Counted from the stretch's first letter, positions 1 to 57,335 are shown. The stretch: DNA of 57,335 bases from Bacteroidota bacterium (GCA_019695345.1 JAIBAE010000021.1:1-57335); one strand, 5' to 3'. A program made the numbers and translations. Notes: generated from the letters alone by a model not told the origin.

Positions 1-302
1 TTGTCCCATAGTGATTGTTACGTTGTAATTGACATTCCTCCTAATTCTTTCACAAACTTCATGCTAAATCTACTGGGGCATAACTCCTGCGTTCAACGGG
101 GGGCATAAGTCAAAGGTTCGTGACACGTGTGCTTCGGCAGAGGCGGGGCAAGTAGATACTACTTCTAATCTGTCCATTTTTAAAGAAATTTTGGAATTTT
201 ATTTGAGACTGTTTGTGTACCCCCGTGTTATTGTTGTTGCCTACGTAAGAAGGTGTTATTTTCGTACACTATACTTCAAACAACTATTAACGGAGTTCAT
301 TC

Positions 303-2549
303 ATGAAGTTTTTACTTCTGTTTACATGTGCTTTTTGTATTGCTATTACGGCAAGTGCACAGAATAAAGAAACAACTTCCACAGGAAAGAAAGGTACGGC
401 TGTTATTCATGCACCATCGGACAACCCGCCATATAACGTAACTGTGCAGTTCCATGCGCCATCGGATAACCCGCCAACGGCTGCTGCTAAAAAAGGAAAC
501 GCAGTGCAAAGCCCAACGGCGCAAACCTTATATAGTCACGGTGACCCAACAGCTGAAGAACAGTTAATTTTAGAGTATGTTAATCAAGCCCGAGCAAATC
601 CCCAAGCAGAAGGCCCACGCTTGGCTAATACAACCGATACACGAGTACAAAGCGCGTATTCGTATTGGAAAATAGATAAGACCAAACTTATTCAGCAGTT
701 TAACTCATATCCACAGCGTCCACCGGTAGCTTTTAATGCCAAACTGATTACCTCTGCCCGTGCACATTGTACTGATATGCAAAAGAATGATTTTCAGGGA
801 CACACCGGCACCGATGGCAGCAACCCCGGGCAACGTATGCAAAAGGCAGGATATACTGCATTATCGGGTTGGGGTGAAAACGTTGCAGCGTATTCCGAAA
901 GTCCTTGGCATGCACACTGTGGTTTAAATGTAGATTGGGGCACACAAAATCAGATTGACTTAGGCCACCGCCATAACATTATGAACTTTGCCACCAGCGA
1001 CCAAGTGTGGAACGAAGTTGGTATTGGTGCACTACCAAGGTTGGGAAACACTCAGGTAGGTCCGTTAATTGTAACGCAGAATTTCTCCCGCACAGGCAAA
1101 CCAATTTTACTTGGTGTTGTGTATAAAGATAAAAACAACAATGGCTTTTACGATATTGGCGAAGGCGTTAGCGGCGTAACAATTACACCATCGCGCGGAA
1201 ATTATTATGCAGTTTCATCAACATCGGGTGGGTATGCAATCCCAATGGATGGCGTTACCGGCAGTGTTACCATTACTGCTTCCGGTAACGGTATTAACGA
1301 AGTTAAGCAAGCATCAATTTCCAGCGAAAATGTTAAGGTAGATTTTGGACAGGCAACAACGCCATCGGTTATTTTGTTAGACCCAACCGACCAAGGTTTC
1401 TTAATTACAACTACCGCAAAACTTACATGGATGAAAGTAAAAAGCGCAACCAAATACCATGTGCAGGTTTCGGAAGATGAAACATTTACAAAACTGGTAT
1501 TTAACGATTCTACATTAACGGATTCAGCACGGTCTGTAAATAATCTTAAAAATCTTTCAACTTACTACTGGCGTGCCCGTGCATTTACAACATTAGGTTG
1601 GGGAGAGTTCTCTCCGGCATTTATGTTTATGGTTTCTATTAAGCCAAACAGTCCTAAGTTACTGGCACCTGCCGATAAAGGTACATTAGCAGGCGTGCCT
1701 ATTACATTTATATGGAATAAAAGTATTCCCGATGCAGAAACGTACTCTGTGGAAGTAGCTAACGAACCAAAATTCTTCGATGGGTTGCTGTACACATTTG
1801 ATAATCTCATGGACACTACCTATACATTCTTTGATGAGAAGAACTACATTAAAGCAGGTACAACCTACTACTGGCGTGCTACTGCAACCAATAGTGCAGG
1901 GCAAAGTGAATACTCCGATGTATTCACATTCTCGGTAAAAACAGGTTCAAGCCAGTTTGCCTTACTTTCTCCACCAAATAAAGCAACGGTTGGTAATAAA
2001 CCGTATGTATTCCGTTGGAGTAGAAGTGCCGCTAATACCGACCACTATATTATCGAGATTGGTACTGATACATCATTCTTTGAAGGTCTTATCTATATCA
2101 ACGACAAAGTAAAAGATACAACATTTACGTTTACCGACCCCGAAGATTCCATTAAAAAAGGTGTTACCTATTATTGGCACGTGGCGCCTGTGTTTAAGGA
2201 CGATAGCCAAGGCGATTACACTCCGGCAAACTCCTTTAAACTTGGTACAACCGATGTCCCCGAAGAAGAATTGCCGGTTGCTATTAACGCTATCATGCCA
2301 CAGCCGGCACAGGCGTTAACAACTATCTTTTATACTACAAAACAATTCGGACCTACAACTATAACACTGCACGATATTCGCGGAGCTCGCGTAGCAACAT
2401 TATTAGATGCTCAGCTTGAACAGGGTATGCATACAGTTGCTATTGATTTTAACCAAGGCGACTTTGCAAAACTTGCCGCAGGCGAATACTTTGTTCGTAT
2501 TACAGCTGCCGGGAAATCAGTAATTCATACATTGATTATCCAACGGTAA
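303..2549 (+). CDS. Secreted CAP (SCP/PR-1-like) domain protein with fibronectin-III-like repeats and a T9SS C-terminal sorting domain
   Basis: ATG at 303 followed by a signal peptide (MKFLLLFTCAFCIAITASA). CAP-like motifs are present (GWGENVAAY, LGHRHNIMN). TYYWRA/TYYWH-containing repeats of about 95 aa look FN3-like. The C-terminal ~80 aa (ITLHDIRGARVATLL...FVRITAAGKSVIHTLIIQR) resemble a Por/T9SS C-terminal sorting domain. A rho-independent terminator follows. Confidence 0.75.
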   Translation: MKFLLLFTCAFCIAITASAQNKETTSTGKKGTAVIHAPSDNPPYNVTVQFHAPSDNPPTAAAKKGNAVQSPTAQTLYSHGDPTAEEQLILEYVNQARANPQAEGPRLANTTDTRVQSAYSYWKIDKTKLIQQFNSYPQRPPVAFNAKLITSARAHCTDMQKNDFQGHTGTDGSNPGQRMQKAGYTALSGWGENVAAYSESPWHAHCGLNVDWGTQNQIDLGHRHNIMNFATSDQVWNEVGIGALPRLGNTQVGPLIVTQNFSRTGKPILLGVVYKDKNNNGFYDIGEGVSGVTITPSRGNYYAVSSTSGGYAIPMDGVTGSVTITASGNGINEVKQASISSENVKVDFGQATTPSVILLDPTDQGFLITTTAKLTWMKVKSATKYHVQVSEDETFTKLVFNDSTLTDSARSVNNLKNLSTYYWRARAFTTLGWGEFSPAFMFMVSIKPNSPKLLAPADKGTLAGVPITFIWNKSIPDAETYSVEVANEPKFFDGLLYTFDNLMDTTYTFFDEKNYIKAGTTYYWRATATNSAGQSEYSDVFTFSVKTGSSQFALLSPPNKATVGNKPYVFRWSRSAANTDHYIIEIGTDTSFFEGLIYINDKVKDTTFTFTDPEDSIKKGVTYYWHVAPVFKDDSQGDYTPANSFKLGTTDVPEEELPVAINAIMPQPAQALTTIFYTTKQFGPTTITLHDIRGARVATLLDAQLEQGMHTVAIDFNQGDFAKLAAGEYFVRITAAGKSVIHTLIIQR

Positions 2550-2570
2550 ACAATATCCAATGCAACATCA

Positions 2571-2604
2571 AGCCGTTGTGGTTTTACTGCAACGGCTTTT
2601 TTTA
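2571..2604 (+). terminator. Rho-independent terminator
   Basis: Stem AGCCGTTG / CAACGGCT (8 bp) with an 11-nt loop, followed by TTTTTTT. Confidence 0.8.
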
Positions 2605-2615
2605 TTGTAGGTATA

Positions 2616-2791
2616 TGCTATCGCAATGGGCACCAAGCATTGTGTTTTGTAATAACCACAACTTTGCCCGGATACAACAGCAACTGTTCCAGCAGGTTTA
2701 TCGTGATACGATGTGTTTAGGTAGCGCGGTTCTTTCCCGCAGTATGTGGATGTGATGTTACAGATAGGATTGATGCGGCCAAGCGATAGCA
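2616..2791. mobile_element. MITE copy M1 (TGCTATCGC-TIR family), 176 bp
   Basis: Left end TGCTATCGCAATGGGCACC and right end GCGGCCAAGCGATAGCA are inverted. The internal TTCTTTCCCGCAG motif is shared with other copies. It is inserted between a terminator T-run and the stop of the minus-strand gene at 2796. Confidence 0.7.
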
Positions 2792-2795
2792 ACAA

Positions 2796-4268
2796 CTACG
2801 GAATTACAATGCCTTCTTTTTTTAATTGGTCGTGAAGCCACAGTATAGGCATGTAATCTGCCTTGTGCAAACCGGATGTTAGCGATGTTTGAATATGTTT
2901 TATGGTACTGTTAAAAAACTTTGCGCGCTTTTTTGGTTCGTTGGCTAAGATGCCTTGGTAAAAGGCGCGGTAAGCGTTTACTATTTCGTGTTCGTGTGGT
3001 TGCAGTATTTCCAGATTGCGCCTGCTGAACCGTTTGGCAAAGTTTACGATTTCGCGCAGAGCGTCTTCGGTATCTCCGCGCATGTGCGCTATAATGCTTA
3101 GTATAAACCACGCATAATGATATTCGTTTTCGGGTGCGCGGTTGATTTGTTGTGGTAGTGTTTTGGATGCCGATTTCCAGTCGTCTAAAAATATATGAGC
3201 AAATGCTTTTAACACCATAAACCGGAAGCCAACGCGGGCATCGTTTACAACACGTTCGTAGTGTTCTTCTATTACATGCAGTGCTGTGGGGTAGTCCCGT
3301 AGTTTCATAAGCGAACTACAGTAGTTAAACAACACCAGCATATCAATTGCCGGAAGGTTGAACTTCTTCATGAATTCAATGGCGGCAAGGTTTGCTTCGG
3401 CAGCAGCTTTGTGGTCCGAAGCAACATTCATAAGCAACGTACCGTATGTACTAAAAGCAATAATTTTTTCGCGGCGTAGGGTTATGTTGTCGTCGGGTAT
3501 TTGTAATACATAATCAACAGCTTTTTGGGCCGCTTCAAGCCGTCCCTCGCCACGATATTGTACGGCAATAGCTTTATGGCGGAAGTATTCAATCAGGGCG
3601 TTTGTTTGGGCGTGTATATCGGCATCTAAAATTCGTGGGGTGCGTTTGTAATCATACCCACTTGCTTCTACGGTGTGTTCGGCTGCAACACAATAGCTTT
3701 GCATGCGTTCTGCCTCGGAAACATAGAACAACCGAAGTACATCTGCTCGTTTTTGTATAAGTGCAATGGTATCCAACATCCGTTCGTGCGATATCGAACC
3801 ACGGTAGTTAACCGAGAGAAATTGCATTTCGATAATATCAAGTGCCGTAGTGTAATCGTATATATCTATTGCGTGTGTACATGCTTTCTCGGCAACGGCA
3901 TCAAACTCTTGCCATAATTTTTTAGCAAGCAACGTGCGTAGTAGGGCTATTTCGCGTTTTCCTTGGTTGCGTTTTAGCTCTTCGGTATAGGACTGCACCG
4001 TTAGTAAATCATATATCCTGTTTAGCAGTAAGCGGTATTCGTTGCGTAATAGGTAGTCTTCTTTATCGGTATATGGGCGGCTGTAACATTTGCTAAACAC
4101 ATCTTCTTTTTGTTCTTCCAGATGAATGCCCGCATTAACAGCCGTACACACAATATCCCACAATGTAATAAGTTCTTTTCTGGATTGTGTGCGTACATCG
4201 TCATCCACAAGCTCACGTTCGGATGGAGTAAGTGCAAGTACAACCTTTTCAATACGCAACAAAGCCAT
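2796..4268 (-). CDS. Hypothetical alpha-helical (TPR-like) protein, 490 aa
   Basis: The ORF track labels this ORF '+', but the translation MALLRI...EGIVIP matches the reverse complement. The complement of 4266-4268 is ATG and the complement of 2796-2798 is TAG; I verified the last 14 codons by hand. No domain recognised. Leu/Tyr-rich helical repeats are present. Confidence 0.6.
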   Translation of the reverse strand: MALLRIEKVVLALTPSERELVDDDVRTQSRKELITLWDIVCTAVNAGIHLEEQKEDVFSKCYSRPYTDKEDYLLRNEYRLLLNRIYDLLTVQSYTEELKRNQGKREIALLRTLLAKKLWQEFDAVAEKACTHAIDIYDYTTALDIIEMQFLSVNYRGSISHERMLDTIALIQKRADVLRLFYVSEAERMQSYCVAAEHTVEASGYDYKRTPRILDADIHAQTNALIEYFRHKAIAVQYRGEGRLEAAQKAVDYVLQIPDDNITLRREKIIAFSTYGTLLMNVASDHKAAAEANLAAIEFMKKFNLPAIDMLVLFNYCSSLMKLRDYPTALHVIEEHYERVVNDARVGFRFMVLKAFAHIFLDDWKSASKTLPQQINRAPENEYHYAWFILSIIAHMRGDTEDALREIVNFAKRFSRRNLEILQPHEHEIVNAYRAFYQGILANEPKKRAKFFNSTIKHIQTSLTSGLHKADYMPILWLHDQLKKEGIVIP

Positions 4269-4660
4269 AATACCGGTTCTACAGTTAAAGTACGGGGCGC
4301 GCCAAGTATGTAAATAAGCGTATCACAATTGGCACAAATGGAATTGGGTACGAAACTACTACAAGATAAGTTTGAATAAAAGTTTTCCTTTACAGTAACA
4401 AAATTGCAATGCGGGCTAAAAAGCAATCACCAAGGCGTAAAAAGGCAAATACAACTGCCCATAAAAAGAGTGCTTTGCCCAAACGTAATGTAGTTACTAT
4501 TGCACCTGCTGATGCCTACGATATGTTTCTGTTACAGTTCATTGCTTCCGAAACACCACATCCTGCCATTGCCGATACCACGCTTCCATACAACGATCTG
4601 TATGATGCCACACCATAATATCACAATCTGATTTTTTGGGATAGCGATGTACACCACTAC

Positions 4661-4866
4661 TGCCGAAGCACGCGATGTGCGCGGCAACCCTGTCCGCTCC
4701 GAACCTTTAACGGCGCAGGACAAATCACAAATGAACAAACACCAACCTGTATGGGTAAATAGATATTCGCCCACGATATAGGTTACTGCTGTCATTACGC
4801 GAAGCAGAAGGAACGGTTCGCACCGGGTTGGCGCGCTTAAGGATTGCTTCGGCAAGTGTGGGAAAC
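4661..4866. repeat. Dispersed intergenic repeat cluster (family B, two members in opposite orientation, plus GGCGAAT hairpin fragment)
   Basis: CTGCCGAAGCACGCG…GTCCGCTCCGAACCTTTAACGGCGC at 4661-4722 and CGGTTCGCACCGGGTTGGCGCGCTTAAGGATTGCTTCGGC at 4813-4866. Between them lies AAATAGATATTCGCCC, a fragment of the hairpin repeat. Confidence 0.6.
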
Positions 4867-4985
4867 AAAAATTGGCATTTGATAATAATTGGAATAATAT
4901 ATGCCTGTAGATTATCTTGGAAGAAATAAGTGGATTCGAGGTTCGTTTTGTAAATTGTAGGTACTATTTATTATAGAGTAACTCT

Positions 4986-5954
4986 ATGGAATATGTTTCG
5001 TCGCGGCTACAATACATTGAATTACGTAAGCATAGCGTACTTCAGATAGTGCTGTTCCTGTTTATTGCAGTAATGGCTTCGTATCTATTCTTCCATTTTG
5101 TTACTATTCCTGCATCGCAGTGGTTGTTTAAGGATTCCTTTAATGCTAAAGTTGAAACCGAAGGTGAAGACTTAAACCCATTTTTTAAATGGAAAGTAAG
5201 TGTAGAGCCACAAAAAAATAAAAAAGGAGAGGTTATCAGCGATGAACAACAGGATAAGGTTTATTATTTCGATCCGTTCTTAGCAGTATTCCCTATGATG
5301 ACTGCATTCGGATTAGCATGTGCAGCATTGGGTACTGCAGTACTACCACAACGTATTGGTTTTGTGCGCCAAAAAATTGAACGTGAGGTAATTAATACAT
5401 TACATAAGTGCGCACGAATAGAATACGGCGAGCATGGTGAAAAAGAGTTGGTTGAAATTTCCGACATGATTGTAAAAGCCGACCTTCATAAAATGCACGA
5501 GCTTGAAGAAACATGGAATATTCCGTTTCAGGATATTAATATTCTGAAAGCAGCAATAGAATGGCGCGAAAGCAGTGTTATAGGCAGAGTATTTAATGTT
5601 GGAGATGGTATCCGGTTGTACTTGCGAAATCACTTTACACTTCAGTACGAAAACCCTGTTTTAGGGTTAATTTACATTGGTGCGGCTATTCTGATTATTA
5701 TTATTGGGTTGCGCGGGCTGCAGTTTATTCCTAAAGATAAACCGTCGCTTGTATTGTTTGCAATCTCGTTGGAGTTTATCCTGCTTATTGTATATGCGAT
5801 TACTCTTATTTATACTCGCCATGAAGATACCGAAACAGAACCAACAAGCGATGTATCGGCTATGTTTATGGGCGATACCAGCGGCGATGCTACTGTTCAG
5901 GCACAGAAGTTACTGCGCATGTTTGTTGCATCGCGTAAATCATCACAGGAATAA
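4986..5954 (+). CDS. Hypothetical integral membrane protein (about 4 TM segments, central cytoplasmic domain)
   Basis: ORF of 322 aa. Hydrophobic segments at aa 18-40, 98-120, 226-243 and 255-277. It lies immediately upstream of, and on the same strand as, the P-loop NTPase gene. Confidence 0.55.
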   Translation: MEYVSSRLQYIELRKHSVLQIVLFLFIAVMASYLFFHFVTIPASQWLFKDSFNAKVETEGEDLNPFFKWKVSVEPQKNKKGEVISDEQQDKVYYFDPFLAVFPMMTAFGLACAALGTAVLPQRIGFVRQKIEREVINTLHKCARIEYGEHGEKELVEISDMIVKADLHKMHELEETWNIPFQDINILKAAIEWRESSVIGRVFNVGDGIRLYLRNHFTLQYENPVLGLIYIGAAILIIIIGLRGLQFIPKDKPSLVLFAISLEFILLIVYAITLIYTRHEDTETEPTSDVSAMFMGDTSGDATVQAQKLLRMFVASRKSSQE

Positions 5955-5981
5955 CTATTGTATTATAACCAAAGGTAAACA

Positions 5982-8069
5982 GTGTATTCAGCTCGTCCAC
6001 CATATTTAATAGCACGTGCTAAGCAAATGGATTTGCTTACCAAAAAGCGTACTGCTGCTACACAAAGTAAAGGCAGTTTTGTGTGTGTTATGGGTGAAAC
6101 CGGTTACGGTAAAACGGCTGTATTGGAAACATTTGAACAAGATGCGCAAAAAACTACCGGTACTTACGAAATGGTACGTGTAGAATGTACCCAACCTATC
6201 GGCACGATTAACATTGGTGCAATACAGCCAATGCAGCCGTTTGTAAAAGTGTTGGAAACATTAATGGAACGCAGTTCCATGCATGCAAAAAAGAAACTTG
6301 CCATGAATATCGGTCTTTCTATACTTGGGATGATTCCGATTGTTGGTGATGTGTTTGCGGCAACTAAAGAAGTTATGCGCGATTTACGCGAGTATAAAAG
6401 CGATAAGGTAAAGCAGGAATCGGGCGAGAAAAAAGGTGAGCAGGTGGTTCACGAATTTTATACAGCCATTACTTCTTATGCAGCGCAACATCCCCTTATA
6501 ATGATGATAGATGATGCTCAATGGATGGATGCGCAATCGGTTGAATTGTTGAATCGGTTTTTGGTGAACATCAGCCAGTTACCTGTGCTGATTGTACTTT
6601 CGTTTCAGCGGGCAACAACCGAAGCTCAAAATTCTGCGTTAGCTGCATGGTTACACGAGCATATCAAGCACGACGACATTACCTTTACCGACCTCTCGGC
6701 ATTTACCAACGCAGAAGTTGGTGAGTGTTGTACAATGTATCTGCCCAATTATAAAAAGAACGTACTGTTAGAGCAATGGCTGATAAACCGTACTGCCGGA
6801 ATCCCCTCTACAGTGTGCGAATACCTGAACTACTTCCAAAAACATCCGCCCTTTAAAAGCGATGGAACATTGGATGACGATTTCCTGAACTCGAACATCG
6901 TTCCTGCATCGCTACAAGCAATGTTTTCTAAAAACATTGAACAACTGAACGAAGAAGACCGCAACCTTCTGGGCTTATGCGCAGCAGAAGGAAGAGAGTT
7001 TACCGTGTTTGTAATTTCCAAACTTATGAACACCGATGTGCTTACGGCAGTGAAGCGTCTTAAATCACTTCAGGTACGAACAGGGATTATCCGTAGCTTA
7101 GGCCCGCATGCACGTTATGGCGTGCGCACTACTATTTACGAGTTTACTCAAGCGTTACATTACACGTACTTCCATTCTACATTAGAGTTTGAAGAGAAAA
7201 TAGAATTGCACGAACGTATAGCACGCATCCTGCAATTACAACACGACGAAATACAAAACGAAGAACTCCGTAAACAGATAGCGCCGTTTATTGCAGCGCA
7301 CTCCTTAGAAGCAGGCGACCAAACAACAGCACGCTCTATGTTGTTGGAAAGCGCACACGCCGCCGAAGAAGCAGGTAGTAAAGATGTATTAAAAGAAGCG
7401 TACGATTTGTTTGAAGGAATTGACGGTGATGTAACAAACGAAACAACGCGTAAAGAAGAAAAAGAATTCCGCGAGTTGTTGAATGAGTTGGATATTACAA
7501 CATCCGATGATGCAACAGTATCGGAGTTACGTCCGCCCGGAGTGCAAACACCACAAACAGATATGCCAGATGTTGGTGTAGTTCGCGATGACATCTTTGA
7601 ATTCTTTTTCCGTGGCGAGTACGAACAAGCGGCATTGCGCGCACAAGATTTTCTCGAATCCAACGGACACCTTATTCTTCCGGGTGATAGAATACTCCTA
7701 ATGGCAATGGCAGCACGCGCACACACCGAAAACGGACGTTACACACACGCCCAAGAATTGTGCAACAACGCAAGCCAACTTCTAACCGAGCACAACGACA
7801 CTTATTCCAAGGCATACTTACTTAACGCGCTTGGCGTGTTAGCCCACAAGGAAGGTCACAGTAATCAGGCATGGGCGTATCTGCAACAAGCTGCCCAGTT
7901 AAGTATGGAACTCACCGACGAAGTTAAGTTGCTTACCGTAAGTAATGTAGCATTGCTACTGCGTGAAATTAATCCGCGCCAGGCACGTGCGTTTGAGCGG
8001 GTTGCAAAGCAGTTATCACAGTCCATGCACTTCACCGATTTCTACCACGATGTATTTGCAGTGCATTAA
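5982..8069 (+). CDS. P-loop NTPase (AAA_16/STAND-like) with C-terminal TPR-like helical repeats
   Basis: Walker A GETGYGKT and Walker B-like LIMMIDDAQWMD are present. About 350 aa of helical repeats follow. The track start is GTG at 5982; an in-frame ATG at 6027 (MDLLTKK) is a likely alternative start. Confidence 0.7.
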   Translation: MYSARPPYLIARAKQMDLLTKKRTAATQSKGSFVCVMGETGYGKTAVLETFEQDAQKTTGTYEMVRVECTQPIGTINIGAIQPMQPFVKVLETLMERSSMHAKKKLAMNIGLSILGMIPIVGDVFAATKEVMRDLREYKSDKVKQESGEKKGEQVVHEFYTAITSYAAQHPLIMMIDDAQWMDAQSVELLNRFLVNISQLPVLIVLSFQRATTEAQNSALAAWLHEHIKHDDITFTDLSAFTNAEVGECCTMYLPNYKKNVLLEQWLINRTAGIPSTVCEYLNYFQKHPPFKSDGTLDDDFLNSNIVPASLQAMFSKNIEQLNEEDRNLLGLCAAEGREFTVFVISKLMNTDVLTAVKRLKSLQVRTGIIRSLGPHARYGVRTTIYEFTQALHYTYFHSTLEFEEKIELHERIARILQLQHDEIQNEELRKQIAPFIAAHSLEAGDQTTARSMLLESAHAAEEAGSKDVLKEAYDLFEGIDGDVTNETTRKEEKEFRELLNELDITTSDDATVSELRPPGVQTPQTDMPDVGVVRDDIFEFFFRGEYEQAALRAQDFLESNGHLILPGDRILLMAMAARAHTENGRYTHAQELCNNASQLLTEHNDTYSKAYLLNALGVLAHKEGHSNQAWAYLQQAAQLSMELTDEVKLLTVSNVALLLREINPRQARAFERVAKQLSQSMHFTDFYHDVFAVH

Positions 8070-8079
8070 TATCTTCTTT

Positions 8080-8216
8080 TGCTATCGCGTGACGGCACCG
8101 CATGTTGGTTTATGAATCCCGTCATAATGCCGGAGAGTCTCGCCGTTGTAGGTTCTTTCCCGCAAGCTGACAAAGTGTATTTGCTACACGCGTCTCGGTG
8201 CGGTCCGGCGATAGCA
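8080..8216. mobile_element. MITE copy M2, 137 bp
   Basis: TIRs TGCTATCGCGTGACGGCACCG / CGGTGCGGTCCGGCGATAGCA. It starts 11 bp after the stop of the NTPase gene. Confidence 0.75.
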
Positions 8217-8221
8217 AAATA

Positions 8222-9271
8222 TTAATATGCAAACCCGGTTCGTAACCGCATTGATTGCTGATAGCGATTGGTTATAGTTGTTTTAACGGGGTCTATGGTA
8301 ACAATCTCCGATGTTGCATTGCTGTTGTTCAGGAATACTAACTCATTGCGGCGTGTGTTGTACATACCAACATCAAATGTACCGATTGCCGATGCACGGA
8401 AGTATTCGCGTTGGCGTATGTTAACAACAGCAATCTCGCTACCTAACGGAATATATGCAAAGCCATTTGGGGTAACTGTAAGGTTCCGCGGGAATACATC
8501 CTGATTTTCTATTCCGGTCTCCAATATCTCTGCTTCGCCTACAATGCTGCCGTTACCTGCTACCTCGTAAAATTGTGCATACGCCGATGTGCGTTGGTCT
8601 GCGCCACCTGTTTTCCCGTTGCCTAAGCATACAATTACAAAACCTTTTTCGTCGGTGTTTGTTTGTATAAAGGTTGGGTATGGTTTGGTTGGTAGTGTTT
8701 GTGTAACCGTGTTGGCAAATACATCGTTGGTGCGGATTATACTGATAGTGTTACTACCTTGGTTACATACACAAATGTAGTTCTCGTATGCGGCAATTGC
8801 AACGGGGTTCTTGCCTACTGTAATATCGCGCGAAGCATCTAACATTTTGTTGATAGTTAGGTCTATGATGCTAACAGTAGAATCGCCATTTGCCGTATAT
8901 GCCGACGTTCCATTTGGGAAGCATATATCAAGTACCGAGTGTGGTGCTGTGTTTATGGATGCTACACTTTTATATGTTTTGCTGTTTATTACTTCAATGC
9001 GTTGTGCCGATGGAAGCAACAGATATAAGTTCTCGCGGAATTCAACAATCTTACGGATGGTATCGGTAAGCGCAATACCATTGGCATTCTTAAAAGCATC
9101 TTGTGCATCAACAGAATTGTTGGGTAAACGCACAACGGTAAGCTGACTTGGTGTTGCAGAATTAGCTGCTATATACCGCCACGAAGCATCGGTAAGATTA
9201 ATGTTTTGTTCTTCGGGTTGGCAACTCCACCCAAATACTGCTAGTGCTATGCAAACTACAAGGCGTTTCAT
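8222..9271 (-). CDS. Secreted/lipoprotein beta-propeller protein (YVTN-like repeats)
   Basis: I moved the start to the internal Met (MKRLVVCIALAVFGWSC) at 9271, which gives a signal/lipoprotein-like N-terminus. A repeated 'ICVCNQGSNTISII' type motif resembles YVTN beta-propeller repeats. Confidence 0.6.
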   Translation of the reverse strand: MKRLVVCIALAVFGWSCQPEEQNINLTDASWRYIAANSATPSQLTVVRLPNNSVDAQDAFKNANGIALTDTIRKIVEFRENLYLLLPSAQRIEVINSKTYKSVASINTAPHSVLDICFPNGTSAYTANGDSTVSIIDLTINKMLDASRDITVGKNPVAIAAYENYICVCNQGSNTISIIRTNDVFANTVTQTLPTKPYPTFIQTNTDEKGFVIVCLGNGKTGGADQRTSAYAQFYEVAGNGSIVGEAEILETGIENQDVFPRNLTVTPNGFAYIPLGSEIAVVNIRQREYFRASAIGTFDVGMYNTRRNELVFLNNSNATSEIVTIDPVKTTITNRYQQSMRLRTGFAY

Positions 9272-9317
9272 ATTCCTTCTCCTACTCTGTATATCCATAG
9301 TTAATGTATTGTATCAA

Positions 9318-10142
9318 TTACATCCGTGAAAGTACTTCTTTTACCAATGCCGTCATGCGTGGTTGTGCAATGTGTGCCGCTTCCAGAATCTCCGGTAACG
9401 AAACGGGTTGCAACGAGTCCGGGAAACACTCATCGGTAATTACCGAGATTCCCAATGCTTTCATGCCGGCGTGAACAGCAACAATAACCTCGGGAATAGT
9501 ACTCATGCCTACTACATCTGCACCAATGTTCCGCAGGAAGCGATACTCGGCGCGTGTTTCTAAGTTTGGGCCGGCAACGGCAACATAAACACCCTTTTGT
9601 ACTTTCAGTTTCAAATCGAGCGCGCATTGCTCTGCAAGTGCAATCAACTGGTTAGAATACGGCTCGCTCATATCGGGAAACCGCGGACCAAGAGTATCAT
9701 CGTTAGGACCAATTAACGGATTATCGCCAATAAGATTGATATGGTCGGTAATTAACATAATATCGGCGCGTTTAAACAACGGGTTCATTGCCCCGCACGC
9801 GTTCGATACAATTACGGTTTCCACGCCAAGGGCTTTCATTATGCGCACGCCATGTGTAATCTGCTTCATGGTGTAGCCCTCGTAATAATGGAAACGTCCT
9901 TGCATAACAACAACGTTTTTGCCGCCTAATGTTCCAAACAACAATCGCCCTGCATGAGTCTCCACGGTAGAGTGCGGCATGTTGGGAATATCGGTGTACG
10001 AAATACTCGTCTGCACATCTACTTCGGTAGCCAAATGTCCCAGCCCCGTACCCAGAATAATCCCAACCGTAGGTTGTGCGTTAGTAAGTGCCCTGATAGC
10101 CGCTACCGACTCTTGTATCTTTTGTGCTAACTCCGAAACCAT
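9318..10142 (-). CDS. punA: Purine nucleoside phosphorylase (PNP/MTAP family I, trimeric type)
   Basis: Strong similarity by eye to human/bacterial PNP. Matching motifs: GRFHYYEGY, VSNACGAMNP, DHINLIG, GPRFPDMS, VAGPNLETRAE, GADVVGMSTIPEV. Confidence 0.85.
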   Translation of the reverse strand: MVSELAQKIQESVAAIRALTNAQPTVGIILGTGLGHLATEVDVQTSISYTDIPNMPHSTVETHAGRLLFGTLGGKNVVVMQGRFHYYEGYTMKQITHGVRIMKALGVETVIVSNACGAMNPLFKRADIMLITDHINLIGDNPLIGPNDDTLGPRFPDMSEPYSNQLIALAEQCALDLKLKVQKGVYVAVAGPNLETRAEYRFLRNIGADVVGMSTIPEVIVAVHAGMKALGISVITDECFPDSLQPVSLPEILEAAHIAQPRMTALVKEVLSRM

Positions 10143-10233
10143 GCGTTACTCTTAATTCAAAAAAATATTACCTATGCAAATTGGGAAATTGCCCGAACAC
10201 AATCAAATACAATAATCAAACATAATAATATGT

Positions 10234-10400
10234 TGCTATCGCAAACCGCACCGAACGTCCTTAACAAACAACCGTTGTTGTGCGGGAGAGAATGGTTTGT
10301 TCAATCTCATACGATTAGCGTTTAGGTGTGGATAGGCATTATATCCCGCCGGAAAAGGTTACTGCTATAAGTTGCCGCTTGGTGCGGTCGGGCGATAGCA
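10234..10400. mobile_element. MITE copy M3, 167 bp
   Basis: TIRs TGCTATCGCAAACCGCACCG / TGGTGCGGTCGGGCGATAGCA. Confidence 0.75.
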
Positions 10401-10553
10401 AACAAATTTTGATAACCGATTTTTGTAACTATTGATTTTATCGCTCCGTATAACCGCACGGTTACAGCGTTTGTGTATATTGCACATAGTAAACAAACAG
10501 AATATCCACACGCTATATACAATAGTTTGTATCACTTTTGAAAGGGTTCCTGT

Positions 10554-12461
10554 ATGGGACCATTTGCCTCTGTTTTATGGGTTGTTGTACCCATTTTGTT
10601 CTTCCTGATTTTTTACCGCCTTATCTTCAGGATTTTTGGTATCGTTATCATCCCCGAAAACAAGGTTGGGCTTGTTACTAAAAAGTTTGTACTATTTGGT
10701 GCACACAAAGAACTACCCGACGGGCGCATTATTGCTGTAAACGGCGAGGCCGGATATCAGGCAAAGCCACTTGCCCCGGGTGTGTATTTCTGGATGTGGT
10801 TTTGGCAGTACGAAATAAAGATGCAAGACTTTGTTGTAATCCCCGAAGGTAAGATTGGATTACTTGTTGCTAAAGACGGTGCAGAGTTAGAGACCGGCCG
10901 GGTTCTGGCGCGTAAAGTTGAATGTGATTCATTTCAGGATTCTGTTGCGTTTATTACTAGTGGCGGTCGTAAAGGTAGGCAGTCTGCGTTCATCACTACC
11001 GGAACATATCGTATCAATACATTCCTGTTTGATATTATCATTACCGATATGACGCACATTCAGGAAAACAAAGTTGGTATTATTACCACGTTAGATGGTA
11101 TGCCCATAGAAGAAGGACAAATAGCAGGTAAACAAATTGAAGGTCATAATAATTTTCAGGATACGGATGCATTCTTAGCAAATGGTGGTAATAAAGGTTT
11201 ACAGCCACAGGTGATTTTGGCGGGGTCGTATAACTTAAACCCGTGGTTTGTTCAGGTTGAACAAATTAACATGACGGAAATCCCGATTGGCCATGTTGGC
11301 GTTGTGATAAGTTATGTTGGTAAAGAGGGCGAGGACGTAAGTGGTGTTGAGTTCCGCCACGGTAATATTGTTGCTAAAGGGCATAAAGGTGTGTGGGCAG
11401 AACCGTTTGGCCCGGGTAAGTATCCCATCAACACGTATATACAACGCACCGAGTTGGTACCAACAACAAACCTTGTATTAAACTGGGCTTCAGCCCGAAG
11501 CGAGTCGCATCAATTAGATAAAAATCTTTCAACCATAACAGTACGTAGTAAAGATGGTTTCCCATTTAACTTAGATGTATCGCAGATTATCCATATACCA
11601 TCCAACGAAGCACCAAAAGTTATTGCACGGTTTGGTAACATGATGAATCTTGTTACACAAGTATTAGAACCAACTATTGGTAATTACTTCCGTAACTCGG
11701 CACAGGAAGCTGATGTTATTGCATTTTTAACATCGCGTAAAGAACGCCAGGAATCTGCAAAGCAACATATAAGCAGAGTGCTTGAACAATACAACGTGTA
11801 CGCAGTTGATACATTAATTGGCGATATCGTTCCGCCGGAATCGCTGATGAAAACACTTACCGACCGTAAGATTGCCGAAGAACAAAAAGTAACATTCGAA
11901 ACCCAACGTCAGGCACAGGAAACACGCCAGAAGTTGGAAAAAGAAACAGCCATTGCCGAAATACAAAAAGAAATTGTAAAAGCAGACCAAGGTGTGCAGA
12001 TTGCAAAACGTATTGCCGATGCCGCAGTAGAAAAAGCAAACGGCGAAGCAACCGGAGTAAAAATCTCGGCAAATGCCGAGGCGGAAAAAACAAAAGTTAT
12101 TGCAGGTGCAGATGCCGAACGCACTAAGCTAACAGCCGGTGCCGAAGCGGAAAAGATTCGCGCACTTGCAAACGCCGAAGCCGAGAAAATCTCGGTTACC
12201 GGTAATGCCGAAGCGGAAAAGATTCTGGCAATTGGTAAATCCAGCGCCGAAGCATACCGCTTACAAGTTGATGCAATGGGCGGCGATAACTTCACACGCC
12301 TAAAAGTAACCGAAGCAATTGGCACAAGTAAAATCAAGATTATACCGGATGTACTTATTGCCGGCGGGTCAGGCGACTCACCCAACGGTCCAATAAGCGG
12401 GTTGCTTGGTTTAAAACTCATGGAAGACCTTTCCAAACAAACCGAGAAAAAACAGGAATAA
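10554..12461 (+). CDS. Flotillin-like SPFH/band-7 family protein
   Basis: N-terminal TM segment. An SPFH-like region is followed by a long Ala/Glu/Lys-rich coiled coil carrying AEAEK repeats (KISANAEAEKTKVIAGADAERTKLTAGAEAEKIRALANAEAEKISVTGNAEAEKILA), as in FloT/YqiK flotillins. A terminator hairpin follows. Confidence 0.8.
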   Translation: MGPFASVLWVVVPILFFLIFYRLIFRIFGIVIIPENKVGLVTKKFVLFGAHKELPDGRIIAVNGEAGYQAKPLAPGVYFWMWFWQYEIKMQDFVVIPEGKIGLLVAKDGAELETGRVLARKVECDSFQDSVAFITSGGRKGRQSAFITTGTYRINTFLFDIIITDMTHIQENKVGIITTLDGMPIEEGQIAGKQIEGHNNFQDTDAFLANGGNKGLQPQVILAGSYNLNPWFVQVEQINMTEIPIGHVGVVISYVGKEGEDVSGVEFRHGNIVAKGHKGVWAEPFGPGKYPINTYIQRTELVPTTNLVLNWASARSESHQLDKNLSTITVRSKDGFPFNLDVSQIIHIPSNEAPKVIARFGNMMNLVTQVLEPTIGNYFRNSAQEADVIAFLTSRKERQESAKQHISRVLEQYNVYAVDTLIGDIVPPESLMKTLTDRKIAEEQKVTFETQRQAQETRQKLEKETAIAEIQKEIVKADQGVQIAKRIADAAVEKANGEATGVKISANAEAEKTKVIAGADAERTKLTAGAEAEKIRALANAEAEKISVTGNAEAEKILAIGKSSAEAYRLQVDAMGGDNFTRLKVTEAIGTSKIKIIPDVLIAGGSGDSPNGPISGLLGLKLMEDLSKQTEKKQE

Positions 12462-12485
12462 CTTTCCTACATACAACTCTTCAGC

Positions 12486-12519
12486 AAGGCAGATGTAATA
12501 TCTGCCTTTGTTGTTTCTG
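12486..12519 (+). terminator. Rho-independent terminator after the flotillin gene
   Basis: Stem AAGGCAGAT / ATCTGCCTT (9 bp), loop GTAAT, then TGTTGTTTCTG. A MITE copy starts immediately afterwards. Confidence 0.7.
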
Positions 12520-12784
12520 CTATCGCAATCCGCACCGTACCGTTAGCCGTTTGTAGGGGCGTGATTGCATACGCCCGCCTTCATCTGCGGGAAAGAATCT
12601 CGTACGCCACACAGCATTTACCGTGATGAGAAATACGAACACGGAGAATCGGAGACACAGAGGATTGCACGGAGTTCTTTTACTCTACCATCACGATAAC
12701 CGCTTGGGTTGTATTGAATATTCTTTCCAGCAGAGTGTGGATATGTTGATAAACCTGTGGATAGGTGCCGCAATGCGCAAGCAC
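12518..12784. mobile_element. MITE copy M4 (long form, 267 bp)
   Basis: Left TIR TGCTATCGCAATCCGCACCG. About 95% identical to copy M5 over its whole length. Right end is GCCGCAATGCGCAAGCA. The track's spurious ORF 12623..12811 lies inside it. Confidence 0.75.
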
Positions 12785-12883
12785 AGAATGAATACCGTAG
12801 TATTACCGTAGCAAATTGGTGCTTACGTAATGATAAGTTCGCAATGTAGTTATATGAATTATCACATTGTATAGGTTACTTCT

Positions 12884-13648
12884 ATGAAAACTCTTTGCCA
12901 TAACGTACTGTTTTACTGTGTTTGTATTGTTGTAGCTGTGTTAATGTTTGATTGTTCTGAGCAACCAAAAGAGCCAGCTAATCTTGCAGTTGAATACTCT
13001 GCACCTCAAACAATCCAGAGAATACGACAGACAACATTCAACAATTCAATGCTGAGTACCGACTCGTTATTGGTATCGGATATACGTATGATAAACGGAA
13101 AGAATGCAGTTGCGGTAATGTTGGCTTCGGATATTTCCAAGCCACTGTATTACGAAGCGCTAGATTGGCAAGGTTTACATATTTATCAACATCCGCTACC
13201 GGAGTTATCGGGTGTAGTACCTGTGGCTTGTACTGAACGTTGGGTGAGGTATTCAACATATTCTGATACAGAGAATTGTTGGGTAAATATAGATACCACC
13301 GTTGTTGGTGCACCATGCACAATTAACGATAACCGCTGTACTATTGATGCACGGATAACATCGTACACAGCACGGAATTCCAATTCCGGAAACATATTGC
13401 CTGCTTGCACGCAGTATGTACGTGTAACTACAGTTAATGGTACAGTACACTCTGCCCAAGGTAATATTCCGGTGCAATGGAAAATTACACGCAACGTATA
13501 TTGCAGTTACCAGCATGGTATAGAACAAGCTATACAGGAACCAACAGTATTGGATGCAGGTGCATTAGGTAAGCTAACTGTTAGCGGGATACAAACTTCG
13601 GTTCGGTTTTATGTTCAGCAGGGTAAATCCTTAGCTATAGAAAAATAG
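12884..13648 (+). CDS. Hypothetical Cys-rich secreted protein or lipoprotein
   Basis: ORF of 254 aa. Hydrophobic N-terminus with a possible lipobox (VLMFDC). About 14 Cys. No recognisable domain. Confidence 0.45.
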   Translation: MKTLCHNVLFYCVCIVVAVLMFDCSEQPKEPANLAVEYSAPQTIQRIRQTTFNNSMLSTDSLLVSDIRMINGKNAVAVMLASDISKPLYYEALDWQGLHIYQHPLPELSGVVPVACTERWVRYSTYSDTENCWVNIDTTVVGAPCTINDNRCTIDARITSYTARNSNSGNILPACTQYVRVTTVNGTVHSAQGNIPVQWKITRNVYCSYQHGIEQAIQEPTVLDAGALGKLTVSGIQTSVRFYVQQGKSLAIEK

Positions 13649-13691
13649 AATTGATAGGCACTCTTGCAATACATGTACCGGGTGTATCACC

Positions 13692-14141
13692 ATGAACAAA
13701 CCTGTTACACCTACAACGGAGAAACCGCTGGTTAACAATAAGAAAAAGAAATTGAAACGTGTTGCTTCTACAAAACAACGTGCACGAGCAAAAGCAATTA
13801 CCGGCTCTTTTGTAGAGTTGAATTCCTTATTGGCTAAACAAGCGATAGATGAATTAGAAGATATATTTAAAGAAAGCACGTTAACGTTACCAGAATCATT
13901 TCCCGTGTTACACAAAGAGTACTTGCAACAACTCTCGGGCGTATACCCGGAGTTTACAGAACTTCAGCTAAAAATATGCGCACTACTAAAGGTATATTGT
14001 ACACAAGCGGAAGTTAGCGCTATCCTTGATATACCGTTTCATGTATTACAACAGGAAATTATAGATATACAACACAAGTTGCTGTTACCTTTGCCTAATA
14101 TGGTAGAACAAACATTGCAACAAGAACACACTACAACATAG
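13692..14141 (+). CDS. Small protein with a degenerate LuxR/GerE-like HTH, basic N-terminus
   Basis: The C-terminal segment FTELQLKICALLKVYCTQAEVSAILDIPFHVLQQEIIDIQHKL is paralogous to the HTH of the downstream regulator (TPMELKICALLKIQLSTKEIAAALVLSTRTVEDHRNRMRKKFGL). Its stop TAG at 14139-14141 abuts the next ORF's TTG at 14142. Confidence 0.5.
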   Translation: MNKPVTPTTEKPLVNNKKKKLKRVASTKQRARAKAITGSFVELNSLLAKQAIDELEDIFKESTLTLPESFPVLHKEYLQQLSGVYPEFTELQLKICALLKVYCTQAEVSAILDIPFHVLQQEIIDIQHKLLLPLPNMVEQTLQQEHTTT

Positions 14142-16229
14142 TTGATACTTATACTTATGCACAACAATCGCCAACAAATAATAGCAGAGATAGAGCAACA
14201 GCTGCAAAAAACTCGCAGTAAAGAGAAACGCATTGTGTTGTTAAACCAACTTGCCGCAGAATGCAAGGAAGATATCCCCCATAAAGCAGTAACGTATGCA
14301 GAACAATCCAGACAACTGTCCGAAGAACTGCTCAAACATGCAGCGTCCAACCTACAAGTTCAGTTTTACAAAAAACATCTTGCCAAGGCATTGCATATAT
14401 TGGCCTTTTGTTTACGTACCACTACACGGATTCAAGAAGCTGAACAGTATGCCTTACGAGCTATTGTATTGTATAAAGAGCTTCATGAGCCAGAGCAAGT
14501 AGCATTTGTTCAGTATCACACAGGTTTTTTGTATTGGCTATATCACCGTTATCAGGATGCATTAGATATGTTTCGTAATGCAATTTCTACATTTTATAAG
14601 GTAGGAAATATACGATATTATCATAATGGCAGAACAAGCATGTCAAATACCTTGTTACGATTAGGTAAATACAGTGAAGCAGAAGAGTACCTGTTAGAGA
14701 GTATGCAATATGCACGCAGCAATAACCTTGAACCTGACCTATCGGTTGCACTTGTTGGATTGGGAAATTTATACGAAGACAGAAGTCAGTTTGATAAAGC
14801 GTTACCTTGTTATAAAGAAAGCATTGAATTGTTACGAAGGATTGGTTCGCCAATAAATCTGGCAGGTGCATTAACAGGAATGGGTGGTATATGTAAAATA
14901 CTTGGAAATATATCGGAATCAATAGAATATAATAACGAGGCACTTAGTATATATAACCAAACTGGAAATATAACAGGTGCTGTTACTGTGATGGAAATCT
15001 TAAGTGGAATATACCTTCATCAGGGCGATTTTGAGAAATCAATTGCCATAGCACTCAACATAATAGAAAAGTTAGAAGGGACCGAATACAAACGCATTCT
15101 TGCAGGTGCATACAATAACATTGCATCGGTTTATATAGCACAGCATAATTATCTGAAGTCAGCAGAGTATTTTACCAAAGCACATGATATTTATGCACAA
15201 ATACAAGATGTTAGGGGAGTGTGTTTTACTAATTCAAATATTGCTGAAGTATTTTCGGATAATAACCAATGGCACGAAGCATTACCATATATAACAACTG
15301 CCTGGAGCATGGCAACCGAAAATAAATTTCTCGATTTAGAAATTGAGATAGCTTCGGTGTATGGCAAAATACTTGCCGTTGTACAAAGCGATACCGAAGC
15401 ACTACAGATATACAACAGTACATTTAATACGTGTATTGAGTTTGGGCACAAACGCGGAGCAATCTTTCTTTCCATGTATGCCGGTAATTCATATTACCGG
15501 CTTGGCAACCTTGCAGAGGCAGAGGAACGCTACCAGTATTCATTGCGCACAGCATTGGATATCGGCGAAAAACAACAGGCAATGAATGCACACAAGTGTC
15601 TTGCCGAGTTGTACGAGCGTAACAACGCATCGGCACAGGCACTACAGCATTACAAGGAGTTCCACACAATAGAACGTTTGTTGTTTAACGAACAATCAAC
15701 AAAACGTATTTCATATCTGCAGGTATTACACGAAACCGAAACAGCAGAAAAAGAACGCGACATCTTCCGGCTTGAAAATGAGAAGCTGCAATCGGAGAAC
15801 GAGTTTAAATCTAAAGAGCTATCGGCAATGGCATTGCATCTTGTTCAGAAAAATGAGATGCTGGATACACTACGAACCAAAGCTCGTGCAATCGTAGAAT
15901 CCTATGCCGAAAAATCCCGACAACTCGCTATCGAAATGGTTCAGCAAATTGAAAGTAATATCCGCGACGACAACTCATGGGATTCATTCAATCAACAATT
16001 CACACAACTACATTCAGGTTTTGCACAAACACTCTCAGAACGATTTCCCAACCTAACACCAATGGAGCTAAAAATCTGTGCACTCCTAAAAATACAACTC
16101 AGCACCAAAGAGATAGCCGCGGCGTTAGTGCTCTCCACCCGCACCGTAGAAGACCACCGCAACCGTATGCGTAAAAAGTTTGGTCTGAGCAAAGAAGAAA
16201 ACCTTGCTACATTTCTTGCATCGTTATAG
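14142..16229 (+). CDS. TPR-repeat protein with a C-terminal LuxR-family HTH (transcriptional regulator)
   Basis: Multiple TPR-like repeats are followed by the C-terminal GerE/LuxR HTH LTPMELKICALLKIQLSTKEIAAALVLSTRTVEDHRNRMRKKFGLS. The track start is TTG at 14142; an in-frame ATG at 14157 (MHNNRQQ) is the likely start. Confidence 0.75.
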   Translation: MILILMHNNRQQIIAEIEQQLQKTRSKEKRIVLLNQLAAECKEDIPHKAVTYAEQSRQLSEELLKHAASNLQVQFYKKHLAKALHILAFCLRTTTRIQEAEQYALRAIVLYKELHEPEQVAFVQYHTGFLYWLYHRYQDALDMFRNAISTFYKVGNIRYYHNGRTSMSNTLLRLGKYSEAEEYLLESMQYARSNNLEPDLSVALVGLGNLYEDRSQFDKALPCYKESIELLRRIGSPINLAGALTGMGGICKILGNISESIEYNNEALSIYNQTGNITGAVTVMEILSGIYLHQGDFEKSIAIALNIIEKLEGTEYKRILAGAYNNIASVYIAQHNYLKSAEYFTKAHDIYAQIQDVRGVCFTNSNIAEVFSDNNQWHEALPYITTAWSMATENKFLDLEIEIASVYGKILAVVQSDTEALQIYNSTFNTCIEFGHKRGAIFLSMYAGNSYYRLGNLAEAEERYQYSLRTALDIGEKQQAMNAHKCLAELYERNNASAQALQHYKEFHTIERLLFNEQSTKRISYLQVLHETETAEKERDIFRLENEKLQSENEFKSKELSAMALHLVQKNEMLDTLRTKARAIVESYAEKSRQLAIEMVQQIESNIRDDNSWDSFNQQFTQLHSGFAQTLSERFPNLTPMELKICALLKIQLSTKEIAAALVLSTRTVEDHRNRMRKKFGLSKEENLATFLASL

Positions 16230-16254
16230 AAGTAATTTCTTTTGGTACCCCACA

Positions 16255-16395
16255 TCTGCCGAAGCAACCGCGCCAGCGCGGCAACTCTGTCCGAGCCGCA
16301 CGTTCAGCGGCGCGTACTCAGCTTTGCGATGCTGTATCGTTTTGTCCCGCCCGTGTGACGGCGCACAACGGCACGCTTCAGCAAAGGAGGGAAAC
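16255..16395. repeat. Family B dispersed repeat (reverse-type, composite)
   Basis: CTGCCGAAGCAACCGCGCCAGCGCGGCAACTCTGTCCGAGCCGCACGTTCAGCGGCGC … CCCGCCCGTGTGACGGCGC. Related to the copies at 4661, 28691 and 31471. Confidence 0.55.
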
Positions 16396-16400
16396 CACAA

Positions 16401-16430
16401 ATAAAAAAGGGAACATCGCTTTGTGTTCCC
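16401..16430 (-). terminator. Terminator hairpin (best on the minus strand; possibly bidirectional)
   Basis: Stem GGGAACA / TGTTCCC (7 bp). An A-run lies 5' on the plus strand, which is a T-run on the minus strand. It sits between convergent genes. Confidence 0.6.
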
Positions 16431-16461
16431 TTGTGCGTTTGTACTTTTAGTTACTATAGTA

Positions 16462-16881
16462 TTATACGGCATTACTTCCGGACAGTTTTTGTTGCAGCCA
16501 TGCAATTACAGCTCCTGCACATACGGTTGTTATTGAGTTTGATGTTACATCAACAAGCATAACAGTGGTGGTCATGATGGTAAAGCTTGCAAACATCCAG
16601 AGGTCGAACCATACATACAATGCAATCGAGCCAATGGCAGTATATTTTACCGCTGTACCAATGCTGTTCACATTCATTTTATCAAATAAAACACTTAGTA
16701 GCAGCGCAAGTATAAGGTGCGCCCCAATAATTAACCCGAAGTTAGGATTCGTGTTGGCAATGCTCCCTATACTCTTCATAAATTCTGCAAAGAAGTTCAT
16801 AAATACCAGCATATAAAATATAGAGCCAACTATTGTTAACACCACAGTTCCCGCAAGTGCAGGCAACAATATCTTTTTCAT
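16462..16881 (-). CDS. Small multi-pass membrane protein (hypothetical)
   Basis: ORF of 139 aa with 4 predicted TM segments. A hairpin with a T-run on the minus strand follows (16401-16430). Confidence 0.5.
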   Translation of the reverse strand: MKKILLPALAGTVVLTIVGSIFYMLVFMNFFAEFMKSIGSIANTNPNFGLIIGAHLILALLLSVLFDKMNVNSIGTAVKYTAIGSIALYVWFDLWMFASFTIMTTTVMLVDVTSNSITTVCAGAVIAWLQQKLSGSNAV

Positions 16882-16912
16882 AAAACTCCCCTATAAATAA
16901 ATAGAATAATGA

Positions 16913-17860
16913 TTATTTCTGTACCGGTACATCTATTACCGGAATTGTTTGTAGATAGTCCCATATTGCCGATAGTTCGGTATCATCAACTGCGTGTAGG
17001 CGTGGCATTGCAGGGCTTAATACCTTCCCATTTGGTTTCTCGCCTGTTTTTACGGCATGAATAAACTGCTCCTTCGTCCAGGAACCAATACCATGTAGTT
17101 TGCTCATGGTAATATTTGGCGTTATAAATATTTTAAACTCCTTATCACTTATTTCATTCCCGCCGCCAAAGTACCCGGGCGATTTCTCCGGCACATATAC
17201 ATCGTTGGTTTCAAAACTTTTAGAGTGGCATTCGTAACATTGATACCGTGCTGTAGCAAGGTACTTCCCATACGGAACAGTATTTTCCGGAGATGGCGTT
17301 ACAACGGGTGTTCCGGTATATTCTAACGGTTTAAACGCGCCAAGTTTAACCAATGCCCGCACTAAAAAGTTATACTCGGTTTTCTTGCGCTCTGTGGCCG
17401 ATGGTTGTACTATTGGTGAGTTAGAACGTAAGTATGCTATTATAGCACCAAGGTCTTTATCGGAAAGTAATGGCGACGACATCCAAGGGCCTATAAAGTT
17501 TCCGTGCCTTCCTATCCCCGTACGAAGCAGATATGCAAGCTGGCCATCGGAGTAATTTCCTATTCCGTGTTCTTTATCTTGTGTAATGTTTCTGCTCCAA
17601 AACTCACCAAATGGGTCGCCCGCTCTGGAAAACTGTCTGCCACTTAACTTACCGTCATCGCCCAGATGGCAATAGGCGCAGCGTTCTTCAACAATTACTT
17701 TCCCAACATGTAACTCTGCGGAATCGGTGGGAATAGTAACGGCAATAGACTTGGATTCGAATGTTGGCAAATCAGTAAATGCAATCCATAGTGCAACACA
17801 TGCAAGTATGGCAACAATACCGCCAACAATTATTCCAACAATTTTCAGAAGTTTTTTCAT
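16913..17860 (-). CDS. Membrane-anchored diheme c-type cytochrome
   Basis: N-terminal TM anchor. Two CXXCH heme-binding motifs are present (CAYCH and CYECH). Confidence 0.8.
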   Translation of the reverse strand: MKKLLKIVGIIVGGIVAILACVALWIAFTDLPTFESKSIAVTIPTDSAELHVGKVIVEERCAYCHLGDDGKLSGRQFSRAGDPFGEFWSRNITQDKEHGIGNYSDGQLAYLLRTGIGRHGNFIGPWMSSPLLSDKDLGAIIAYLRSNSPIVQPSATERKKTEYNFLVRALVKLGAFKPLEYTGTPVVTPSPENTVPYGKYLATARYQCYECHSKSFETNDVYVPEKSPGYFGGGNEISDKEFKIFITPNITMSKLHGIGSWTKEQFIHAVKTGEKPNGKVLSPAMPRLHAVDDTELSAIWDYLQTIPVIDVPVQK

Positions 17861-18040
17861 ATATCATAGCTAATAGTTCAACAAACAGATAACTGGTAGA
17901 AAATGGCATTATATCATTGAATGTTTGTAGCACATTTTGCTATCAGTTTTACCAATGCAAACTATTATCCGTAACAAGCAAATGCACTACGGTATTACTA
18001 CGGTATTGCCGTAATGGGCAGGGGAAGTTATTGTGTTATC

Positions 18041-18304
18041 TGCTATCGCAATCCGTACCGTACCGTTAGCCGTTTGTAGGGGCATATTGCATACGCCCGC
18101 CTTCATCTGCGGGAAAGAATCTCGTGCGCCACACAGCATTTACCGTGATGAGAAATACGAACACGGAGAATCGGAGACACAGAGGATTGCACGGAGTTCT
18201 TTTACTCTACCATCATGATAACCGTGCGTATGTACGTGGAATATTCTCTCCCGCAGAGTGAGGATATGTTGATAACCTATGGATAGGAGCGGCAATGCGA
18301 TAGC
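18041..18304. mobile_element. MITE copy M5 (long form, 264 bp)
   Basis: Bounded by TGCTATCGCAATCCGTACCG … GCGGCAATGCGATAGCA. Near-identical to M4. The track's spurious ORF 18033..18218 lies inside it. Confidence 0.75.
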
Positions 18305-18308
18305 AGAA

Positions 18309-18986
18309 TTACGATACTGCTACATCGTTACGTTGTTTTATAAATCTGAACGACCAATACATCATGTTTAGCAATAATCCCATTGCCAACGTCATACCCC
18401 ATGCGCGCGGGTGCTGCATTGGAAATAACAATCTGCTACCTACATCGGTTAGTACATCCATTGGTTCGCGGAGGATATCCCAACTGTTCCAGCGTAAGTA
18501 TCGCCCAACGTAAATGCCGTAGCTTCCAACAAACAACATGGCAGTTACAAGCAATCGTATGCTACGCGATGGTAAGTTCCGGCTGAGAATTTTTTCTAAA
18601 TCCCACAAACTCAAAAAGCCAAAAAGAAGTCCTGTCCAAGCAAACGAAAGTACTAATACTAAATCGAACCAGATAGGTGTGGTGGAATGATCTTTTAAGT
18701 GGAATAAATCAGTAAGGATATACGGCGCATTAGGGAAGAATAACATCCATGTGCAGGCAACTACAATAAACAAGAGCGATTGCACACGTACCGTGGGTTT
18801 AATAATCAGGAACGATGTTAACATCCACGGGATAAACGCCAGAAACAAGTTCCAATTTAAGAACAGATACATCCCCGATGATGCATACACTACTCGGAAC
18901 GCAGAGAGTGCAAAACAGATGGCACATAGCCCAAGCATAAACAGTGTTTCTGTGTAGCGTCCGTGTTTCTTTAAAGTAGAAATCAT
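18309..18986 (-). CDS. Polytopic membrane protein, DUF1361-like
   Basis: ORF of 225 aa with about 6 TM segments and a Trp/Phe-rich architecture reminiscent of the DUF1361 family. The family assignment is from memory, not a search. Confidence 0.5.
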   Translation of the reverse strand: MISTLKKHGRYTETLFMLGLCAICFALSAFRVVYASSGMYLFLNWNLFLAFIPWMLTSFLIIKPTVRVQSLLFIVVACTWMLFFPNAPYILTDLFHLKDHSTTPIWFDLVLVLSFAWTGLLFGFLSLWDLEKILSRNLPSRSIRLLVTAMLFVGSYGIYVGRYLRWNSWDILREPMDVLTDVGSRLLFPMQHPRAWGMTLAMGLLLNMMYWSFRFIKQRNDVAVS

Positions 18987-19259
18987 ACGAGGTTAGCATG
19001 GATATAATACATAATACCCATGCTAACGATTTACAACAAATACAAGTGTTGCCATTACTTTTGTTTAGCAACTTGTTAACAGAGCAACCAAGTATTATTA
19101 CAACTGCCGGTACGCGTCATTCCCGAAAACACGACATAAGCGTTTATCGGGAATCCATGAATTTATAACTATGTAGTATGGATACCCGTTTTCACGGGTA
19201 TGACAGCATACGTACATTATCTTAACACGGCGCACCAATGTTCATACTATACAAACAAC

Positions 19260-19826
19260 TTATTTCTTCTTGATACTAACGTTATCAAGCCAAAGGGTTC
19301 CGGGTATAAGTACATTCAGTTCAAAACGTAAACGTTGATATTCTTTTGCAACCGGAATAGTATAGACAAATTCTTTCCAATCGGTATTTGATTCTGTTGT
19401 TGTTAGCAGTTGTTTTGTATCGCCAGTTGTTGCGGCAATTCCACCTGCCTGAACACTAAACTTAGTTCCCTTATTCTTTACCCAAAAACGAAGTTCATAT
19501 TCCGAGCCTCCGTCAACATCAAATTCCTTAGCCACACCCGGCGAACGCCATCCGCCTTGTGCAGTACACTCCTGAACATCAAACCGCAGAGATTGCTTGC
19601 CATCCTGAGGTGCTTCAGTATCAACACCAACTGTAAACTTAGCCGCGGGAACTGTTTTGCTGGTGTAGATATCCCAGTTAACAGGCATGCCCTGTTGCGC
19701 AACTTCAAAGCTGTTGTTGCTTCCGGTGTTGGAATCGGTAATACGCTCGCTCATATCAGAGCAACTAATAAAAAACAATGATGCAACTGCACCCACTAAA
19801 ACCGATTTTCCTACAATAGTAGCCAT
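19260..19826 (-). CDS. Lipoprotein with a carbohydrate-binding-module-like beta-sandwich (hypothetical)
   Basis: I moved the start to MATIVGKSVLVGAVASLFFISC (lipobox FISC). The C-terminus has a galactose-binding-like pattern (WLDNVSI). Confidence 0.5.
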   Translation of the reverse strand: MATIVGKSVLVGAVASLFFISCSDMSERITDSNTGSNNSFEVAQQGMPVNWDIYTSKTVPAAKFTVGVDTEAPQDGKQSLRFDVQECTAQGGWRSPGVAKEFDVDGGSEYELRFWVKNKGTKFSVQAGGIAATTGDTKQLLTTTESNTDWKEFVYTIPVAKEYQRLRFELNVLIPGTLWLDNVSIKKK

Positions 19827-19994
19827 ACTTATATGGTAAATGTTATACAATTTCCGTGTGCTACGGGTAGTACCTGCATTTGTTTCAGTTTTAAGAATAA
19901 TTCGTCTTAATAAACGAAAAAACTCTGCGTATCTGCCCTGTTAACTTCTGTCGTTATTTTTGAGAACAACAATGTTATTATAACAGATAAGAAT

Positions 19995-20807
19995 ATGATG
20001 TCACTACGTCCATCGTTACCACAACGGATAATATGTTTAACCGAAGAAACCACCGAAACACTGTATGCACTTGGTGCCGATGAACTGATTGTAGGCATTT
20101 CCGGTTTTACGGTGCGTCCGGCAATTGCGCGCAAAACAAAACCCAAGGTTAGTACTTATCTTGATGCCAATATTAACAGCATTGTTTCTTTAGAGCCCGA
20201 CGTTGTTTTAGCATGGAGCGATTTACAAGCACCACTTTGCGCCGAACTGATGAAACAAGGAATACAAGTAATTGGGTTTAACCACCGCTCGGTTGAAGGA
20301 ATACTCTCCATGATTCTTACCCTTGGTGCGTTGGTTGGTAAACCCACCGAAGCAAACATGTATGTAGAAACACTATTACACAAACTTCATGTTGCACAAA
20401 CGCAAGCACAACAACGGACTATTCAGCCACGTGTGTATTTTGAAGAATGGTACGACCCGCTTATAACCGGCATCTGCTGGGTAAGCGAGCTTATAGAACT
20501 TTGTGGCGGCATAGATGTATTCAGCGAGAACCGGCAGTATCAGGATGCAAAGCGCAGAATACTTCCCAACACCGATGTAGTTATAGAGCGCAACCCCGAT
20601 ATACTGCTTGCCTCGTGGTGTGGTAAAGGATTCAAAAAGGAGAAAGTGCTGGCACGCCCGGGTTGGGATACTATTAACGCAATTGTACACAATCACATCT
20701 ACGAAATAAAATCAAGCATCATTCTTCAACCGGGTCCGGCGGCGTTAACCGATGGCGTTGATAAACTCATGCACATATTTACCACGTGGGAACAATCTCA
20801 ACAATAG
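19995..20807 (+). CDS. Class III periplasmic-binding-protein fold protein (BtuF/FecB/TroA-like, cobalamin or Fe-siderophore binding)
   Basis: Motifs typical of the BtuF/FhuD family are present (RIICLTEETTETLYALGADELIVGIS ... PDVVLAW ... VYFEEWYDP ... PDILLASWCG). No obvious signal peptide. Confidence 0.6.
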   Translation: MMSLRPSLPQRIICLTEETTETLYALGADELIVGISGFTVRPAIARKTKPKVSTYLDANINSIVSLEPDVVLAWSDLQAPLCAELMKQGIQVIGFNHRSVEGILSMILTLGALVGKPTEANMYVETLLHKLHVAQTQAQQRTIQPRVYFEEWYDPLITGICWVSELIELCGGIDVFSENRQYQDAKRRILPNTDVVIERNPDILLASWCGKGFKKEKVLARPGWDTINAIVHNHIYEIKSSIILQPGPAALTDGVDKLMHIFTTWEQSQQ

Positions 20808-20818
20808 TAGTAAATAGT

Positions 20819-21071
20819 TGCTAACGCCTGACCGCACCACACGTTGTACATCATAACACCAAACTGTTTGCGGGAAAAGAACCACGCACAAGCAACAACA
20901 GTTATCGTGATGGGAAATACTAACACGGAGAATCAGAGGCACGGAGTTTTTCACGGAGAAGAATTCTCATAAATCACACCCACACGATTTCAATTCTTAT
21001 TGAGATAAGAATCTCTCCCGCCGTGGGTGAGTGGGCTGTAACATAAGGTTTGGTGCGGTCATGCGATAGCA
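20819..21071. mobile_element. MITE copy M6 (divergent long form, 253 bp)
   Basis: Left end TGCTAACGCCTGACCGCACCA, right end GGTTTGGTGCGGTCATGCGATAGCA. Internal CGTGATGGGAAATACTAACACGGAGAATCAGAGGCACGGAG is homologous to M4/M5. It sits between the 3' ends of the binding-protein gene and the MBL gene. Confidence 0.65.
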
Positions 21072-21075
21072 AAAG

Positions 21076-22059
21076 TTATTGCAATACTACTTCCTCTCCG
21101 AGTGCGGGAAACAGAATGTTGGTGCGTGATGTTGCGCTGAGTTTTTGCAAAACGCGGTATGGGTCGCCCAGTGGCTCGTCGGATAAATCGAAGGTTCCAA
21201 AGTGCATTGGAATTGTGTACCGTGCGTTCATTTCTTCGGCGGCGCGCACAGCATTTGTTGGCGATATGTGTGCTGACCCCATAAACCATTCGGGTTTGTA
21301 TGCACCTGCACCAATAATGCAGTAGTCTATGGTGCCAAACAGTTGTGCTACTTCGGGTAAGTGTGCATCGTAACCGGTATCGCCGCTAAAGTAGATTGTG
21401 TGTGTTGGTGTTTTAAATATAAATGCGCCCCACAAGCGTTTGTTGGTGTCGCTAAATAAACGTCTGCCCCAATGGCGCGAGGGTAAAAAGTACGCTTCAA
21501 ATCCGTTGATGCCGGTGTATTGCTGGTACCATCCTGCAGCTTGTATTGCGTTAGTTTTTGTCCATGAGTAGAGCAACTCGTCGCACCCTAAACTTGTTCT
21601 AAACTTTACATGTGGGTTCTGCTTGAATAGTGCTTGTATGCTTGGTTTATCGGCGTGGTCGCGATGGTCGTGCGAAAGAAATATGTAATCAATATTTGTT
21701 AGTTGATTGATTGTAACAGGCAACGGCGATTTACGCTTTACTGTTGAACCAATACTACTAAGCACAGGGTCGAGCAGAAGAGTTGTACCACCAAGCCGCA
21801 TAAAAAACGTTGCATGACCCAGCCACACAATGCAATCGTTAGTGGAAGTTAAAAACTCTCCGCTAGTATTGATTAGCATGGTAAACGTATCACGTTTCTT
21901 TTCCTGGCGGTGTGGGTTGCGCTCTGTTTGCCAACGAATCAACTTCTTCAATTCCGGCATAAACGGGTTGTACTGATTTACATAGCGTCCGTTTGCATCA
22001 AGCGGATTTCCATTCCAACCTTCTTTTATAAAACGTAATTCCGGGTTGTGTGTTTTCAT
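21076..22059 (-). CDS. Metallo-beta-lactamase-fold hydrolase (NAPE-PLD-like)
   Basis: HxHxDH motif (LSHDHRDH). Later His/Asp ligands present. Paralogous to the adjacent gene. Confidence 0.75.
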   Translation of the reverse strand: MKTHNPELRFIKEGWNGNPLDANGRYVNQYNPFMPELKKLIRWQTERNPHRQEKKRDTFTMLINTSGEFLTSTNDCIVWLGHATFFMRLGGTTLLLDPVLSSIGSTVKRKSPLPVTINQLTNIDYIFLSHDHRDHADKPSIQALFKQNPHVKFRTSLGCDELLYSWTKTNAIQAAGWYQQYTGINGFEAYFLPSRHWGRRLFSDTNKRLWGAFIFKTPTHTIYFSGDTGYDAHLPEVAQLFGTIDYCIIGAGAYKPEWFMGSAHISPTNAVRAAEEMNARYTIPMHFGTFDLSDEPLGDPYRVLQKLSATSRTNILFPALGEEVVLQ

Positions 22060-22067
22060 ATGTAGTG

Positions 22068-23030
22068 TTAATCGTGTTTAGGAATTACAACCCACTGTCC
22101 GCCAATGGGAAGTATAGTAACTGTTGTATCTGTAATGCCACGCGCTTGCATTGCCGTGCGCAAAATGCCTGATGCTTCGCCCACAGTATCAGCTGTTGAG
22201 TTAGAATAGGTATCAAAATGAATTGGCATCATGTGTTTGGCTTTTAAATCGATAAACCCTTGCAGCGCTTCAATGGGGTCGGTATGGGCGCGCTTCATAA
22301 ACTCACGAGGATGAATAGGTGCAATAGGCATGAGAGCACAATCTATGTTGGGAAAGCGCGCACCTGCTTTTGTAAAAATAGAATCGTTATAACCGGTGTC
22401 GCCACCAAAGTACACGCGCATTCCGTGGTATTCCAACACATAGCCGGTGCATGAATTGCGCATCCATGTTTCATCCAAACCGTAACGCCCACCAAGATGT
22501 TGCACAGGAACCGCGGTAATGCTAATGCCATCGCGCGTCCACGTTTGCCACGGGCGTAACTCTATAGTTGGAAAGCTATAATTTGGCGTATAGGTTAATC
22601 CTTCTTGCGGAACAAACAAACGCGAGGTTTTATCTTCAATCTCATCAAGCGAACCATACGATAAATGGTCGAAGTGCATATGCGATACCAACACGGCACT
22701 TAAAGTTGGTAGTTTTTCTATATCAATACCCGGCTCGTAAAACCGCTTTGAAAGCATGCCAACTGTAGAAGTAAGATTGGGGTCGGTAAGGAAAAACTTA
22801 TCATCCATTTGTATAAGCACCGTAGCGTGCCCAACCCACGTAACAGCAAGGCGCGCATCGCTCCGTTGTAATGTAGTTGGTTTGTTTGCAACAGGTTTAA
22901 TGGGCTGTACGTACGATTCCATATTCCGCGAGAAGAAACTCCAGAACGGAACTTTACATCCACTGCTTCCCACAGCAAACAAGCACACTATAAGCAACGT
23001 ACACAGTTTGGTAAAAATTGATGAGTTCAC
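22068..23030 (-). CDS. Metallo-beta-lactamase-fold hydrolase (NAPE-PLD-like), secreted paralog
   Basis: Signal peptide. HxHxDH motif (VSHMHFDHLS). Tandem paralog of 21076..22059. Confidence 0.75.
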   Translation of the reverse strand: MNSSIFTKLCTLLIVCLFAVGSSGCKVPFWSFFSRNMESYVQPIKPVANKPTTLQRSDARLAVTWVGHATVLIQMDDKFFLTDPNLTSTVGMLSKRFYEPGIDIEKLPTLSAVLVSHMHFDHLSYGSLDEIEDKTSRLFVPQEGLTYTPNYSFPTIELRPWQTWTRDGISITAVPVQHLGGRYGLDETWMRNSCTGYVLEYHGMRVYFGGDTGYNDSIFTKAGARFPNIDCALMPIAPIHPREFMKRAHTDPIEALQGFIDLKAKHMMPIHFDTYSNSTADTVGEASGILRTAMQARGITDTTVTILPIGGQWVVIPKHD

Positions 23031-23031
23031 G

Positions 23032-23598
23032 TTAAAAGTACCGTATGTTTAACGAAATAGTAAACGGTGCCGCAGTACGTTCAGGCGTGTACAATGCGTT
23101 AACACCAAACAGACCAAACAACGTGTACAAGCCGGCTTCGTAGCCAAGAGTTTTTTCTGAACCAAACCACGAGTAATGTGCGCCAACCGAACACGATACA
23201 TGCTCGCCATGTCGGTACACAGGCAAGAACGCACGTAATCCACTACGCGAACCCCAACGGGCGTTACCAAACTCTGCATTGCTCCATTCGGGTGAGATGT
23301 GTGCTTCAATCGAACCGCTGTGACGTTGGTACGGTTCTGCCATCAGCACTCGCCACGGAGTTAGCTTTCTGTTTGCTCCCCACGAATACAACAAAGGCGT
23401 TAGGTTCCACCGCACTCCGGCAAATACATCACCATTAACTGGCGTCCATGTAAAGGAAGGAACTAACTGCACTAATGCCCATTCGGGCGTAATGCGGCGT
23501 GGGGATTCTGTTGCTTGTGCTTCTATGCTATCGGCAGAGGTTTGTGCAATACAGGAACCGGCCGCCAAAACAATCAGCGCACATATATAGGTAATCAT
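23032..23598 (-). CDS. Putative outer-membrane beta-barrel protein (hypothetical)
   Basis: Signal peptide. Alternating aromatic beta-strand pattern. C-terminal residue is Phe (…ISLNIRYF). Its stop lies 1 bp from the upstream gene's start, which suggests an operon with the two MBL genes. Confidence 0.5.
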   Translation of the reverse strand: MITYICALIVLAAGSCIAQTSADSIEAQATESPRRITPEWALVQLVPSFTWTPVNGDVFAGVRWNLTPLLYSWGANRKLTPWRVLMAEPYQRHSGSIEAHISPEWSNAEFGNARWGSRSGLRAFLPVYRHGEHVSCSVGAHYSWFGSEKTLGYEAGLYTLFGLFGVNALYTPERTAAPFTISLNIRYF

Positions 23599-23665
23599 AC
23601 ATTGTTTCTACTATAACTATGCGGACTGTGTACGTACAACTATTGTTTATGTTGTAGGAGTATTT

Positions 23666-23689
23666 TGCTATCGCCCGACCGCACCAAAC
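23666..23689. repeat. Solo MITE terminal repeat (TGCTATCGCCCGACCGCACCAAAC)
   Basis: Matches the family left TIR and is the exact inverse of the M6 right end. No partner TIR lies nearby. Confidence 0.5.
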
Positions 23690-23789
23690 ATGCATTGCAA
23701 ACAGAACATAATATAGGCGGGACAATAACATATGCTAAGTAACACGGACTATTGTGGATAAGATACTATACAAATGTTTGTTGAATGCG

Positions 23790-23850
23790 ATGCTGTACGG
23801 GGTGGTTCGCACCGGGTTGGCGCGCTTAAGGGTTGCTTCGGTAGATGAGA
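23790..23850. repeat. Family B dispersed repeat (forward-type)
   Basis: GGTGGTTCGCACCGGGTTGGCGCGCTTAAGGGTTGCTTCGGTAG. Confidence 0.6.
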
Positions 23851-24045
23851 GTAAAAATATATCTATTATGATTTGTAGTTAAAGGATTAAACTTTTATCA
23901 ACAGAATTGTGTGTGATAGCGAACTGCCTATATTTGTAAAGCATCGAATTTCAAAAATTAAGTGTATTCGGTATCTTTATATATAGAGCAGTGTGATACT
24001 GTAGATATTTGCGTTATTTTATTCACATTATAGGGGAGTTCTTTT

Positions 24046-24468
24046 ATGGGAATGATGCAAGAGTTTAAAGAATTTGCAATGAAGGGGAATGTTGTTGATT
24101 TGGCAGTTGGTGTTATTATTGGTGGTGCATTTGGCAAAATAGTGGGAGCGATGGTTGAAAAAATCCTTAATCCTGTAATTGGTCTTGCTATTGGTGGTAT
24201 TGATTTTGGGCAGTTGAAAATTGTTCTTAAAAATGCAGTAACTGATGCCACCGGAAAAGTAACTACGCCAGAGGTAGCAATTGGATATGGGGAGTTACTT
24301 AATACCATAGTTCAGTTTGTGATTGTTGCCTTTGTGTTGTTTTTAGTGATTAAATCCATGAACAGTATGAAGCGTAAGCAAGAAGAAGCACCAGCCGCAC
24401 CACCAGCACCAACTACAGAGGAAACACTTCTTACAGAGATACGAGACCTGCTAAAACAACGTGCATAA
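24046..24468 (+). CDS. mscL: Large-conductance mechanosensitive channel MscL
   Basis: Near-collinear with E. coli MscL: [52 protein letters not shown]-terminal [11 protein letters not shown] strong terminator follows. Either M1 or M4 (MMQEF) could be the start. Confidence 0.9.
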
Positions 24469-24518
24469 AACGCAAGTTAACTAGTGAAAATGCATATGAA
24501 AGATGTGTGTATGTATAC

Positions 24519-24566
24519 GCCGTAGAGAGAGTTGAAATGTAATTTTCTCTACGGCTTTTGTATTTA
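24519..24566 (+). terminator. Rho-independent terminator after mscL
   Basis: Stem GCCGTAGAGA / TCTCTACGGC (10 bp) followed by TTTTGTATTT. Confidence 0.8.
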
Positions 24567-24624
24567 TAGTTAGAAACGCAAGAATAATAATGTGATGTAT
24601 TACTTTTATTTATGGAGATAAAGA

Positions 24625-25503
24625 ATGAACACCAGACTGCTTTTCTTATGTATGTTACTTTTGACCGGTTCTTATATACTTCAAGCTACAGAGAATGTAC
24701 AGGATTCTTCTTGGAAATCAAGTGGAACCCTTGGTGCAAACCTAACACAAGTAAGTTTAACAAACTGGTCGGGCGGTGGGCAAAATACGATTGCAATTAC
24801 AGGTTTATTCAATTATGCGTTTAGTCATAAAACAGAGTCAGGGATATGGGAGAACTCTCTTGACCTTGGTTACGGAATGACAAAGCTTGCCGATAAAGAT
24901 TTTCGCAAAAGTGATGATAAGATCATCTTGATTTCTAAGTATGGGTACAAAGCAACCGAAAACCTGAGCTACGCCGCGCTATTAGATTTCCGTACACAGA
25001 TTGATAAGGGGTACTCGTATGATGCTAAAACCGACAGTGCTACCAAAATTTCAAACTTATTAGCACCCGCTAACTTATTAGTGGGATTAGGAGCAACCTA
25101 TAAACCTGTTGATTACCTTACAATAACACTTGCACCGTTGGCAAATCGTTTACTGATAGTAGCTGATAAGGATTTACAGAACGGCTCGTTAGGAACTGAT
25201 TCCGGAAAAGCAATTAAAAGCGACCTTGGTGTGCAAATGAACGCAACATTCAAAAAAGAACTTATGACCAACATTGGACTTGAGTCAAAATTGGTTGTCT
25301 TTGCACCATATGCATTGATTTCCCAGCAGTTAATAAACTGGAATACCATGCTAAACTTAAAAGTGAACGATTATATCAATGCAAGTTTTGCATTAGATGT
25401 AATTTACGACCCAAGAGTTGTGATAACTCGCGACGACGGAAGTAAAGGTCCGTCAACCCAAATACGTAATGTTATAGGTATAGGGTTTGGGTATAAGTTC
25501 TGA
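24625..25503 (+). CDS. Outer-membrane protein, DUF3078-like (hypothetical)
   Basis: Signal peptide. NWSGGG motif. Beta-rich sequence ending GIGFGYKF. The family assignment is from memory. Confidence 0.5.
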   Translation: MNTRLLFLCMLLLTGSYILQATENVQDSSWKSSGTLGANLTQVSLTNWSGGGQNTIAITGLFNYAFSHKTESGIWENSLDLGYGMTKLADKDFRKSDDKIILISKYGYKATENLSYAALLDFRTQIDKGYSYDAKTDSATKISNLLAPANLLVGLGATYKPVDYLTITLAPLANRLLIVADKDLQNGSLGTDSGKAIKSDLGVQMNATFKKELMTNIGLESKLVVFAPYALISQQLINWNTMLNLKVNDYINASFALDVIYDPRVVITRDDGSKGPSTQIRNVIGIGFGYKF

Positions 25504-25699
25504 TTGATGTAATCCGTTGTAAATACAGGAAAATATGATAAAATTCCGGTGATAGAATTCTGACATTATGTTCATTTGGCATAAAAATTTGTTGATGTGC
25601 ATAACCAGAAGTATATTGCCTTATCATTTTGGCGATAACAGGGTATTGCGGGGGCAATATCCTGTTACATATATCTATTATAATAACGACGGAGGTCTA

Positions 25700-28264
25700 A
25701 TGGAGAAGAAACCCTTCCGCCTGTCAGTGCGATGGATTGCTCTCGCCGTTACAGCATTATTGTTTAGTGGCATCTCAGCAAATGCTCAACAGGAAAAACC
25801 ACAAACACCGGTTAAGAAAAAGAACCCAGCTGCGGTTTTTCCCGATGAGTATTCGGACTTAGATGACAATAATAGCAAAGGTGCTGTTAGCGATGAGATC
25901 AACCAAAAACTTGAAGAATCACGCCAATACTATTTACGCGGGCTTAGCCAAATTGAGCGCGGAGACACCACAAAGGCTGCTAAGTTGTTTGAAAGTGCTA
26001 TTGATATTCTCAATGAATTGGCTAGTACTCCCGGCATTGAGCGTAATGAAGATTACTCGGATTTAGCACAATCTATTTTGGAAGATTACGAGAGCTACGT
26101 GCGTAGCATTGATAATCTTGACGAAAACTCATCAATGTTTATTCTGCGTGAGAAGATATTTCAGGAAATGGATCAGTATGCGCAGAGTAAATCCGGTGTA
26201 CAACCATTTAAAGTTGGGGTAGATAACCAAACCAAAAATGGTTCACTTATCACATCAATACCGCTTACACAAAACGAATACGTTGCAAGAAGTATTACCT
26301 TCCTTACCGACCCGGCAAGTGCAGGTAAAAAGTACTTTAAAAATTGGATTGCACGTACCGGTAAGTGGTTCCCATTACTAAAACGAATTGCCCGCGAAGA
26401 AAAAATGCCAGAAGAGATAATTCACCTTGCTATGATAGAAAGTGGATTAAATCCTAATGCAGTATCGCGTGCTAAAGCTGTGGGTATGTGGCAGTTTATG
26501 CAATCAACCGGTTCATTATACGGTTTGCGCGTTACCCAATGGGTTGACGAACGACGTGACCCCGAGAAAGCAACCCGTGCCGCAATGCGTCACTTGCGCG
26601 ATTTATATACCGAGTTTGGCGATTGGCATTTAGCATTAGCTGCTTATAACTGCGGTGCCGGTGGAGTAAAACGTGCCATCAAAGCATCGGGTATAGAAAA
26701 TCCTGACTACTGGCAAGTGCGTGATTTCCTTCCAAAAGAAACACGTGGTTATGTGCCAATTTTTTGTGCTGCTGCGTTGGTAACAATGCAACATGAAGCA
26801 TATGGTTTTAAAGCAGAAGAAATTAACTTCGAACCTGAATATCAGATTGATACATACGTTATTAAAGAACCTGTTGCATTAAAGGCTATTGCAAAATGCG
26901 CAAATATCAGTCTTGATAGCTTGATGCACCTAAACCCGGAGTTACTCAGGAATTCTACACCACCCGAAGGCGAGTACAGAGTAAAAATACCAGCGGGAAT
27001 AAAGGAAGACTTTGTAGCATCACTTACTGCATTAACACCCGAAGAAAAACAGCCATGGATTACCCACGAGGTTCGTAAAGGCGAAACATTGGCATCCATT
27101 GCTGCTGTATATGGTATTCCTGCCTCGGAAATTGCCTCGGCAAATATGCTTGGCGGTTATCGCGTAAAACTTCGCAGAGGCTCGGTACTTAAAATTCCAA
27201 CTGATGTTGCATCGGTTGTGCCAAACACGGGCAATCTTGCCTCTAATTCATCAACATCAAATCAGTCAACAACCAACGATTCATCAAACGATAACTCAAC
27301 CGATAACGATGCAACTGAAACCGGAAATGATGTTAAACCAACGCAGGTTACACCGGCAACAGGTAATACAAAACGCCTTATGCACATGGTATCCAATGGC
27401 GAAACATTATTCAGTATTGCAAATCGTTACGGTGTTCGTTTAACCGACTTACGTAACTGGAATAATCTTTCGTACGATGAAGACAATGTACAAGCCGGAT
27501 CTACACTTGTTATTAACTTAACAAACGTAAATAACTCAGCAAACGCTAACACTCCTATACCGCAGATAACCAAAGGCGAAACAAAAAGTATAGCGGTATC
27601 TACAGAGCCTGTTACACAGCCAACAATAACAAAGAAAGAACAACCAGAACAAAAAGAGAAGTCCGAAACAAAGGTTGTAAAAATACCGCGTCAGGTTGCA
27701 AAAGTTGTTGTACACAAAGTAAACCGTGGCGAAACATTAGCACAGATTGCCGACGATTACAACACAACCATTCAGGCAATCAGTAAAATGAACGGACTGA
27801 AACCCAAAAAAGGGTTACTTGCCGGCCAACTCTTAAAAATCGAAACCAAAGTAAACTCCGAAGAACCTTCGGTTGCTGCTAATAAAAAACACGAAGCAGC
27901 TGAAGAAGAACCACAAGGAAAAGCTACTGTAGTAAAGGTTCGTAAAGGGGATAATATCGGAACACTTGCTGCTAAGTACGGCGTACGCGAAAGCCAATTA
28001 ATAAAATGGAATCCATCGCTTGCCGAAGGTAAAGTACTTGCCGGACAAAACATCAAAGTGTACACTCCGCAAACATCAAAAGGCAGCGCATCATCTACAC
28101 CAAAAACAATCAACAAACTGCCAAAAAGTTACACGGTACGCAACGGCGATACTATGTACTCCATAGCAAACAGATATGGTGTAACAGTTGCACAATTACA
28201 AGCTAAGAATAAAGGTCTTGAACCATCTACAATCCGTATCGGACAAAAAATACGCTTGCAATAA
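25700..28264 (+). CDS. mltD: Membrane-bound lytic murein transglycosylase D-like protein (SLT domain + 5 LysM domains)
   Basis: I chose the start at ATG 25700 (MEKKPFRLSVRWIALAVTALLFSGISANA), which has GGAGGT 6 nt upstream; the track's 25568 start adds 44 aa with no signal peptide. SLT motif MIESGLNPNAVSRAKAVGMWQFMQSTG. Five LysM-like repeats (e.g. HEVRKGETLASIAAVYGI, YTVRNGDTMYSIANRYGV). A terminator follows. Confidence 0.85.
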   Translation: MEKKPFRLSVRWIALAVTALLFSGISANAQQEKPQTPVKKKNPAAVFPDEYSDLDDNNSKGAVSDEINQKLEESRQYYLRGLSQIERGDTTKAAKLFESAIDILNELASTPGIERNEDYSDLAQSILEDYESYVRSIDNLDENSSMFILREKIFQEMDQYAQSKSGVQPFKVGVDNQTKNGSLITSIPLTQNEYVARSITFLTDPASAGKKYFKNWIARTGKWFPLLKRIAREEKMPEEIIHLAMIESGLNPNAVSRAKAVGMWQFMQSTGSLYGLRVTQWVDERRDPEKATRAAMRHLRDLYTEFGDWHLALAAYNCGAGGVKRAIKASGIENPDYWQVRDFLPKETRGYVPIFCAAALVTMQHEAYGFKAEEINFEPEYQIDTYVIKEPVALKAIAKCANISLDSLMHLNPELLRNSTPPEGEYRVKIPAGIKEDFVASLTALTPEEKQPWITHEVRKGETLASIAAVYGIPASEIASANMLGGYRVKLRRGSVLKIPTDVASVVPNTGNLASNSSTSNQSTTNDSSNDNSTDNDATETGNDVKPTQVTPATGNTKRLMHMVSNGETLFSIANRYGVRLTDLRNWNNLSYDEDNVQAGSTLVINLTNVNNSANANTPIPQITKGETKSIAVSTEPVTQPTITKKEQPEQKEKSETKVVKIPRQVAKVVVHKVNRGETLAQIADDYNTTIQAISKMNGLKPKKGLLAGQLLKIETKVNSEEPSVAANKKHEAAEEEPQGKATVVKVRKGDNIGTLAAKYGVRESQLIKWNPSLAEGKVLAGQNIKVYTPQTSKGSASSTPKTINKLPKSYTVRNGDTMYSIANRYGVTVAQLQAKNKGLEPSTIRIGQKIRLQ

Positions 28265-28287
28265 ACAACAGTATTCCAAAAAGTAAA

Positions 28288-28325
28288 AGGTCGGGAGATA
28301 TAGTTTTCTCCTGACCTTTTTTATT
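28288..28325 (+). terminator. Rho-independent terminator after mltD
   Basis: Stem AGGTCGGGAGA / TCTCCTGACCT (11 bp with one G-U pair) followed by TTTTTTATT. Confidence 0.8.
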
Positions 28326-28344
28326 ATTGAGGATATTATATTGC

Positions 28345-28462
28345 TCCCACTTCTGCCGAAGCATCGCTTAAGCGCGCCAACCCGGTGCGAGCCAAACGTT
28401 CAGCGTCGCAGATAATTACTCTCTCGCAAAGTAGCAAAGACGCAGAGGGTACGAATGGTGTC
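28345..28462. repeat. Family B dispersed repeat with leader segment (reverse orientation, about 115 bp)
   Basis: TTCTGCCGAAGCATCGCTTAAGCGCGCCAACCCGGTGCGAGCCAAACGTTCAGCGTCGCAGATAATTACTCTCTCGCAAAG…. This is the reverse complement of the 44363-44480 and 49054-49170 type. Confidence 0.65.
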
Positions 28463-28690
28463 TTGTTATTCTGAGCAATGTGAAGAACCTTTCGCCACTG
28501 CTTTGTCATTCTGAGCAGCGCGAAGAATCTGTTCAGGTGTGGCTACTGTATTAACGTAATTTTCGTAGCGACGCGCGATGCCTCGCGTCGAGGAAATACA
28601 CAACAGTATGGCATTGTGCACTCTGTGAATAACTCTGTGCAACTCTGTGGGAACCTCGTACAAATGTAGAGTTTTTGCGCCGCTGTAACG
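28462..28690. repeat. Cluster of short repeat modules: 2x TGTCATTCTGAGCA…GAAGAA motif, C-hairpin (GCGACGCG…CGCGTCG), D-module (3x ACTCTGTG)
   Basis: CTTGTTATTCTGAGCAATGTGAAGAACC and TGTCATTCTGAGCAGCGCGAAGAATC (reverse of GATTCTTCGCGNTGCTCAGAATGACA). CGTAGCGACGCGCGATGCCTCGCGTCGAGG (same as 48956-48995 and 56680-56715). CACTCTGTGAATAACTCTGTGCAACTCTGTGGGAACCTCG (same as 46900-46950 and 54595-54655 in reverse). Confidence 0.6.
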
Positions 28691-28740
28691 ATTGGCTCCG
28701 CCCGTGTGACGGCGCTGAAGAATTGCTTCGGCGTTGAACC
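28691..28740. repeat. Family B dispersed repeat (variant GGCTCCGCCCGTGTGACGGCGCTGAAGAATTGCTTCGGCG)
   Basis: Shares CCGCCCGTGTGACGGCGC with the 16255 and 31471 copies and GCTTCGGC with the forward-type copies. Confidence 0.5.
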
Positions 28741-28769
28741 GAAACTAAAATATTACACAGGAATTTGAA

Positions 28770-29186
28770 TTATTCGTTGATAGCAGTGATATACCAGCTT
28801 CCTGCTATGTTGGTGGTAGTTAGCGAAAGTGTTTTGATATAGCCAACTTCGAGATTTACGCTACAAACGGTATCGCTGTTTTGTTTGCTTGTTACTGCTG
28901 TTACGGCTTTTTGGGCAACAAGGCGTTGCAAGCGTGCAACATCGTCGTACAACTCGTAGGTTTCAACGGCTAAATACAAACGTCCGCTTGGGTGCGCCAT
29001 AATTTTTGTAGCGGCTTTAATGTTGTTGCTATCTAATTCTTTCTTGAACAACCGTACTGCACCCTGGGGCGAGTTTTGCGTAAAACTTGGTGCCGGAGCA
29101 ATATTTGATGAGCCACAACCAACTACGCTAATGCATAATGCAATAGCAATAAGAAGTGTGATTGTATGTAGGTGGTGATTTGCCAT
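28770..29186 (-). CDS. Hypothetical lipoprotein
   Basis: I moved the start to MANHHLHTITLLIAIALCISVVGC (lipobox VVGC). 138 aa. No domain recognised. Confidence 0.5.
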   Translation of the reverse strand: MANHHLHTITLLIAIALCISVVGCGSSNIAPAPSFTQNSPQGAVRLFKKELDSNNIKAATKIMAHPSGRLYLAVETYELYDDVARLQRLVAQKAVTAVTSKQNSDTVCSVNLEVGYIKTLSLTTTNIAGSWYITAINE

Positions 29187-29225
29187 ACTTGGTGTATCGG
29201 ACGAATGACACACAAATTTAAGATT

Positions 29226-30098
29226 TTACAATTCAAAAAAAAGAGAAGTTTCTGTAATAACCGTTTCTAATGCCTCGGTAGTTCCCGCAAACGGATGAAC
29301 AGCCCCAAAAGTGTGTCCGGTTTTGGGTATAGTTATTCTGGATGTAATGGTGTTTGTATCGTGTTGAATTAGCTGGTCGGACTCGCGCAGTGGGGTTGTC
29401 ATGTCTTGTTCGCCAACAATTATTCTAACCGGAATGGTTAACGAAGCAATTGCGGCTGTTAAGGAGTACTCTTGCGCATGCTGTTCGATATCGTTAAGGT
29501 ACGATACATTTTGGCGCAATAACTCGTTGGTTCGGGTGTTCAGTACTTCAAAGTATCCGCGTTCGCGCCATTGTTGCTGTTGCCGCGCAGTATGGCGGTT
29601 ATACGTTGATACCGGCGCAAGTAGCACTGCTTTGCTTATGCGTTGATTCCGCACTGCTGTAAGTAACGCTAACCCAGCCCCGCGCGAGTGCCCCAAGGCG
29701 TAGATGTTGTTATTCCACGTTATGTGATTTGGTAGTATTGTTTTATTAGTAATGGCAGTAAGCACAATCTCGCTATCAAGAAGTTCCTGCGTTATGGTAT
29801 TGCGCGCAAACTTCTCGGTGTTGGTTACCGAGCCATCGCTATGTTCATCAAATCCGTTAAGCGAATAATTGAAGTTTACCACAATTGCACCGCGTAGCGC
29901 AAGTTCCGCACACAAGTAACCAAAAAAGCCCCAGTCCTTAAATGCCTTGAACCCATGCAGAACAACTACAACAGGCAATGCACTATTATTCTGCATTTGT
30001 TTTGGGAAACGTACATTACCGGTAATTGCATCGTTGTTACTGTTATACAACGTAAAGTCGGTACACTCAACATCAGGATGTTGGTAGGTAATGTTCAT
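29226..30098 (-). CDS. Alpha/beta-fold hydrolase (esterase/lipase-like)
   Basis: VVVLHGF oxyanion region. GHSRG nucleophile elbow (GxSxG). Later Asp/His candidates are present. Confidence 0.7.
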   Translation of the reverse strand: MNITYQHPDVECTDFTLYNSNNDAITGNVRFPKQMQNNSALPVVVVLHGFKAFKDWGFFGYLCAELALRGAIVVNFNYSLNGFDEHSDGSVTNTEKFARNTITQELLDSEIVLTAITNKTILPNHITWNNNIYALGHSRGAGLALLTAVRNQRISKAVLLAPVSTYNRHTARQQQQWRERGYFEVLNTRTNELLRQNVSYLNDIEQHAQEYSLTAAIASLTIPVRIIVGEQDMTTPLRESDQLIQHDTNTITSRITIPKTGHTFGAVHPFAGTTEALETVITETSLFFEL

Positions 30099-30099
30099 G

Positions 30100-31431
30100 T
30101 TATCCTTTACCTATTATCTTCACAACCGACCACGTTTCGGGCGTGCAAAACTGCTCGGCAAGGTACTTCATGTCTTGCAGGGTAACAGCATCAATAGCCG
30201 CAATGGTTGCCATAACATCTTCGTGCGCGCCTTCTTCCATTTCCATTTTGGCTAATGTTTGCATCCGTGCCGACATGCTTTCTAACGCCATAATTGTTGA
30301 TGATTTTAATTGCTCTTTTGCGCGTTGTAATTCGCGAGCGGGAATAGTATCGGTTATCAGCTTTTGTAACTCTGCCGCAATTAATGTTTCTGTTCTCTGT
30401 AGTGTTGCTGTTTCTGTTCCTGCATAAATAGAAAGTATGCCGCAGTCGGTAAGTAACTGCAACGATGAATACACCGTGTATGCCGATGCACTTTTCTCGC
30501 GGATGCGTTGGTGAAGGCGCGAGCTCATACCATCGCCAAGAATTGTGTTTAACAAGCTCAGTGCATAACGCTGTTTAGACTGCGCACCAAACGTGCGGCG
30601 TATAAGCAGTAAATGCGATTGCTGAAATGTACGTTCTGTTTCGATATGTTTAGGTGTAAACATACGTGGCAGTGTGCGTTTGTGTTGTACAACTTTGCGT
30701 CTGCGTTTGTACTTCCCAAAGTACCGTTCTACCATTGCAACTGCGTTACTGTGCGATATATTGCCTGCAATAGCAATCACAATGTTATCGGGTGTGTAAT
30801 ATGATGTATGGAAATCATGAAGTTGTGTTGCTGTAATATTCTTTACGGTGTCGGCATAGCCAATAATAGGATTACCCAGCGCGTGTTTACCAAACACCGA
30901 TTTTTCGCCAATATCCAGAATAAACTCTTCGGGTTCGTCGTCGTACGATTTGATTTCTTCTAAAATCACATTACGTTCTTTGCGAATATCCTCAGCCCGG
31001 AAAGCCGGGTTCATGGTAACATCGGCAACAAGCTCTACGGTTTTCTCAAAATGGTGAGAAAGTGCACGCACATAGTAGCACGTTTGTTCTTTAGAAGTAA
31101 ATGCGTTGATATACGCGCCTAACGATTCAAACTGCGATGCAATCTGTTTGGAACTGCGCGATGTGGTTCCCCTAAACACAGCATGTTCGGTAAAATGTGC
31201 AATGCCTGCTTGTAGCGGTTGTTCGTCGCGGGCTCCTACATCAATCCAAACACCAAGCGAGAAAGACTGCACCGTAGGTACTTCTTCGCTTATAATCCGT
31301 ATTCCGTTTGCAAGAGTACTTTTTTTGTACGTAGTAGTAAAAGGTTCGTGGGCGGGTAACTGAGTAACGTTGTTTCTATATCGTTTCATTTCAAAAGGTC
31401 TGTGATAAATCGTTTCAAAATTAGGAAACAT
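30100..31431 (-). CDS. M16-family (pitrilysin/insulinase-like) zinc peptidase
   Basis: Inverted zinc-binding motif HxxEH (GIAHFTEHAVFRG) with a downstream Glu. 443 aa. The start could be the internal MKRYRN. Confidence 0.8.
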   Translation of the reverse strand: MFPNFETIYHRPFEMKRYRNNVTQLPAHEPFTTTYKKSTLANGIRIISEEVPTVQSFSLGVWIDVGARDEQPLQAGIAHFTEHAVFRGTTSRSSKQIASQFESLGAYINAFTSKEQTCYYVRALSHHFEKTVELVADVTMNPAFRAEDIRKERNVILEEIKSYDDEPEEFILDIGEKSVFGKHALGNPIIGYADTVKNITATQLHDFHTSYYTPDNIVIAIAGNISHSNAVAMVERYFGKYKRRRKVVQHKRTLPRMFTPKHIETERTFQQSHLLLIRRTFGAQSKQRYALSLLNTILGDGMSSRLHQRIREKSASAYTVYSSLQLLTDCGILSIYAGTETATLQRTETLIAAELQKLITDTIPARELQRAKEQLKSSTIMALESMSARMQTLAKMEMEEGAHEDVMATIAAIDAVTLQDMKYLAEQFCTPETWSVVKIIGKG

Positions 31432-31470
31432 TCAACGGATAGCAGAGAAAAATACTGTAACGGAAGTCTG

Positions 31471-31556
31471 CATGGCTTCCCACTTGCGCCGTAGCAATCC
31501 GCCAGCGCCGTCACACGGGCGGAGCCAATCGGTACAGCATCGCAGTGAATGTTATG
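31471..31556. repeat. Family B dispersed repeat (reverse-type variant)
   Basis: …GCGCCGTCACACGGGCGGAGCCAATCGGTACAGCATCGCAG. Compare 46808 and 54502: GCCGTCACCCGGGCGGAGCCAACCGTTCAGCGTCGCAG. Confidence 0.55.
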
Positions 31557-31877
31557 TAGCCTTTATGATTTACCGGAATACTGTTATCTCAGCATAAAAC
31601 ATAAACTTACGTTTTACCACCGTAGAAAATGAGTACCGCCCCAACCAAAAACAATTATTACGTTTGCTAAGATTTTGCTAAGAAATGTTTCTGTTGAGAA
31701 AAAGTACATTTGTAATGATTACGTTATATAATAGTGTTTTGTTATTGCACCAATCAATTGTATGTTTGGAACAACGTAAAACAACAAGGCAACATATAGG
31801 TAAAAAGTAGATTAGTATTTGAAATATAATTAAGCGTTAGTTACTGGATTCTACGTGAAAATCTTGCAGGGTTAAAT

Positions 31878-31936
31878 GAATCAGAATACAGTAAGGGAAC
31901 GCCCGTTCGCGGGCGCGTTCTTTATTGTTCTGGTTC
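31878..31936 (+). promoter_or_regulatory. Conserved leader palindrome / terminator-like hairpin upstream of paralog A1
   Basis: GAATCAGAA…GGAACGCCCG-TTC-GCGGGCGCGTTC followed by TTTATTGTTCTGGTTC. About 130 bp upstream of the start codon. Conserved in the duplicate copy (34244-34303). Confidence 0.45.
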
Positions 31937-32063
31937 ACGGTTACCTGCAAGTACCGCACGTAGGACATAATGAATTGCCGCCCGTTTTTGCACATGGGAT
32001 AAAGGGAGCAAGGTGTGTTAAGGTGGGCTTATGGTTTTACTCACATTATAATAGGAGTTCTTT

Positions 32064-33374
32064 ATGAAACTCAGATTTGTTTTTTGTTGGGCAATCTTGT
32101 TATGCCTGACACACACACTTGCACGGGCCGGTAGTATCAATGATACTGTTTGGACAAAGCGGCTAAAGTCACCTATAAGTTTTATTACTTTTTCTCCTAA
32201 GGGTAATTTTATTGTCGTTGTATCCGACACAACTACCTATCTCTATGATAAAAACGGAACAGTTATCAATTCAAAAATTCCATCTCCGACAGGGCCAATG
32301 GGTAGTAGCAATCTTCAAGTGTTTATCACACAAGACGAACAACGAATAATCATGCAACATGATTCTGTTATACAGAGTTATGATGTTAAAACAGGAGAAC
32401 TCTTGAGGTCATTTGATGTTGATACAACACTATTCCGCATTGCAGCCATAAGCCCGAATGAACGATATTGCCTAACGCTTCAAAGTAGAAGTGGTGGTAT
32501 GTTTGATTCTGAAAATGGTTGGAAGGTATGGGATATGCAAACTGGAAAAGTATTGTATTCTAAGGATTATCAGAAAGAACCTGATTTTGATGTTGTAGCT
32601 CCATTACAAGGTAACGTTCTTTGTCAATCAAACAGAATAGTTGTACTGGAATATCGGAGATACAAAAATTCTTCTCGTACGCAGTTTACGACTCTGGTTT
32701 ATGACATCGAAACTCAACAAGTAACAGATACAATATTAAACACTCAAGAAGGATATAGTTTCAATGTCTCGCCTGATTGTAATTATTTCCAGTTTAGAAC
32801 CGATAGAACAGACTCCGGGATTGTTGTAAATAACCTAAAAACAGGAAAAGAACTATACAAGGTAAGATGCTTTGGAAGCACCTCAAGCACCATTGCCTTC
32901 ACACCCGACGAAAAGTATATAGCTATTGGAGACCCAAGTGCAGGAACAATCAAAATACTTAACTCAATTACTGGAGAGTTAACATGGAATGCCCCCGGTT
33001 CAGTTTATGGAATTAGTTTTAATAATGATTATTTGATGGCAATGTATCTACAAGAGTATTTAGTTTTAGCAAAACCAAAATTAAGTTCCACTAGTGTTAC
33101 TGGTAATGATATTATTGAAACAGATAATGTTCTCTATCCCAATCCAAACAGCGGTATGGTAAGCTATAGTATTACTTTAGATAAACCAAGTACCATCATC
33201 AACGAAGTTGTTTCTGTATCAGGTGAAATTTCTTTTCGGAACGAAACCCCATTGTTAGAATCCGGGAAACAAACAATTACCATTCCATTAGATAGTGTTG
33301 CTAACGGAGAATATCTGTTGAAGGTAAACGCCGGAACCAAAAGCATTACGTACAAACTTATCATTAACAAATAG
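32064..33374 (+). CDS. T9SS-secreted beta-propeller (WD40/PQQ-like) protein, paralog A1
   Basis: Signal peptide MKLRFVFCWAILLCLT. Beta-propeller-like blades. The C-terminal T9SS-like sorting domain (…YPNPNSGMVSYSITLDK…EYLLKVNAGTKSITYKLIINK) is identical to that of paralog A2. AGGAG SD upstream. Confidence 0.75.
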   Translation: MKLRFVFCWAILLCLTHTLARAGSINDTVWTKRLKSPISFITFSPKGNFIVVVSDTTTYLYDKNGTVINSKIPSPTGPMGSSNLQVFITQDEQRIIMQHDSVIQSYDVKTGELLRSFDVDTTLFRIAAISPNERYCLTLQSRSGGMFDSENGWKVWDMQTGKVLYSKDYQKEPDFDVVAPLQGNVLCQSNRIVVLEYRRYKNSSRTQFTTLVYDIETQQVTDTILNTQEGYSFNVSPDCNYFQFRTDRTDSGIVVNNLKTGKELYKVRCFGSTSSTIAFTPDEKYIAIGDPSAGTIKILNSITGELTWNAPGSVYGISFNNDYLMAMYLQEYLVLAKPKLSSTSVTGNDIIETDNVLYPNPNSGMVSYSITLDKPSTIINEVVSVSGEISFRNETPLLESGKQTITIPLDSVANGEYLLKVNAGTKSITYKLIINK

Positions 33375-33386
33375 GGATGTACAACC

Positions 33387-33860
33387 ATGAAAAACCTAAT
33401 CATTTTGGTAACAATATTCGTTACCACACTTTCGGCGTATGCACAAAACAATATTAACCCACAACCCCTCGGTACCTTCACTACCGATAACATTGATTGG
33501 AATAGTACTGTATTTAACACTAACATCAACTATTTTGTCCGCTCATGGAATTGGGCTCGCCCCTGTAAAAAGCTCGATGATGCCTTGTACATTAACAGCT
33601 ATCACAACATAAATTTCGACAACATCATCGAAACCAATCTCGACGTACCCGATAATCTACCCGTGTTTCAACAACTCTACGGCGACCCCAACAACTGGTG
33701 GCGAGGTGCAGGATTAACCCAATCTTGGAGCACACCAAGTTTATTTAATACACAAAGTATGTGTTACCACCCCGAACTAACAGTCGACACAACGGACAGT
33801 TTTCAACCCATGTTGAACGATGCTCAAGGCGCAGTATTTGGGTGGTTAAATAATATGTAA
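33387..33860 (+). pseudogene. Truncated 5' copy (157 codons) of the 1767-aa giant T9SS protein gene
   Basis: The first ~150 codons are near-identical at DNA level to 35758..36210. The reading frame ends where a dispersed-repeat copy (33862-33920) interrupts the homology. Confidence 0.75.
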
Positions 33861-33861
33861 T

Positions 33862-33920
33862 CCCGCTTACGCCGAAACGAAACTCAAGCGCGCCAACCCT
33901 GTGCGAACCAACCGTTTACC
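33862..33920. repeat. Family B dispersed repeat (reverse-type) at a segmental-duplication junction
   Basis: CCGCTTACGCCGAAACGAAACTCAAGCGCGCCAACCCTGTGCGAACCAACCGTTTACC. It sits exactly where homology between the truncated (33387-33860) and full-length (35758-) gene copies ends. Confidence 0.65.
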
Positions 33921-34243
33921 TATCGCAATCATATTGTGTAGGTTATCCACATGAGTAGAAAATGAGTACCACATGAGTAGAAAATGAGTACCACCCTATT
34001 AAAAAACATTATTTACGTTTGCTAAGATTTTGCTAAGATTTTGCTAAGAAATCTACATCAATACATTAAACATATTTGAATTGTAAGAACTGATAAGAAT
34101 TGTCTTTGCCGTTGAACCAATCAATTGTAAGTTTGGAGCAAGGTAAAACAATAGGCATCAGGATATACATATAGTCATTTAGTTTTTTGATACATAGTTA
34201 GCGTTTGTTACTGGATTCCATACTAAAACTTGCCAAGTTATTG

Positions 34244-34303
34244 AATCAGAATCACAGTAAAGGAACGCCCGCTTGCGGGCGCGTTCTTTATTGTTCTGAT
34301 TCA
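34244..34303 (+). promoter_or_regulatory. Conserved leader palindrome / terminator-like hairpin upstream of paralog A2
   Basis: GAATCAGAATCACAGTAAAGGAACGCCCGC-TTG-CGGGCGCGTTCTTTATTGTTCTGATTC. The outer GAATCAGAA/TTCTGATTC arms and the inner GC-rich arms are both inverted. Confidence 0.45.
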
Positions 34304-34428
34304 CGGTTCTGGCAAGTACCGAGTATGGAGCATAAATGAAATGCCGCCCGTTTTTGCACATGGGAAAAAGGGAGCAAGGTGTGTTGAGGTGGGCTACTTG
34401 TTTTACTCACATTTTTTAGGAGTTCTTT

Positions 34429-35745
34429 ATGAAACTCAGATTTGTTTTTTGTTGGGCAATCTTGTTATGCCTAACCAACATACTGTTATGTGCCGGAGGT
34501 ACCGAAGATACCGTTTGGACGCGGCGGCTAAAGTCACCAATAAGTTTTATTACCTTTTCACCTAAGGGTAATGTTATTGCTGTTGTGTCTGACACAACAA
34601 CCTATCTCTATGATAAGAACGGAATGGTCATCAGTTCAAACATTCCATCTCCAACAGGACCACTGACTAGTTTTAATAATAAAGTTTTTTTCGTGCAAAA
34701 TGAAGAAAACATATTGATGTTACATGACTCTGTAATACAGATATATAGCACACAAACAGGTGATTTGGTTCAATCATTTGATATAGATACAACATTGATT
34801 CGTATAGAGGGCATAAGCTCAGATGAGCAATATTGTTTAACAATACAAAGTAGAAGCGGAGGAATGTTTGATTCTCAAATTGGTTGGAAAATATGGGATA
34901 TGAAAACAGGAAAAGTACTAAAGTATAAAGAGTATAACGAGCCGCTTCCGAATGTCCGTAAAGTATCTCCATATATGGGTACATTTTTGTGTTCAGGTAA
35001 CAAAGTAGCTATAAAGGAATTTAAATATTACAATTCACCACCCGGAACATCAACTACGTACACAGTTATTTACGACGTAGAAACGCTTACTCCTTTAGAT
35101 ACAATTCAGGAAGAAGAAAAATCGTGGAAATTTACCATGTCACCGCAATGTACGTACATAGCATATAATTTACAACGCAATGATACCGGAATAAAAATCT
35201 ACAATGTAGCCACTAAAAAACTTGTGCGCTCACTTCGATGCAATGGCAATTCTGCCAGTACAATAGCATTTACTAATGATGATCAATATATTATAGTTGG
35301 GAATGTTGGTACTAACACTATAGATGTTACAAAGGTATCAACCGGAGAAAATGTATGGCATTTAGAAGGCACTACTCCACAGGGAATAAGTATCACAAGT
35401 GATAATTATTTGGCATTATTTGTTTCGTACCATTTGGATTTATACAAGCCAAATTTCCTAACAAGTGTTTCCGATATATCTCATCAAACAATTAACACAG
35501 TCATCTATCCAAATCCGGCAATTAAGGATTTACAATTAGGGGTAGAAATAGTATCACCATCAAGTGTAAAAATAGAAATAATATCTTTAATCGGAGTAGT
35601 AGTTTATCAAACAGAAACCCCACTACTCAACTCCGGTAATCAAACAATAACCATACCGTTAGAGAGTGTTGCTAACGGAGAATATCTGTTGAAGGTAAAC
35701 GCCGGAACCAAAAGCATTACGTACAAACTTATCATTAACAAATAG
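34429..35745 (+). CDS. T9SS-secreted beta-propeller (WD40/PQQ-like) protein, paralog A2
   Basis: Same N-terminal 16 aa and same C-terminal ~35 aa as A1 (identical DNA). The core is only about 45-55% identical by eye. SD AGGAG upstream. Confidence 0.75.
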   Translation: MKLRFVFCWAILLCLTNILLCAGGTEDTVWTRRLKSPISFITFSPKGNVIAVVSDTTTYLYDKNGMVISSNIPSPTGPLTSFNNKVFFVQNEENILMLHDSVIQIYSTQTGDLVQSFDIDTTLIRIEGISSDEQYCLTIQSRSGGMFDSQIGWKIWDMKTGKVLKYKEYNEPLPNVRKVSPYMGTFLCSGNKVAIKEFKYYNSPPGTSTTYTVIYDVETLTPLDTIQEEEKSWKFTMSPQCTYIAYNLQRNDTGIKIYNVATKKLVRSLRCNGNSASTIAFTNDDQYIIVGNVGTNTIDVTKVSTGENVWHLEGTTPQGISITSDNYLALFVSYHLDLYKPNFLTSVSDISHQTINTVIYPNPAIKDLQLGVEIVSPSSVKIEIISLIGVVVYQTETPLLNSGNQTITIPLESVANGEYLLKVNAGTKSITYKLIINK

Positions 35746-35757
35746 GGATGTACAACC

Positions 35758-38700
35758 ATGAAAAACCTAATCATTTTGGTAACAATATTCGTTACCACAC
35801 TTTCGGCGTATGCACAAAACAATATTAACCCACAACCTCTCGGTACCTTCACTACCGATAACATTGATTGGAACAGTACTGTATTTAACACTAACATCAA
35901 CTATTTTGTCCGCTCATGGAATTGGGCTCGCCCCTGTAAAAAGCTCGATGATGCCTTGTACATAAACAGCTATCACAATATAAGCTTTGATAACATCATT
36001 GAAACCAATCTCGACGTACCCGATAATCTACCCGTGTTTCAACAACTCTACGGCGACCCCAACAACTATTGGCGAGGTGCAGGATTAACCCAATCTTGGA
36101 GCACACCAAGTTTATTTAATACACAAAGTATGTGTTACCACCCCGAACTAACAGTTGACACAACGGACAGTTTTCAACCCATGTTGAACGATGCTCAAGG
36201 TGCAGTATTTGGTTGGCTAACCAAACAACTTGGCGCACGTGGCACCGGAACCGACCAATGGCGTTGGGTTTTGCAAGCAAATCAAGTAAGTGGTACACGT
36301 GTTAAAGTTCTTTCCAATGCTTGGAAACCTGATGCCTTTACGTTTCTTGATTGGTTAATTAATCAAGGTGATCTGGCTGACACGTGGGCTACAGGCATGA
36401 ATGATTTACAAACTGGTTCTATTCTTGATACAGGTTTCTACCATCCCCGTAACGGTAAAAGAATGTACTGCACCATCAACCTGCGTGCAACAAATACATC
36501 ACAAATAGCACAACATCTCGATGACCCTGTACTGGCAATCCGGCTTCCGTATGTATTGTATGATTCTGCTTCAGGAAACAGTACAAACGGGGTTATTGTA
36601 TTTGATTCATTACCGAATGCAAATGCCACACTAACGCAAATAGTTGGGCGCAATGCAAACGATACACGTGGGATGTATCGCCCGCAACAACTTTCCCGCG
36701 ATACCATAATTATCATAACAGGAAGGATGTTACAAAACGCCAATACCGATAACAGTGTAACACTTTCAGGATTTTTCTTTGCTGATGGTTTAACTCACCA
36801 AGGAGTTTATGACAACAACCCAAGGTTTAAGGATGAGCGTGGCGACATACAAGCATCTTTGCAAAGTATTATAAAATTAGATGTTGAGGCTTACTATTAC
36901 GGCAATGTAGATGTTGCAATAGATTATATAAGAATAGAAACACAACAAGCCCGCAAAATATACTTTGGTTCAATAGATAACCCTGCCCGTGATTCTTTAC
37001 AAGAAACAATAATACGTTTTATACTTAATAGTAAGCACCCACGCCTTGCACGTATTTATGGAGTAGAAGAGCGAAGACAATCATGGTGGGGTGTTAACCG
37101 CTATTTCAATAAACTGATGAATGATAATGCCACAACCGAACTGGGTATTCATGAAAATTCACCGTACAGCCATTATATGCATGCAACTGGGTATAAAGAG
37201 CTTTGGAATGCATATACGTTGTTATTTAATGCAGGTGTTGCAGCTCCTTATCTACGATATGCTCATCATGATTCTGTAGGTACTGGTAATAATATGCATA
37301 ACGTCTTTTCAGCAAGAACTTTTGGGTTTATGGCCGGATATAGTGGTAATGATTGGCTTACAAATCTACCACCATCCAACTGGGATACGCTTAAATCACA
37401 TTACGAAACCATTATCAACTCTTCAACACAACCCGGACTTACCGGATTTGCAAATAATTCCTATGCTCCGTACCAAAAATTTAATAGTGGTAGTGCAACG
37501 CATTATACCCTAGGGGTTCAATTTGAAATTGAACAACAGTTATACCAACGGTATTACAAACAAAATGCCTTCTTGTTTGGCTCAACAAAATGGTGGGCTA
37601 ACATTTGGGCTTCATCATGGGGGTGGCGTTTGGATAATAGTATTAATACAGCAAAGTTGAACGCTAATGAGGTACGCCCTAAAACAGGGGAAGAGCTACA
37701 ATATATACTTTGGAACACAATATTAATGGGTGCTAAAGGTATTCAATATTATGCTGATATAAGTTTACCTAATGAAGGTACTGGTTTTGGTGCATTAGTT
37801 GGTTATATAGTTCGTGACCCACTTGGATATGCGAACAATAATTATCCAACGGGTAACGCCTTGCTGTATTCTGATGTAGCAGGCACGGATTGGATGGATT
37901 TAAATGATATACAAAGTAATAATTGGAGCAACATTGTTCATATACAAAATAATTGGTTGAATTTAATGGGTACAGACCAAAATCATATTTATGTAGGTAT
38001 GAAAACACCCCGAGTGGTTACGTCAAAAATAAATAAATGGATTTCCGACAATGAACAAGAGTTATTGGCATTGAAATTACAGGCATGGTATGGTAAAGGG
38101 TTTGTAAAAATGTACACTCAACATAGTCAGTATCAGGTAAACGATACACTGTTAGGTCATTATGTTAATCTATCAGGGCTAAAATCGCGTCCAATCAACC
38201 GAGTTCATCAAGATGGAACACCTTACTATGAAAACGAATCGTTACAGAATGGAGATTCAACCTTTGCTGATGTAATGTTACATAAACATTCATCATTTTC
38301 ATTAGACAGTGTGTTTTATCTTGGTGTGCAATCACGTAGAACAGACCCACTCTTCAGAGAAAGTTCCTATAATAATGGCGAAATGACTTTTATACCTACA
38401 GCAGATTGGGATAACCTCATGCAAAACGGTGGAACATATTGGCGTGACAACAATAGTCAAACAACCGCTTGGTGGCAAGACAAATACTGGAAACGACAAG
38501 GATGTAGAGAAATCACAATTCCATTTAACTATTCCACATTGCCAAGTGAACCCCGATTACTCCATGTACAGGAAGTAGGAGGAGGAATAGATACGATAAT
38601 AAGAACAACAGGAAAATTGGCAATCAGGTTTACTCCCGGGGAGGGCAAGCTTTTGAGAGTTACAATCCAACGGGCAAGGTTAGATGTAGCAGAAGGAGAA

Positions 38701-41061
38701 CTTCATAATACAAATCAATCCAAAATTGTGGCATATCCACTCATGAGAGCAAACTATGCAGGTTGCACCCTTGATGCTACCGATAGCGTTGTATATTACA
38801 TGACGTATGCACGTACAGATTTTCTAACTGACAATCAGGAAGTATATTTCCGTCGTTCATTACCAAGTAAACAAAGTGATAATCACACGATGGGTTTACA
38901 ATGGGAAGATGAGATATGTTTGAGTTGTAATGGTATTCTGAAGTTAGATAACCGACTTCAAATGTTACATTGTGGAGTGCCAACTATTGTAGTAAGAGTA
39001 GATACCGCAGATAGAGATTATAGTCAAATGTTATGTGCCAATGGAATACCACAGCTAAAGACCTATGTTGTGTATGGTTGTGCAGACAACATAGATTCTA
39101 CCAAATTCAGAGTAGTTGAAAACGTATTTTTAGCACAAGGAACTATAAATGTTGGTAATGCCTTGGAAATTGATAGTTCAAATGGGATTCGTAAAGATGC
39201 CTATGGAATAAACACAACTGATCAAGAATTTATCTGGACATGGACCTCACCTGCCGTAAACGCCTCATCAAGTGGTAACTACTATGCGTATTCGGATTCC
39301 TTATTAGGAATTGTGACACGTTGGAAACCTGCGGATGCTTTGTTATTTGATGCTAACCAATCAGATAAAAATTCTGTACGTTTTTCAACTACAAGTATCA
39401 CACAATGTTTACATCCATCCTTGAACACCTATTCAAGAATTAGTCAATGGGAAAATGAATGTGCGCTTGTGTGGGAAGAACATGGAAGACCGGAAGCACC
39501 AAGTAATATTATTCCATACACAAGGATTAAGTTAAATCCAATTACTAACCCGCCACAAACAATGCATTTTCTTTCAAAGAATTTAACAAACTTCACGCCG
39601 TTCAGGTCACAGTGTAATATTGATAGCAGTGTTGTTCTGCTAAGTCTTGATACCATTGATGATAAAGAGTTCCCAATGGTGTATCGTGGAGTTGAGAACT
39701 ATCATACAGTAAATCCAACTCCGTTAGTAACAAGACATTGGGATAAAATTATATGGCAAAATTGGAGATATGATACTATATATCATTCGGAACTATATTT
39801 ACGGGGAGTAAATTCTCAGGATTCATGCGCTACTACCGACGCGGGGTGGAATGTATGGTGGTTAAATAAAATTTGGTCAGAGAATGTGTTTCTAGTTAAT
39901 CCCAACATTACACAAGGCGGAGGTGTAAGAATAGATCCAAATGATAACGCAACGAATATAAGTGATAGTTCAATAGTTGTGAATTTTTCGTATGATCCAC
40001 CTCATGATACCAGAATCATGCAAGCACAATTTGGATATTGGTCTGTCACACCAAACTTTAACTTGTTATCAATAGAGAATTTGAATAATAATTTGAACTA
40101 CGTGCCGTATGTTCAAGATATTACCGATGGGGCATATCCGCATGTATCGGCTCAACCGTGGGTAACAAATTCATCATCATGGAACATCAATCGTAGGATA
40201 TATTCACCAGATTGGGAGAGTGCTACAATAGTTAGTTCGGCACAATACTTTTATAAAAAATTCAACTCTGAAAACTCAAAACCTTTACATTACACCGGAT
40301 ATTACTTTGAAGGAGACAGCAATAGAATGGTAAAAACACTGTTCTCTAATATGAAAGTTGCCAATAAAGATGTATTGTTTGCTCCACAACGTACAATCAG
40401 TAATACAACAGTACTAGCAAAAACAGATACAATATATAGTACATGGTTTACTGTTGGAAACACAACAATCCTTGATTCATATTTGTTAGGTGTTAATAAT
40501 CCTTGTGTAAAAATAGAGGTAGAAAAAAGACGGGAAAGTAATAATGAACCCGTAGAACGATATACACTACCTTATACGAGTTCACGAAATGACCGTGAAA
40601 AACTCAAACATCGTTACACTTTACTTCGTGGAGGCAACAAGTATTATAGAATAGCATTAGTTAACCTGTGTCCACAACGAATGAAAGTAACGGAAGAAAT
40701 TCAGATTGATGGATTGCGTTCAATTGATGAATTGGGTAAGCAATCAGATGGAGAAGAATATGTTTACAGCGTTGATTTAGGAAAGAGTTTTGTAGCTGAT
40801 GATGTGTTATTTATCAAACCAAATCCGGCAGATCAACTGATAGATATTACGTTTAACGGATTATTAGAGGATATAGAGACATCAAACTTTGACTATAGTT
40901 ATGAGGTTGCAGATAATATTGGAAGGATAAAACAGAAAGGTCTCATACGGGCAGGTGAGTCGATACAAGTAAATACAAGTGGTTTATCTCAAGGTTCATA
41001 TGTAGTTCGTGTAAGAGGTTCGATAAATACATTGAGTAAATCTTTTGTGATAATGAGATAA
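35758..41061 (+). CDS. Giant (1767 aa) secreted protein with a T9SS-like C-terminal domain, function unknown
   Basis: Signal peptide MKNLIILVTIFVTTLSAYA. No recognisable catalytic motifs. The C-terminal ~90 aa (DVLFIKPNPADQLIDITFNG…YVVRVRGSINTLSKSFVIMR) are T9SS CTD-like. A strong intrinsic terminator follows at 41092-41134. Confidence 0.7.
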   Translation: MKNLIILVTIFVTTLSAYAQNNINPQPLGTFTTDNIDWNSTVFNTNINYFVRSWNWARPCKKLDDALYINSYHNISFDNIIETNLDVPDNLPVFQQLYGDPNNYWRGAGLTQSWSTPSLFNTQSMCYHPELTVDTTDSFQPMLNDAQGAVFGWLTKQLGARGTGTDQWRWVLQANQVSGTRVKVLSNAWKPDAFTFLDWLINQGDLADTWATGMNDLQTGSILDTGFYHPRNGKRMYCTINLRATNTSQIAQHLDDPVLAIRLPYVLYDSASGNSTNGVIVFDSLPNANATLTQIVGRNANDTRGMYRPQQLSRDTIIIITGRMLQNANTDNSVTLSGFFFADGLTHQGVYDNNPRFKDERGDIQASLQSIIKLDVEAYYYGNVDVAIDYIRIETQQARKIYFGSIDNPARDSLQETIIRFILNSKHPRLARIYGVEERRQSWWGVNRYFNKLMNDNATTELGIHENSPYSHYMHATGYKELWNAYTLLFNAGVAAPYLRYAHHDSVGTGNNMHNVFSARTFGFMAGYSGNDWLTNLPPSNWDTLKSHYETIINSSTQPGLTGFANNSYAPYQKFNSGSATHYTLGVQFEIEQQLYQRYYKQNAFLFGSTKWWANIWASSWGWRLDNSINTAKLNANEVRPKTGEELQYILWNTILMGAKGIQYYADISLPNEGTGFGALVGYIVRDPLGYANNNYPTGNALLYSDVAGTDWMDLNDIQSNNWSNIVHIQNNWLNLMGTDQNHIYVGMKTPRVVTSKINKWISDNEQELLALKLQAWYGKGFVKMYTQHSQYQVNDTLLGHYVNLSGLKSRPINRVHQDGTPYYENESLQNGDSTFADVMLHKHSSFSLDSVFYLGVQSRRTDPLFRESSYNNGEMTFIPTADWDNLMQNGGTYWRDNNSQTTAWWQDKYWKRQGCREITIPFNYSTLPSEPRLLHVQEVGGGIDTIIRTTGKLAIRFTPGEGKLLRVTIQRARLDVAEGELHNTNQSKIVAYPLMRANYAGCTLDATDSVVYYMTYARTDFLTDNQEVYFRRSLPSKQSDNHTMGLQWEDEICLSCNGILKLDNRLQMLHCGVPTIVVRVDTADRDYSQMLCANGIPQLKTYVVYGCADNIDSTKFRVVENVFLAQGTINVGNALEIDSSNGIRKDAYGINTTDQEFIWTWTSPAVNASSSGNYYAYSDSLLGIVTRWKPADALLFDANQSDKNSVRFSTTSITQCLHPSLNTYSRISQWENECALVWEEHGRPEAPSNIIPYTRIKLNPITNPPQTMHFLSKNLTNFTPFRSQCNIDSSVVLLSLDTIDDKEFPMVYRGVENYHTVNPTPLVTRHWDKIIWQNWRYDTIYHSELYLRGVNSQDSCATTDAGWNVWWLNKIWSENVFLVNPNITQGGGVRIDPNDNATNISDSSIVVNFSYDPPHDTRIMQAQFGYWSVTPNFNLLSIENLNNNLNYVPYVQDITDGAYPHVSAQPWVTNSSSWNINRRIYSPDWESATIVSSAQYFYKKFNSENSKPLHYTGYYFEGDSNRMVKTLFSNMKVANKDVLFAPQRTISNTTVLAKTDTIYSTWFTVGNTTILDSYLLGVNNPCVKIEVEKRRESNNEPVERYTLPYTSSRNDREKLKHRYTLLRGGNKYYRIALVNLCPQRMKVTEEIQIDGLRSIDELGKQSDGEEYVYSVDLGKSFVADDVLFIKPNPADQLIDITFNGLLEDIETSNFDYSYEVADNIGRIKQKGLIRAGESIQVNTSGLSQGSYVVRVRGSINTLSKSFVIMR

Positions 41062-41091
41062 AGTTTGAGATTACTATTAATCTTAAACAAA

Positions 41092-41134
41092 GGGTGACTG
41101 TGAGCAAGGGAGCGCAGTCGCCCTTTTTTATTTT
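41092..41134 (+). terminator. Rho-independent terminator after the giant T9SS gene
   Basis: Stem GGGTGACTG / CAGTCGCCC (9 bp with one G-U pair) followed by TTTTTTATTTT. Confidence 0.8.
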
Positions 41135-41267
41135 CACTTGATAGTTATTAAAGGAGCAAAGCACTTGGATGTTGACGCTGTTGGCGGTGATTCTCTGCAA
41201 ACCACTATTGCAGAATGGATGAATACTCATTTGAATCAGTCACGATAAAGGTTGGAACAGTAGATGA

Positions 41268-41331
41268 ACTTTTCTCTCCCGCATGGCAAGGCACACGGGA
41301 GAGAGCTAAGGTTTGGTGCGGTTTGCGGTAG
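41268..41331. repeat. Partial MITE (right end only)
   Basis: TTCTCTCCCGC…CGGGAGAGAGCTAAGGTTTGGTGCGGTTTGCGGTAGCA matches the M6 right end (TCTCTCCCGCCG…AAGGTTTGGTGCGGTCATGCGATAGCA). Confidence 0.5.
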
Positions 41332-41386
41332 CAAATTCCTATGATGAAATATATGATATAATCACAGGACCTCTTTAAAGTGAGAT

Positions 41387-41414
41387 ACCCCCAGACGTCA
41401 CCACTCGTCTGGGG
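41387..41414. other. Perfect 10-bp stem hairpin CCCCCAGACG-N8-CGTCTGGGGG, 46 nt upstream of a 12-codon ORF with a consensus SD (41460..41498)
   Basis: AAAGGAGGCATTATG then MFNPEHIALLRN*. Function unknown. It lies in the 500-bp gap between the giant gene terminator and the lspA 3' end. Confidence 0.3.
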
Positions 41415-41587
41415 GCACTCCCCTTCTCACCTTTCACCACCACAACGAAAGGAGGCATTATGTTTAACCCAGAGCATATAGCTCTTCTGCGAAATTAAAC
41501 TCTATTTTGTTGTACGCAAATACTTTTTTAAATCTTTGTAAATTTTTTTTTCATATCCGTTAAACCAGCCGTTTTTTGCACGTACTA

Positions 41588-42373
41588 TTACGTAGTTTTT
41601 TCGCTACTGTTTCTGGAAGTGCTATTATTATCAGATGGTTCTGTTTTGGTTACGTTGGTATCGGCAATTTCTGTAGCTGCATCGGTGGCATTTTCTGCTG
41701 CGTCCGGCTGAATGGAATCCTCGTGTGTTTCGGTTTCATCGGTTGATTCTTGCCCGGCAAGAGTATCTTCGGTTGCTATTTCCGGTTCGGGTGGTGTTTG
41801 CGGTAACAGCATTCCGGCTTTGAGTTCCGCGAATGTAGGTATCTTGGTGTTTACTATCATAAGAAGTACGATTCCGCACGATACGCAGGAGTCGGCTATG
41901 TTAAACACCCAAAAGCGAGTCAGGTGCTGACCAAACAAATCCATATCAAAGAACTCGACGTCTATAAAGTCCACAACCTGACCGTAGAACAACGGGGCAG
42001 AACCATACAATACCCCATAGAATACTCTATCTACCAAATTACCAATGGCTCCGGCTAACAGTAACGATACACCAAGTTGAACCCACACGGAAAATTTGCG
42101 GAGCTTGTATAAATACCACGCAAGCCCACCTGCCGCCACTACCGAAAACAAACTCAGAAATATCTTTCCGGCTCCGAACTGAATGCCAAATGCCATTCCG
42201 GGATTTTCTACATAACTGAACTTTAGGAAATCACCGATGACGTTAACACTTTCGCCAAGCATCATGCCTTGGTGGGTTACACCAAATAACGTAAAACCCT
42301 TTACCCACACTTTGGTAATCTGGTCTGCCAGAATAAGAATGATTGATAAGTAAAAAAACTTCTGTTTATTCAT
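41588..42373 (-). CDS. lspA: Lipoprotein signal peptidase (signal peptidase II) with an unusual ~80-aa acidic C-terminal extension
   Basis: Conserved LspA boxes are present: FSYVENPGMAFGIQF, AGAIGNLVDRVFYG, FWVFNIADSCVSCG. The C-terminal tail is rich in T/E/D/A/S (…TEDTLAGQESTDETETHEDSIQPDAAENATDAATEIADTNVTKTEPSDNNSTSRNSSEKTT). Confidence 0.85.
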   Translation of the reverse strand: MNKQKFFYLSIILILADQITKVWVKGFTLFGVTHQGMMLGESVNVIGDFLKFSYVENPGMAFGIQFGAGKIFLSLFSVVAAGGLAWYLYKLRKFSVWVQLGVSLLLAGAIGNLVDRVFYGVLYGSAPLFYGQVVDFIDVEFFDMDLFGQHLTRFWVFNIADSCVSCGIVLLMIVNTKIPTFAELKAGMLLPQTPPEPEIATEDTLAGQESTDETETHEDSIQPDAAENATDAATEIADTNVTKTEPSDNNSTSRNSSEKTT

Positions 42374-42433
42374 ACGTATTAACTGATAGTAGAATGTTCG
42401 ATTTATTGGGACGCGAAGATACGAACATGATTG

Positions 42434-44095
42434 TTATCGGCTTAGCTTGTTTTGGCGTAAGGTTGCTGCAAATTGCCTGAAGTCTTCTAAGCCAAGCGTG
42501 TTTATTACATTGGCTTCGGTTAGCATTCCCTTACGGGCTATGGTTACGCCATACCACACCTCGCTTAATGTTGCGGTTTCGTGGGAATCGGGGTTAATGC
42601 CAATACGCACTCCTTTTTGTACGGCATAGGCATGCCAACGCCAATCCAAATCTAACCGGTATGGGTTCGCGTTTAGTTCTATAACCGTTCCTGTTTCTGC
42701 TGCGGCATCTATAATGCGTTCCATGTCTATTTCGTAGCCATCGCGGGCAAGTAACAAACGTCCGGTTGGGTGACCAAGTATGGTTGTGTACGGGTTACGG
42801 ATAGCCGCAATAATCCGCTCGGTTTGTTGTTCTTTGGGCAGACGGAATGCCGAGTGTACCGATGCCACTATCATATCAAAGCGTTGCAGAATCTCATCGG
42901 GGTAATCTAACGAGCCATCGGGAAGAATATCGCTTTCAATTCCTTTTAGTATAGTAATGCCCAAACCTTCGGCGTTGACTGCATCAATCTCATCGTGTTG
43001 TTGTAATACACGCTCTATGCTTAAGCCGTTTGCATAGACGGCTGTTTTGCTGTGGTCGCAAATGGCAATGTAGGTAAAGCCCAAACGTTTAGCTTCTAAC
43101 GCCATTTCTCGGACGCTGTTCATGCCGTCGCTCCAACGGGTGTGGATATGCAGCATACCGCGCATGGCCGCGGGTTCTATTAAGGCGGGTATTCCTGCTT
43201 GTTGTGCTACGGCCAGTATGCTTACGTCTTCGCGCAGTTCCGGTGTTATGTATTGCACGCCACGTTCGGCAAAAATATCTTGCTCGGTATTCTTTTGTGG
43301 CATTGCCTTAACCGTAGGTAATGCCGTAAACGCAGAAACAAAGTCATCGCTTCCCGTTGTGCGAAACAGTACATCGGCAAAGTCCCATTTGTTGGTACAA
43401 TGCACAATAATGTTCATCCCGTTCAGAACTGTTTCAATAGTATCGCCGTCGCAATCGGCTTCTAATGTTTCGGCAAGGGTGTATGGGTCTTCGCAATCGG
43501 CAACGGCAGTAATGTGGGTAACAATTTCACAGCCGCGCCGCAACTCCCCACTTGCTTCCACGCGCTCAGCACCGGCATCTAACAGTTGTTGTTCTAAAAC
43601 AGCATACACCAACCACGCTTTGTTCATGTGCATTTTGCCTTGTGCATTGTGCCATTGCTCTATGGACTGTAGTATAGATGCCTGAGTTTTTGCGCCAAAC
43701 CCTTTCAGTTCAATCAAACGGTTTTCTTTGCAGGCGTATTCAAGTTCGCCAATGCTGGTAATGTTTAGTTGTTCGTATAGTGCTTTTGCTTTTTTACCGC
43801 CAACACCGCGAAGTTCCGTCAGTTGTAAAACACCCGCCGGGATTTTACTTTTCAGGTCGTTGTATTCGGCAATGGTGCCTGTGTGTACATACTCTTTAAT
43901 TAGCTCTTGCAATCCCTTGCCAATGCCACGAATAGCAGTAAGCGAGCCATCTTCTAATGCGGTGCGCACATCCACGCCCGATTGCTCTAACGCCCGCGTA
44001 CCGTTTTTCAGCGCACTGATACGGAAGTCATTCTCACCAAGAATTTCCATCAGTAGGGCAAGTTGTTCCAGAATTGATATAAGGTTTGTATCCAT
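42434..44095 (-). CDS. polX: DNA polymerase X family protein with C-terminal PHP phosphoesterase domain
   Basis: N-terminal pol-beta-like HhH motifs (IRGIGKGLQELIKEY; LRGVGGKKAKALYEQL). PHP His cluster (GMLHIHTRWSDG … AICDHS … HS). 553 aa. Confidence 0.8.
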   Translation of the reverse strand: MDTNLISILEQLALLMEILGENDFRISALKNGTRALEQSGVDVRTALEDGSLTAIRGIGKGLQELIKEYVHTGTIAEYNDLKSKIPAGVLQLTELRGVGGKKAKALYEQLNITSIGELEYACKENRLIELKGFGAKTQASILQSIEQWHNAQGKMHMNKAWLVYAVLEQQLLDAGAERVEASGELRRGCEIVTHITAVADCEDPYTLAETLEADCDGDTIETVLNGMNIIVHCTNKWDFADVLFRTTGSDDFVSAFTALPTVKAMPQKNTEQDIFAERGVQYITPELREDVSILAVAQQAGIPALIEPAAMRGMLHIHTRWSDGMNSVREMALEAKRLGFTYIAICDHSKTAVYANGLSIERVLQQHDEIDAVNAEGLGITILKGIESDILPDGSLDYPDEILQRFDMIVASVHSAFRLPKEQQTERIIAAIRNPYTTILGHPTGRLLLARDGYEIDMERIIDAAAETGTVIELNANPYRLDLDWRWHAYAVQKGVRIGINPDSHETATLSEVWYGVTIARKGMLTEANVINTLGLEDFRQFAATLRQNKLSR

Positions 44096-44244
44096 AGGTT
44101 CATGTAGTGAATAGTTACAAGCTACAATTTACTATTTCTTTTTCTGCTGACGCATGGCCGCACCAATCAACCAACAATCAACAGCCATCATTCTGCGGAT
44201 GAGAGCCGCAGTGTTCTACCTTGCAGTTATCGTGAATAGTTTAT

Positions 44245-44480
44245 CAATATAACCGTAGGAGCGAATAGATATTCGCCCATGTGTAGATAGATGATGAATG
44301 AACATTACACAAAAACCGGTAAGATTCTTCGCGTTGCTCAGAATGACGAAGCAGCGTTTATACCCTTTGCGCCTCTGCAAACTTTGCCTCTTTGCGAGAG
44401 AGTGATTAACAGCGACGCTGAACGTGCGGTTCGCACCGGGTTGGCGCGCTTAAGGTATGCTTCGGCATAGGCGGGAAGCA
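44245..44480. repeat. Composite repeat: hairpin unit (GGAGCGAATAGATATTCGCCC), GATTCTTCGCGTTGCTCAGAATGAC motif, leader and forward family B element
   Basis: CCCTTTGCGCCTCTGCAAACTTTGCCTCTTTGCGAGAGAGTGATTAACAGCGACGCTGAACGTGCGGTTCGCACCGGGTTGGCGCGCTTAAGGTATGCTTCGGCATAGGCGGGAAGC. About 90% identical to 49010-49170. Confidence 0.65.
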
Positions 44481-44501
44481 TGATTTGTATATGAATTACA
44501 A

Positions 44502-44553
44502 TTTCACTTATTCGGATTTGCCTATCACTTACTAACCGGCAGGTATCACTTAC
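44502..44553 (+). promoter_or_regulatory. Triple direct repeat (TTTCACTTAT / TATCACTTAC / TATCACTTAC) at 21-bp phasing upstream of 44669 gene
   Basis: Repeat starts are at 44502, 44523 and 44544, and each is followed by T-rich TAA/TTCGG. The array lies about 115 bp upstream of the ATG. Confidence 0.5.
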
Positions 44554-44668
44554 TAAACAAATACCGTGTTTGATATTTGCGATTAATAGCTTGCACTATC
44601 GTTCATTTACATTTATTCACCAAACAGGCAATGCGGGGTGCCTGTTGTTTTATAATCAAGGAAATATC

Positions 44669-46264
44669 ATGATGCGATATGTTGTATTCCTACTGTTGTG
44701 TATTACCCTTTCTATTCCCGTGCATGCCCAGTTTGGCGGTATTAAAGTACCAAAAACTTCGGATGTGAAACGAGCTGTTGAGAAGGAACTTAAGGAAGAG
44801 AAAAAAGAAGAACCTAAGGAAGAAAAGTCAACCGAGAAAAAAGAAACTCCGAAAGTCGAAAAAAGTGTTGAGAAGAAAGAATCAACCACGCCATCGGAAA
44901 TGAGCGACGAGCCACCAGCACGCGGCGGTAACTCGCGCGAAAGAACTCGCGGTGGCAGAGGTGCCGAGCCGGAAGTGTTATCGGCCGACCAGCTTACACC
45001 TACTAAAATGGATTTTATTTTGATGGAAGTGTACAAGCGCGAAGTACGTTATATGTACACCGAGGAAAAATTAGCACAGCTTCAGAATTTTGACCGCGCC
45101 GCATACGATGCAAAATATGGCCCATCGGTACCACCTGTTAAAGGCCCGGAAGGCAATCATATTAAAAGTGTTAACAAAGTACTTGAGGATTACGATAATT
45201 GGTTAGAAAGCGAAAAAGTATTAGATGAGTTTGCAAACTACCGTTATAGCGAAGCGCAAAACTCCAACGCACCTGCAGATAAATTAAAAGCGTATAATCA
45301 GGTTGTTACTGCGTGTAAGATTATCCAAAAGATTTCTCCAAACAACAAACAGGTTGGTCCTAAGTTAGAAGAAGTAAAAAAGCTGATTGCCGCAGTAGAA
45401 AAAACTATGGGCGCTGCATTTACCAGCGATTACCACCGCGAGCATTTAAACCAAATGGTGTTTAGCAGTAAACCATTTAAGCCCGGCGAAGAAGCAAAAG
45501 GCGACATCCGTAAAAGCTTTAAGGCAGGCGAAACGGTGTATGCTACCATGTACTTAGGCAGAAAGGTTCGCCAGGCATCGGATTCGTATGCACAGCAACC
45601 AATTGAAATACGAATGGACGGTGGGTTAAATGGTATTGGTAATGTGTGGGTAACAACACCAATGCAGGAAAATACATTCTTACAGATTGCAATTATTCCC
45701 GGCGAAGACTGGCTAAAAGAAAACTACAAACCATACTTGGAAAACAACGAGAAGTTCTACCAAGGGTTTATGGAAAACATGGCTAAAGCACTTCCAATTA
45801 AACACGAGCTAAAAGTGAAGTTCAGCTTCCGTGCATTTAAGGCAGAAAAGTTTGAAGAAGCTTTTACGTACGATATGAGCGACGGTGCAGAAGCAATGCA
45901 GGCATTAAGCAGTAAACTTACAAGCCAAGGGTTAGCAAGTGTAAAGATTCCCGCAGCAGGAATGACCAACGCCGCATTAGAAAAAGAAATGTTGGAAATC
46001 TGCAAAAAGAAATTCTCTAACGATACCTGGTACAAAGCTGTAATTGTAAGCAAAGATTGGACGACACAGAAGAACAATCTAACTGGTGCTATTCTTGGCA
46101 GAGAAGTACTTGCCGCAGTAACCTACAAAAACTTTGGTGGCGAATGTGGTTTTGAATACATAACATTTGAACAAGAATATACCGGAGCCGGAAAGTACAG
46201 CAATACATTGCGCTTCCGTTCATCGGGCGGTGGCTCGCGCATGTCGTGCGATAACGTTAAATAA
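44669..46264 (+). CDS. Hypothetical secreted protein with a Lys/Glu-rich N-terminal region
   Basis: I chose the start at ATG 44669 (MMRYVVFLLLCITLSIPVHA signal peptide); the track's 44570 start reads through upstream repeat DNA. A KEEKKEEPKEEK low-complexity segment is present. No domain recognised. A direct-repeat array lies upstream. Confidence 0.55.
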   Translation: MMRYVVFLLLCITLSIPVHAQFGGIKVPKTSDVKRAVEKELKEEKKEEPKEEKSTEKKETPKVEKSVEKKESTTPSEMSDEPPARGGNSRERTRGGRGAEPEVLSADQLTPTKMDFILMEVYKREVRYMYTEEKLAQLQNFDRAAYDAKYGPSVPPVKGPEGNHIKSVNKVLEDYDNWLESEKVLDEFANYRYSEAQNSNAPADKLKAYNQVVTACKIIQKISPNNKQVGPKLEEVKKLIAAVEKTMGAAFTSDYHREHLNQMVFSSKPFKPGEEAKGDIRKSFKAGETVYATMYLGRKVRQASDSYAQQPIEIRMDGGLNGIGNVWVTTPMQENTFLQIAIIPGEDWLKENYKPYLENNEKFYQGFMENMAKALPIKHELKVKFSFRAFKAEKFEEAFTYDMSDGAEAMQALSSKLTSQGLASVKIPAAGMTNAALEKEMLEICKKKFSNDTWYKAVIVSKDWTTQKNNLTGAILGREVLAAVTYKNFGGECGFEYITFEQEYTGAGKYSNTLRFRSSGGGSRMSCDNVK

Positions 46265-46310
46265 CATTATATAAAGCAAAAGAAGTCGGCTGTATATTAC
46301 ATTACATATC

Positions 46311-46787
46311 ATGTACACTATGAACATACGTATAGTTATAAACCTGTGGATAGGAATTGTTGCGTTTATGCTGTGCAATTCGTGTGATAATACGAACGGA
46401 CTTGTAAATACAGCCGACCCTTTGGCATCTATCTCGTGCGATAGTATGCCCGTTGGAAAAGATAATACAACTTTGCGCATTGTTGCAATTCAGCCCAACC
46501 CAACAGGCGATGTAGATGACTTCCGTGAATCCATTGTGTTGATGAATTTCAATAAAGATATGCGCATCAACATATCAAACTACTACATCAAAAACTCCCG
46601 TGGCGACCGCTACGATTTAACTGCCGGTTTTACTACAACGTGCGAGAAAAAAATACAGATAATTTCCACCTTAGAGTTCCTAAAAAACTCGGGCGACTCG
46701 TTGTTCTTGTGTTACGGCTCCAACGATATTTACCAACGCATTGGCTACACAACCGCCACCGAAGGCGCGTATATATTTATCAAGTAG
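46311..46787 (+). CDS. Lipoprotein with a lamin-tail-domain (LTD)-like fold
   Basis: Lipobox (FMLCNSC). LRIVAIQPNPTGDVDDFRESIVLMNF resembles the LTD signature (…NP.G.D…E.i.L.N…). The 5' end shares a 19-bp stretch (TTATAAACCTGTGGATAGG) with the MITE at 12733-12775. Confidence 0.5.
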   Translation: MYTMNIRIVINLWIGIVAFMLCNSCDNTNGLVNTADPLASISCDSMPVGKDNTTLRIVAIQPNPTGDVDDFRESIVLMNFNKDMRINISNYYIKNSRGDRYDLTAGFTTTCEKKIQIISTLEFLKNSGDSLFLCYGSNDIYQRIGYTTATEGAYIFIK

Positions 46788-46807
46788 AAAATAACATTTA
46801 TGTATTC

Positions 46808-46882
46808 CCACCTCTGCCGAAGCACGCCATACTACGCCGTCACCCGGGCGGAGCCAACCGTTCAGCGTCGCAGTTAATTCTA
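46808..46882. repeat. Family B dispersed repeat (reverse orientation); left inverted boundary of FG-GAP cassette 1
   Basis: Its reverse complement GAATTAACTGCGACGCTGAACGGTTGGCTCCGCCCGGGTGACGGCG…GCTTCGGCAGAGGTGGG matches 49085-49168 at both ends. Confidence 0.65.
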
Positions 46883-46957
46883 ATCAACGCAAGGACTCTA
46901 CACGTGTGCGAGATTCCCACAGAGTTACACATAGTTGTTCACAGAGTACACAAGAAA

Positions 46958-47115
46958 GATGCTTCGCATTACTCAGAATGACAAAAAGAGATAGAACGTG
47001 TATTGTTGTTCAATATAACCGTAGGGGCGAATAGACATTCGCCCATGTAATGATTGGTGAAGATGAACTCACAATAAGGCGATAGATTCTTCGCGTTGCT
47101 CAGAATGACAATAAA
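46958..47115. repeat. Composite ~125 bp repeat, 1.3 units (motif GAT[G/T]CTTCGC…CAGAATGACA + GGGCGAATAGACATTCGCCC hairpin)
   Basis: Same unit as the tandem array at 56741-57026; near-identical to 54656-54832. Confidence 0.65.
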
Positions 47116-47304
47116 GATAATGAAGTATTACGGATATGATGTAAGAATACAGAACATAACCCCATGCTTTAGCGTGGGGAAATCAAACATAACAACATGC
47201 TCTCGGACTTTAGTCCTGAGTGGTTGCAGGGCTAAAGCCCATGCCTGCGTTAGAGGTTTCTTCTCCGCGCTAAAGCGGCGGAGTTATTGAAATACGTTGG
47301 ATTC
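47116..47304. repeat. 190-bp multi-hairpin element, copy 1 (abuts the stop codon of FG-GAP gene F1)
   Basis: Four stem-loops: CCCCATGC-TTTA-GCGTGGGG (47160-47179), CTCGGACT-TTA-GTCCTGAG (47202-47220), GCAGGGC-TAAA-GCCCATGC (47226-47244), CTCCGCGC-TAAA-GCGGCGGAG (47263-47283). Near-identical copies at 54833-55003 and 57027-57214. Confidence 0.7.
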
Positions 47305-47319
47305 TTCGCGTGGGGAAAG

Positions 47320-48870
47320 TTACTGCACAATAACACCACACACATTAAACTGTGTGCCGTTATCAATCATAATGTTGTAACGCCCTGCGGCAAGTGTTGG
47401 TGGTAATGGTTGTAACGGTATATCTGTTTCTCCTTGGTGTAAGGCACCACTCCAAAGTGTTGTAATCTTTTTACCATCCATTGCATAGAGATCAATGGTG
47501 TAGGTGCCATGTTGTTGTACTGTTACTTGTACACGGATATTATCTTGTTTTGTTAGTATGGTGTTTTGTGCTGTAATTGATATACTTGGCTGTTGTATAA
47601 GTGTATCTTGCTCTGTTACACCAACCGTTCCAACAACACCAAGATAGATGCGAAATAAACTATGTTCAGTACCATCATAAAAAACTGCAATATCGCCAAG
47701 CCCATCATGATTGACATCACCTACACTAGAAATGTTTTGTGTGTATAGTTTATCATCTGGCGTAACTGGAATTGCTTCAGGTATTTTTGCAATTGGATTT
47801 GGGTTAGTGCGTGGATCACCACCAAAACATAAATCATATCCACTGAACAATGAAATTGTGATCCAACCTGGGAACTTTAAATCCGGAATTGAAACAGGAA
47901 TCTTGTACTTAGGTGTTGTTTGGCTTCTAAACCACAACTTCTCAAAATTATCATTGTCCAAATTGTATAATGTACCTATCCATAATAAACTATGTTGTGT
48001 ATTGTTGTATAAGTGGAATGATTTAATTCCTAAAGGAAAAGATTCACTATTCCCACTACTTAAAAACTGAGTACTCAACTTTTGATATTCAACTTTAACA
48101 TTAACTCCAGATGTAATAAAGCGAATTTCCCAAATGTGTAAAGAACTGTTAGAGCGGTTGTTATCCCACGTCATGGTTATCATACGTGCTTTGCCGTTGT
48201 TGGTGTAGGCATCTATAATGCACTCCTGATATAACCCTGCATCGTTGGTGTGGGGTAAGTTAACTACTTGCATTTTGCTTAAATCTGCATTACCGAAAAT
48301 GATGCTCCCTATATTGTATTCTTTGGTGGGTTTGCTATCACTTGAAACTAGGACATCTTCTTTTCCATCATTGTCGAAATCACCCTTAAAGTATCCTACA
48401 TTAAATCCGTTTTTTCTTATATCATTATAGTACGATTTAACTTCGGGTGTATCAGGAGGAACTCCATTTTTTTTACCAACATAAAAACTACACGTACTTT
48501 GGAAATAAAAGTCTTGTATACCGTCACCATTAAAGTCACCCATTAGGTGTGCAGCTCTTGCTCCCCAATTAAACATATTTTCGGTATCACCTTTATATCT
48601 GTTATATATTGTTGGTGTGTTTGCACTGAAATAAGGTATAAAAGCATTCATCCCACCACGTGCAGTATCAAAGTTTGGAAGGTACGTCATGTTCTTACCA
48701 AAGCTGGTATTCTCCAATTCATACCACACAGGAAGTTCGGGAAGTTTGGAGTAGTCTTGTGCGTGGGTTGTGTGTGGCAGGCACAGTAGCACAAGTACAA
48801 TTGTAATAGCTTTTATAACAAGCATTGCAGGGCGGTTTCTTTTGTTAGGTAATTCTGTTGCGCCAAACAT
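47320..48870 (-). CDS. T9SS-secreted FG-GAP/integrin-alpha-like repeat protein, paralog F1
   Basis: I chose the start at MFGATELPNKRNRPAMLVIKAITIVLVLLCLPHTTHA (signal peptide); the track ORF extends 258 nt further into repeat DNA. FG-GAP-like Ca-binding loops are present (GDFNGDGIQD, GDFDNDGKEDV, GDVNHDGLGD). The C-terminal T9SS CTD is GTYTIDLYAMDGKKITTLW…NVCGVIVQ. Confidence 0.75.
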   Translation of the reverse strand: MFGATELPNKRNRPAMLVIKAITIVLVLLCLPHTTHAQDYSKLPELPVWYELENTSFGKNMTYLPNFDTARGGMNAFIPYFSANTPTIYNRYKGDTENMFNWGARAAHLMGDFNGDGIQDFYFQSTCSFYVGKKNGVPPDTPEVKSYYNDIRKNGFNVGYFKGDFDNDGKEDVLVSSDSKPTKEYNIGSIIFGNADLSKMQVVNLPHTNDAGLYQECIIDAYTNNGKARMITMTWDNNRSNSSLHIWEIRFITSGVNVKVEYQKLSTQFLSSGNSESFPLGIKSFHLYNNTQHSLLWIGTLYNLDNDNFEKLWFRSQTTPKYKIPVSIPDLKFPGWITISLFSGYDLCFGGDPRTNPNPIAKIPEAIPVTPDDKLYTQNISSVGDVNHDGLGDIAVFYDGTEHSLFRIYLGVVGTVGVTEQDTLIQQPSISITAQNTILTKQDNIRVQVTVQQHGTYTIDLYAMDGKKITTLWSGALHQGETDIPLQPLPPTLAAGRYNIMIDNGTQFNVCGVIVQ

Positions 48871-49009
48871 AGCGTTGTTGTTTCCAACCTGCAAACTTGT
48901 TTTTTTTGGTGGTGATTGAAAAAGGAGTTTTTGCAGAGTACACAATGCCTGTTTATTTTCGACGCGAGGCATCGCGTCGCTACGAAAAACTACGATTATA
49001 CAACAAGGA

Positions 49010-49170
49010 GACAGATTCTTCGCGTTGCTCAGAATGACAAGGCACCATTCGTACCCTTTGCGCCTTTGCAAACTTTTGCCTCTTTGCGAGAGAGTGATTA
49101 ACTGCGACGCTGAACGTGCGGTTCGCACCGGGTTGGCGCGCTTGAGGTTTGCTTCGGCGAAGGCGGGGAA
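49010..49170. repeat. Composite repeat: GATTCTTCGCGTTGCTCAGAATGACA motif, leader and forward family B element; right inverted boundary of FG-GAP cassette 1
   Basis: …GTACCCTTTGCGCCTTTGCAAACTTTTGCCTCTTTGCGAGAGAGTGATTAACTGCGACGCTGAACGTGCGGTTCGCACCGGGTTGGCGCGCTTGAGGTTTGCTTCGGCGAAGGCGGGGAAC. Confidence 0.65.
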
Positions 49171-49238
49171 CCATGATGTATTCTAATAACCACGTAGTAT
49201 TACGTATAATTATAAATAGGCGATTATAGATGATTTTT

Positions 49239-49290
49239 TATCACTTACGGGGTAATTTTTATCACTTATAAAGTAAATCGTATCAGTTAC
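49239..49290 (+). promoter_or_regulatory. Triple direct repeat (TATCACTTAC / TATCACTTAT / TATCAGTTAC) at 21-bp phasing upstream of the HYR adhesin gene
   Basis: Repeat starts are at 49239, 49260 and 49281. Same motif and same 21-bp spacing as at 44502-44553. The array lies about 190 bp upstream of the 49478 start. Confidence 0.5.
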
Positions 49291-49477
49291 TAAAGAGAAT
49301 GTATTTGCTGACCTACGCATACATAGTTTCGTAGTGTGGATTTGATGCAACGCGCTATTACTCGGCATTGGGGAATGTTGTTAGGCAGTTGCCACTCACA
49401 TCAACTTGACATACTACGGAGAGGGAGATTCTAAAGGATTAGACCAATTGTTTTTTGTTCACCTTTTGGAGTTTCCC

Positions 49478-52400
49478 ATGAGTTTCTTCTTTAGCCGCTA
49501 TGGTAATATGTGCGGTTTACATTTTATGTGGCACAAAGTTGCCATTGTTGCTTTCCTTTTAGTTTTAGCAGGGGTTACACCAACCTTCTCTGCTGTAAAA
49601 ACGTGGACGAACGGTGCTTCCACAGGTTTGTGGAATTCTGCTAATAACTGGTCGCCAAGCGGTGCACCAACATCATCCGATACAGTTGTTTTTGATGGTA
49701 CTTCTTCCGCTAACTGTACGCTAAACACATCGGTAACTATACAAGCATTGTTTGTTGATAATACCTACAGCGGTGTGTTTGATATGAGTTCGCAAACATT
49801 AACACTTACACATGCACTTACCATAAATGGTAGTGGTAGTTTTAATGCAAATACCGGAACTATTATCATTGCATCGGCAGTTGGGTTGTTTGATTTGATG
49901 TCCACACAAGATTTATATAATCTGGAAATAGCTTCGGGCAATACGGTAAGATATAATTTATCTGTTAGCAACGATCTTACTGTTCTTCATGATTTTACTC
50001 TAACACAAATTAACAATTTGGGATGCGGCTTCTTTTGTAACAAGCGCATAGCAGTATATGGTAACGCTACTTTTAATGATACAGACGGATGGAGTGCAAC
50101 AGGACGTGTTGCAATGGTTGGTTCAGCAAATCAGCAGGTATTAGGTAATGGAATAGCAACACAGTTTATTGTTGATAAAACAGGCGGTACGGTATCGTTA
50201 AGCAGTTTTACGGGAAGTTTTGGGTTAGTTAGCGGCGGCTATTGCAGACTTGCTTCTTCTAATCAAGGTACATTAAACATTGGCGGTATTACCGTTGATG
50301 CCTTTGTATATGATATTCAGGGCGGAACACTAGCAGGTTCGGGTACTTTAAACGGAAATGTTACATGCAGTAGTACCGGAGTTCTGTCCCCGGGTGGAAA
50401 CACTGTTGGGTGTATTACCATTAATGGCGATTTAACAATGCAATCGGGTACTACACTTCGTGTAGATGTACAAGGTACTGTTGCTTGCACTCAGTTTGAC
50501 CAAGTAGTGGTTGTTGGTGCAGTAACATTAAATAACCCCACCATTACCGGCGGTACAACATTTCAAACAATAGCACCTGTTACTATTATTGATAACGATG
50601 ATACCGATGGTATTTCCGGAACATTTAACGGTATTACGAATGGTGGCTTGGTAACACTTTCGGGTAAAAGTTATGCAGTAAACTATGATGGTGATAGTGG
50701 TAATGATGTGATTCTTACAACAAATAATCTTGCACCTGTAGCGCAGTGTGCGTGGATTGACCACGGTATTGCCAGCGAGTGTTTACCATATAACATTACG
50801 GCTTCTATGGCAAACGATGGCTCGTACGACCCCGAAGGTGGACCAATTACACTTTCCGTTAATACAACCGGTCCGTTTGGTGCTAACTTTTGGTTAGTAG
50901 ATTTAACTGTTACCGATACACTTGGTGCATCATCTATGTGTCAGGCAGTAATCAATGTATATGATACACTTGCGGCAACAATTACAACACCATGCCCTAA
51001 TACTATTGTTGTTTGTGGCGAACAAGCAGTTACATGGACTGAACCGGAAGCACTTGATGCGGGTAACTGTTTTGTTACGCGTTACAGGTCATCGAGCGCA
51101 ACAAACGGAGCTGAAGCACCGGGCGATGTATTTCCTGTTGGAGTTAATGATATTTTATATCAATGGGAAGGTGGCGGTTATCCAACTGCCTATTGTATAA
51201 TGACAATTGTTGTTCTTCCGTTACCAGATGTATCAATTTCTCAAACACAGTTAACAGGTGCATGCCAAGGGGCTAAATTACTTACAGCAGATATTGCCAA
51301 TGCCGGTTCACTGCAGGCACCAATTCAATATAACTGGACGGGAACAGCAACAGGTACAACGCAAAGCATTGCTGCTACACAAAACGGTACATACACTGTA
51401 ACCGTTACCGATGGCGGTGGTTGTACAGCAACTGCAAATGTTACACTTACCGTAGATAACACCGACCCTGTTCCAAGTGTACCAACACTTTCGGATATTA
51501 CAGCAGAATGTGGTGTTACAATTACAACAGCACCAACAGCAACCGATAATTGCGCAGGCGTAATTACAGGTACAACTTCCAACCCATTAACATATTCTGC
51601 ACAAGGTTCTTATACTATAACATGGACGTACGATGATGGTAACGGTAATGTAGTAACGCAAGATCAAGATGTTGTTATACAAGATGTAACGGCACCAGTA
51701 CCAACTGTATCTAACTTAACAACGTTAACAGGTGAGTGCTCCGTTACTGTAGCAACAGCACCAACCGCAACCGATAACTGTGCAGGAACTATAACAGGTA
51801 CAACATCCGACCCACTTACCTATACAACACAAGGTACATACACCATAACATGGTTGTATGATGATGGACACGGAAATACAACAACACAAACACAAACAGT
51901 AGTTGTAGATGATATTACCGCACCTGTGCCAAACGTATCATCGTTACCGGCAATAAAAGCACAATGCGGTATAACGGTAAGTTCATTCCCAACAGCAACC
52001 GATAATTGTGTAGGAACAGTAACCGCTACAACAAATAGTCCGCTTACATACTCGGTGCAAGGCACATATTCTATCTTATGGAAATACAACGATGGAAATG
52101 GCAACAGTGTAACGCAAACACAAGCGGTAATTATTCAGGATACAATTGCACCTGTACCAAATGTGGCAGTGTTGTCAACCGTAACGGCACAATGTTCTGC
52201 TACAGTAACAACAATACCAACCGCAACCGATAATTGCAGAGGAGTTATCCAAGCTACAACTACAAGCCCGTTAACATTTACTGCACAAGGCACACATACA
52301 ATTACATGGGTGTATAACGATGGCAACGGTAATACAACAACACAAACACAAACTGTTGTAATTAACGATAACACTCCGCCTACAATTACTACACCATGTC

Positions 52401-53896
52401 CTTCTAACATAACTGTATGTAGTGGACAAAATATAACATGGACTGAACCACAAGCAACCGATAACTGCTCCGCAGTAACCAGAACACGCTCACACGTACC
52501 GGGTTCAACATTTGCTAGCGGAACAACAACTGTTACATACACCTTTACCGATGCAAAAGGTAATAGTACATCCTGTAACTTTACCGTAACAGTAGGTGGT
52601 GGCGTTAATGTATCAATTGCTGCAACGGCATTGCCGAATTTCTGCCAAGGTGCAGCACAACTAACAGCAACTGTAATGAATGCTTCGCAAAATGCAACGT
52701 ATAGTTACTCATGGTCGGGCGGTGCCGGCAATACAAGTAGTATTACAGCATTAACCAACGGAACATATACTGTAACTGTTACAAGTAACTCCGGATGTAG
52801 CGGTACTGCAACCTATACGGTGAATAATACAATCTCGGGCTTGGTATCCGGCTATGTGTTGTTGGCTAATCAGGGAATACACATGCACCGCTCCAGAGTT
52901 CAAGGGAACATAGGTGTACGGTATGCAAACAAAAAAGCAAAAGTACACGAACACTCTGTAGTAACAGGATTTGCCAAAGCTGCCACCATTCAGGTTAATG
53001 GCAACAGTTCTGTTGGTCAGCAGATTTCAGGTCAGGTTAGTGTTACCTTGCCAACGTTTATATCTAACACCAATAATAGTAACAACAATGTTACGGTAAA
53101 TCAAAATCAAACAGTAACATTAAGCAGTACAAACTATGGTAAGATTAAAATCAAACACCATGCAACCGTAACATTCACTGCCGCTCAAATCAATATCAAA
53201 GAAATCGAAGCCGATGAAAACGCAACCATTAACTTCTCGCAAGATGCAACCGTATTAGTTAAAAATGGTGTAAGCTTAGAAGAAGATAACAACGTTAACT
53301 CATCAGGCAAACGCGTTGTGTTTTATGTTGGCGATGAGTTTGAAATTGAAGGTGGCTCTTCCTTTAAAGGAAATGTGTATGCCCAAGATGACATCGAAGC
53401 AAAAGGACACAAATCGGGCGATTGGGATTGGGACGACGACGATAACCATGGCAGTTGCGGTGGTGGTTCAACCTCCGGCGATAGCACACACATGGTTGGA
53501 ATGTTTATCAGCGCAAAACAAATCAAGTCGGGTAAATACGTATCATGGAAAAACGGTGCGGCTTGTACACCAAGTAGCGGTTTCTCTGCAAAAGCAATTG
53601 CAGAAAGCACAATCGAAACCGATGAAGATGCTCCTGCCGGAAGTCCTGTTGTAGAAGTATATCCAAACCCTGCATCCAACAATATCAACGTTGTATTAAA
53701 CGGAATGGGTAAAGTAGAAAAAACAATACGTATTACAGATGTGTTAGGAAAAACAATCTTCACAACATCAGCCGATGCATCAACAACCGAAATCAATATC
53801 AACCTGCTCAATGCTTCAATACAAAATGGTATGTATATACTTCATGTTGAAACACAAACAGGCAGATATAATACTCAATTTGTTGTAGTACAATAG
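49478..53896 (+). CDS. Giant T9SS-secreted adhesin-like protein with beta-helix-like N-terminal repeats and multiple HYR domains
   Basis: Signal peptide (MSFFFSRYGNMCGLHFMWHKVAIVAFLLVLAGVTPTFSA; starts at 49478 or 49508 are possible). At least 6 repeats of about 80 aa match the HYR pattern (ATDNCAG.ITGTTS.PLTY..QG.YTITW.Y.DGNGN…Q; C-terminal TDNCSAVTRTRSHVPGSTFASGTTTVTYTFTDAKGNSTSCNFTVTV). C-terminal T9SS CTD (VVEVYPNPASNNINVVLNG…ILHVETQTGRYNTQFVVVQ). A terminator follows. Confidence 0.8.
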   Translation: MSFFFSRYGNMCGLHFMWHKVAIVAFLLVLAGVTPTFSAVKTWTNGASTGLWNSANNWSPSGAPTSSDTVVFDGTSSANCTLNTSVTIQALFVDNTYSGVFDMSSQTLTLTHALTINGSGSFNANTGTIIIASAVGLFDLMSTQDLYNLEIASGNTVRYNLSVSNDLTVLHDFTLTQINNLGCGFFCNKRIAVYGNATFNDTDGWSATGRVAMVGSANQQVLGNGIATQFIVDKTGGTVSLSSFTGSFGLVSGGYCRLASSNQGTLNIGGITVDAFVYDIQGGTLAGSGTLNGNVTCSSTGVLSPGGNTVGCITINGDLTMQSGTTLRVDVQGTVACTQFDQVVVVGAVTLNNPTITGGTTFQTIAPVTIIDNDDTDGISGTFNGITNGGLVTLSGKSYAVNYDGDSGNDVILTTNNLAPVAQCAWIDHGIASECLPYNITASMANDGSYDPEGGPITLSVNTTGPFGANFWLVDLTVTDTLGASSMCQAVINVYDTLAATITTPCPNTIVVCGEQAVTWTEPEALDAGNCFVTRYRSSSATNGAEAPGDVFPVGVNDILYQWEGGGYPTAYCIMTIVVLPLPDVSISQTQLTGACQGAKLLTADIANAGSLQAPIQYNWTGTATGTTQSIAATQNGTYTVTVTDGGGCTATANVTLTVDNTDPVPSVPTLSDITAECGVTITTAPTATDNCAGVITGTTSNPLTYSAQGSYTITWTYDDGNGNVVTQDQDVVIQDVTAPVPTVSNLTTLTGECSVTVATAPTATDNCAGTITGTTSDPLTYTTQGTYTITWLYDDGHGNTTTQTQTVVVDDITAPVPNVSSLPAIKAQCGITVSSFPTATDNCVGTVTATTNSPLTYSVQGTYSILWKYNDGNGNSVTQTQAVIIQDTIAPVPNVAVLSTVTAQCSATVTTIPTATDNCRGVIQATTTSPLTFTAQGTHTITWVYNDGNGNTTTQTQTVVINDNTPPTITTPCPSNITVCSGQNITWTEPQATDNCSAVTRTRSHVPGSTFASGTTTVTYTFTDAKGNSTSCNFTVTVGGGVNVSIAATALPNFCQGAAQLTATVMNASQNATYSYSWSGGAGNTSSITALTNGTYTVTVTSNSGCSGTATYTVNNTISGLVSGYVLLANQGIHMHRSRVQGNIGVRYANKKAKVHEHSVVTGFAKAATIQVNGNSSVGQQISGQVSVTLPTFISNTNNSNNNVTVNQNQTVTLSSTNYGKIKIKHHATVTFTAAQINIKEIEADENATINFSQDATVLVKNGVSLEEDNNVNSSGKRVVFYVGDEFEIEGGSSFKGNVYAQDDIEAKGHKSGDWDWDDDDNHGSCGGGSTSGDSTHMVGMFISAKQIKSGKYVSWKNGAACTPSSGFSAKAIAESTIETDEDAPAGSPVVEVYPNPASNNINVVLNGMGKVEKTIRITDVLGKTIFTTSADASTTEININLLNASIQNGMYILHVETQTGRYNTQFVVVQ

Positions 53897-53934
53897 TACA
53901 ATAACAAAAGCAAATTCCCCAATCCCCCAATGGG

Positions 53935-53978
53935 GCAAGGGTTGCGATAGAAATATCGTAGCCCTTGCTTCTTTTTTA
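53935..53978 (+). terminator. Rho-independent terminator after the HYR adhesin gene
   Basis: Stem of about 15 bp (GCAAGGGTTGCGATA / TATCGTAGCCCTTGC, two G-U pairs), loop GAAA, then TTCTTTTTTAT. Confidence 0.8.
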
Positions 53979-53993
53979 TAAACAGGAGGTATA

Positions 53994-54473
53994 ATGGAAC
54001 ATAATGCTTCAATGCAACCCGATTGGGAATCGCAAGAGCTTGGATTAAACACTCGGCGTCCTCATATCCAACCCATTCCGGGCATACGCTACCAACCCGA
54101 ACCACACATCAATTCCTACGATTACCTTCAGCTTCTTTACCTAACCGGAGTAATCGAAAAATATCGTAATTCCGAAGTAGAAGTAATAACCGCCATGATA
54201 AAAAACTCATTGATAATTACTGCGCGGCAAGACGCACTATTAGTAGCTGCGGCGCGGTATGTAACCGACTACATTAACACAACATTTGTAGCCGAACTAC
54301 TTGTACGGGAAGACTTTCGCCGTGCCGGAATCGGTATGGAACTCATCAAAGAAATACATAAACTGCATCCAAACACCAACGTATGTTTTTCGCCTACGGA
54401 TATGTTCAACGAATACATCCCGCTTGGGTTAGAAGTTGTAAAGTTCAACGCAGTTCTGCCAAGCACAGTATAA
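53994..54473 (+). CDS. GNAT-family N-acetyltransferase (putative)
   Basis: GNAT motif-A-like stretch LLVREDFRRAGIGMELIKEI. 159 aa. GGAGGT SD 6 nt upstream. Confidence 0.55.
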   Translation: MEHNASMQPDWESQELGLNTRRPHIQPIPGIRYQPEPHINSYDYLQLLYLTGVIEKYRNSEVEVITAMIKNSLIITARQDALLVAAARYVTDYINTTFVAELLVREDFRRAGIGMELIKEIHKLHPNTNVCFSPTDMFNEYIPLGLEVVKFNAVLPSTV

Positions 54474-54501
54474 AGTGTACTTAGAAGAAAGTACATTGTG
54501 A

Positions 54502-54575
54502 TTCCCTCCTTTGCCGAAACGCGCCATACTGCGCCGTCACCCGGGCGGAGCCAACCGTTACAGCATCGCAGTTAA
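54502..54575. repeat. Family B dispersed repeat (reverse orientation); left boundary of FG-GAP cassette 2
   Basis: TTTGCCGAAACGCGCCATACTGCGCCGTCACCCGGGCGGAGCCAACCGTTACAGCATCGCAGTTAATTC. About 90% identical to 46808-46882. Confidence 0.65.
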
Positions 54576-54655
54576 TTCTAGTTAACGCAAAGACTCTACA
54601 CGTGTACGAGGTTCCCACAGAGTTACACAGAGTTGTTCACAGAGTACACAAAACA

Positions 54656-54832
54656 GATTCTTCGCATTACTCAGAATGACAAAAAGAGATACAACGTGTA
54701 TTGTTGTTCAATATAACTGTAGGGGCGAATAGACATTCGCCCATGTAATGATTGGTGAAGATGAACTCACAATAAGGCGATAGATTCTACGCGTTGCTCA
54801 GAATGACAAAAAGAGATAATATAGTATGACAG
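54656..54832. repeat. Composite ~125 bp repeat, about 1.4 units
   Basis: Near-identical to 46958-47115, including the GGGCGAATAGACATTCGCCC hairpin at about 54722. Confidence 0.65.
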
Positions 54833-55003
54833 ATATGATGTAAAAATGCAGAACATAACCCCATGCTTTAGCGTGGGGAAATCAAACATAACAACATGCT
54901 CTCGGACTTTAGTCCTGAGTGGTTGCAGGGCTAAAGCCCATGCCTACGTTAGAGGTTTCTACTCCGCGCTAAAGCGGCGGAGTTATTGAAATACGTTGGA
55001 TTC
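54833..55003. repeat. 190-bp multi-hairpin element, copy 2 (abuts the stop codon of FG-GAP gene F2)
   Basis: Same four TTTA/TAAA-loop hairpins as 47116-47304, with a few substitutions (GCCTACGTTAGAGGTTTCTACTCC). Confidence 0.7.
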
Positions 55004-55018
55004 TTCGTGTGGGGAAAG

Positions 55019-56587
55019 TTACTGCACAATAACACCACACACATTAAACTGAGTACCGTTATCAATCATAAGGTTGTAACGCCCTGCGGCAAGTGTTGTT
55101 GGTAATGGTGGTAACGGTATATCTGTTTCTCCTTGTTGCAAGGCACCACTCCAAAGCGTTGTTATCTTTTTACCATCCATTGCATAGAGATCAATGGTGT
55201 AGGTGCCACTATGCTCTGCCGTTGCATGAACATCTAAAGAACTGCCTTTGCTAACCACTGCATTACGTACAGAAATTGCAATGTGCTTTGTAGTTGTGTT
55301 TTGAGGTTGTTCGTTAACACCTACGTTTTTATCTATACCTAGGTAGATTGCAAACTTTGTTATACCATAGCTTACTTTCCATCCATCGTAATAGACAGCT
55401 ATATCTCCAAATCCATCGTTATTTACATCACCTACAGAAATAGCATTAGACAAAATAAGATAATCGTCACTATTGTTGTAGTATCCTAGATAGATTTTTG
55501 CGTAGGGGATTGAATCAGTGAATGGATTGCCTTTAGTAATTAGGCCAAGCCGATTGTTAAATATAGGATTTGTAATATCACTTATTGCTGTATATTCATA
55601 ATGAACTTCATTGTTAATATAGTGATGTAATATTTTATACGGTCTGCTTGAGAACGCTTTTTTATGCTCAATTAAATTTTCTTCAATTTGGTACACATCA
55701 TCTAATATGACTATTACTCTCTTATCGTTGTTTATTCCCAATAACCTTAATGGAGCATTGACTCCAACTGAGTAAGGAATAGGTTGTGAATAAACATTAT
55801 TATACTTTACTTTAAGGTCTGTTCCTGCTGTAATAAACTGTATTTCCCATAAAACAAGTTTTGCGGTTTTGAACTGGTTGTCGGCTGCAATTGTAATCAT
55901 ACGTGCTTTGCCGTTGTTGGTGTAAGCATCAATGATACACTCCTGATAAAATCCTGCGTCGTTGGTGTGGGGTAAGTTAACAACTTGCATCTTGCTTAAA
56001 TCTGCATTGCCGAAAATGATGCTACCGAGATTGTATTCTTTGGTGGGTTTGCTATCACTTGAAACTAGGACATCTTCTTTACCATCATTGTCGAAATCAC
56101 CCTTAAAGTATCCTACATTAAATCCATTTTTTCTTATATCATTATAGTACGATTTAACTTCGGGTGTATCAGGAGGAACTCCATTTTTTTTACCAACATA
56201 AAAACTACATGTACTCTGGAAATAAAAGTCTTGTATACCGTCACCATTAAAGTCACCCATTAGGTGTGCAGCTCTTGCTCCCCAATTAAACATATTTTCG
56301 GTATCACCTTTATATCTGTTATATATTGTTGGTGTGTTTGCACCGAAATAGGGTATAAAAGCATTAATCCCACCACGAGCAGTATCAAAATTAGGAAAGT
56401 AGTACATATTTTTTCCAAAGCTTGTATTCTCCAATTCATACCACACAGGAAGTTCGGGTAGTTTGGAGTAGTCTTGTGCGTGGGTTGCGTGTGGCAGGCA
56501 CAGTAGCACAAGTACAATAGTAATAGCTTTTATAACAAGCATTGCAGGGTAATTTCTTTTGGTTAGTAATTCTGTTGCGCCAAACAT
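55019..56587 (-). CDS. T9SS-secreted FG-GAP/integrin-alpha-like repeat protein, paralog F2
   Basis: I chose the start at MFGATELLTKRNYPAMLVIKAIT… (56587). The N-terminal ~225 aa and C-terminal ~60 aa are near-identical to F1, and the central ~240 aa are diverged. Confidence 0.75.
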   Translation of the reverse strand: MFGATELLTKRNYPAMLVIKAITIVLVLLCLPHATHAQDYSKLPELPVWYELENTSFGKNMYYFPNFDTARGGINAFIPYFGANTPTIYNRYKGDTENMFNWGARAAHLMGDFNGDGIQDFYFQSTCSFYVGKKNGVPPDTPEVKSYYNDIRKNGFNVGYFKGDFDNDGKEDVLVSSDSKPTKEYNLGSIIFGNADLSKMQVVNLPHTNDAGFYQECIIDAYTNNGKARMITIAADNQFKTAKLVLWEIQFITAGTDLKVKYNNVYSQPIPYSVGVNAPLRLLGINNDKRVIVILDDVYQIEENLIEHKKAFSSRPYKILHHYINNEVHYEYTAISDITNPIFNNRLGLITKGNPFTDSIPYAKIYLGYYNNSDDYLILSNAISVGDVNNDGFGDIAVYYDGWKVSYGITKFAIYLGIDKNVGVNEQPQNTTTKHIAISVRNAVVSKGSSLDVHATAEHSGTYTIDLYAMDGKKITTLWSGALQQGETDIPLPPLPTTLAAGRYNLMIDNGTQFNVCGVIVQ

Positions 56588-56740
56588 AGCGTAGTTGATT
56601 TCAACCTGCAAACTTGTTTTTTTGGTGGTGATTGAAAAGTGGTTCTCACAGAGTTATTCGCAGAGTTTACAATGCCTGTTTTTTTTCGACGCGAAGCATC
56701 GCGTCGCTACGAAAGGATGAGATTATACGATAAAGAGAGA

Positions 56741-57026
56741 GATTCTTCGCGTTGCCGAGAATGACAAGAGAGATACAACGTGAATTATTGTTGAATATAA
56801 CCGTAGGGGCGAATAGACATTCGCCCATGTATTGATTGGTGAAGATGCACTCCCAACAAAGAGATAGATTCTTCGTGCTGCCAAGAATGACAAATAGAGA
56901 TACAACGTGAATTATTGTTGAATATAACTGTAGGGGCGAATAGACATTCGCCCATGTAATGATTGGTAAAGATGAACTCACAATAAGGCGAAAGATTCTT
57001 CGCATTGCCGAGAATGACAAAAAGAG
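56741..57026. repeat. Tandem array of the composite ~126 bp repeat (2.3 units)
   Basis: Units start at 56741, 56867 and 56994. Each is GATTCTTCG[C/T]…[C/T]GAGAATGACAA + ATACAACGTGAATTATTGTTGAATATAAC + CGTAGGGGCGAATAGACATTCGCCCATG + TAATGATTGGTGAAGATG…. The units are about 90% identical. Confidence 0.75.
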
Positions 57027-57214
57027 ATAATGAAGTATTACGGATATGATGTGAGAATGTAGAACATAACCCCATGCTTTAGCGTGGGGAAATCAAACAT
57101 AACAACATGCTCTCGGACTTTAGTCCTGAGTGGTTGCAGGGCTAAAGCCCATGCCTACGTTAGAGGTTTCTTCTCCGCGCTAAAGCGGCGGAGTTATTGA
57201 AATACGTTGGATTC
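57027..57214. repeat. 190-bp multi-hairpin element, copy 3 (not adjacent to a gene)
   Basis: Identical hairpin set: CCCCATGCTTTAGCGTGGGG, CTCGGACTTTAGTCCTGAG, GCAGGGCTAAAGCCCATGC, CTCCGCGCTAAAGCGGCGGAG. Confidence 0.7.
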
Positions 57215-57240
57215 GTAATTCGTAAACAAAATGCGAAGCA

Positions 57241-57300
57241 GGTGGTGCGGTTCGCACCGGGTTGGCGCGCAGAAGGATTGCTTCGTGAGAGGTGGGAAAC
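57241..57300. repeat. Family B dispersed repeat (forward-type)
   Basis: GGTGGTGCGGTTCGCACCGGGTTGGCGCGCAGAAGGATTGCTTCGTGAGAGGTGGGAAAC. Confidence 0.6.
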
Positions 57301-57335
57301 AACTACTCTCCGGAACTGAGTATAGATAAGATGTA

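Follow-up and report, generated by a model that had tools for sequence, protein, structure and literature searches.

Introduction

Canonical IS200/IS605 elements do not end in inverted repeats, and they are present as multiple near-identical copies. Another partnership between a Y1/HUH transposase and short repeats is the REPtron, in which RAYT (TnpA_REP) is associated with REP/BIME sequences (Ton-Hoang et al. 2012, PMC3333891; Corneloup et al. 2021, PMC8266576; PMC6006769). Hairpins with TTTA loops, such as GGGCTTTAGCCC and GACAGGCTTTAGCCTGTC, are the REPs of subclasses 2.7 and 2.8 (PMC6006769 Table S1). TIRtrons, or TIRYTs, were described as Y1 genes that have long inverted repeats on their flanks; these repeats are unrelated to GTAG REPs, are in some cases "double palindromic", and form moderately abundant families occurring as dimers or clusters (Di Nocera et al. 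2013, PMC3733652). Subclass 1.2 of the TnpA_Y1 superfamily, found in Cyanobacteria and Bacteroidetes, is without IS properties and no associated repeats were listed for it (Quentin et al. 2018, PMC6006769).

The window analysed here is one whole contig of 57,335 bp from a Bacteroidota bacterium. It contains three copies of a four-hairpin element, which we consider, with a probability of roughly 80%, to be a gene-less, non-autonomous member of a hairpin-repeat family that carries a subclass-1.2 Y1/HUH gene when full-length.

Results

Three copies of a four-hairpin element

The features of the window are as follows.

46953..47304, plus strand: composite 353-nt block with copy 1 (self-BLAST at 93-94% identity, alignment)
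47155..47289, plus strand: core of copy 1 (sequence reading, alignment with 63 relatives from other genomes)
47155-47159, plus strand: 5' foot of copy 1, CATAA
47160-47179, plus strand: H1 of copy 1, CCCCATGC-TTTA-GCGTGGGG
47202-47220, plus strand: H2 of copy 1
47226-47244, plus strand: H3 of copy 1
47263-47283, plus strand: H4 of copy 1
47284-47289, plus strand: 3' foot of copy 1, TTATTG
47320..48972, minus strand: FG-GAP repeat protein gene 1 (Pfam FG-GAP; gene call in L001)
54854..54988, plus strand: core of copy 2 (141 of 143 bases as in copy 1)
54859-54878, plus strand: H1 of copy 2
54901-54919, plus strand: H2 of copy 2
54925-54943, plus strand: H3 of copy 2
54962-54982, plus strand: H4 of copy 2
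55019..56587, minus strand: FG-GAP repeat protein gene 2, paralogue of gene 1 (Pfam; gene call in L001)
57065..57199, plus strand: core of copy 3 (142 of 143 bases as in copy 1)
57070-57089, plus strand: H1 of copy 3
57112-57130, plus strand: H2 of copy 3
57136-57154, plus strand: H3 of copy 3
57173-57193, plus strand: H4 of copy 3
57303..57335, minus strand: 3' end of an ORF running off the contig end (translation ...YILSILSSGE*)

The original prediction was of a 190-bp element present three times at more than 95% identity. The three repeats (about 47116-47304, 54815-55003, and 57027-57214) were 95.2-97.4% identical in pairwise comparison over 189 nt, and each contained four hairpins with the stems claimed and with the loops GCTTTAGC, ACTTTAGT, GCTAAAGC, and GCTAAAGC in H1 to H4. 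Across the window, the sequences GCTTTAGC and GCTAAAGC had 11 occurrences where chance would give 1.5, and nine of these fell inside the three copies. The repeat is real, and the observation as a whole was partly confirmed, since a repeat was present but the unit common to relatives elsewhere was about 135-140 nt (47155-47289); the other 40-50 nt were local flank belonging to the 353-nt composite block. Counted from the H1 loop, the core shared by divergent copies of one genome spanned -18 to +111..125, and the core of copy 1 was matched by nhmmer on both strands. The hairpins had been paired as reverse complements in the order H1/H3 and H2/H4, whereas the symmetry is in fact nested: H4 corresponds roughly to H1 in reverse complement, and H3 to H2.

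Distribution and genomic placement of the family

A pattern built from the loops only, with those of H1, H2, and H3 fixed and that of H4 left free, was searched against the genome_contigs set, in which fewer than one match was expected by chance. It matched at least 113 loci, distributed over Bacteroidota, Acidobacteriota, Chlorobi, Ignavibacteria, Marinimicrobia, and further phyla; a single genome often had several, and up to 12 or more came from one MAG among the matches listed. Emticicia, Chryseobacterium, and Flavobacterium soyae are among the cultured carriers. Independent half-elements were also found by nhmmer. In L099 and L106 the elements recurred every 780 nt, and the units were identical copies. 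The copies in other phyla amply confirm that the element is independent of the FG-GAP genes. The reason first given for this independence, that the third copy had no adjacent gene, was weak, because the minus-strand terminal ORF has its stop codon (57303-57305) about 100 nt away from that copy.

All the full copies counted were intergenic except one, which overlaps an ORF that is probably a spurious call. Their orientation relative to neighbouring co-directional genes was unbiased (20 versus 22), 21 sites were located between convergent genes and 13 between divergent genes, and elements were found upstream of genes too. These counts bear on whether the element is primarily a cis-acting RNA of the 3'-UTR, which stops transcription or shields the mRNA, with the transposase link described below explaining only its arrival. 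Some REPs of E. coli have been reported to protect the upstream mRNA from 3' exonucleases. Copies 1 and 2 start shortly past the FG-GAP stop codons (about 30 nt between the 3' foot of copy 1 and the stop of gene 1, and about 30 nt between copy 2 and the stop of gene 2), the sites between convergent genes outnumbered those between divergent genes, the RNA fold was more stable than shuffled sequences (z-scores of -4.2 and -4.6), and a near-symmetric element could work either way round. However, the lack of orientation bias and the elements between divergent genes or upstream of genes do not fit such a role, and any tolerated selfish insertion would be expected to be scarce in promoter regions. 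No T-tract followed any of the hairpins, the terminator scan inside the element returned nothing, and no match to Rfam 15 was obtained, even at relaxed E-values. A terminator or stabiliser of the 3'-UTR, or a discrete structured small RNA, as had been suggested, is therefore unlikely to be the primary nature of the element; if mRNA 3' ends are affected at all, this would be a secondary role.

Folding and covariation

Each hairpin folded alone as DNA with -3.9 to -7.8 kcal/mol, while the minimum-free-energy fold of the whole unit was a long-range H1:H4/H2:H3 hairpin instead of four separate stem-loops. In an alignment of 64 non-redundant copies, the loops were conserved, the stems were variable, and the foot was inverted. 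RNAalifold on this alignment predicted exactly the four local hairpins, with compensatory changes in 15 of the 23 pairs. In the model of four hairpins plus foot, 90.2% of the cells were paired and the covariation score was 0.372, which was exceeded by none of the 500 shuffles; the corresponding values for the long-range model were 86.6% and 0.236. The predicted fold of four consecutive stem-loops was thus favoured by covariation but not by the minimum free energy of the unit. Covariation among the homologs was strong for the stems of H1 and H4 and was found for the foot as well, although it does not fully separate base-pairing from symmetric protein recognition, since H1 and H4 are themselves approximate reverse complements of each other.

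The flanking foot read AATTG...CAATT or, more generally, (T)NNATTG in most lineages, YNTAA in the lineage of the window, and CATAA in the window itself. The loop of H4, which was free in the search, was GCTAAAGC in most copies, with the variants TGAA and GAAA. This free hairpin shows conservation of the C(TTTA)G / C(TAAA)G loops; the invariance of the H1-H3 loops is partly by construction, because the search pattern fixed them. Four near-palindromic sites with an invariant core might also be read as operator-like sites (GSCTWWAGSC) for a host protein that binds double-stranded DNA, or as an integron attC-like site, for which the 780-nt recurrence at L099 and L106 looks cassette-like. The compensatory changes in the stems, however, favour hairpin formation over recognition of duplex sequence. 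On inspection of the element ends, no R-box motif of attC (GTTRRRY / RYYYAAC) was seen, and the 780-nt units do not differ from each other as cassettes would. The two readings together are considered very improbable.

Association with a Y1/HUH transposase gene

At four genome loci (L030, L023, L058, and L033), the gene of a 140-146-aa Y1/HUH transposase was located between the H1-H2 module and the H3-H4 module. The arrangement of the modules is variable, because in L023 a module lies 3' of the gene in direct orientation. Among 80 metagenomic loci picked solely for encoding the transposase protein, 76 contained matches to the element model, with the halves at a median of about 16 nt 5' of the ATG and about 15 nt past the stop codon. 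Some of these tnpA loci had one half on each side, and others had full elements on both sides.

The transposase belongs to Pfam Y1_Tnp. It passed the NCBIfam IS200/IS605 model with 64-70 bits (cut-off 55) and failed the RAYT model REP_Tyr_transpos (NF047646) with 27-29 bits (cut-off 80). The HUH histidines and the Y...Q motif were invariant in the TnpA alignment, and the nearest solved structures were those of IS608 TnpA and ISDra2 TnpA. The assignment to subclass 1.2 was made by motif only, by comparing the TnpA alignment with Table 1 of PMC6006769; the protein shares with this subclass the HuH motif DH[IV]H, the WQ motif, and the Y motif YIKNQKEHH (Y---Q--HH). It also agrees with subclass 1.2 in length (on average about 148 aa), in its conserved C-terminal tail, in being low-copy, and in occurring in Bacteroidetes.

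The stems of the outer hairpins had 4.49 of 6 bases in common when taken from one locus and 2.78 of 6 when taken from different loci, showing that the hairpin stems are lineage-specific and match inside one locus. A close relative of H1 of the window, CCCCATGCTTTAGCATGGGG, flanked tnpA in L153, and one clade had distinct conserved stems in its left and right outer hairpins, CCACAGGC and CCTCCAGC. One tnpA (P0003) was present at the identical chromosomal site in eight assemblies. As no tnpA was found within the 57-kb window, the copies there may, judged from this window alone, be orphans.

Inverted-repeat ends of about 25 nt would also suit a classical MITE, for which a length of about 135 nt is typical; its ends (AATTGCC...GGCAATT) would be recognised in double-stranded DNA by a DDE transposase. 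Yet no target-site duplication was seen in the flanks of the 64 copies inspected, and the gene between the halves encodes a Y1/HUH enzyme, not a DDE enzyme. Moreover, in several lineages and in the window the stems of the two outer hairpins differ from each other while each is compensated, so that conservation extends to the structure but not to the end sequence. A MITE of the DDE type is accordingly given very little weight.

Duplication and strain variation around the copies

The composite block consists of module B, module C (a GTAG REP), a second module B, a spacer, and the four-hairpin element in this order, and it recurs at 54651-55003 and 56862-57214, the latter being 93% identical to 46953-47304. 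Copies 1 and 2 lie within a segmental duplication of about 2.2 kb that takes in the FG-GAP genes (46804-47509 with 54501-55208, 94.5%; 48173-49041 with 55890-56768, 91.5%) and are not independent for this reason. Copy 3 is located about 440 nt from the start of FG-GAP gene 2, on the side opposite the terminal ORF. Because copies 1 and 2 are in the duplication and copy 3 has the 353-nt block in common with them, the copies could be taken as by-products of a local duplication of the FG-GAP region, with no discrete element at all. The core, however, was 99% identical among the copies, compared with 91-94% for the surrounding duplicated DNA, and the same architecture with sharp common boundaries was present in unrelated genomes. 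The loci found elsewhere already refute the by-product reading, to which practically no probability remains.

Copies 1 and 2 were kept at orthologous sites in genomes 96-99% identical, which gives no sign of recent mobility. Copy 3 was absent from two close relatives, L001 (GCA_046329015.1) and L208 (GCA_044230155.1), in which the block 56778-57210 was swapped for about 110 nt. Its presence or absence among strains corresponds to a mosaic replacement, the sequence beyond being strain-variable too, and the strain comparison yielded no clean pair of insertion and empty site. Another relative (L209) was without the entire FG-GAP gene 1, with a breakpoint about 15 nt from the block carrying the element. 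The three copies look old and stable in the source genome; copies 1 and 2 arose with the segmental duplication of the FG-GAP gene, and copy 3 lies in a strain-variable intergenic mosaic. The main visible effect of the copies is as recombination substrates and landmarks.

Discussion

The likeness to BIME/REP-type elements noted in the original prediction was right in kind, and its interpretation overall was partly supported. Like REP/BIME (REPIN) sequences, the element is a short extragenic imperfect palindrome in many copies, and its basic dispersed unit, two hairpin modules in inverted orientation, is able to form one long hairpin. As in the REPtron, a low-copy Y1/HUH (IS200-like) gene is flanked by its own repeats in inverted orientation, and the family shares with REPs the lineage-specific stems and a short conserved sequence at the hairpin foot. 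The foot is nevertheless GT[AG]G in REPs and AATTG in this family (YNTAA in the lineage of the window), each arm contains two hairpins instead of one, and the enzyme is of class 1 (IS200-like, Y---Q--HH) rather than the class 2 of RAYT. With IS200/IS605 the family has in common the Y1/HUH transposase, the subterminal hairpins beside the gene, and the lack of target-site duplication. Unlike canonical IS200/IS605, its ends are inverted repeats in most loci. Most TnpA clusters at 90% identity were on one or two contigs, as counted by contig. The motif reported for TIRtrons, GGGGWSAS (PMC3733652), differs from the motif found here. Subclass 1.2, which is repeat-less in PMC6006769, here has two-hairpin modules beside the gene, and the distribution found here extends well beyond Cyanobacteria and Bacteroidetes.

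We propose that members of the family consist of a pair of modules in inverted orientation, each with two hairpins, foot-H1-H2 and H3-H4-foot. The full-length form has the small IS200-like Y1/HUH transposase gene between both modules, and the element of about 135 nt in the window represents the modules joined without the gene. On this reading, the element is to the transposase what REPIN/BIME is to RAYT, or MITE/PATE to IS200/IS605. By analogy with the TnpA of IS608 and ISDra2 and with TnpA_REP of E. coli, the enzyme might bind the hairpins in single-stranded DNA, such as the lagging-strand template, and might cleave and rejoin the DNA beside the hairpin foot, which could disperse or maintain the gene-less doublets. 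This mechanism is extrapolated across subfamilies, because the ends are inverted, unlike those of IS200/IS605, and there is no GTAG foot, unlike in REPs.

A wider proposal, tentative and somewhat short of even odds, places the subclass-1.2 Y1/HUH protein at the centre of an as yet undescribed REPtron-like system that spans phyla. Its cognate DNA would be a two-hairpin module, marked by C(TTTA)G loops and a foot of the AATTG type, that is dispersed as four-hairpin doublets. If this is true, it would be a third kind of partnership between Y1 enzymes and repeats beside IS200/IS605 and RAYT/REP. Such a REPtron-like system may be domesticated, and in Bacteroidota and neighbouring phyla it may shape both intergenic regions and the duplication of genes.

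The four-hairpin element

The four-hairpin element of the window is best explained as belonging, without a gene of its own, to a widespread family of hairpin repeats whose partners are IS200-like Y1 transposases of subclass 1.2, a reading to which we assign a probability of about 0.8. The family's architecture, its covariation, its extragenic and orientation-free distribution, its physical link to an intact Y1/HUH gene and the lineage-specific matching of its stems were all established in this analysis. The three copies were present where the original prediction had placed them, with pairwise identities of 95.2-97.4% over 189 nt, and 141-142 positions of the central 143 nt were identical among them. 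The predicted set of four hairpins per copy (H1 to H4, within a ~135-nt core ending in short feet) was confirmed from the sequence of copy 1.

Element copies, hairpins of copy 1 and neighboring genes in the window
47155-47289: core of copy 1
47160-47179: H1, CCCCATGC-TTTA-GCGTGGGG
47202-47220: H2, CTCGGAC-TTTA-GTCCTGAG
47226-47244: H3, GCAGGGC-TAAA-GCCC(A)TGC
47263-47283: H4, CTCCGCGC-TAAA-GCG(G)CGGAG
47320-48972, minus strand: FG-GAP gene 1
54854-54988: core of copy 2
55019-56587, minus strand: FG-GAP gene 2
57065-57199: core of copy 3

The four-hairpin observation holds up and is far from a chance pattern; of 11 occurrences of the octamer GCTTTAGC or its complement in the window (1.5 expected by chance), nine were inside the three copies. 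The symmetry of the hairpins was nested, H1 and H4 being approximate reverse complements of each other, as were H2 and H3, so that the pairing of types first proposed (H1 with H3, H2 with H4) was wrong. Copies 1 and 2 lay within a ~2.2-kb segmental duplication that takes in the FG-GAP genes, and a 353-nt composite block built of other small repeats was common to all three copies. Copy 3 had been thought to have no adjacent gene, but a minus-strand ORF terminated ~100 nt from it.

Distribution and architecture of the family

Further copies outside the contig were found at no fewer than 113 loci when one genome per species was scanned by the loops only (pattern GCTTTAGC N28-40 ACTTTAGT N10-20 GCTAAAGC, stems unconstrained), with a chance expectation estimated at less than one match. 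The carriers among the matches listed included Bacteroidales, Emticicia, Chryseobacterium, Flavobacterium, Chitinophagaceae, Saprospiraceae, Pyrinomonadaceae and other Acidobacteriota, Neomarinimicrobiota, Chlorobiaceae, Ignavibacteriales and one planctomycete, and many of these genomes held several loci. A few matches resemble chance occurrences or another kind of element, among them the one in Psittacicella, which lies inside a gene, and some loci of Proteobacteria or Nitrospiraceae.

Family architecture of the element, 5' to 3'
5' foot: usually TnnATTG
H1: 8-bp stem, TTTA loop closed by G-C, then ~20 variable nt
H2: GGAC-TTTA-GTCC, then ~10-20 nt
H3: GGGC-TAAA-GCCC, then ~25 variable nt
H4: 8-bp stem, TAAA loop
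3' foot: CAATnnA

Counted from the H1 loop, divergent copies of one genome had only positions -18 to ~+111..125 in common, and the unit was therefore ~135-140 nt long; subfamilies shared longer composites of ~430 nt, as in the window. One contig of the Bacteroidales MAG MFD05442.bin.2.79 (loci L099, 6149-7846, and L106, 489-1406) carried at least five identical 780-nt tandem units with one four-hairpin element in each, representing either tandem amplification or an assembly artefact.

Conservation of the hairpins

RNAalifold analysis of 64 non-redundant copies predicted exactly these four local hairpins, with compensatory changes at 15 of the 23 pairs. The structural covariation among homologues that the original prediction had proposed to look for was thus present: the model of four hairpins plus foot had 90.2% of cells paired and a covariation of 0.372, and none of 500 shuffles reached its score. 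The alternative long-range structure, in which H1 pairs with H4 and H2 with H3, is not independent of this model because H4 is roughly the reverse complement of H1, and it had 86.6% of cells paired and a covariation of 0.236, its score also being reached by 0 of 500 shuffles. In the isolated unit, a single long hairpin was energetically favored, as it is in REPINs, but the covariation backed the local hairpins better, and the long-range pairing was rejected as the conserved structure. Across several lineages, as well as in the window, the H4 stem was unlike the H1 stem yet compensated by itself; the hairpin is therefore maintained and is not a mere repeated end sequence. The loops of H1-H3 were set by the search pattern, while that of H4, which was unconstrained in the scan, was GCTAAAGC in most copies, the variants being TGAA and GAAA.

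Genomic context

All but one of 121 elements (genome loci and window) lay between ORFs, and the single overlap (locus L073) may stem from an ORF that was called spuriously. The orientation relative to flanking genes was even (20 co-directional and 22 anti-directional), and 21 sites were between convergent genes and 13 between divergent genes. No T-tract followed the hairpins and the terminator scan found nothing within the element. The Rfam comparison proposed at the outset gave no match to the element at any threshold tried (gathering and relaxed, for the window and nine family loci), and the tRNA/tmRNA scan found nothing. With the even orientation, no T-tract and no Rfam match, the earlier reading of the element as a terminator or small RNA is unsupported. 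Elsewhere in the window, between the HYR and GNAT genes (53864-54002), a weak Moco/Tuco riboswitch match (23.9 bits, gathering score 36, E = 0.056) was sub-threshold and probably due to chance.

The partner transposase

Profile search of the loci showed that half-elements, [H1 H2] or [H3 H4], also stood alone. In a Chitinophagaceae locus (L030), a 146-aa ORF was exactly flanked by an [H1 H2] half and an [H3 H4] half, and homologues of this ORF with the same placement were present in Emticicia (L023) and in MAGs of Bacteroidetes (L058) and Chlorobiaceae (L033). The protein encoded by this gene, tnpA, belonged to Pfam Y1_Tnp; it passed the NCBIfam IS200/IS605 model (64-70 bits, cut-off 55) and failed the model of the REP-associated tyrosine transposase (27-29 bits, cut-off 80). 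The HUH histidines and the Y...Q motif were invariant in the alignment, and the nearest solved structures were IS608 TnpA and ISDra2 TnpA. At the Chlorobiaceae locus (L033, 2070-2085), the TAA of the H3 loop was the tnpA stop codon. Downstream of the Chitinophagaceae gene (L030, 4455-4935), four [H3 H4]-type half-elements were spaced ~130 nt apart, alongside short GGCAATACAAAAG tandem repeats.

In an independent test, 80 metagenomic tnpA loci were chosen by protein alignment only, and significant matches to the element model were found in 76 of them. A recognisable half lay within 100 nt on a given side in ~62%, the median distance being ~16 nt upstream of the ATG and ~15 nt downstream of the stop, and some tnpA genes had full four-hairpin elements on both sides. 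Outer-hairpin stems shared 4.49 of 6 bases within a locus (42% identical) versus 2.78 of 6 between loci (4% identical). The H1 of one tnpA locus (L153), CCCCATGCTTTAGCATGGGG, was almost identical to that of the window, and a close relative of this tnpA occupied one chromosomal site in eight assemblies. Among 4818 clusters of tnpA homologues (E <= 1e-25), most of the 90%-identity clusters were on one or two contigs. The gene behaves as a low-copy resident gene and not as a proliferating insertion sequence. In the window itself, tblastn found no tnpA, and among the 120 best tnpA matches none was on a contig whose size would fit the source genome. In one TnpA clade of metagenome loci (L122, L123, L124, L125 and L129), every left outer stem was CCACAGGC and every right outer stem CCTCCAGC; this makes the two ends distinguishable, as in an IS, within an otherwise REPtron-like family.

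By analogy with IS608, ISDra2 and E. coli TnpA_REP, the enzyme would recognise the hairpins (TTTA loops and foot) in single-stranded DNA and would cut and rejoin beside them. In the same paradigms, such reactions could generate or maintain the gene-less doublets, in which both halves are joined without tnpA.

Comparison with known systems

The partnership of Y1/HUH enzymes with hairpin repeats is of a kind already known, being described as IS200/IS605 with subterminal hairpins and as RAYT (TnpA_REP) with REP/BIME/REPIN (PMC3333891, PMC8266576, PMC6006769). In TIRtrons, as described by Di Nocera et al. (PMC3733652), Y1 genes lie between long inverted repeats, some of them doubly palindromic, which make up small repeat families. 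The likeness to REP/BIME-type elements drawn in the original prediction was apt, as the four-hairpin element resembles REPIN/BIME in its way of working. The absence of a GTAG foot and an enzyme outside the RAYT class set it apart from canonical REPs, and its inverted ends and the low copy number of its gene set it apart from canonical IS200/IS605 derivatives. A DDE-type MITE was ruled out, as no target-site duplications were found in the flanks of the 64 copies inspected. The CGTC-tagged REP families (Di Nocera 2013), defined by a CGTC tag that stays unpaired, stems that start with AT and a CCA tail, did not fit either, since the CGTC of the element sits in a stem and in some lineages only. 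GTAG-headed REPs of subclasses 2.7 and 2.8 include hairpins with GCTTTAGC-type loops (Table S1, PMC6006769), and the loop type is therefore not unique to this family.

Subclass 1.2, new in Quentin et al. 2018, has the signature DH[IV]H, WQ and YIKNQKEHH, a length of ~148 aa, a conserved C-terminal tail and a low copy number, was given a range of Cyanobacteria and Bacteroidetes, and was reported without IS or REP features (PMC6006769). The partner protein showed the same motifs, length, tail and low copy number, the assignment being made by motif, but here a regular pair of two-hairpin modules surrounded the gene and gene-less doublets were abundant. In the literature searched, whose coverage was incomplete, no paper describing the four-hairpin element or subclass 1.2 repeats was found; the loop octamers returned only primers and unrelated sequences, and publications on RAYT/REPIN in Bacteroidetes and on subclass 1.2 gave no description of the element.

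Other repeats of the window

Small repeat modules of the window
Module C, canonical GTAG-headed REP GTAGGGGCGAATAGACATTCGCCC, five copies: 44255-44278, 47021-47044, 54719-54742, 56803-56826, 56930-56953
Module B, 25-nt imperfect palindrome GATTCTTCGCGTTGCTCAGAATGAC, eleven copies: 28465-28529, 44323-44347, 46958-46982, 47085-47109, 49014-49038, 54656-54680, 54783-54807, 56741-56765, 56867-56891, 56994-57018
Module A, 75-93-nt repeat with GCGGTTCGCACCGGGTTGGCGCGC...GCTTCGGC: 4813-4836, 23802-23825, 28372-28395, 33888-33911, 44383-44475, 49075-49167, 57204-57296; diverged copies near 16325, 28614, 31477, 46805, 54501

Module C differed little from GTAGGGGCGAATTGAATTCGCCC, the REP given for the Cytophaga hutchinsonii TnpA_REP of subclass 2.4 (Table S1, PMC6006769), so a second REP family, of the classical type, is present in the genome. 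Module B, expected 0.01 times by chance, bracketed the other modules, and a truncated form of it (GGATTCTTCGCG) was the right edge of the block with copies 1 and 2. Module A, with at least seven copies over the whole contig, often 100-250 nt upstream of plus-strand genes, had no Rfam match; it may act as a promoter or leader, or may be a further mobile module. Four to five tandem 228-nt repeats at 51500-52411 (65-70% identical) were coding domain repeats within the HYR-domain gene, whose product is T9SS-sorted and 1472-1496 aa long.

Possible recombination around the FG-GAP genes

A 3.28-Mb contig of Candidatus Kapaibacterium GCA_046329015.1 (L001) was 99.4% identical over window positions 43994-56777. 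Copies 1 and 2 were at the same sites in the 96-99% identical genomes L001 and GCA_044230155.1 (L208), as was copy 1 in GCA_016788765.1 (L209). Among the strains compared, copy 3 and ~430 nt of accompanying modules were present in the window's strain only. Positions 56778-57210 (copy 3 and two B-C module pairs) were replaced by ~110 nt in L001 (12775-12884) and L208 (10768-10877), genomes elsewhere 98-99% identical; the replacement consisted of B, a short unrelated stretch and B. The 3' end of the gene beyond the copy 3 block was also different. As the whole intergenic region and this gene differed between strains, copy 3 represents a mosaic replacement, and a clean insertion or transposition footprint was rejected.

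FG-GAP gene 1 was absent altogether from L209, in which the breakpoint (2393-2401) and the edge of the element-carrying block were ~15 nt apart and module A directly followed the element, as at copy 3. The segmental duplication of the FG-GAP gene (46804-49041 and 54501-56768) ended within repeat modules, and the element core was 99% identical between copies versus 91-94% for the duplicated DNA around it. The strain mosaic, the L209 breakpoint and this difference in identity suggest that the intergenic repeat mosaic is a recombination substrate around the FG-GAP surface-protein genes.

Implications

Genome annotation should label the four-hairpin motif a repeat, rather than a candidate small RNA or riboswitch. 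As several copies among the matches listed lay at contig ends and the window, an entire 57,335-bp contig from a Kapabacteria (Bacteroidota) MAG, ended ~120 nt past copy 3, the element may explain recurrent contig breaks in metagenome-assembled genomes. In Kapabacteria, structural variation in the FG-GAP surface-protein genes has the element at its borders. REP/BIME-type biology, known almost wholly from work on Proteobacteria, is extended to Bacteroidota, Acidobacteriota, Chlorobi/Ignavibacteria and Marinimicrobia. The chief interest is that a large orphan HUH branch, described as having no cognate DNA, is now assigned a concrete DNA partner and hence a candidate substrate.
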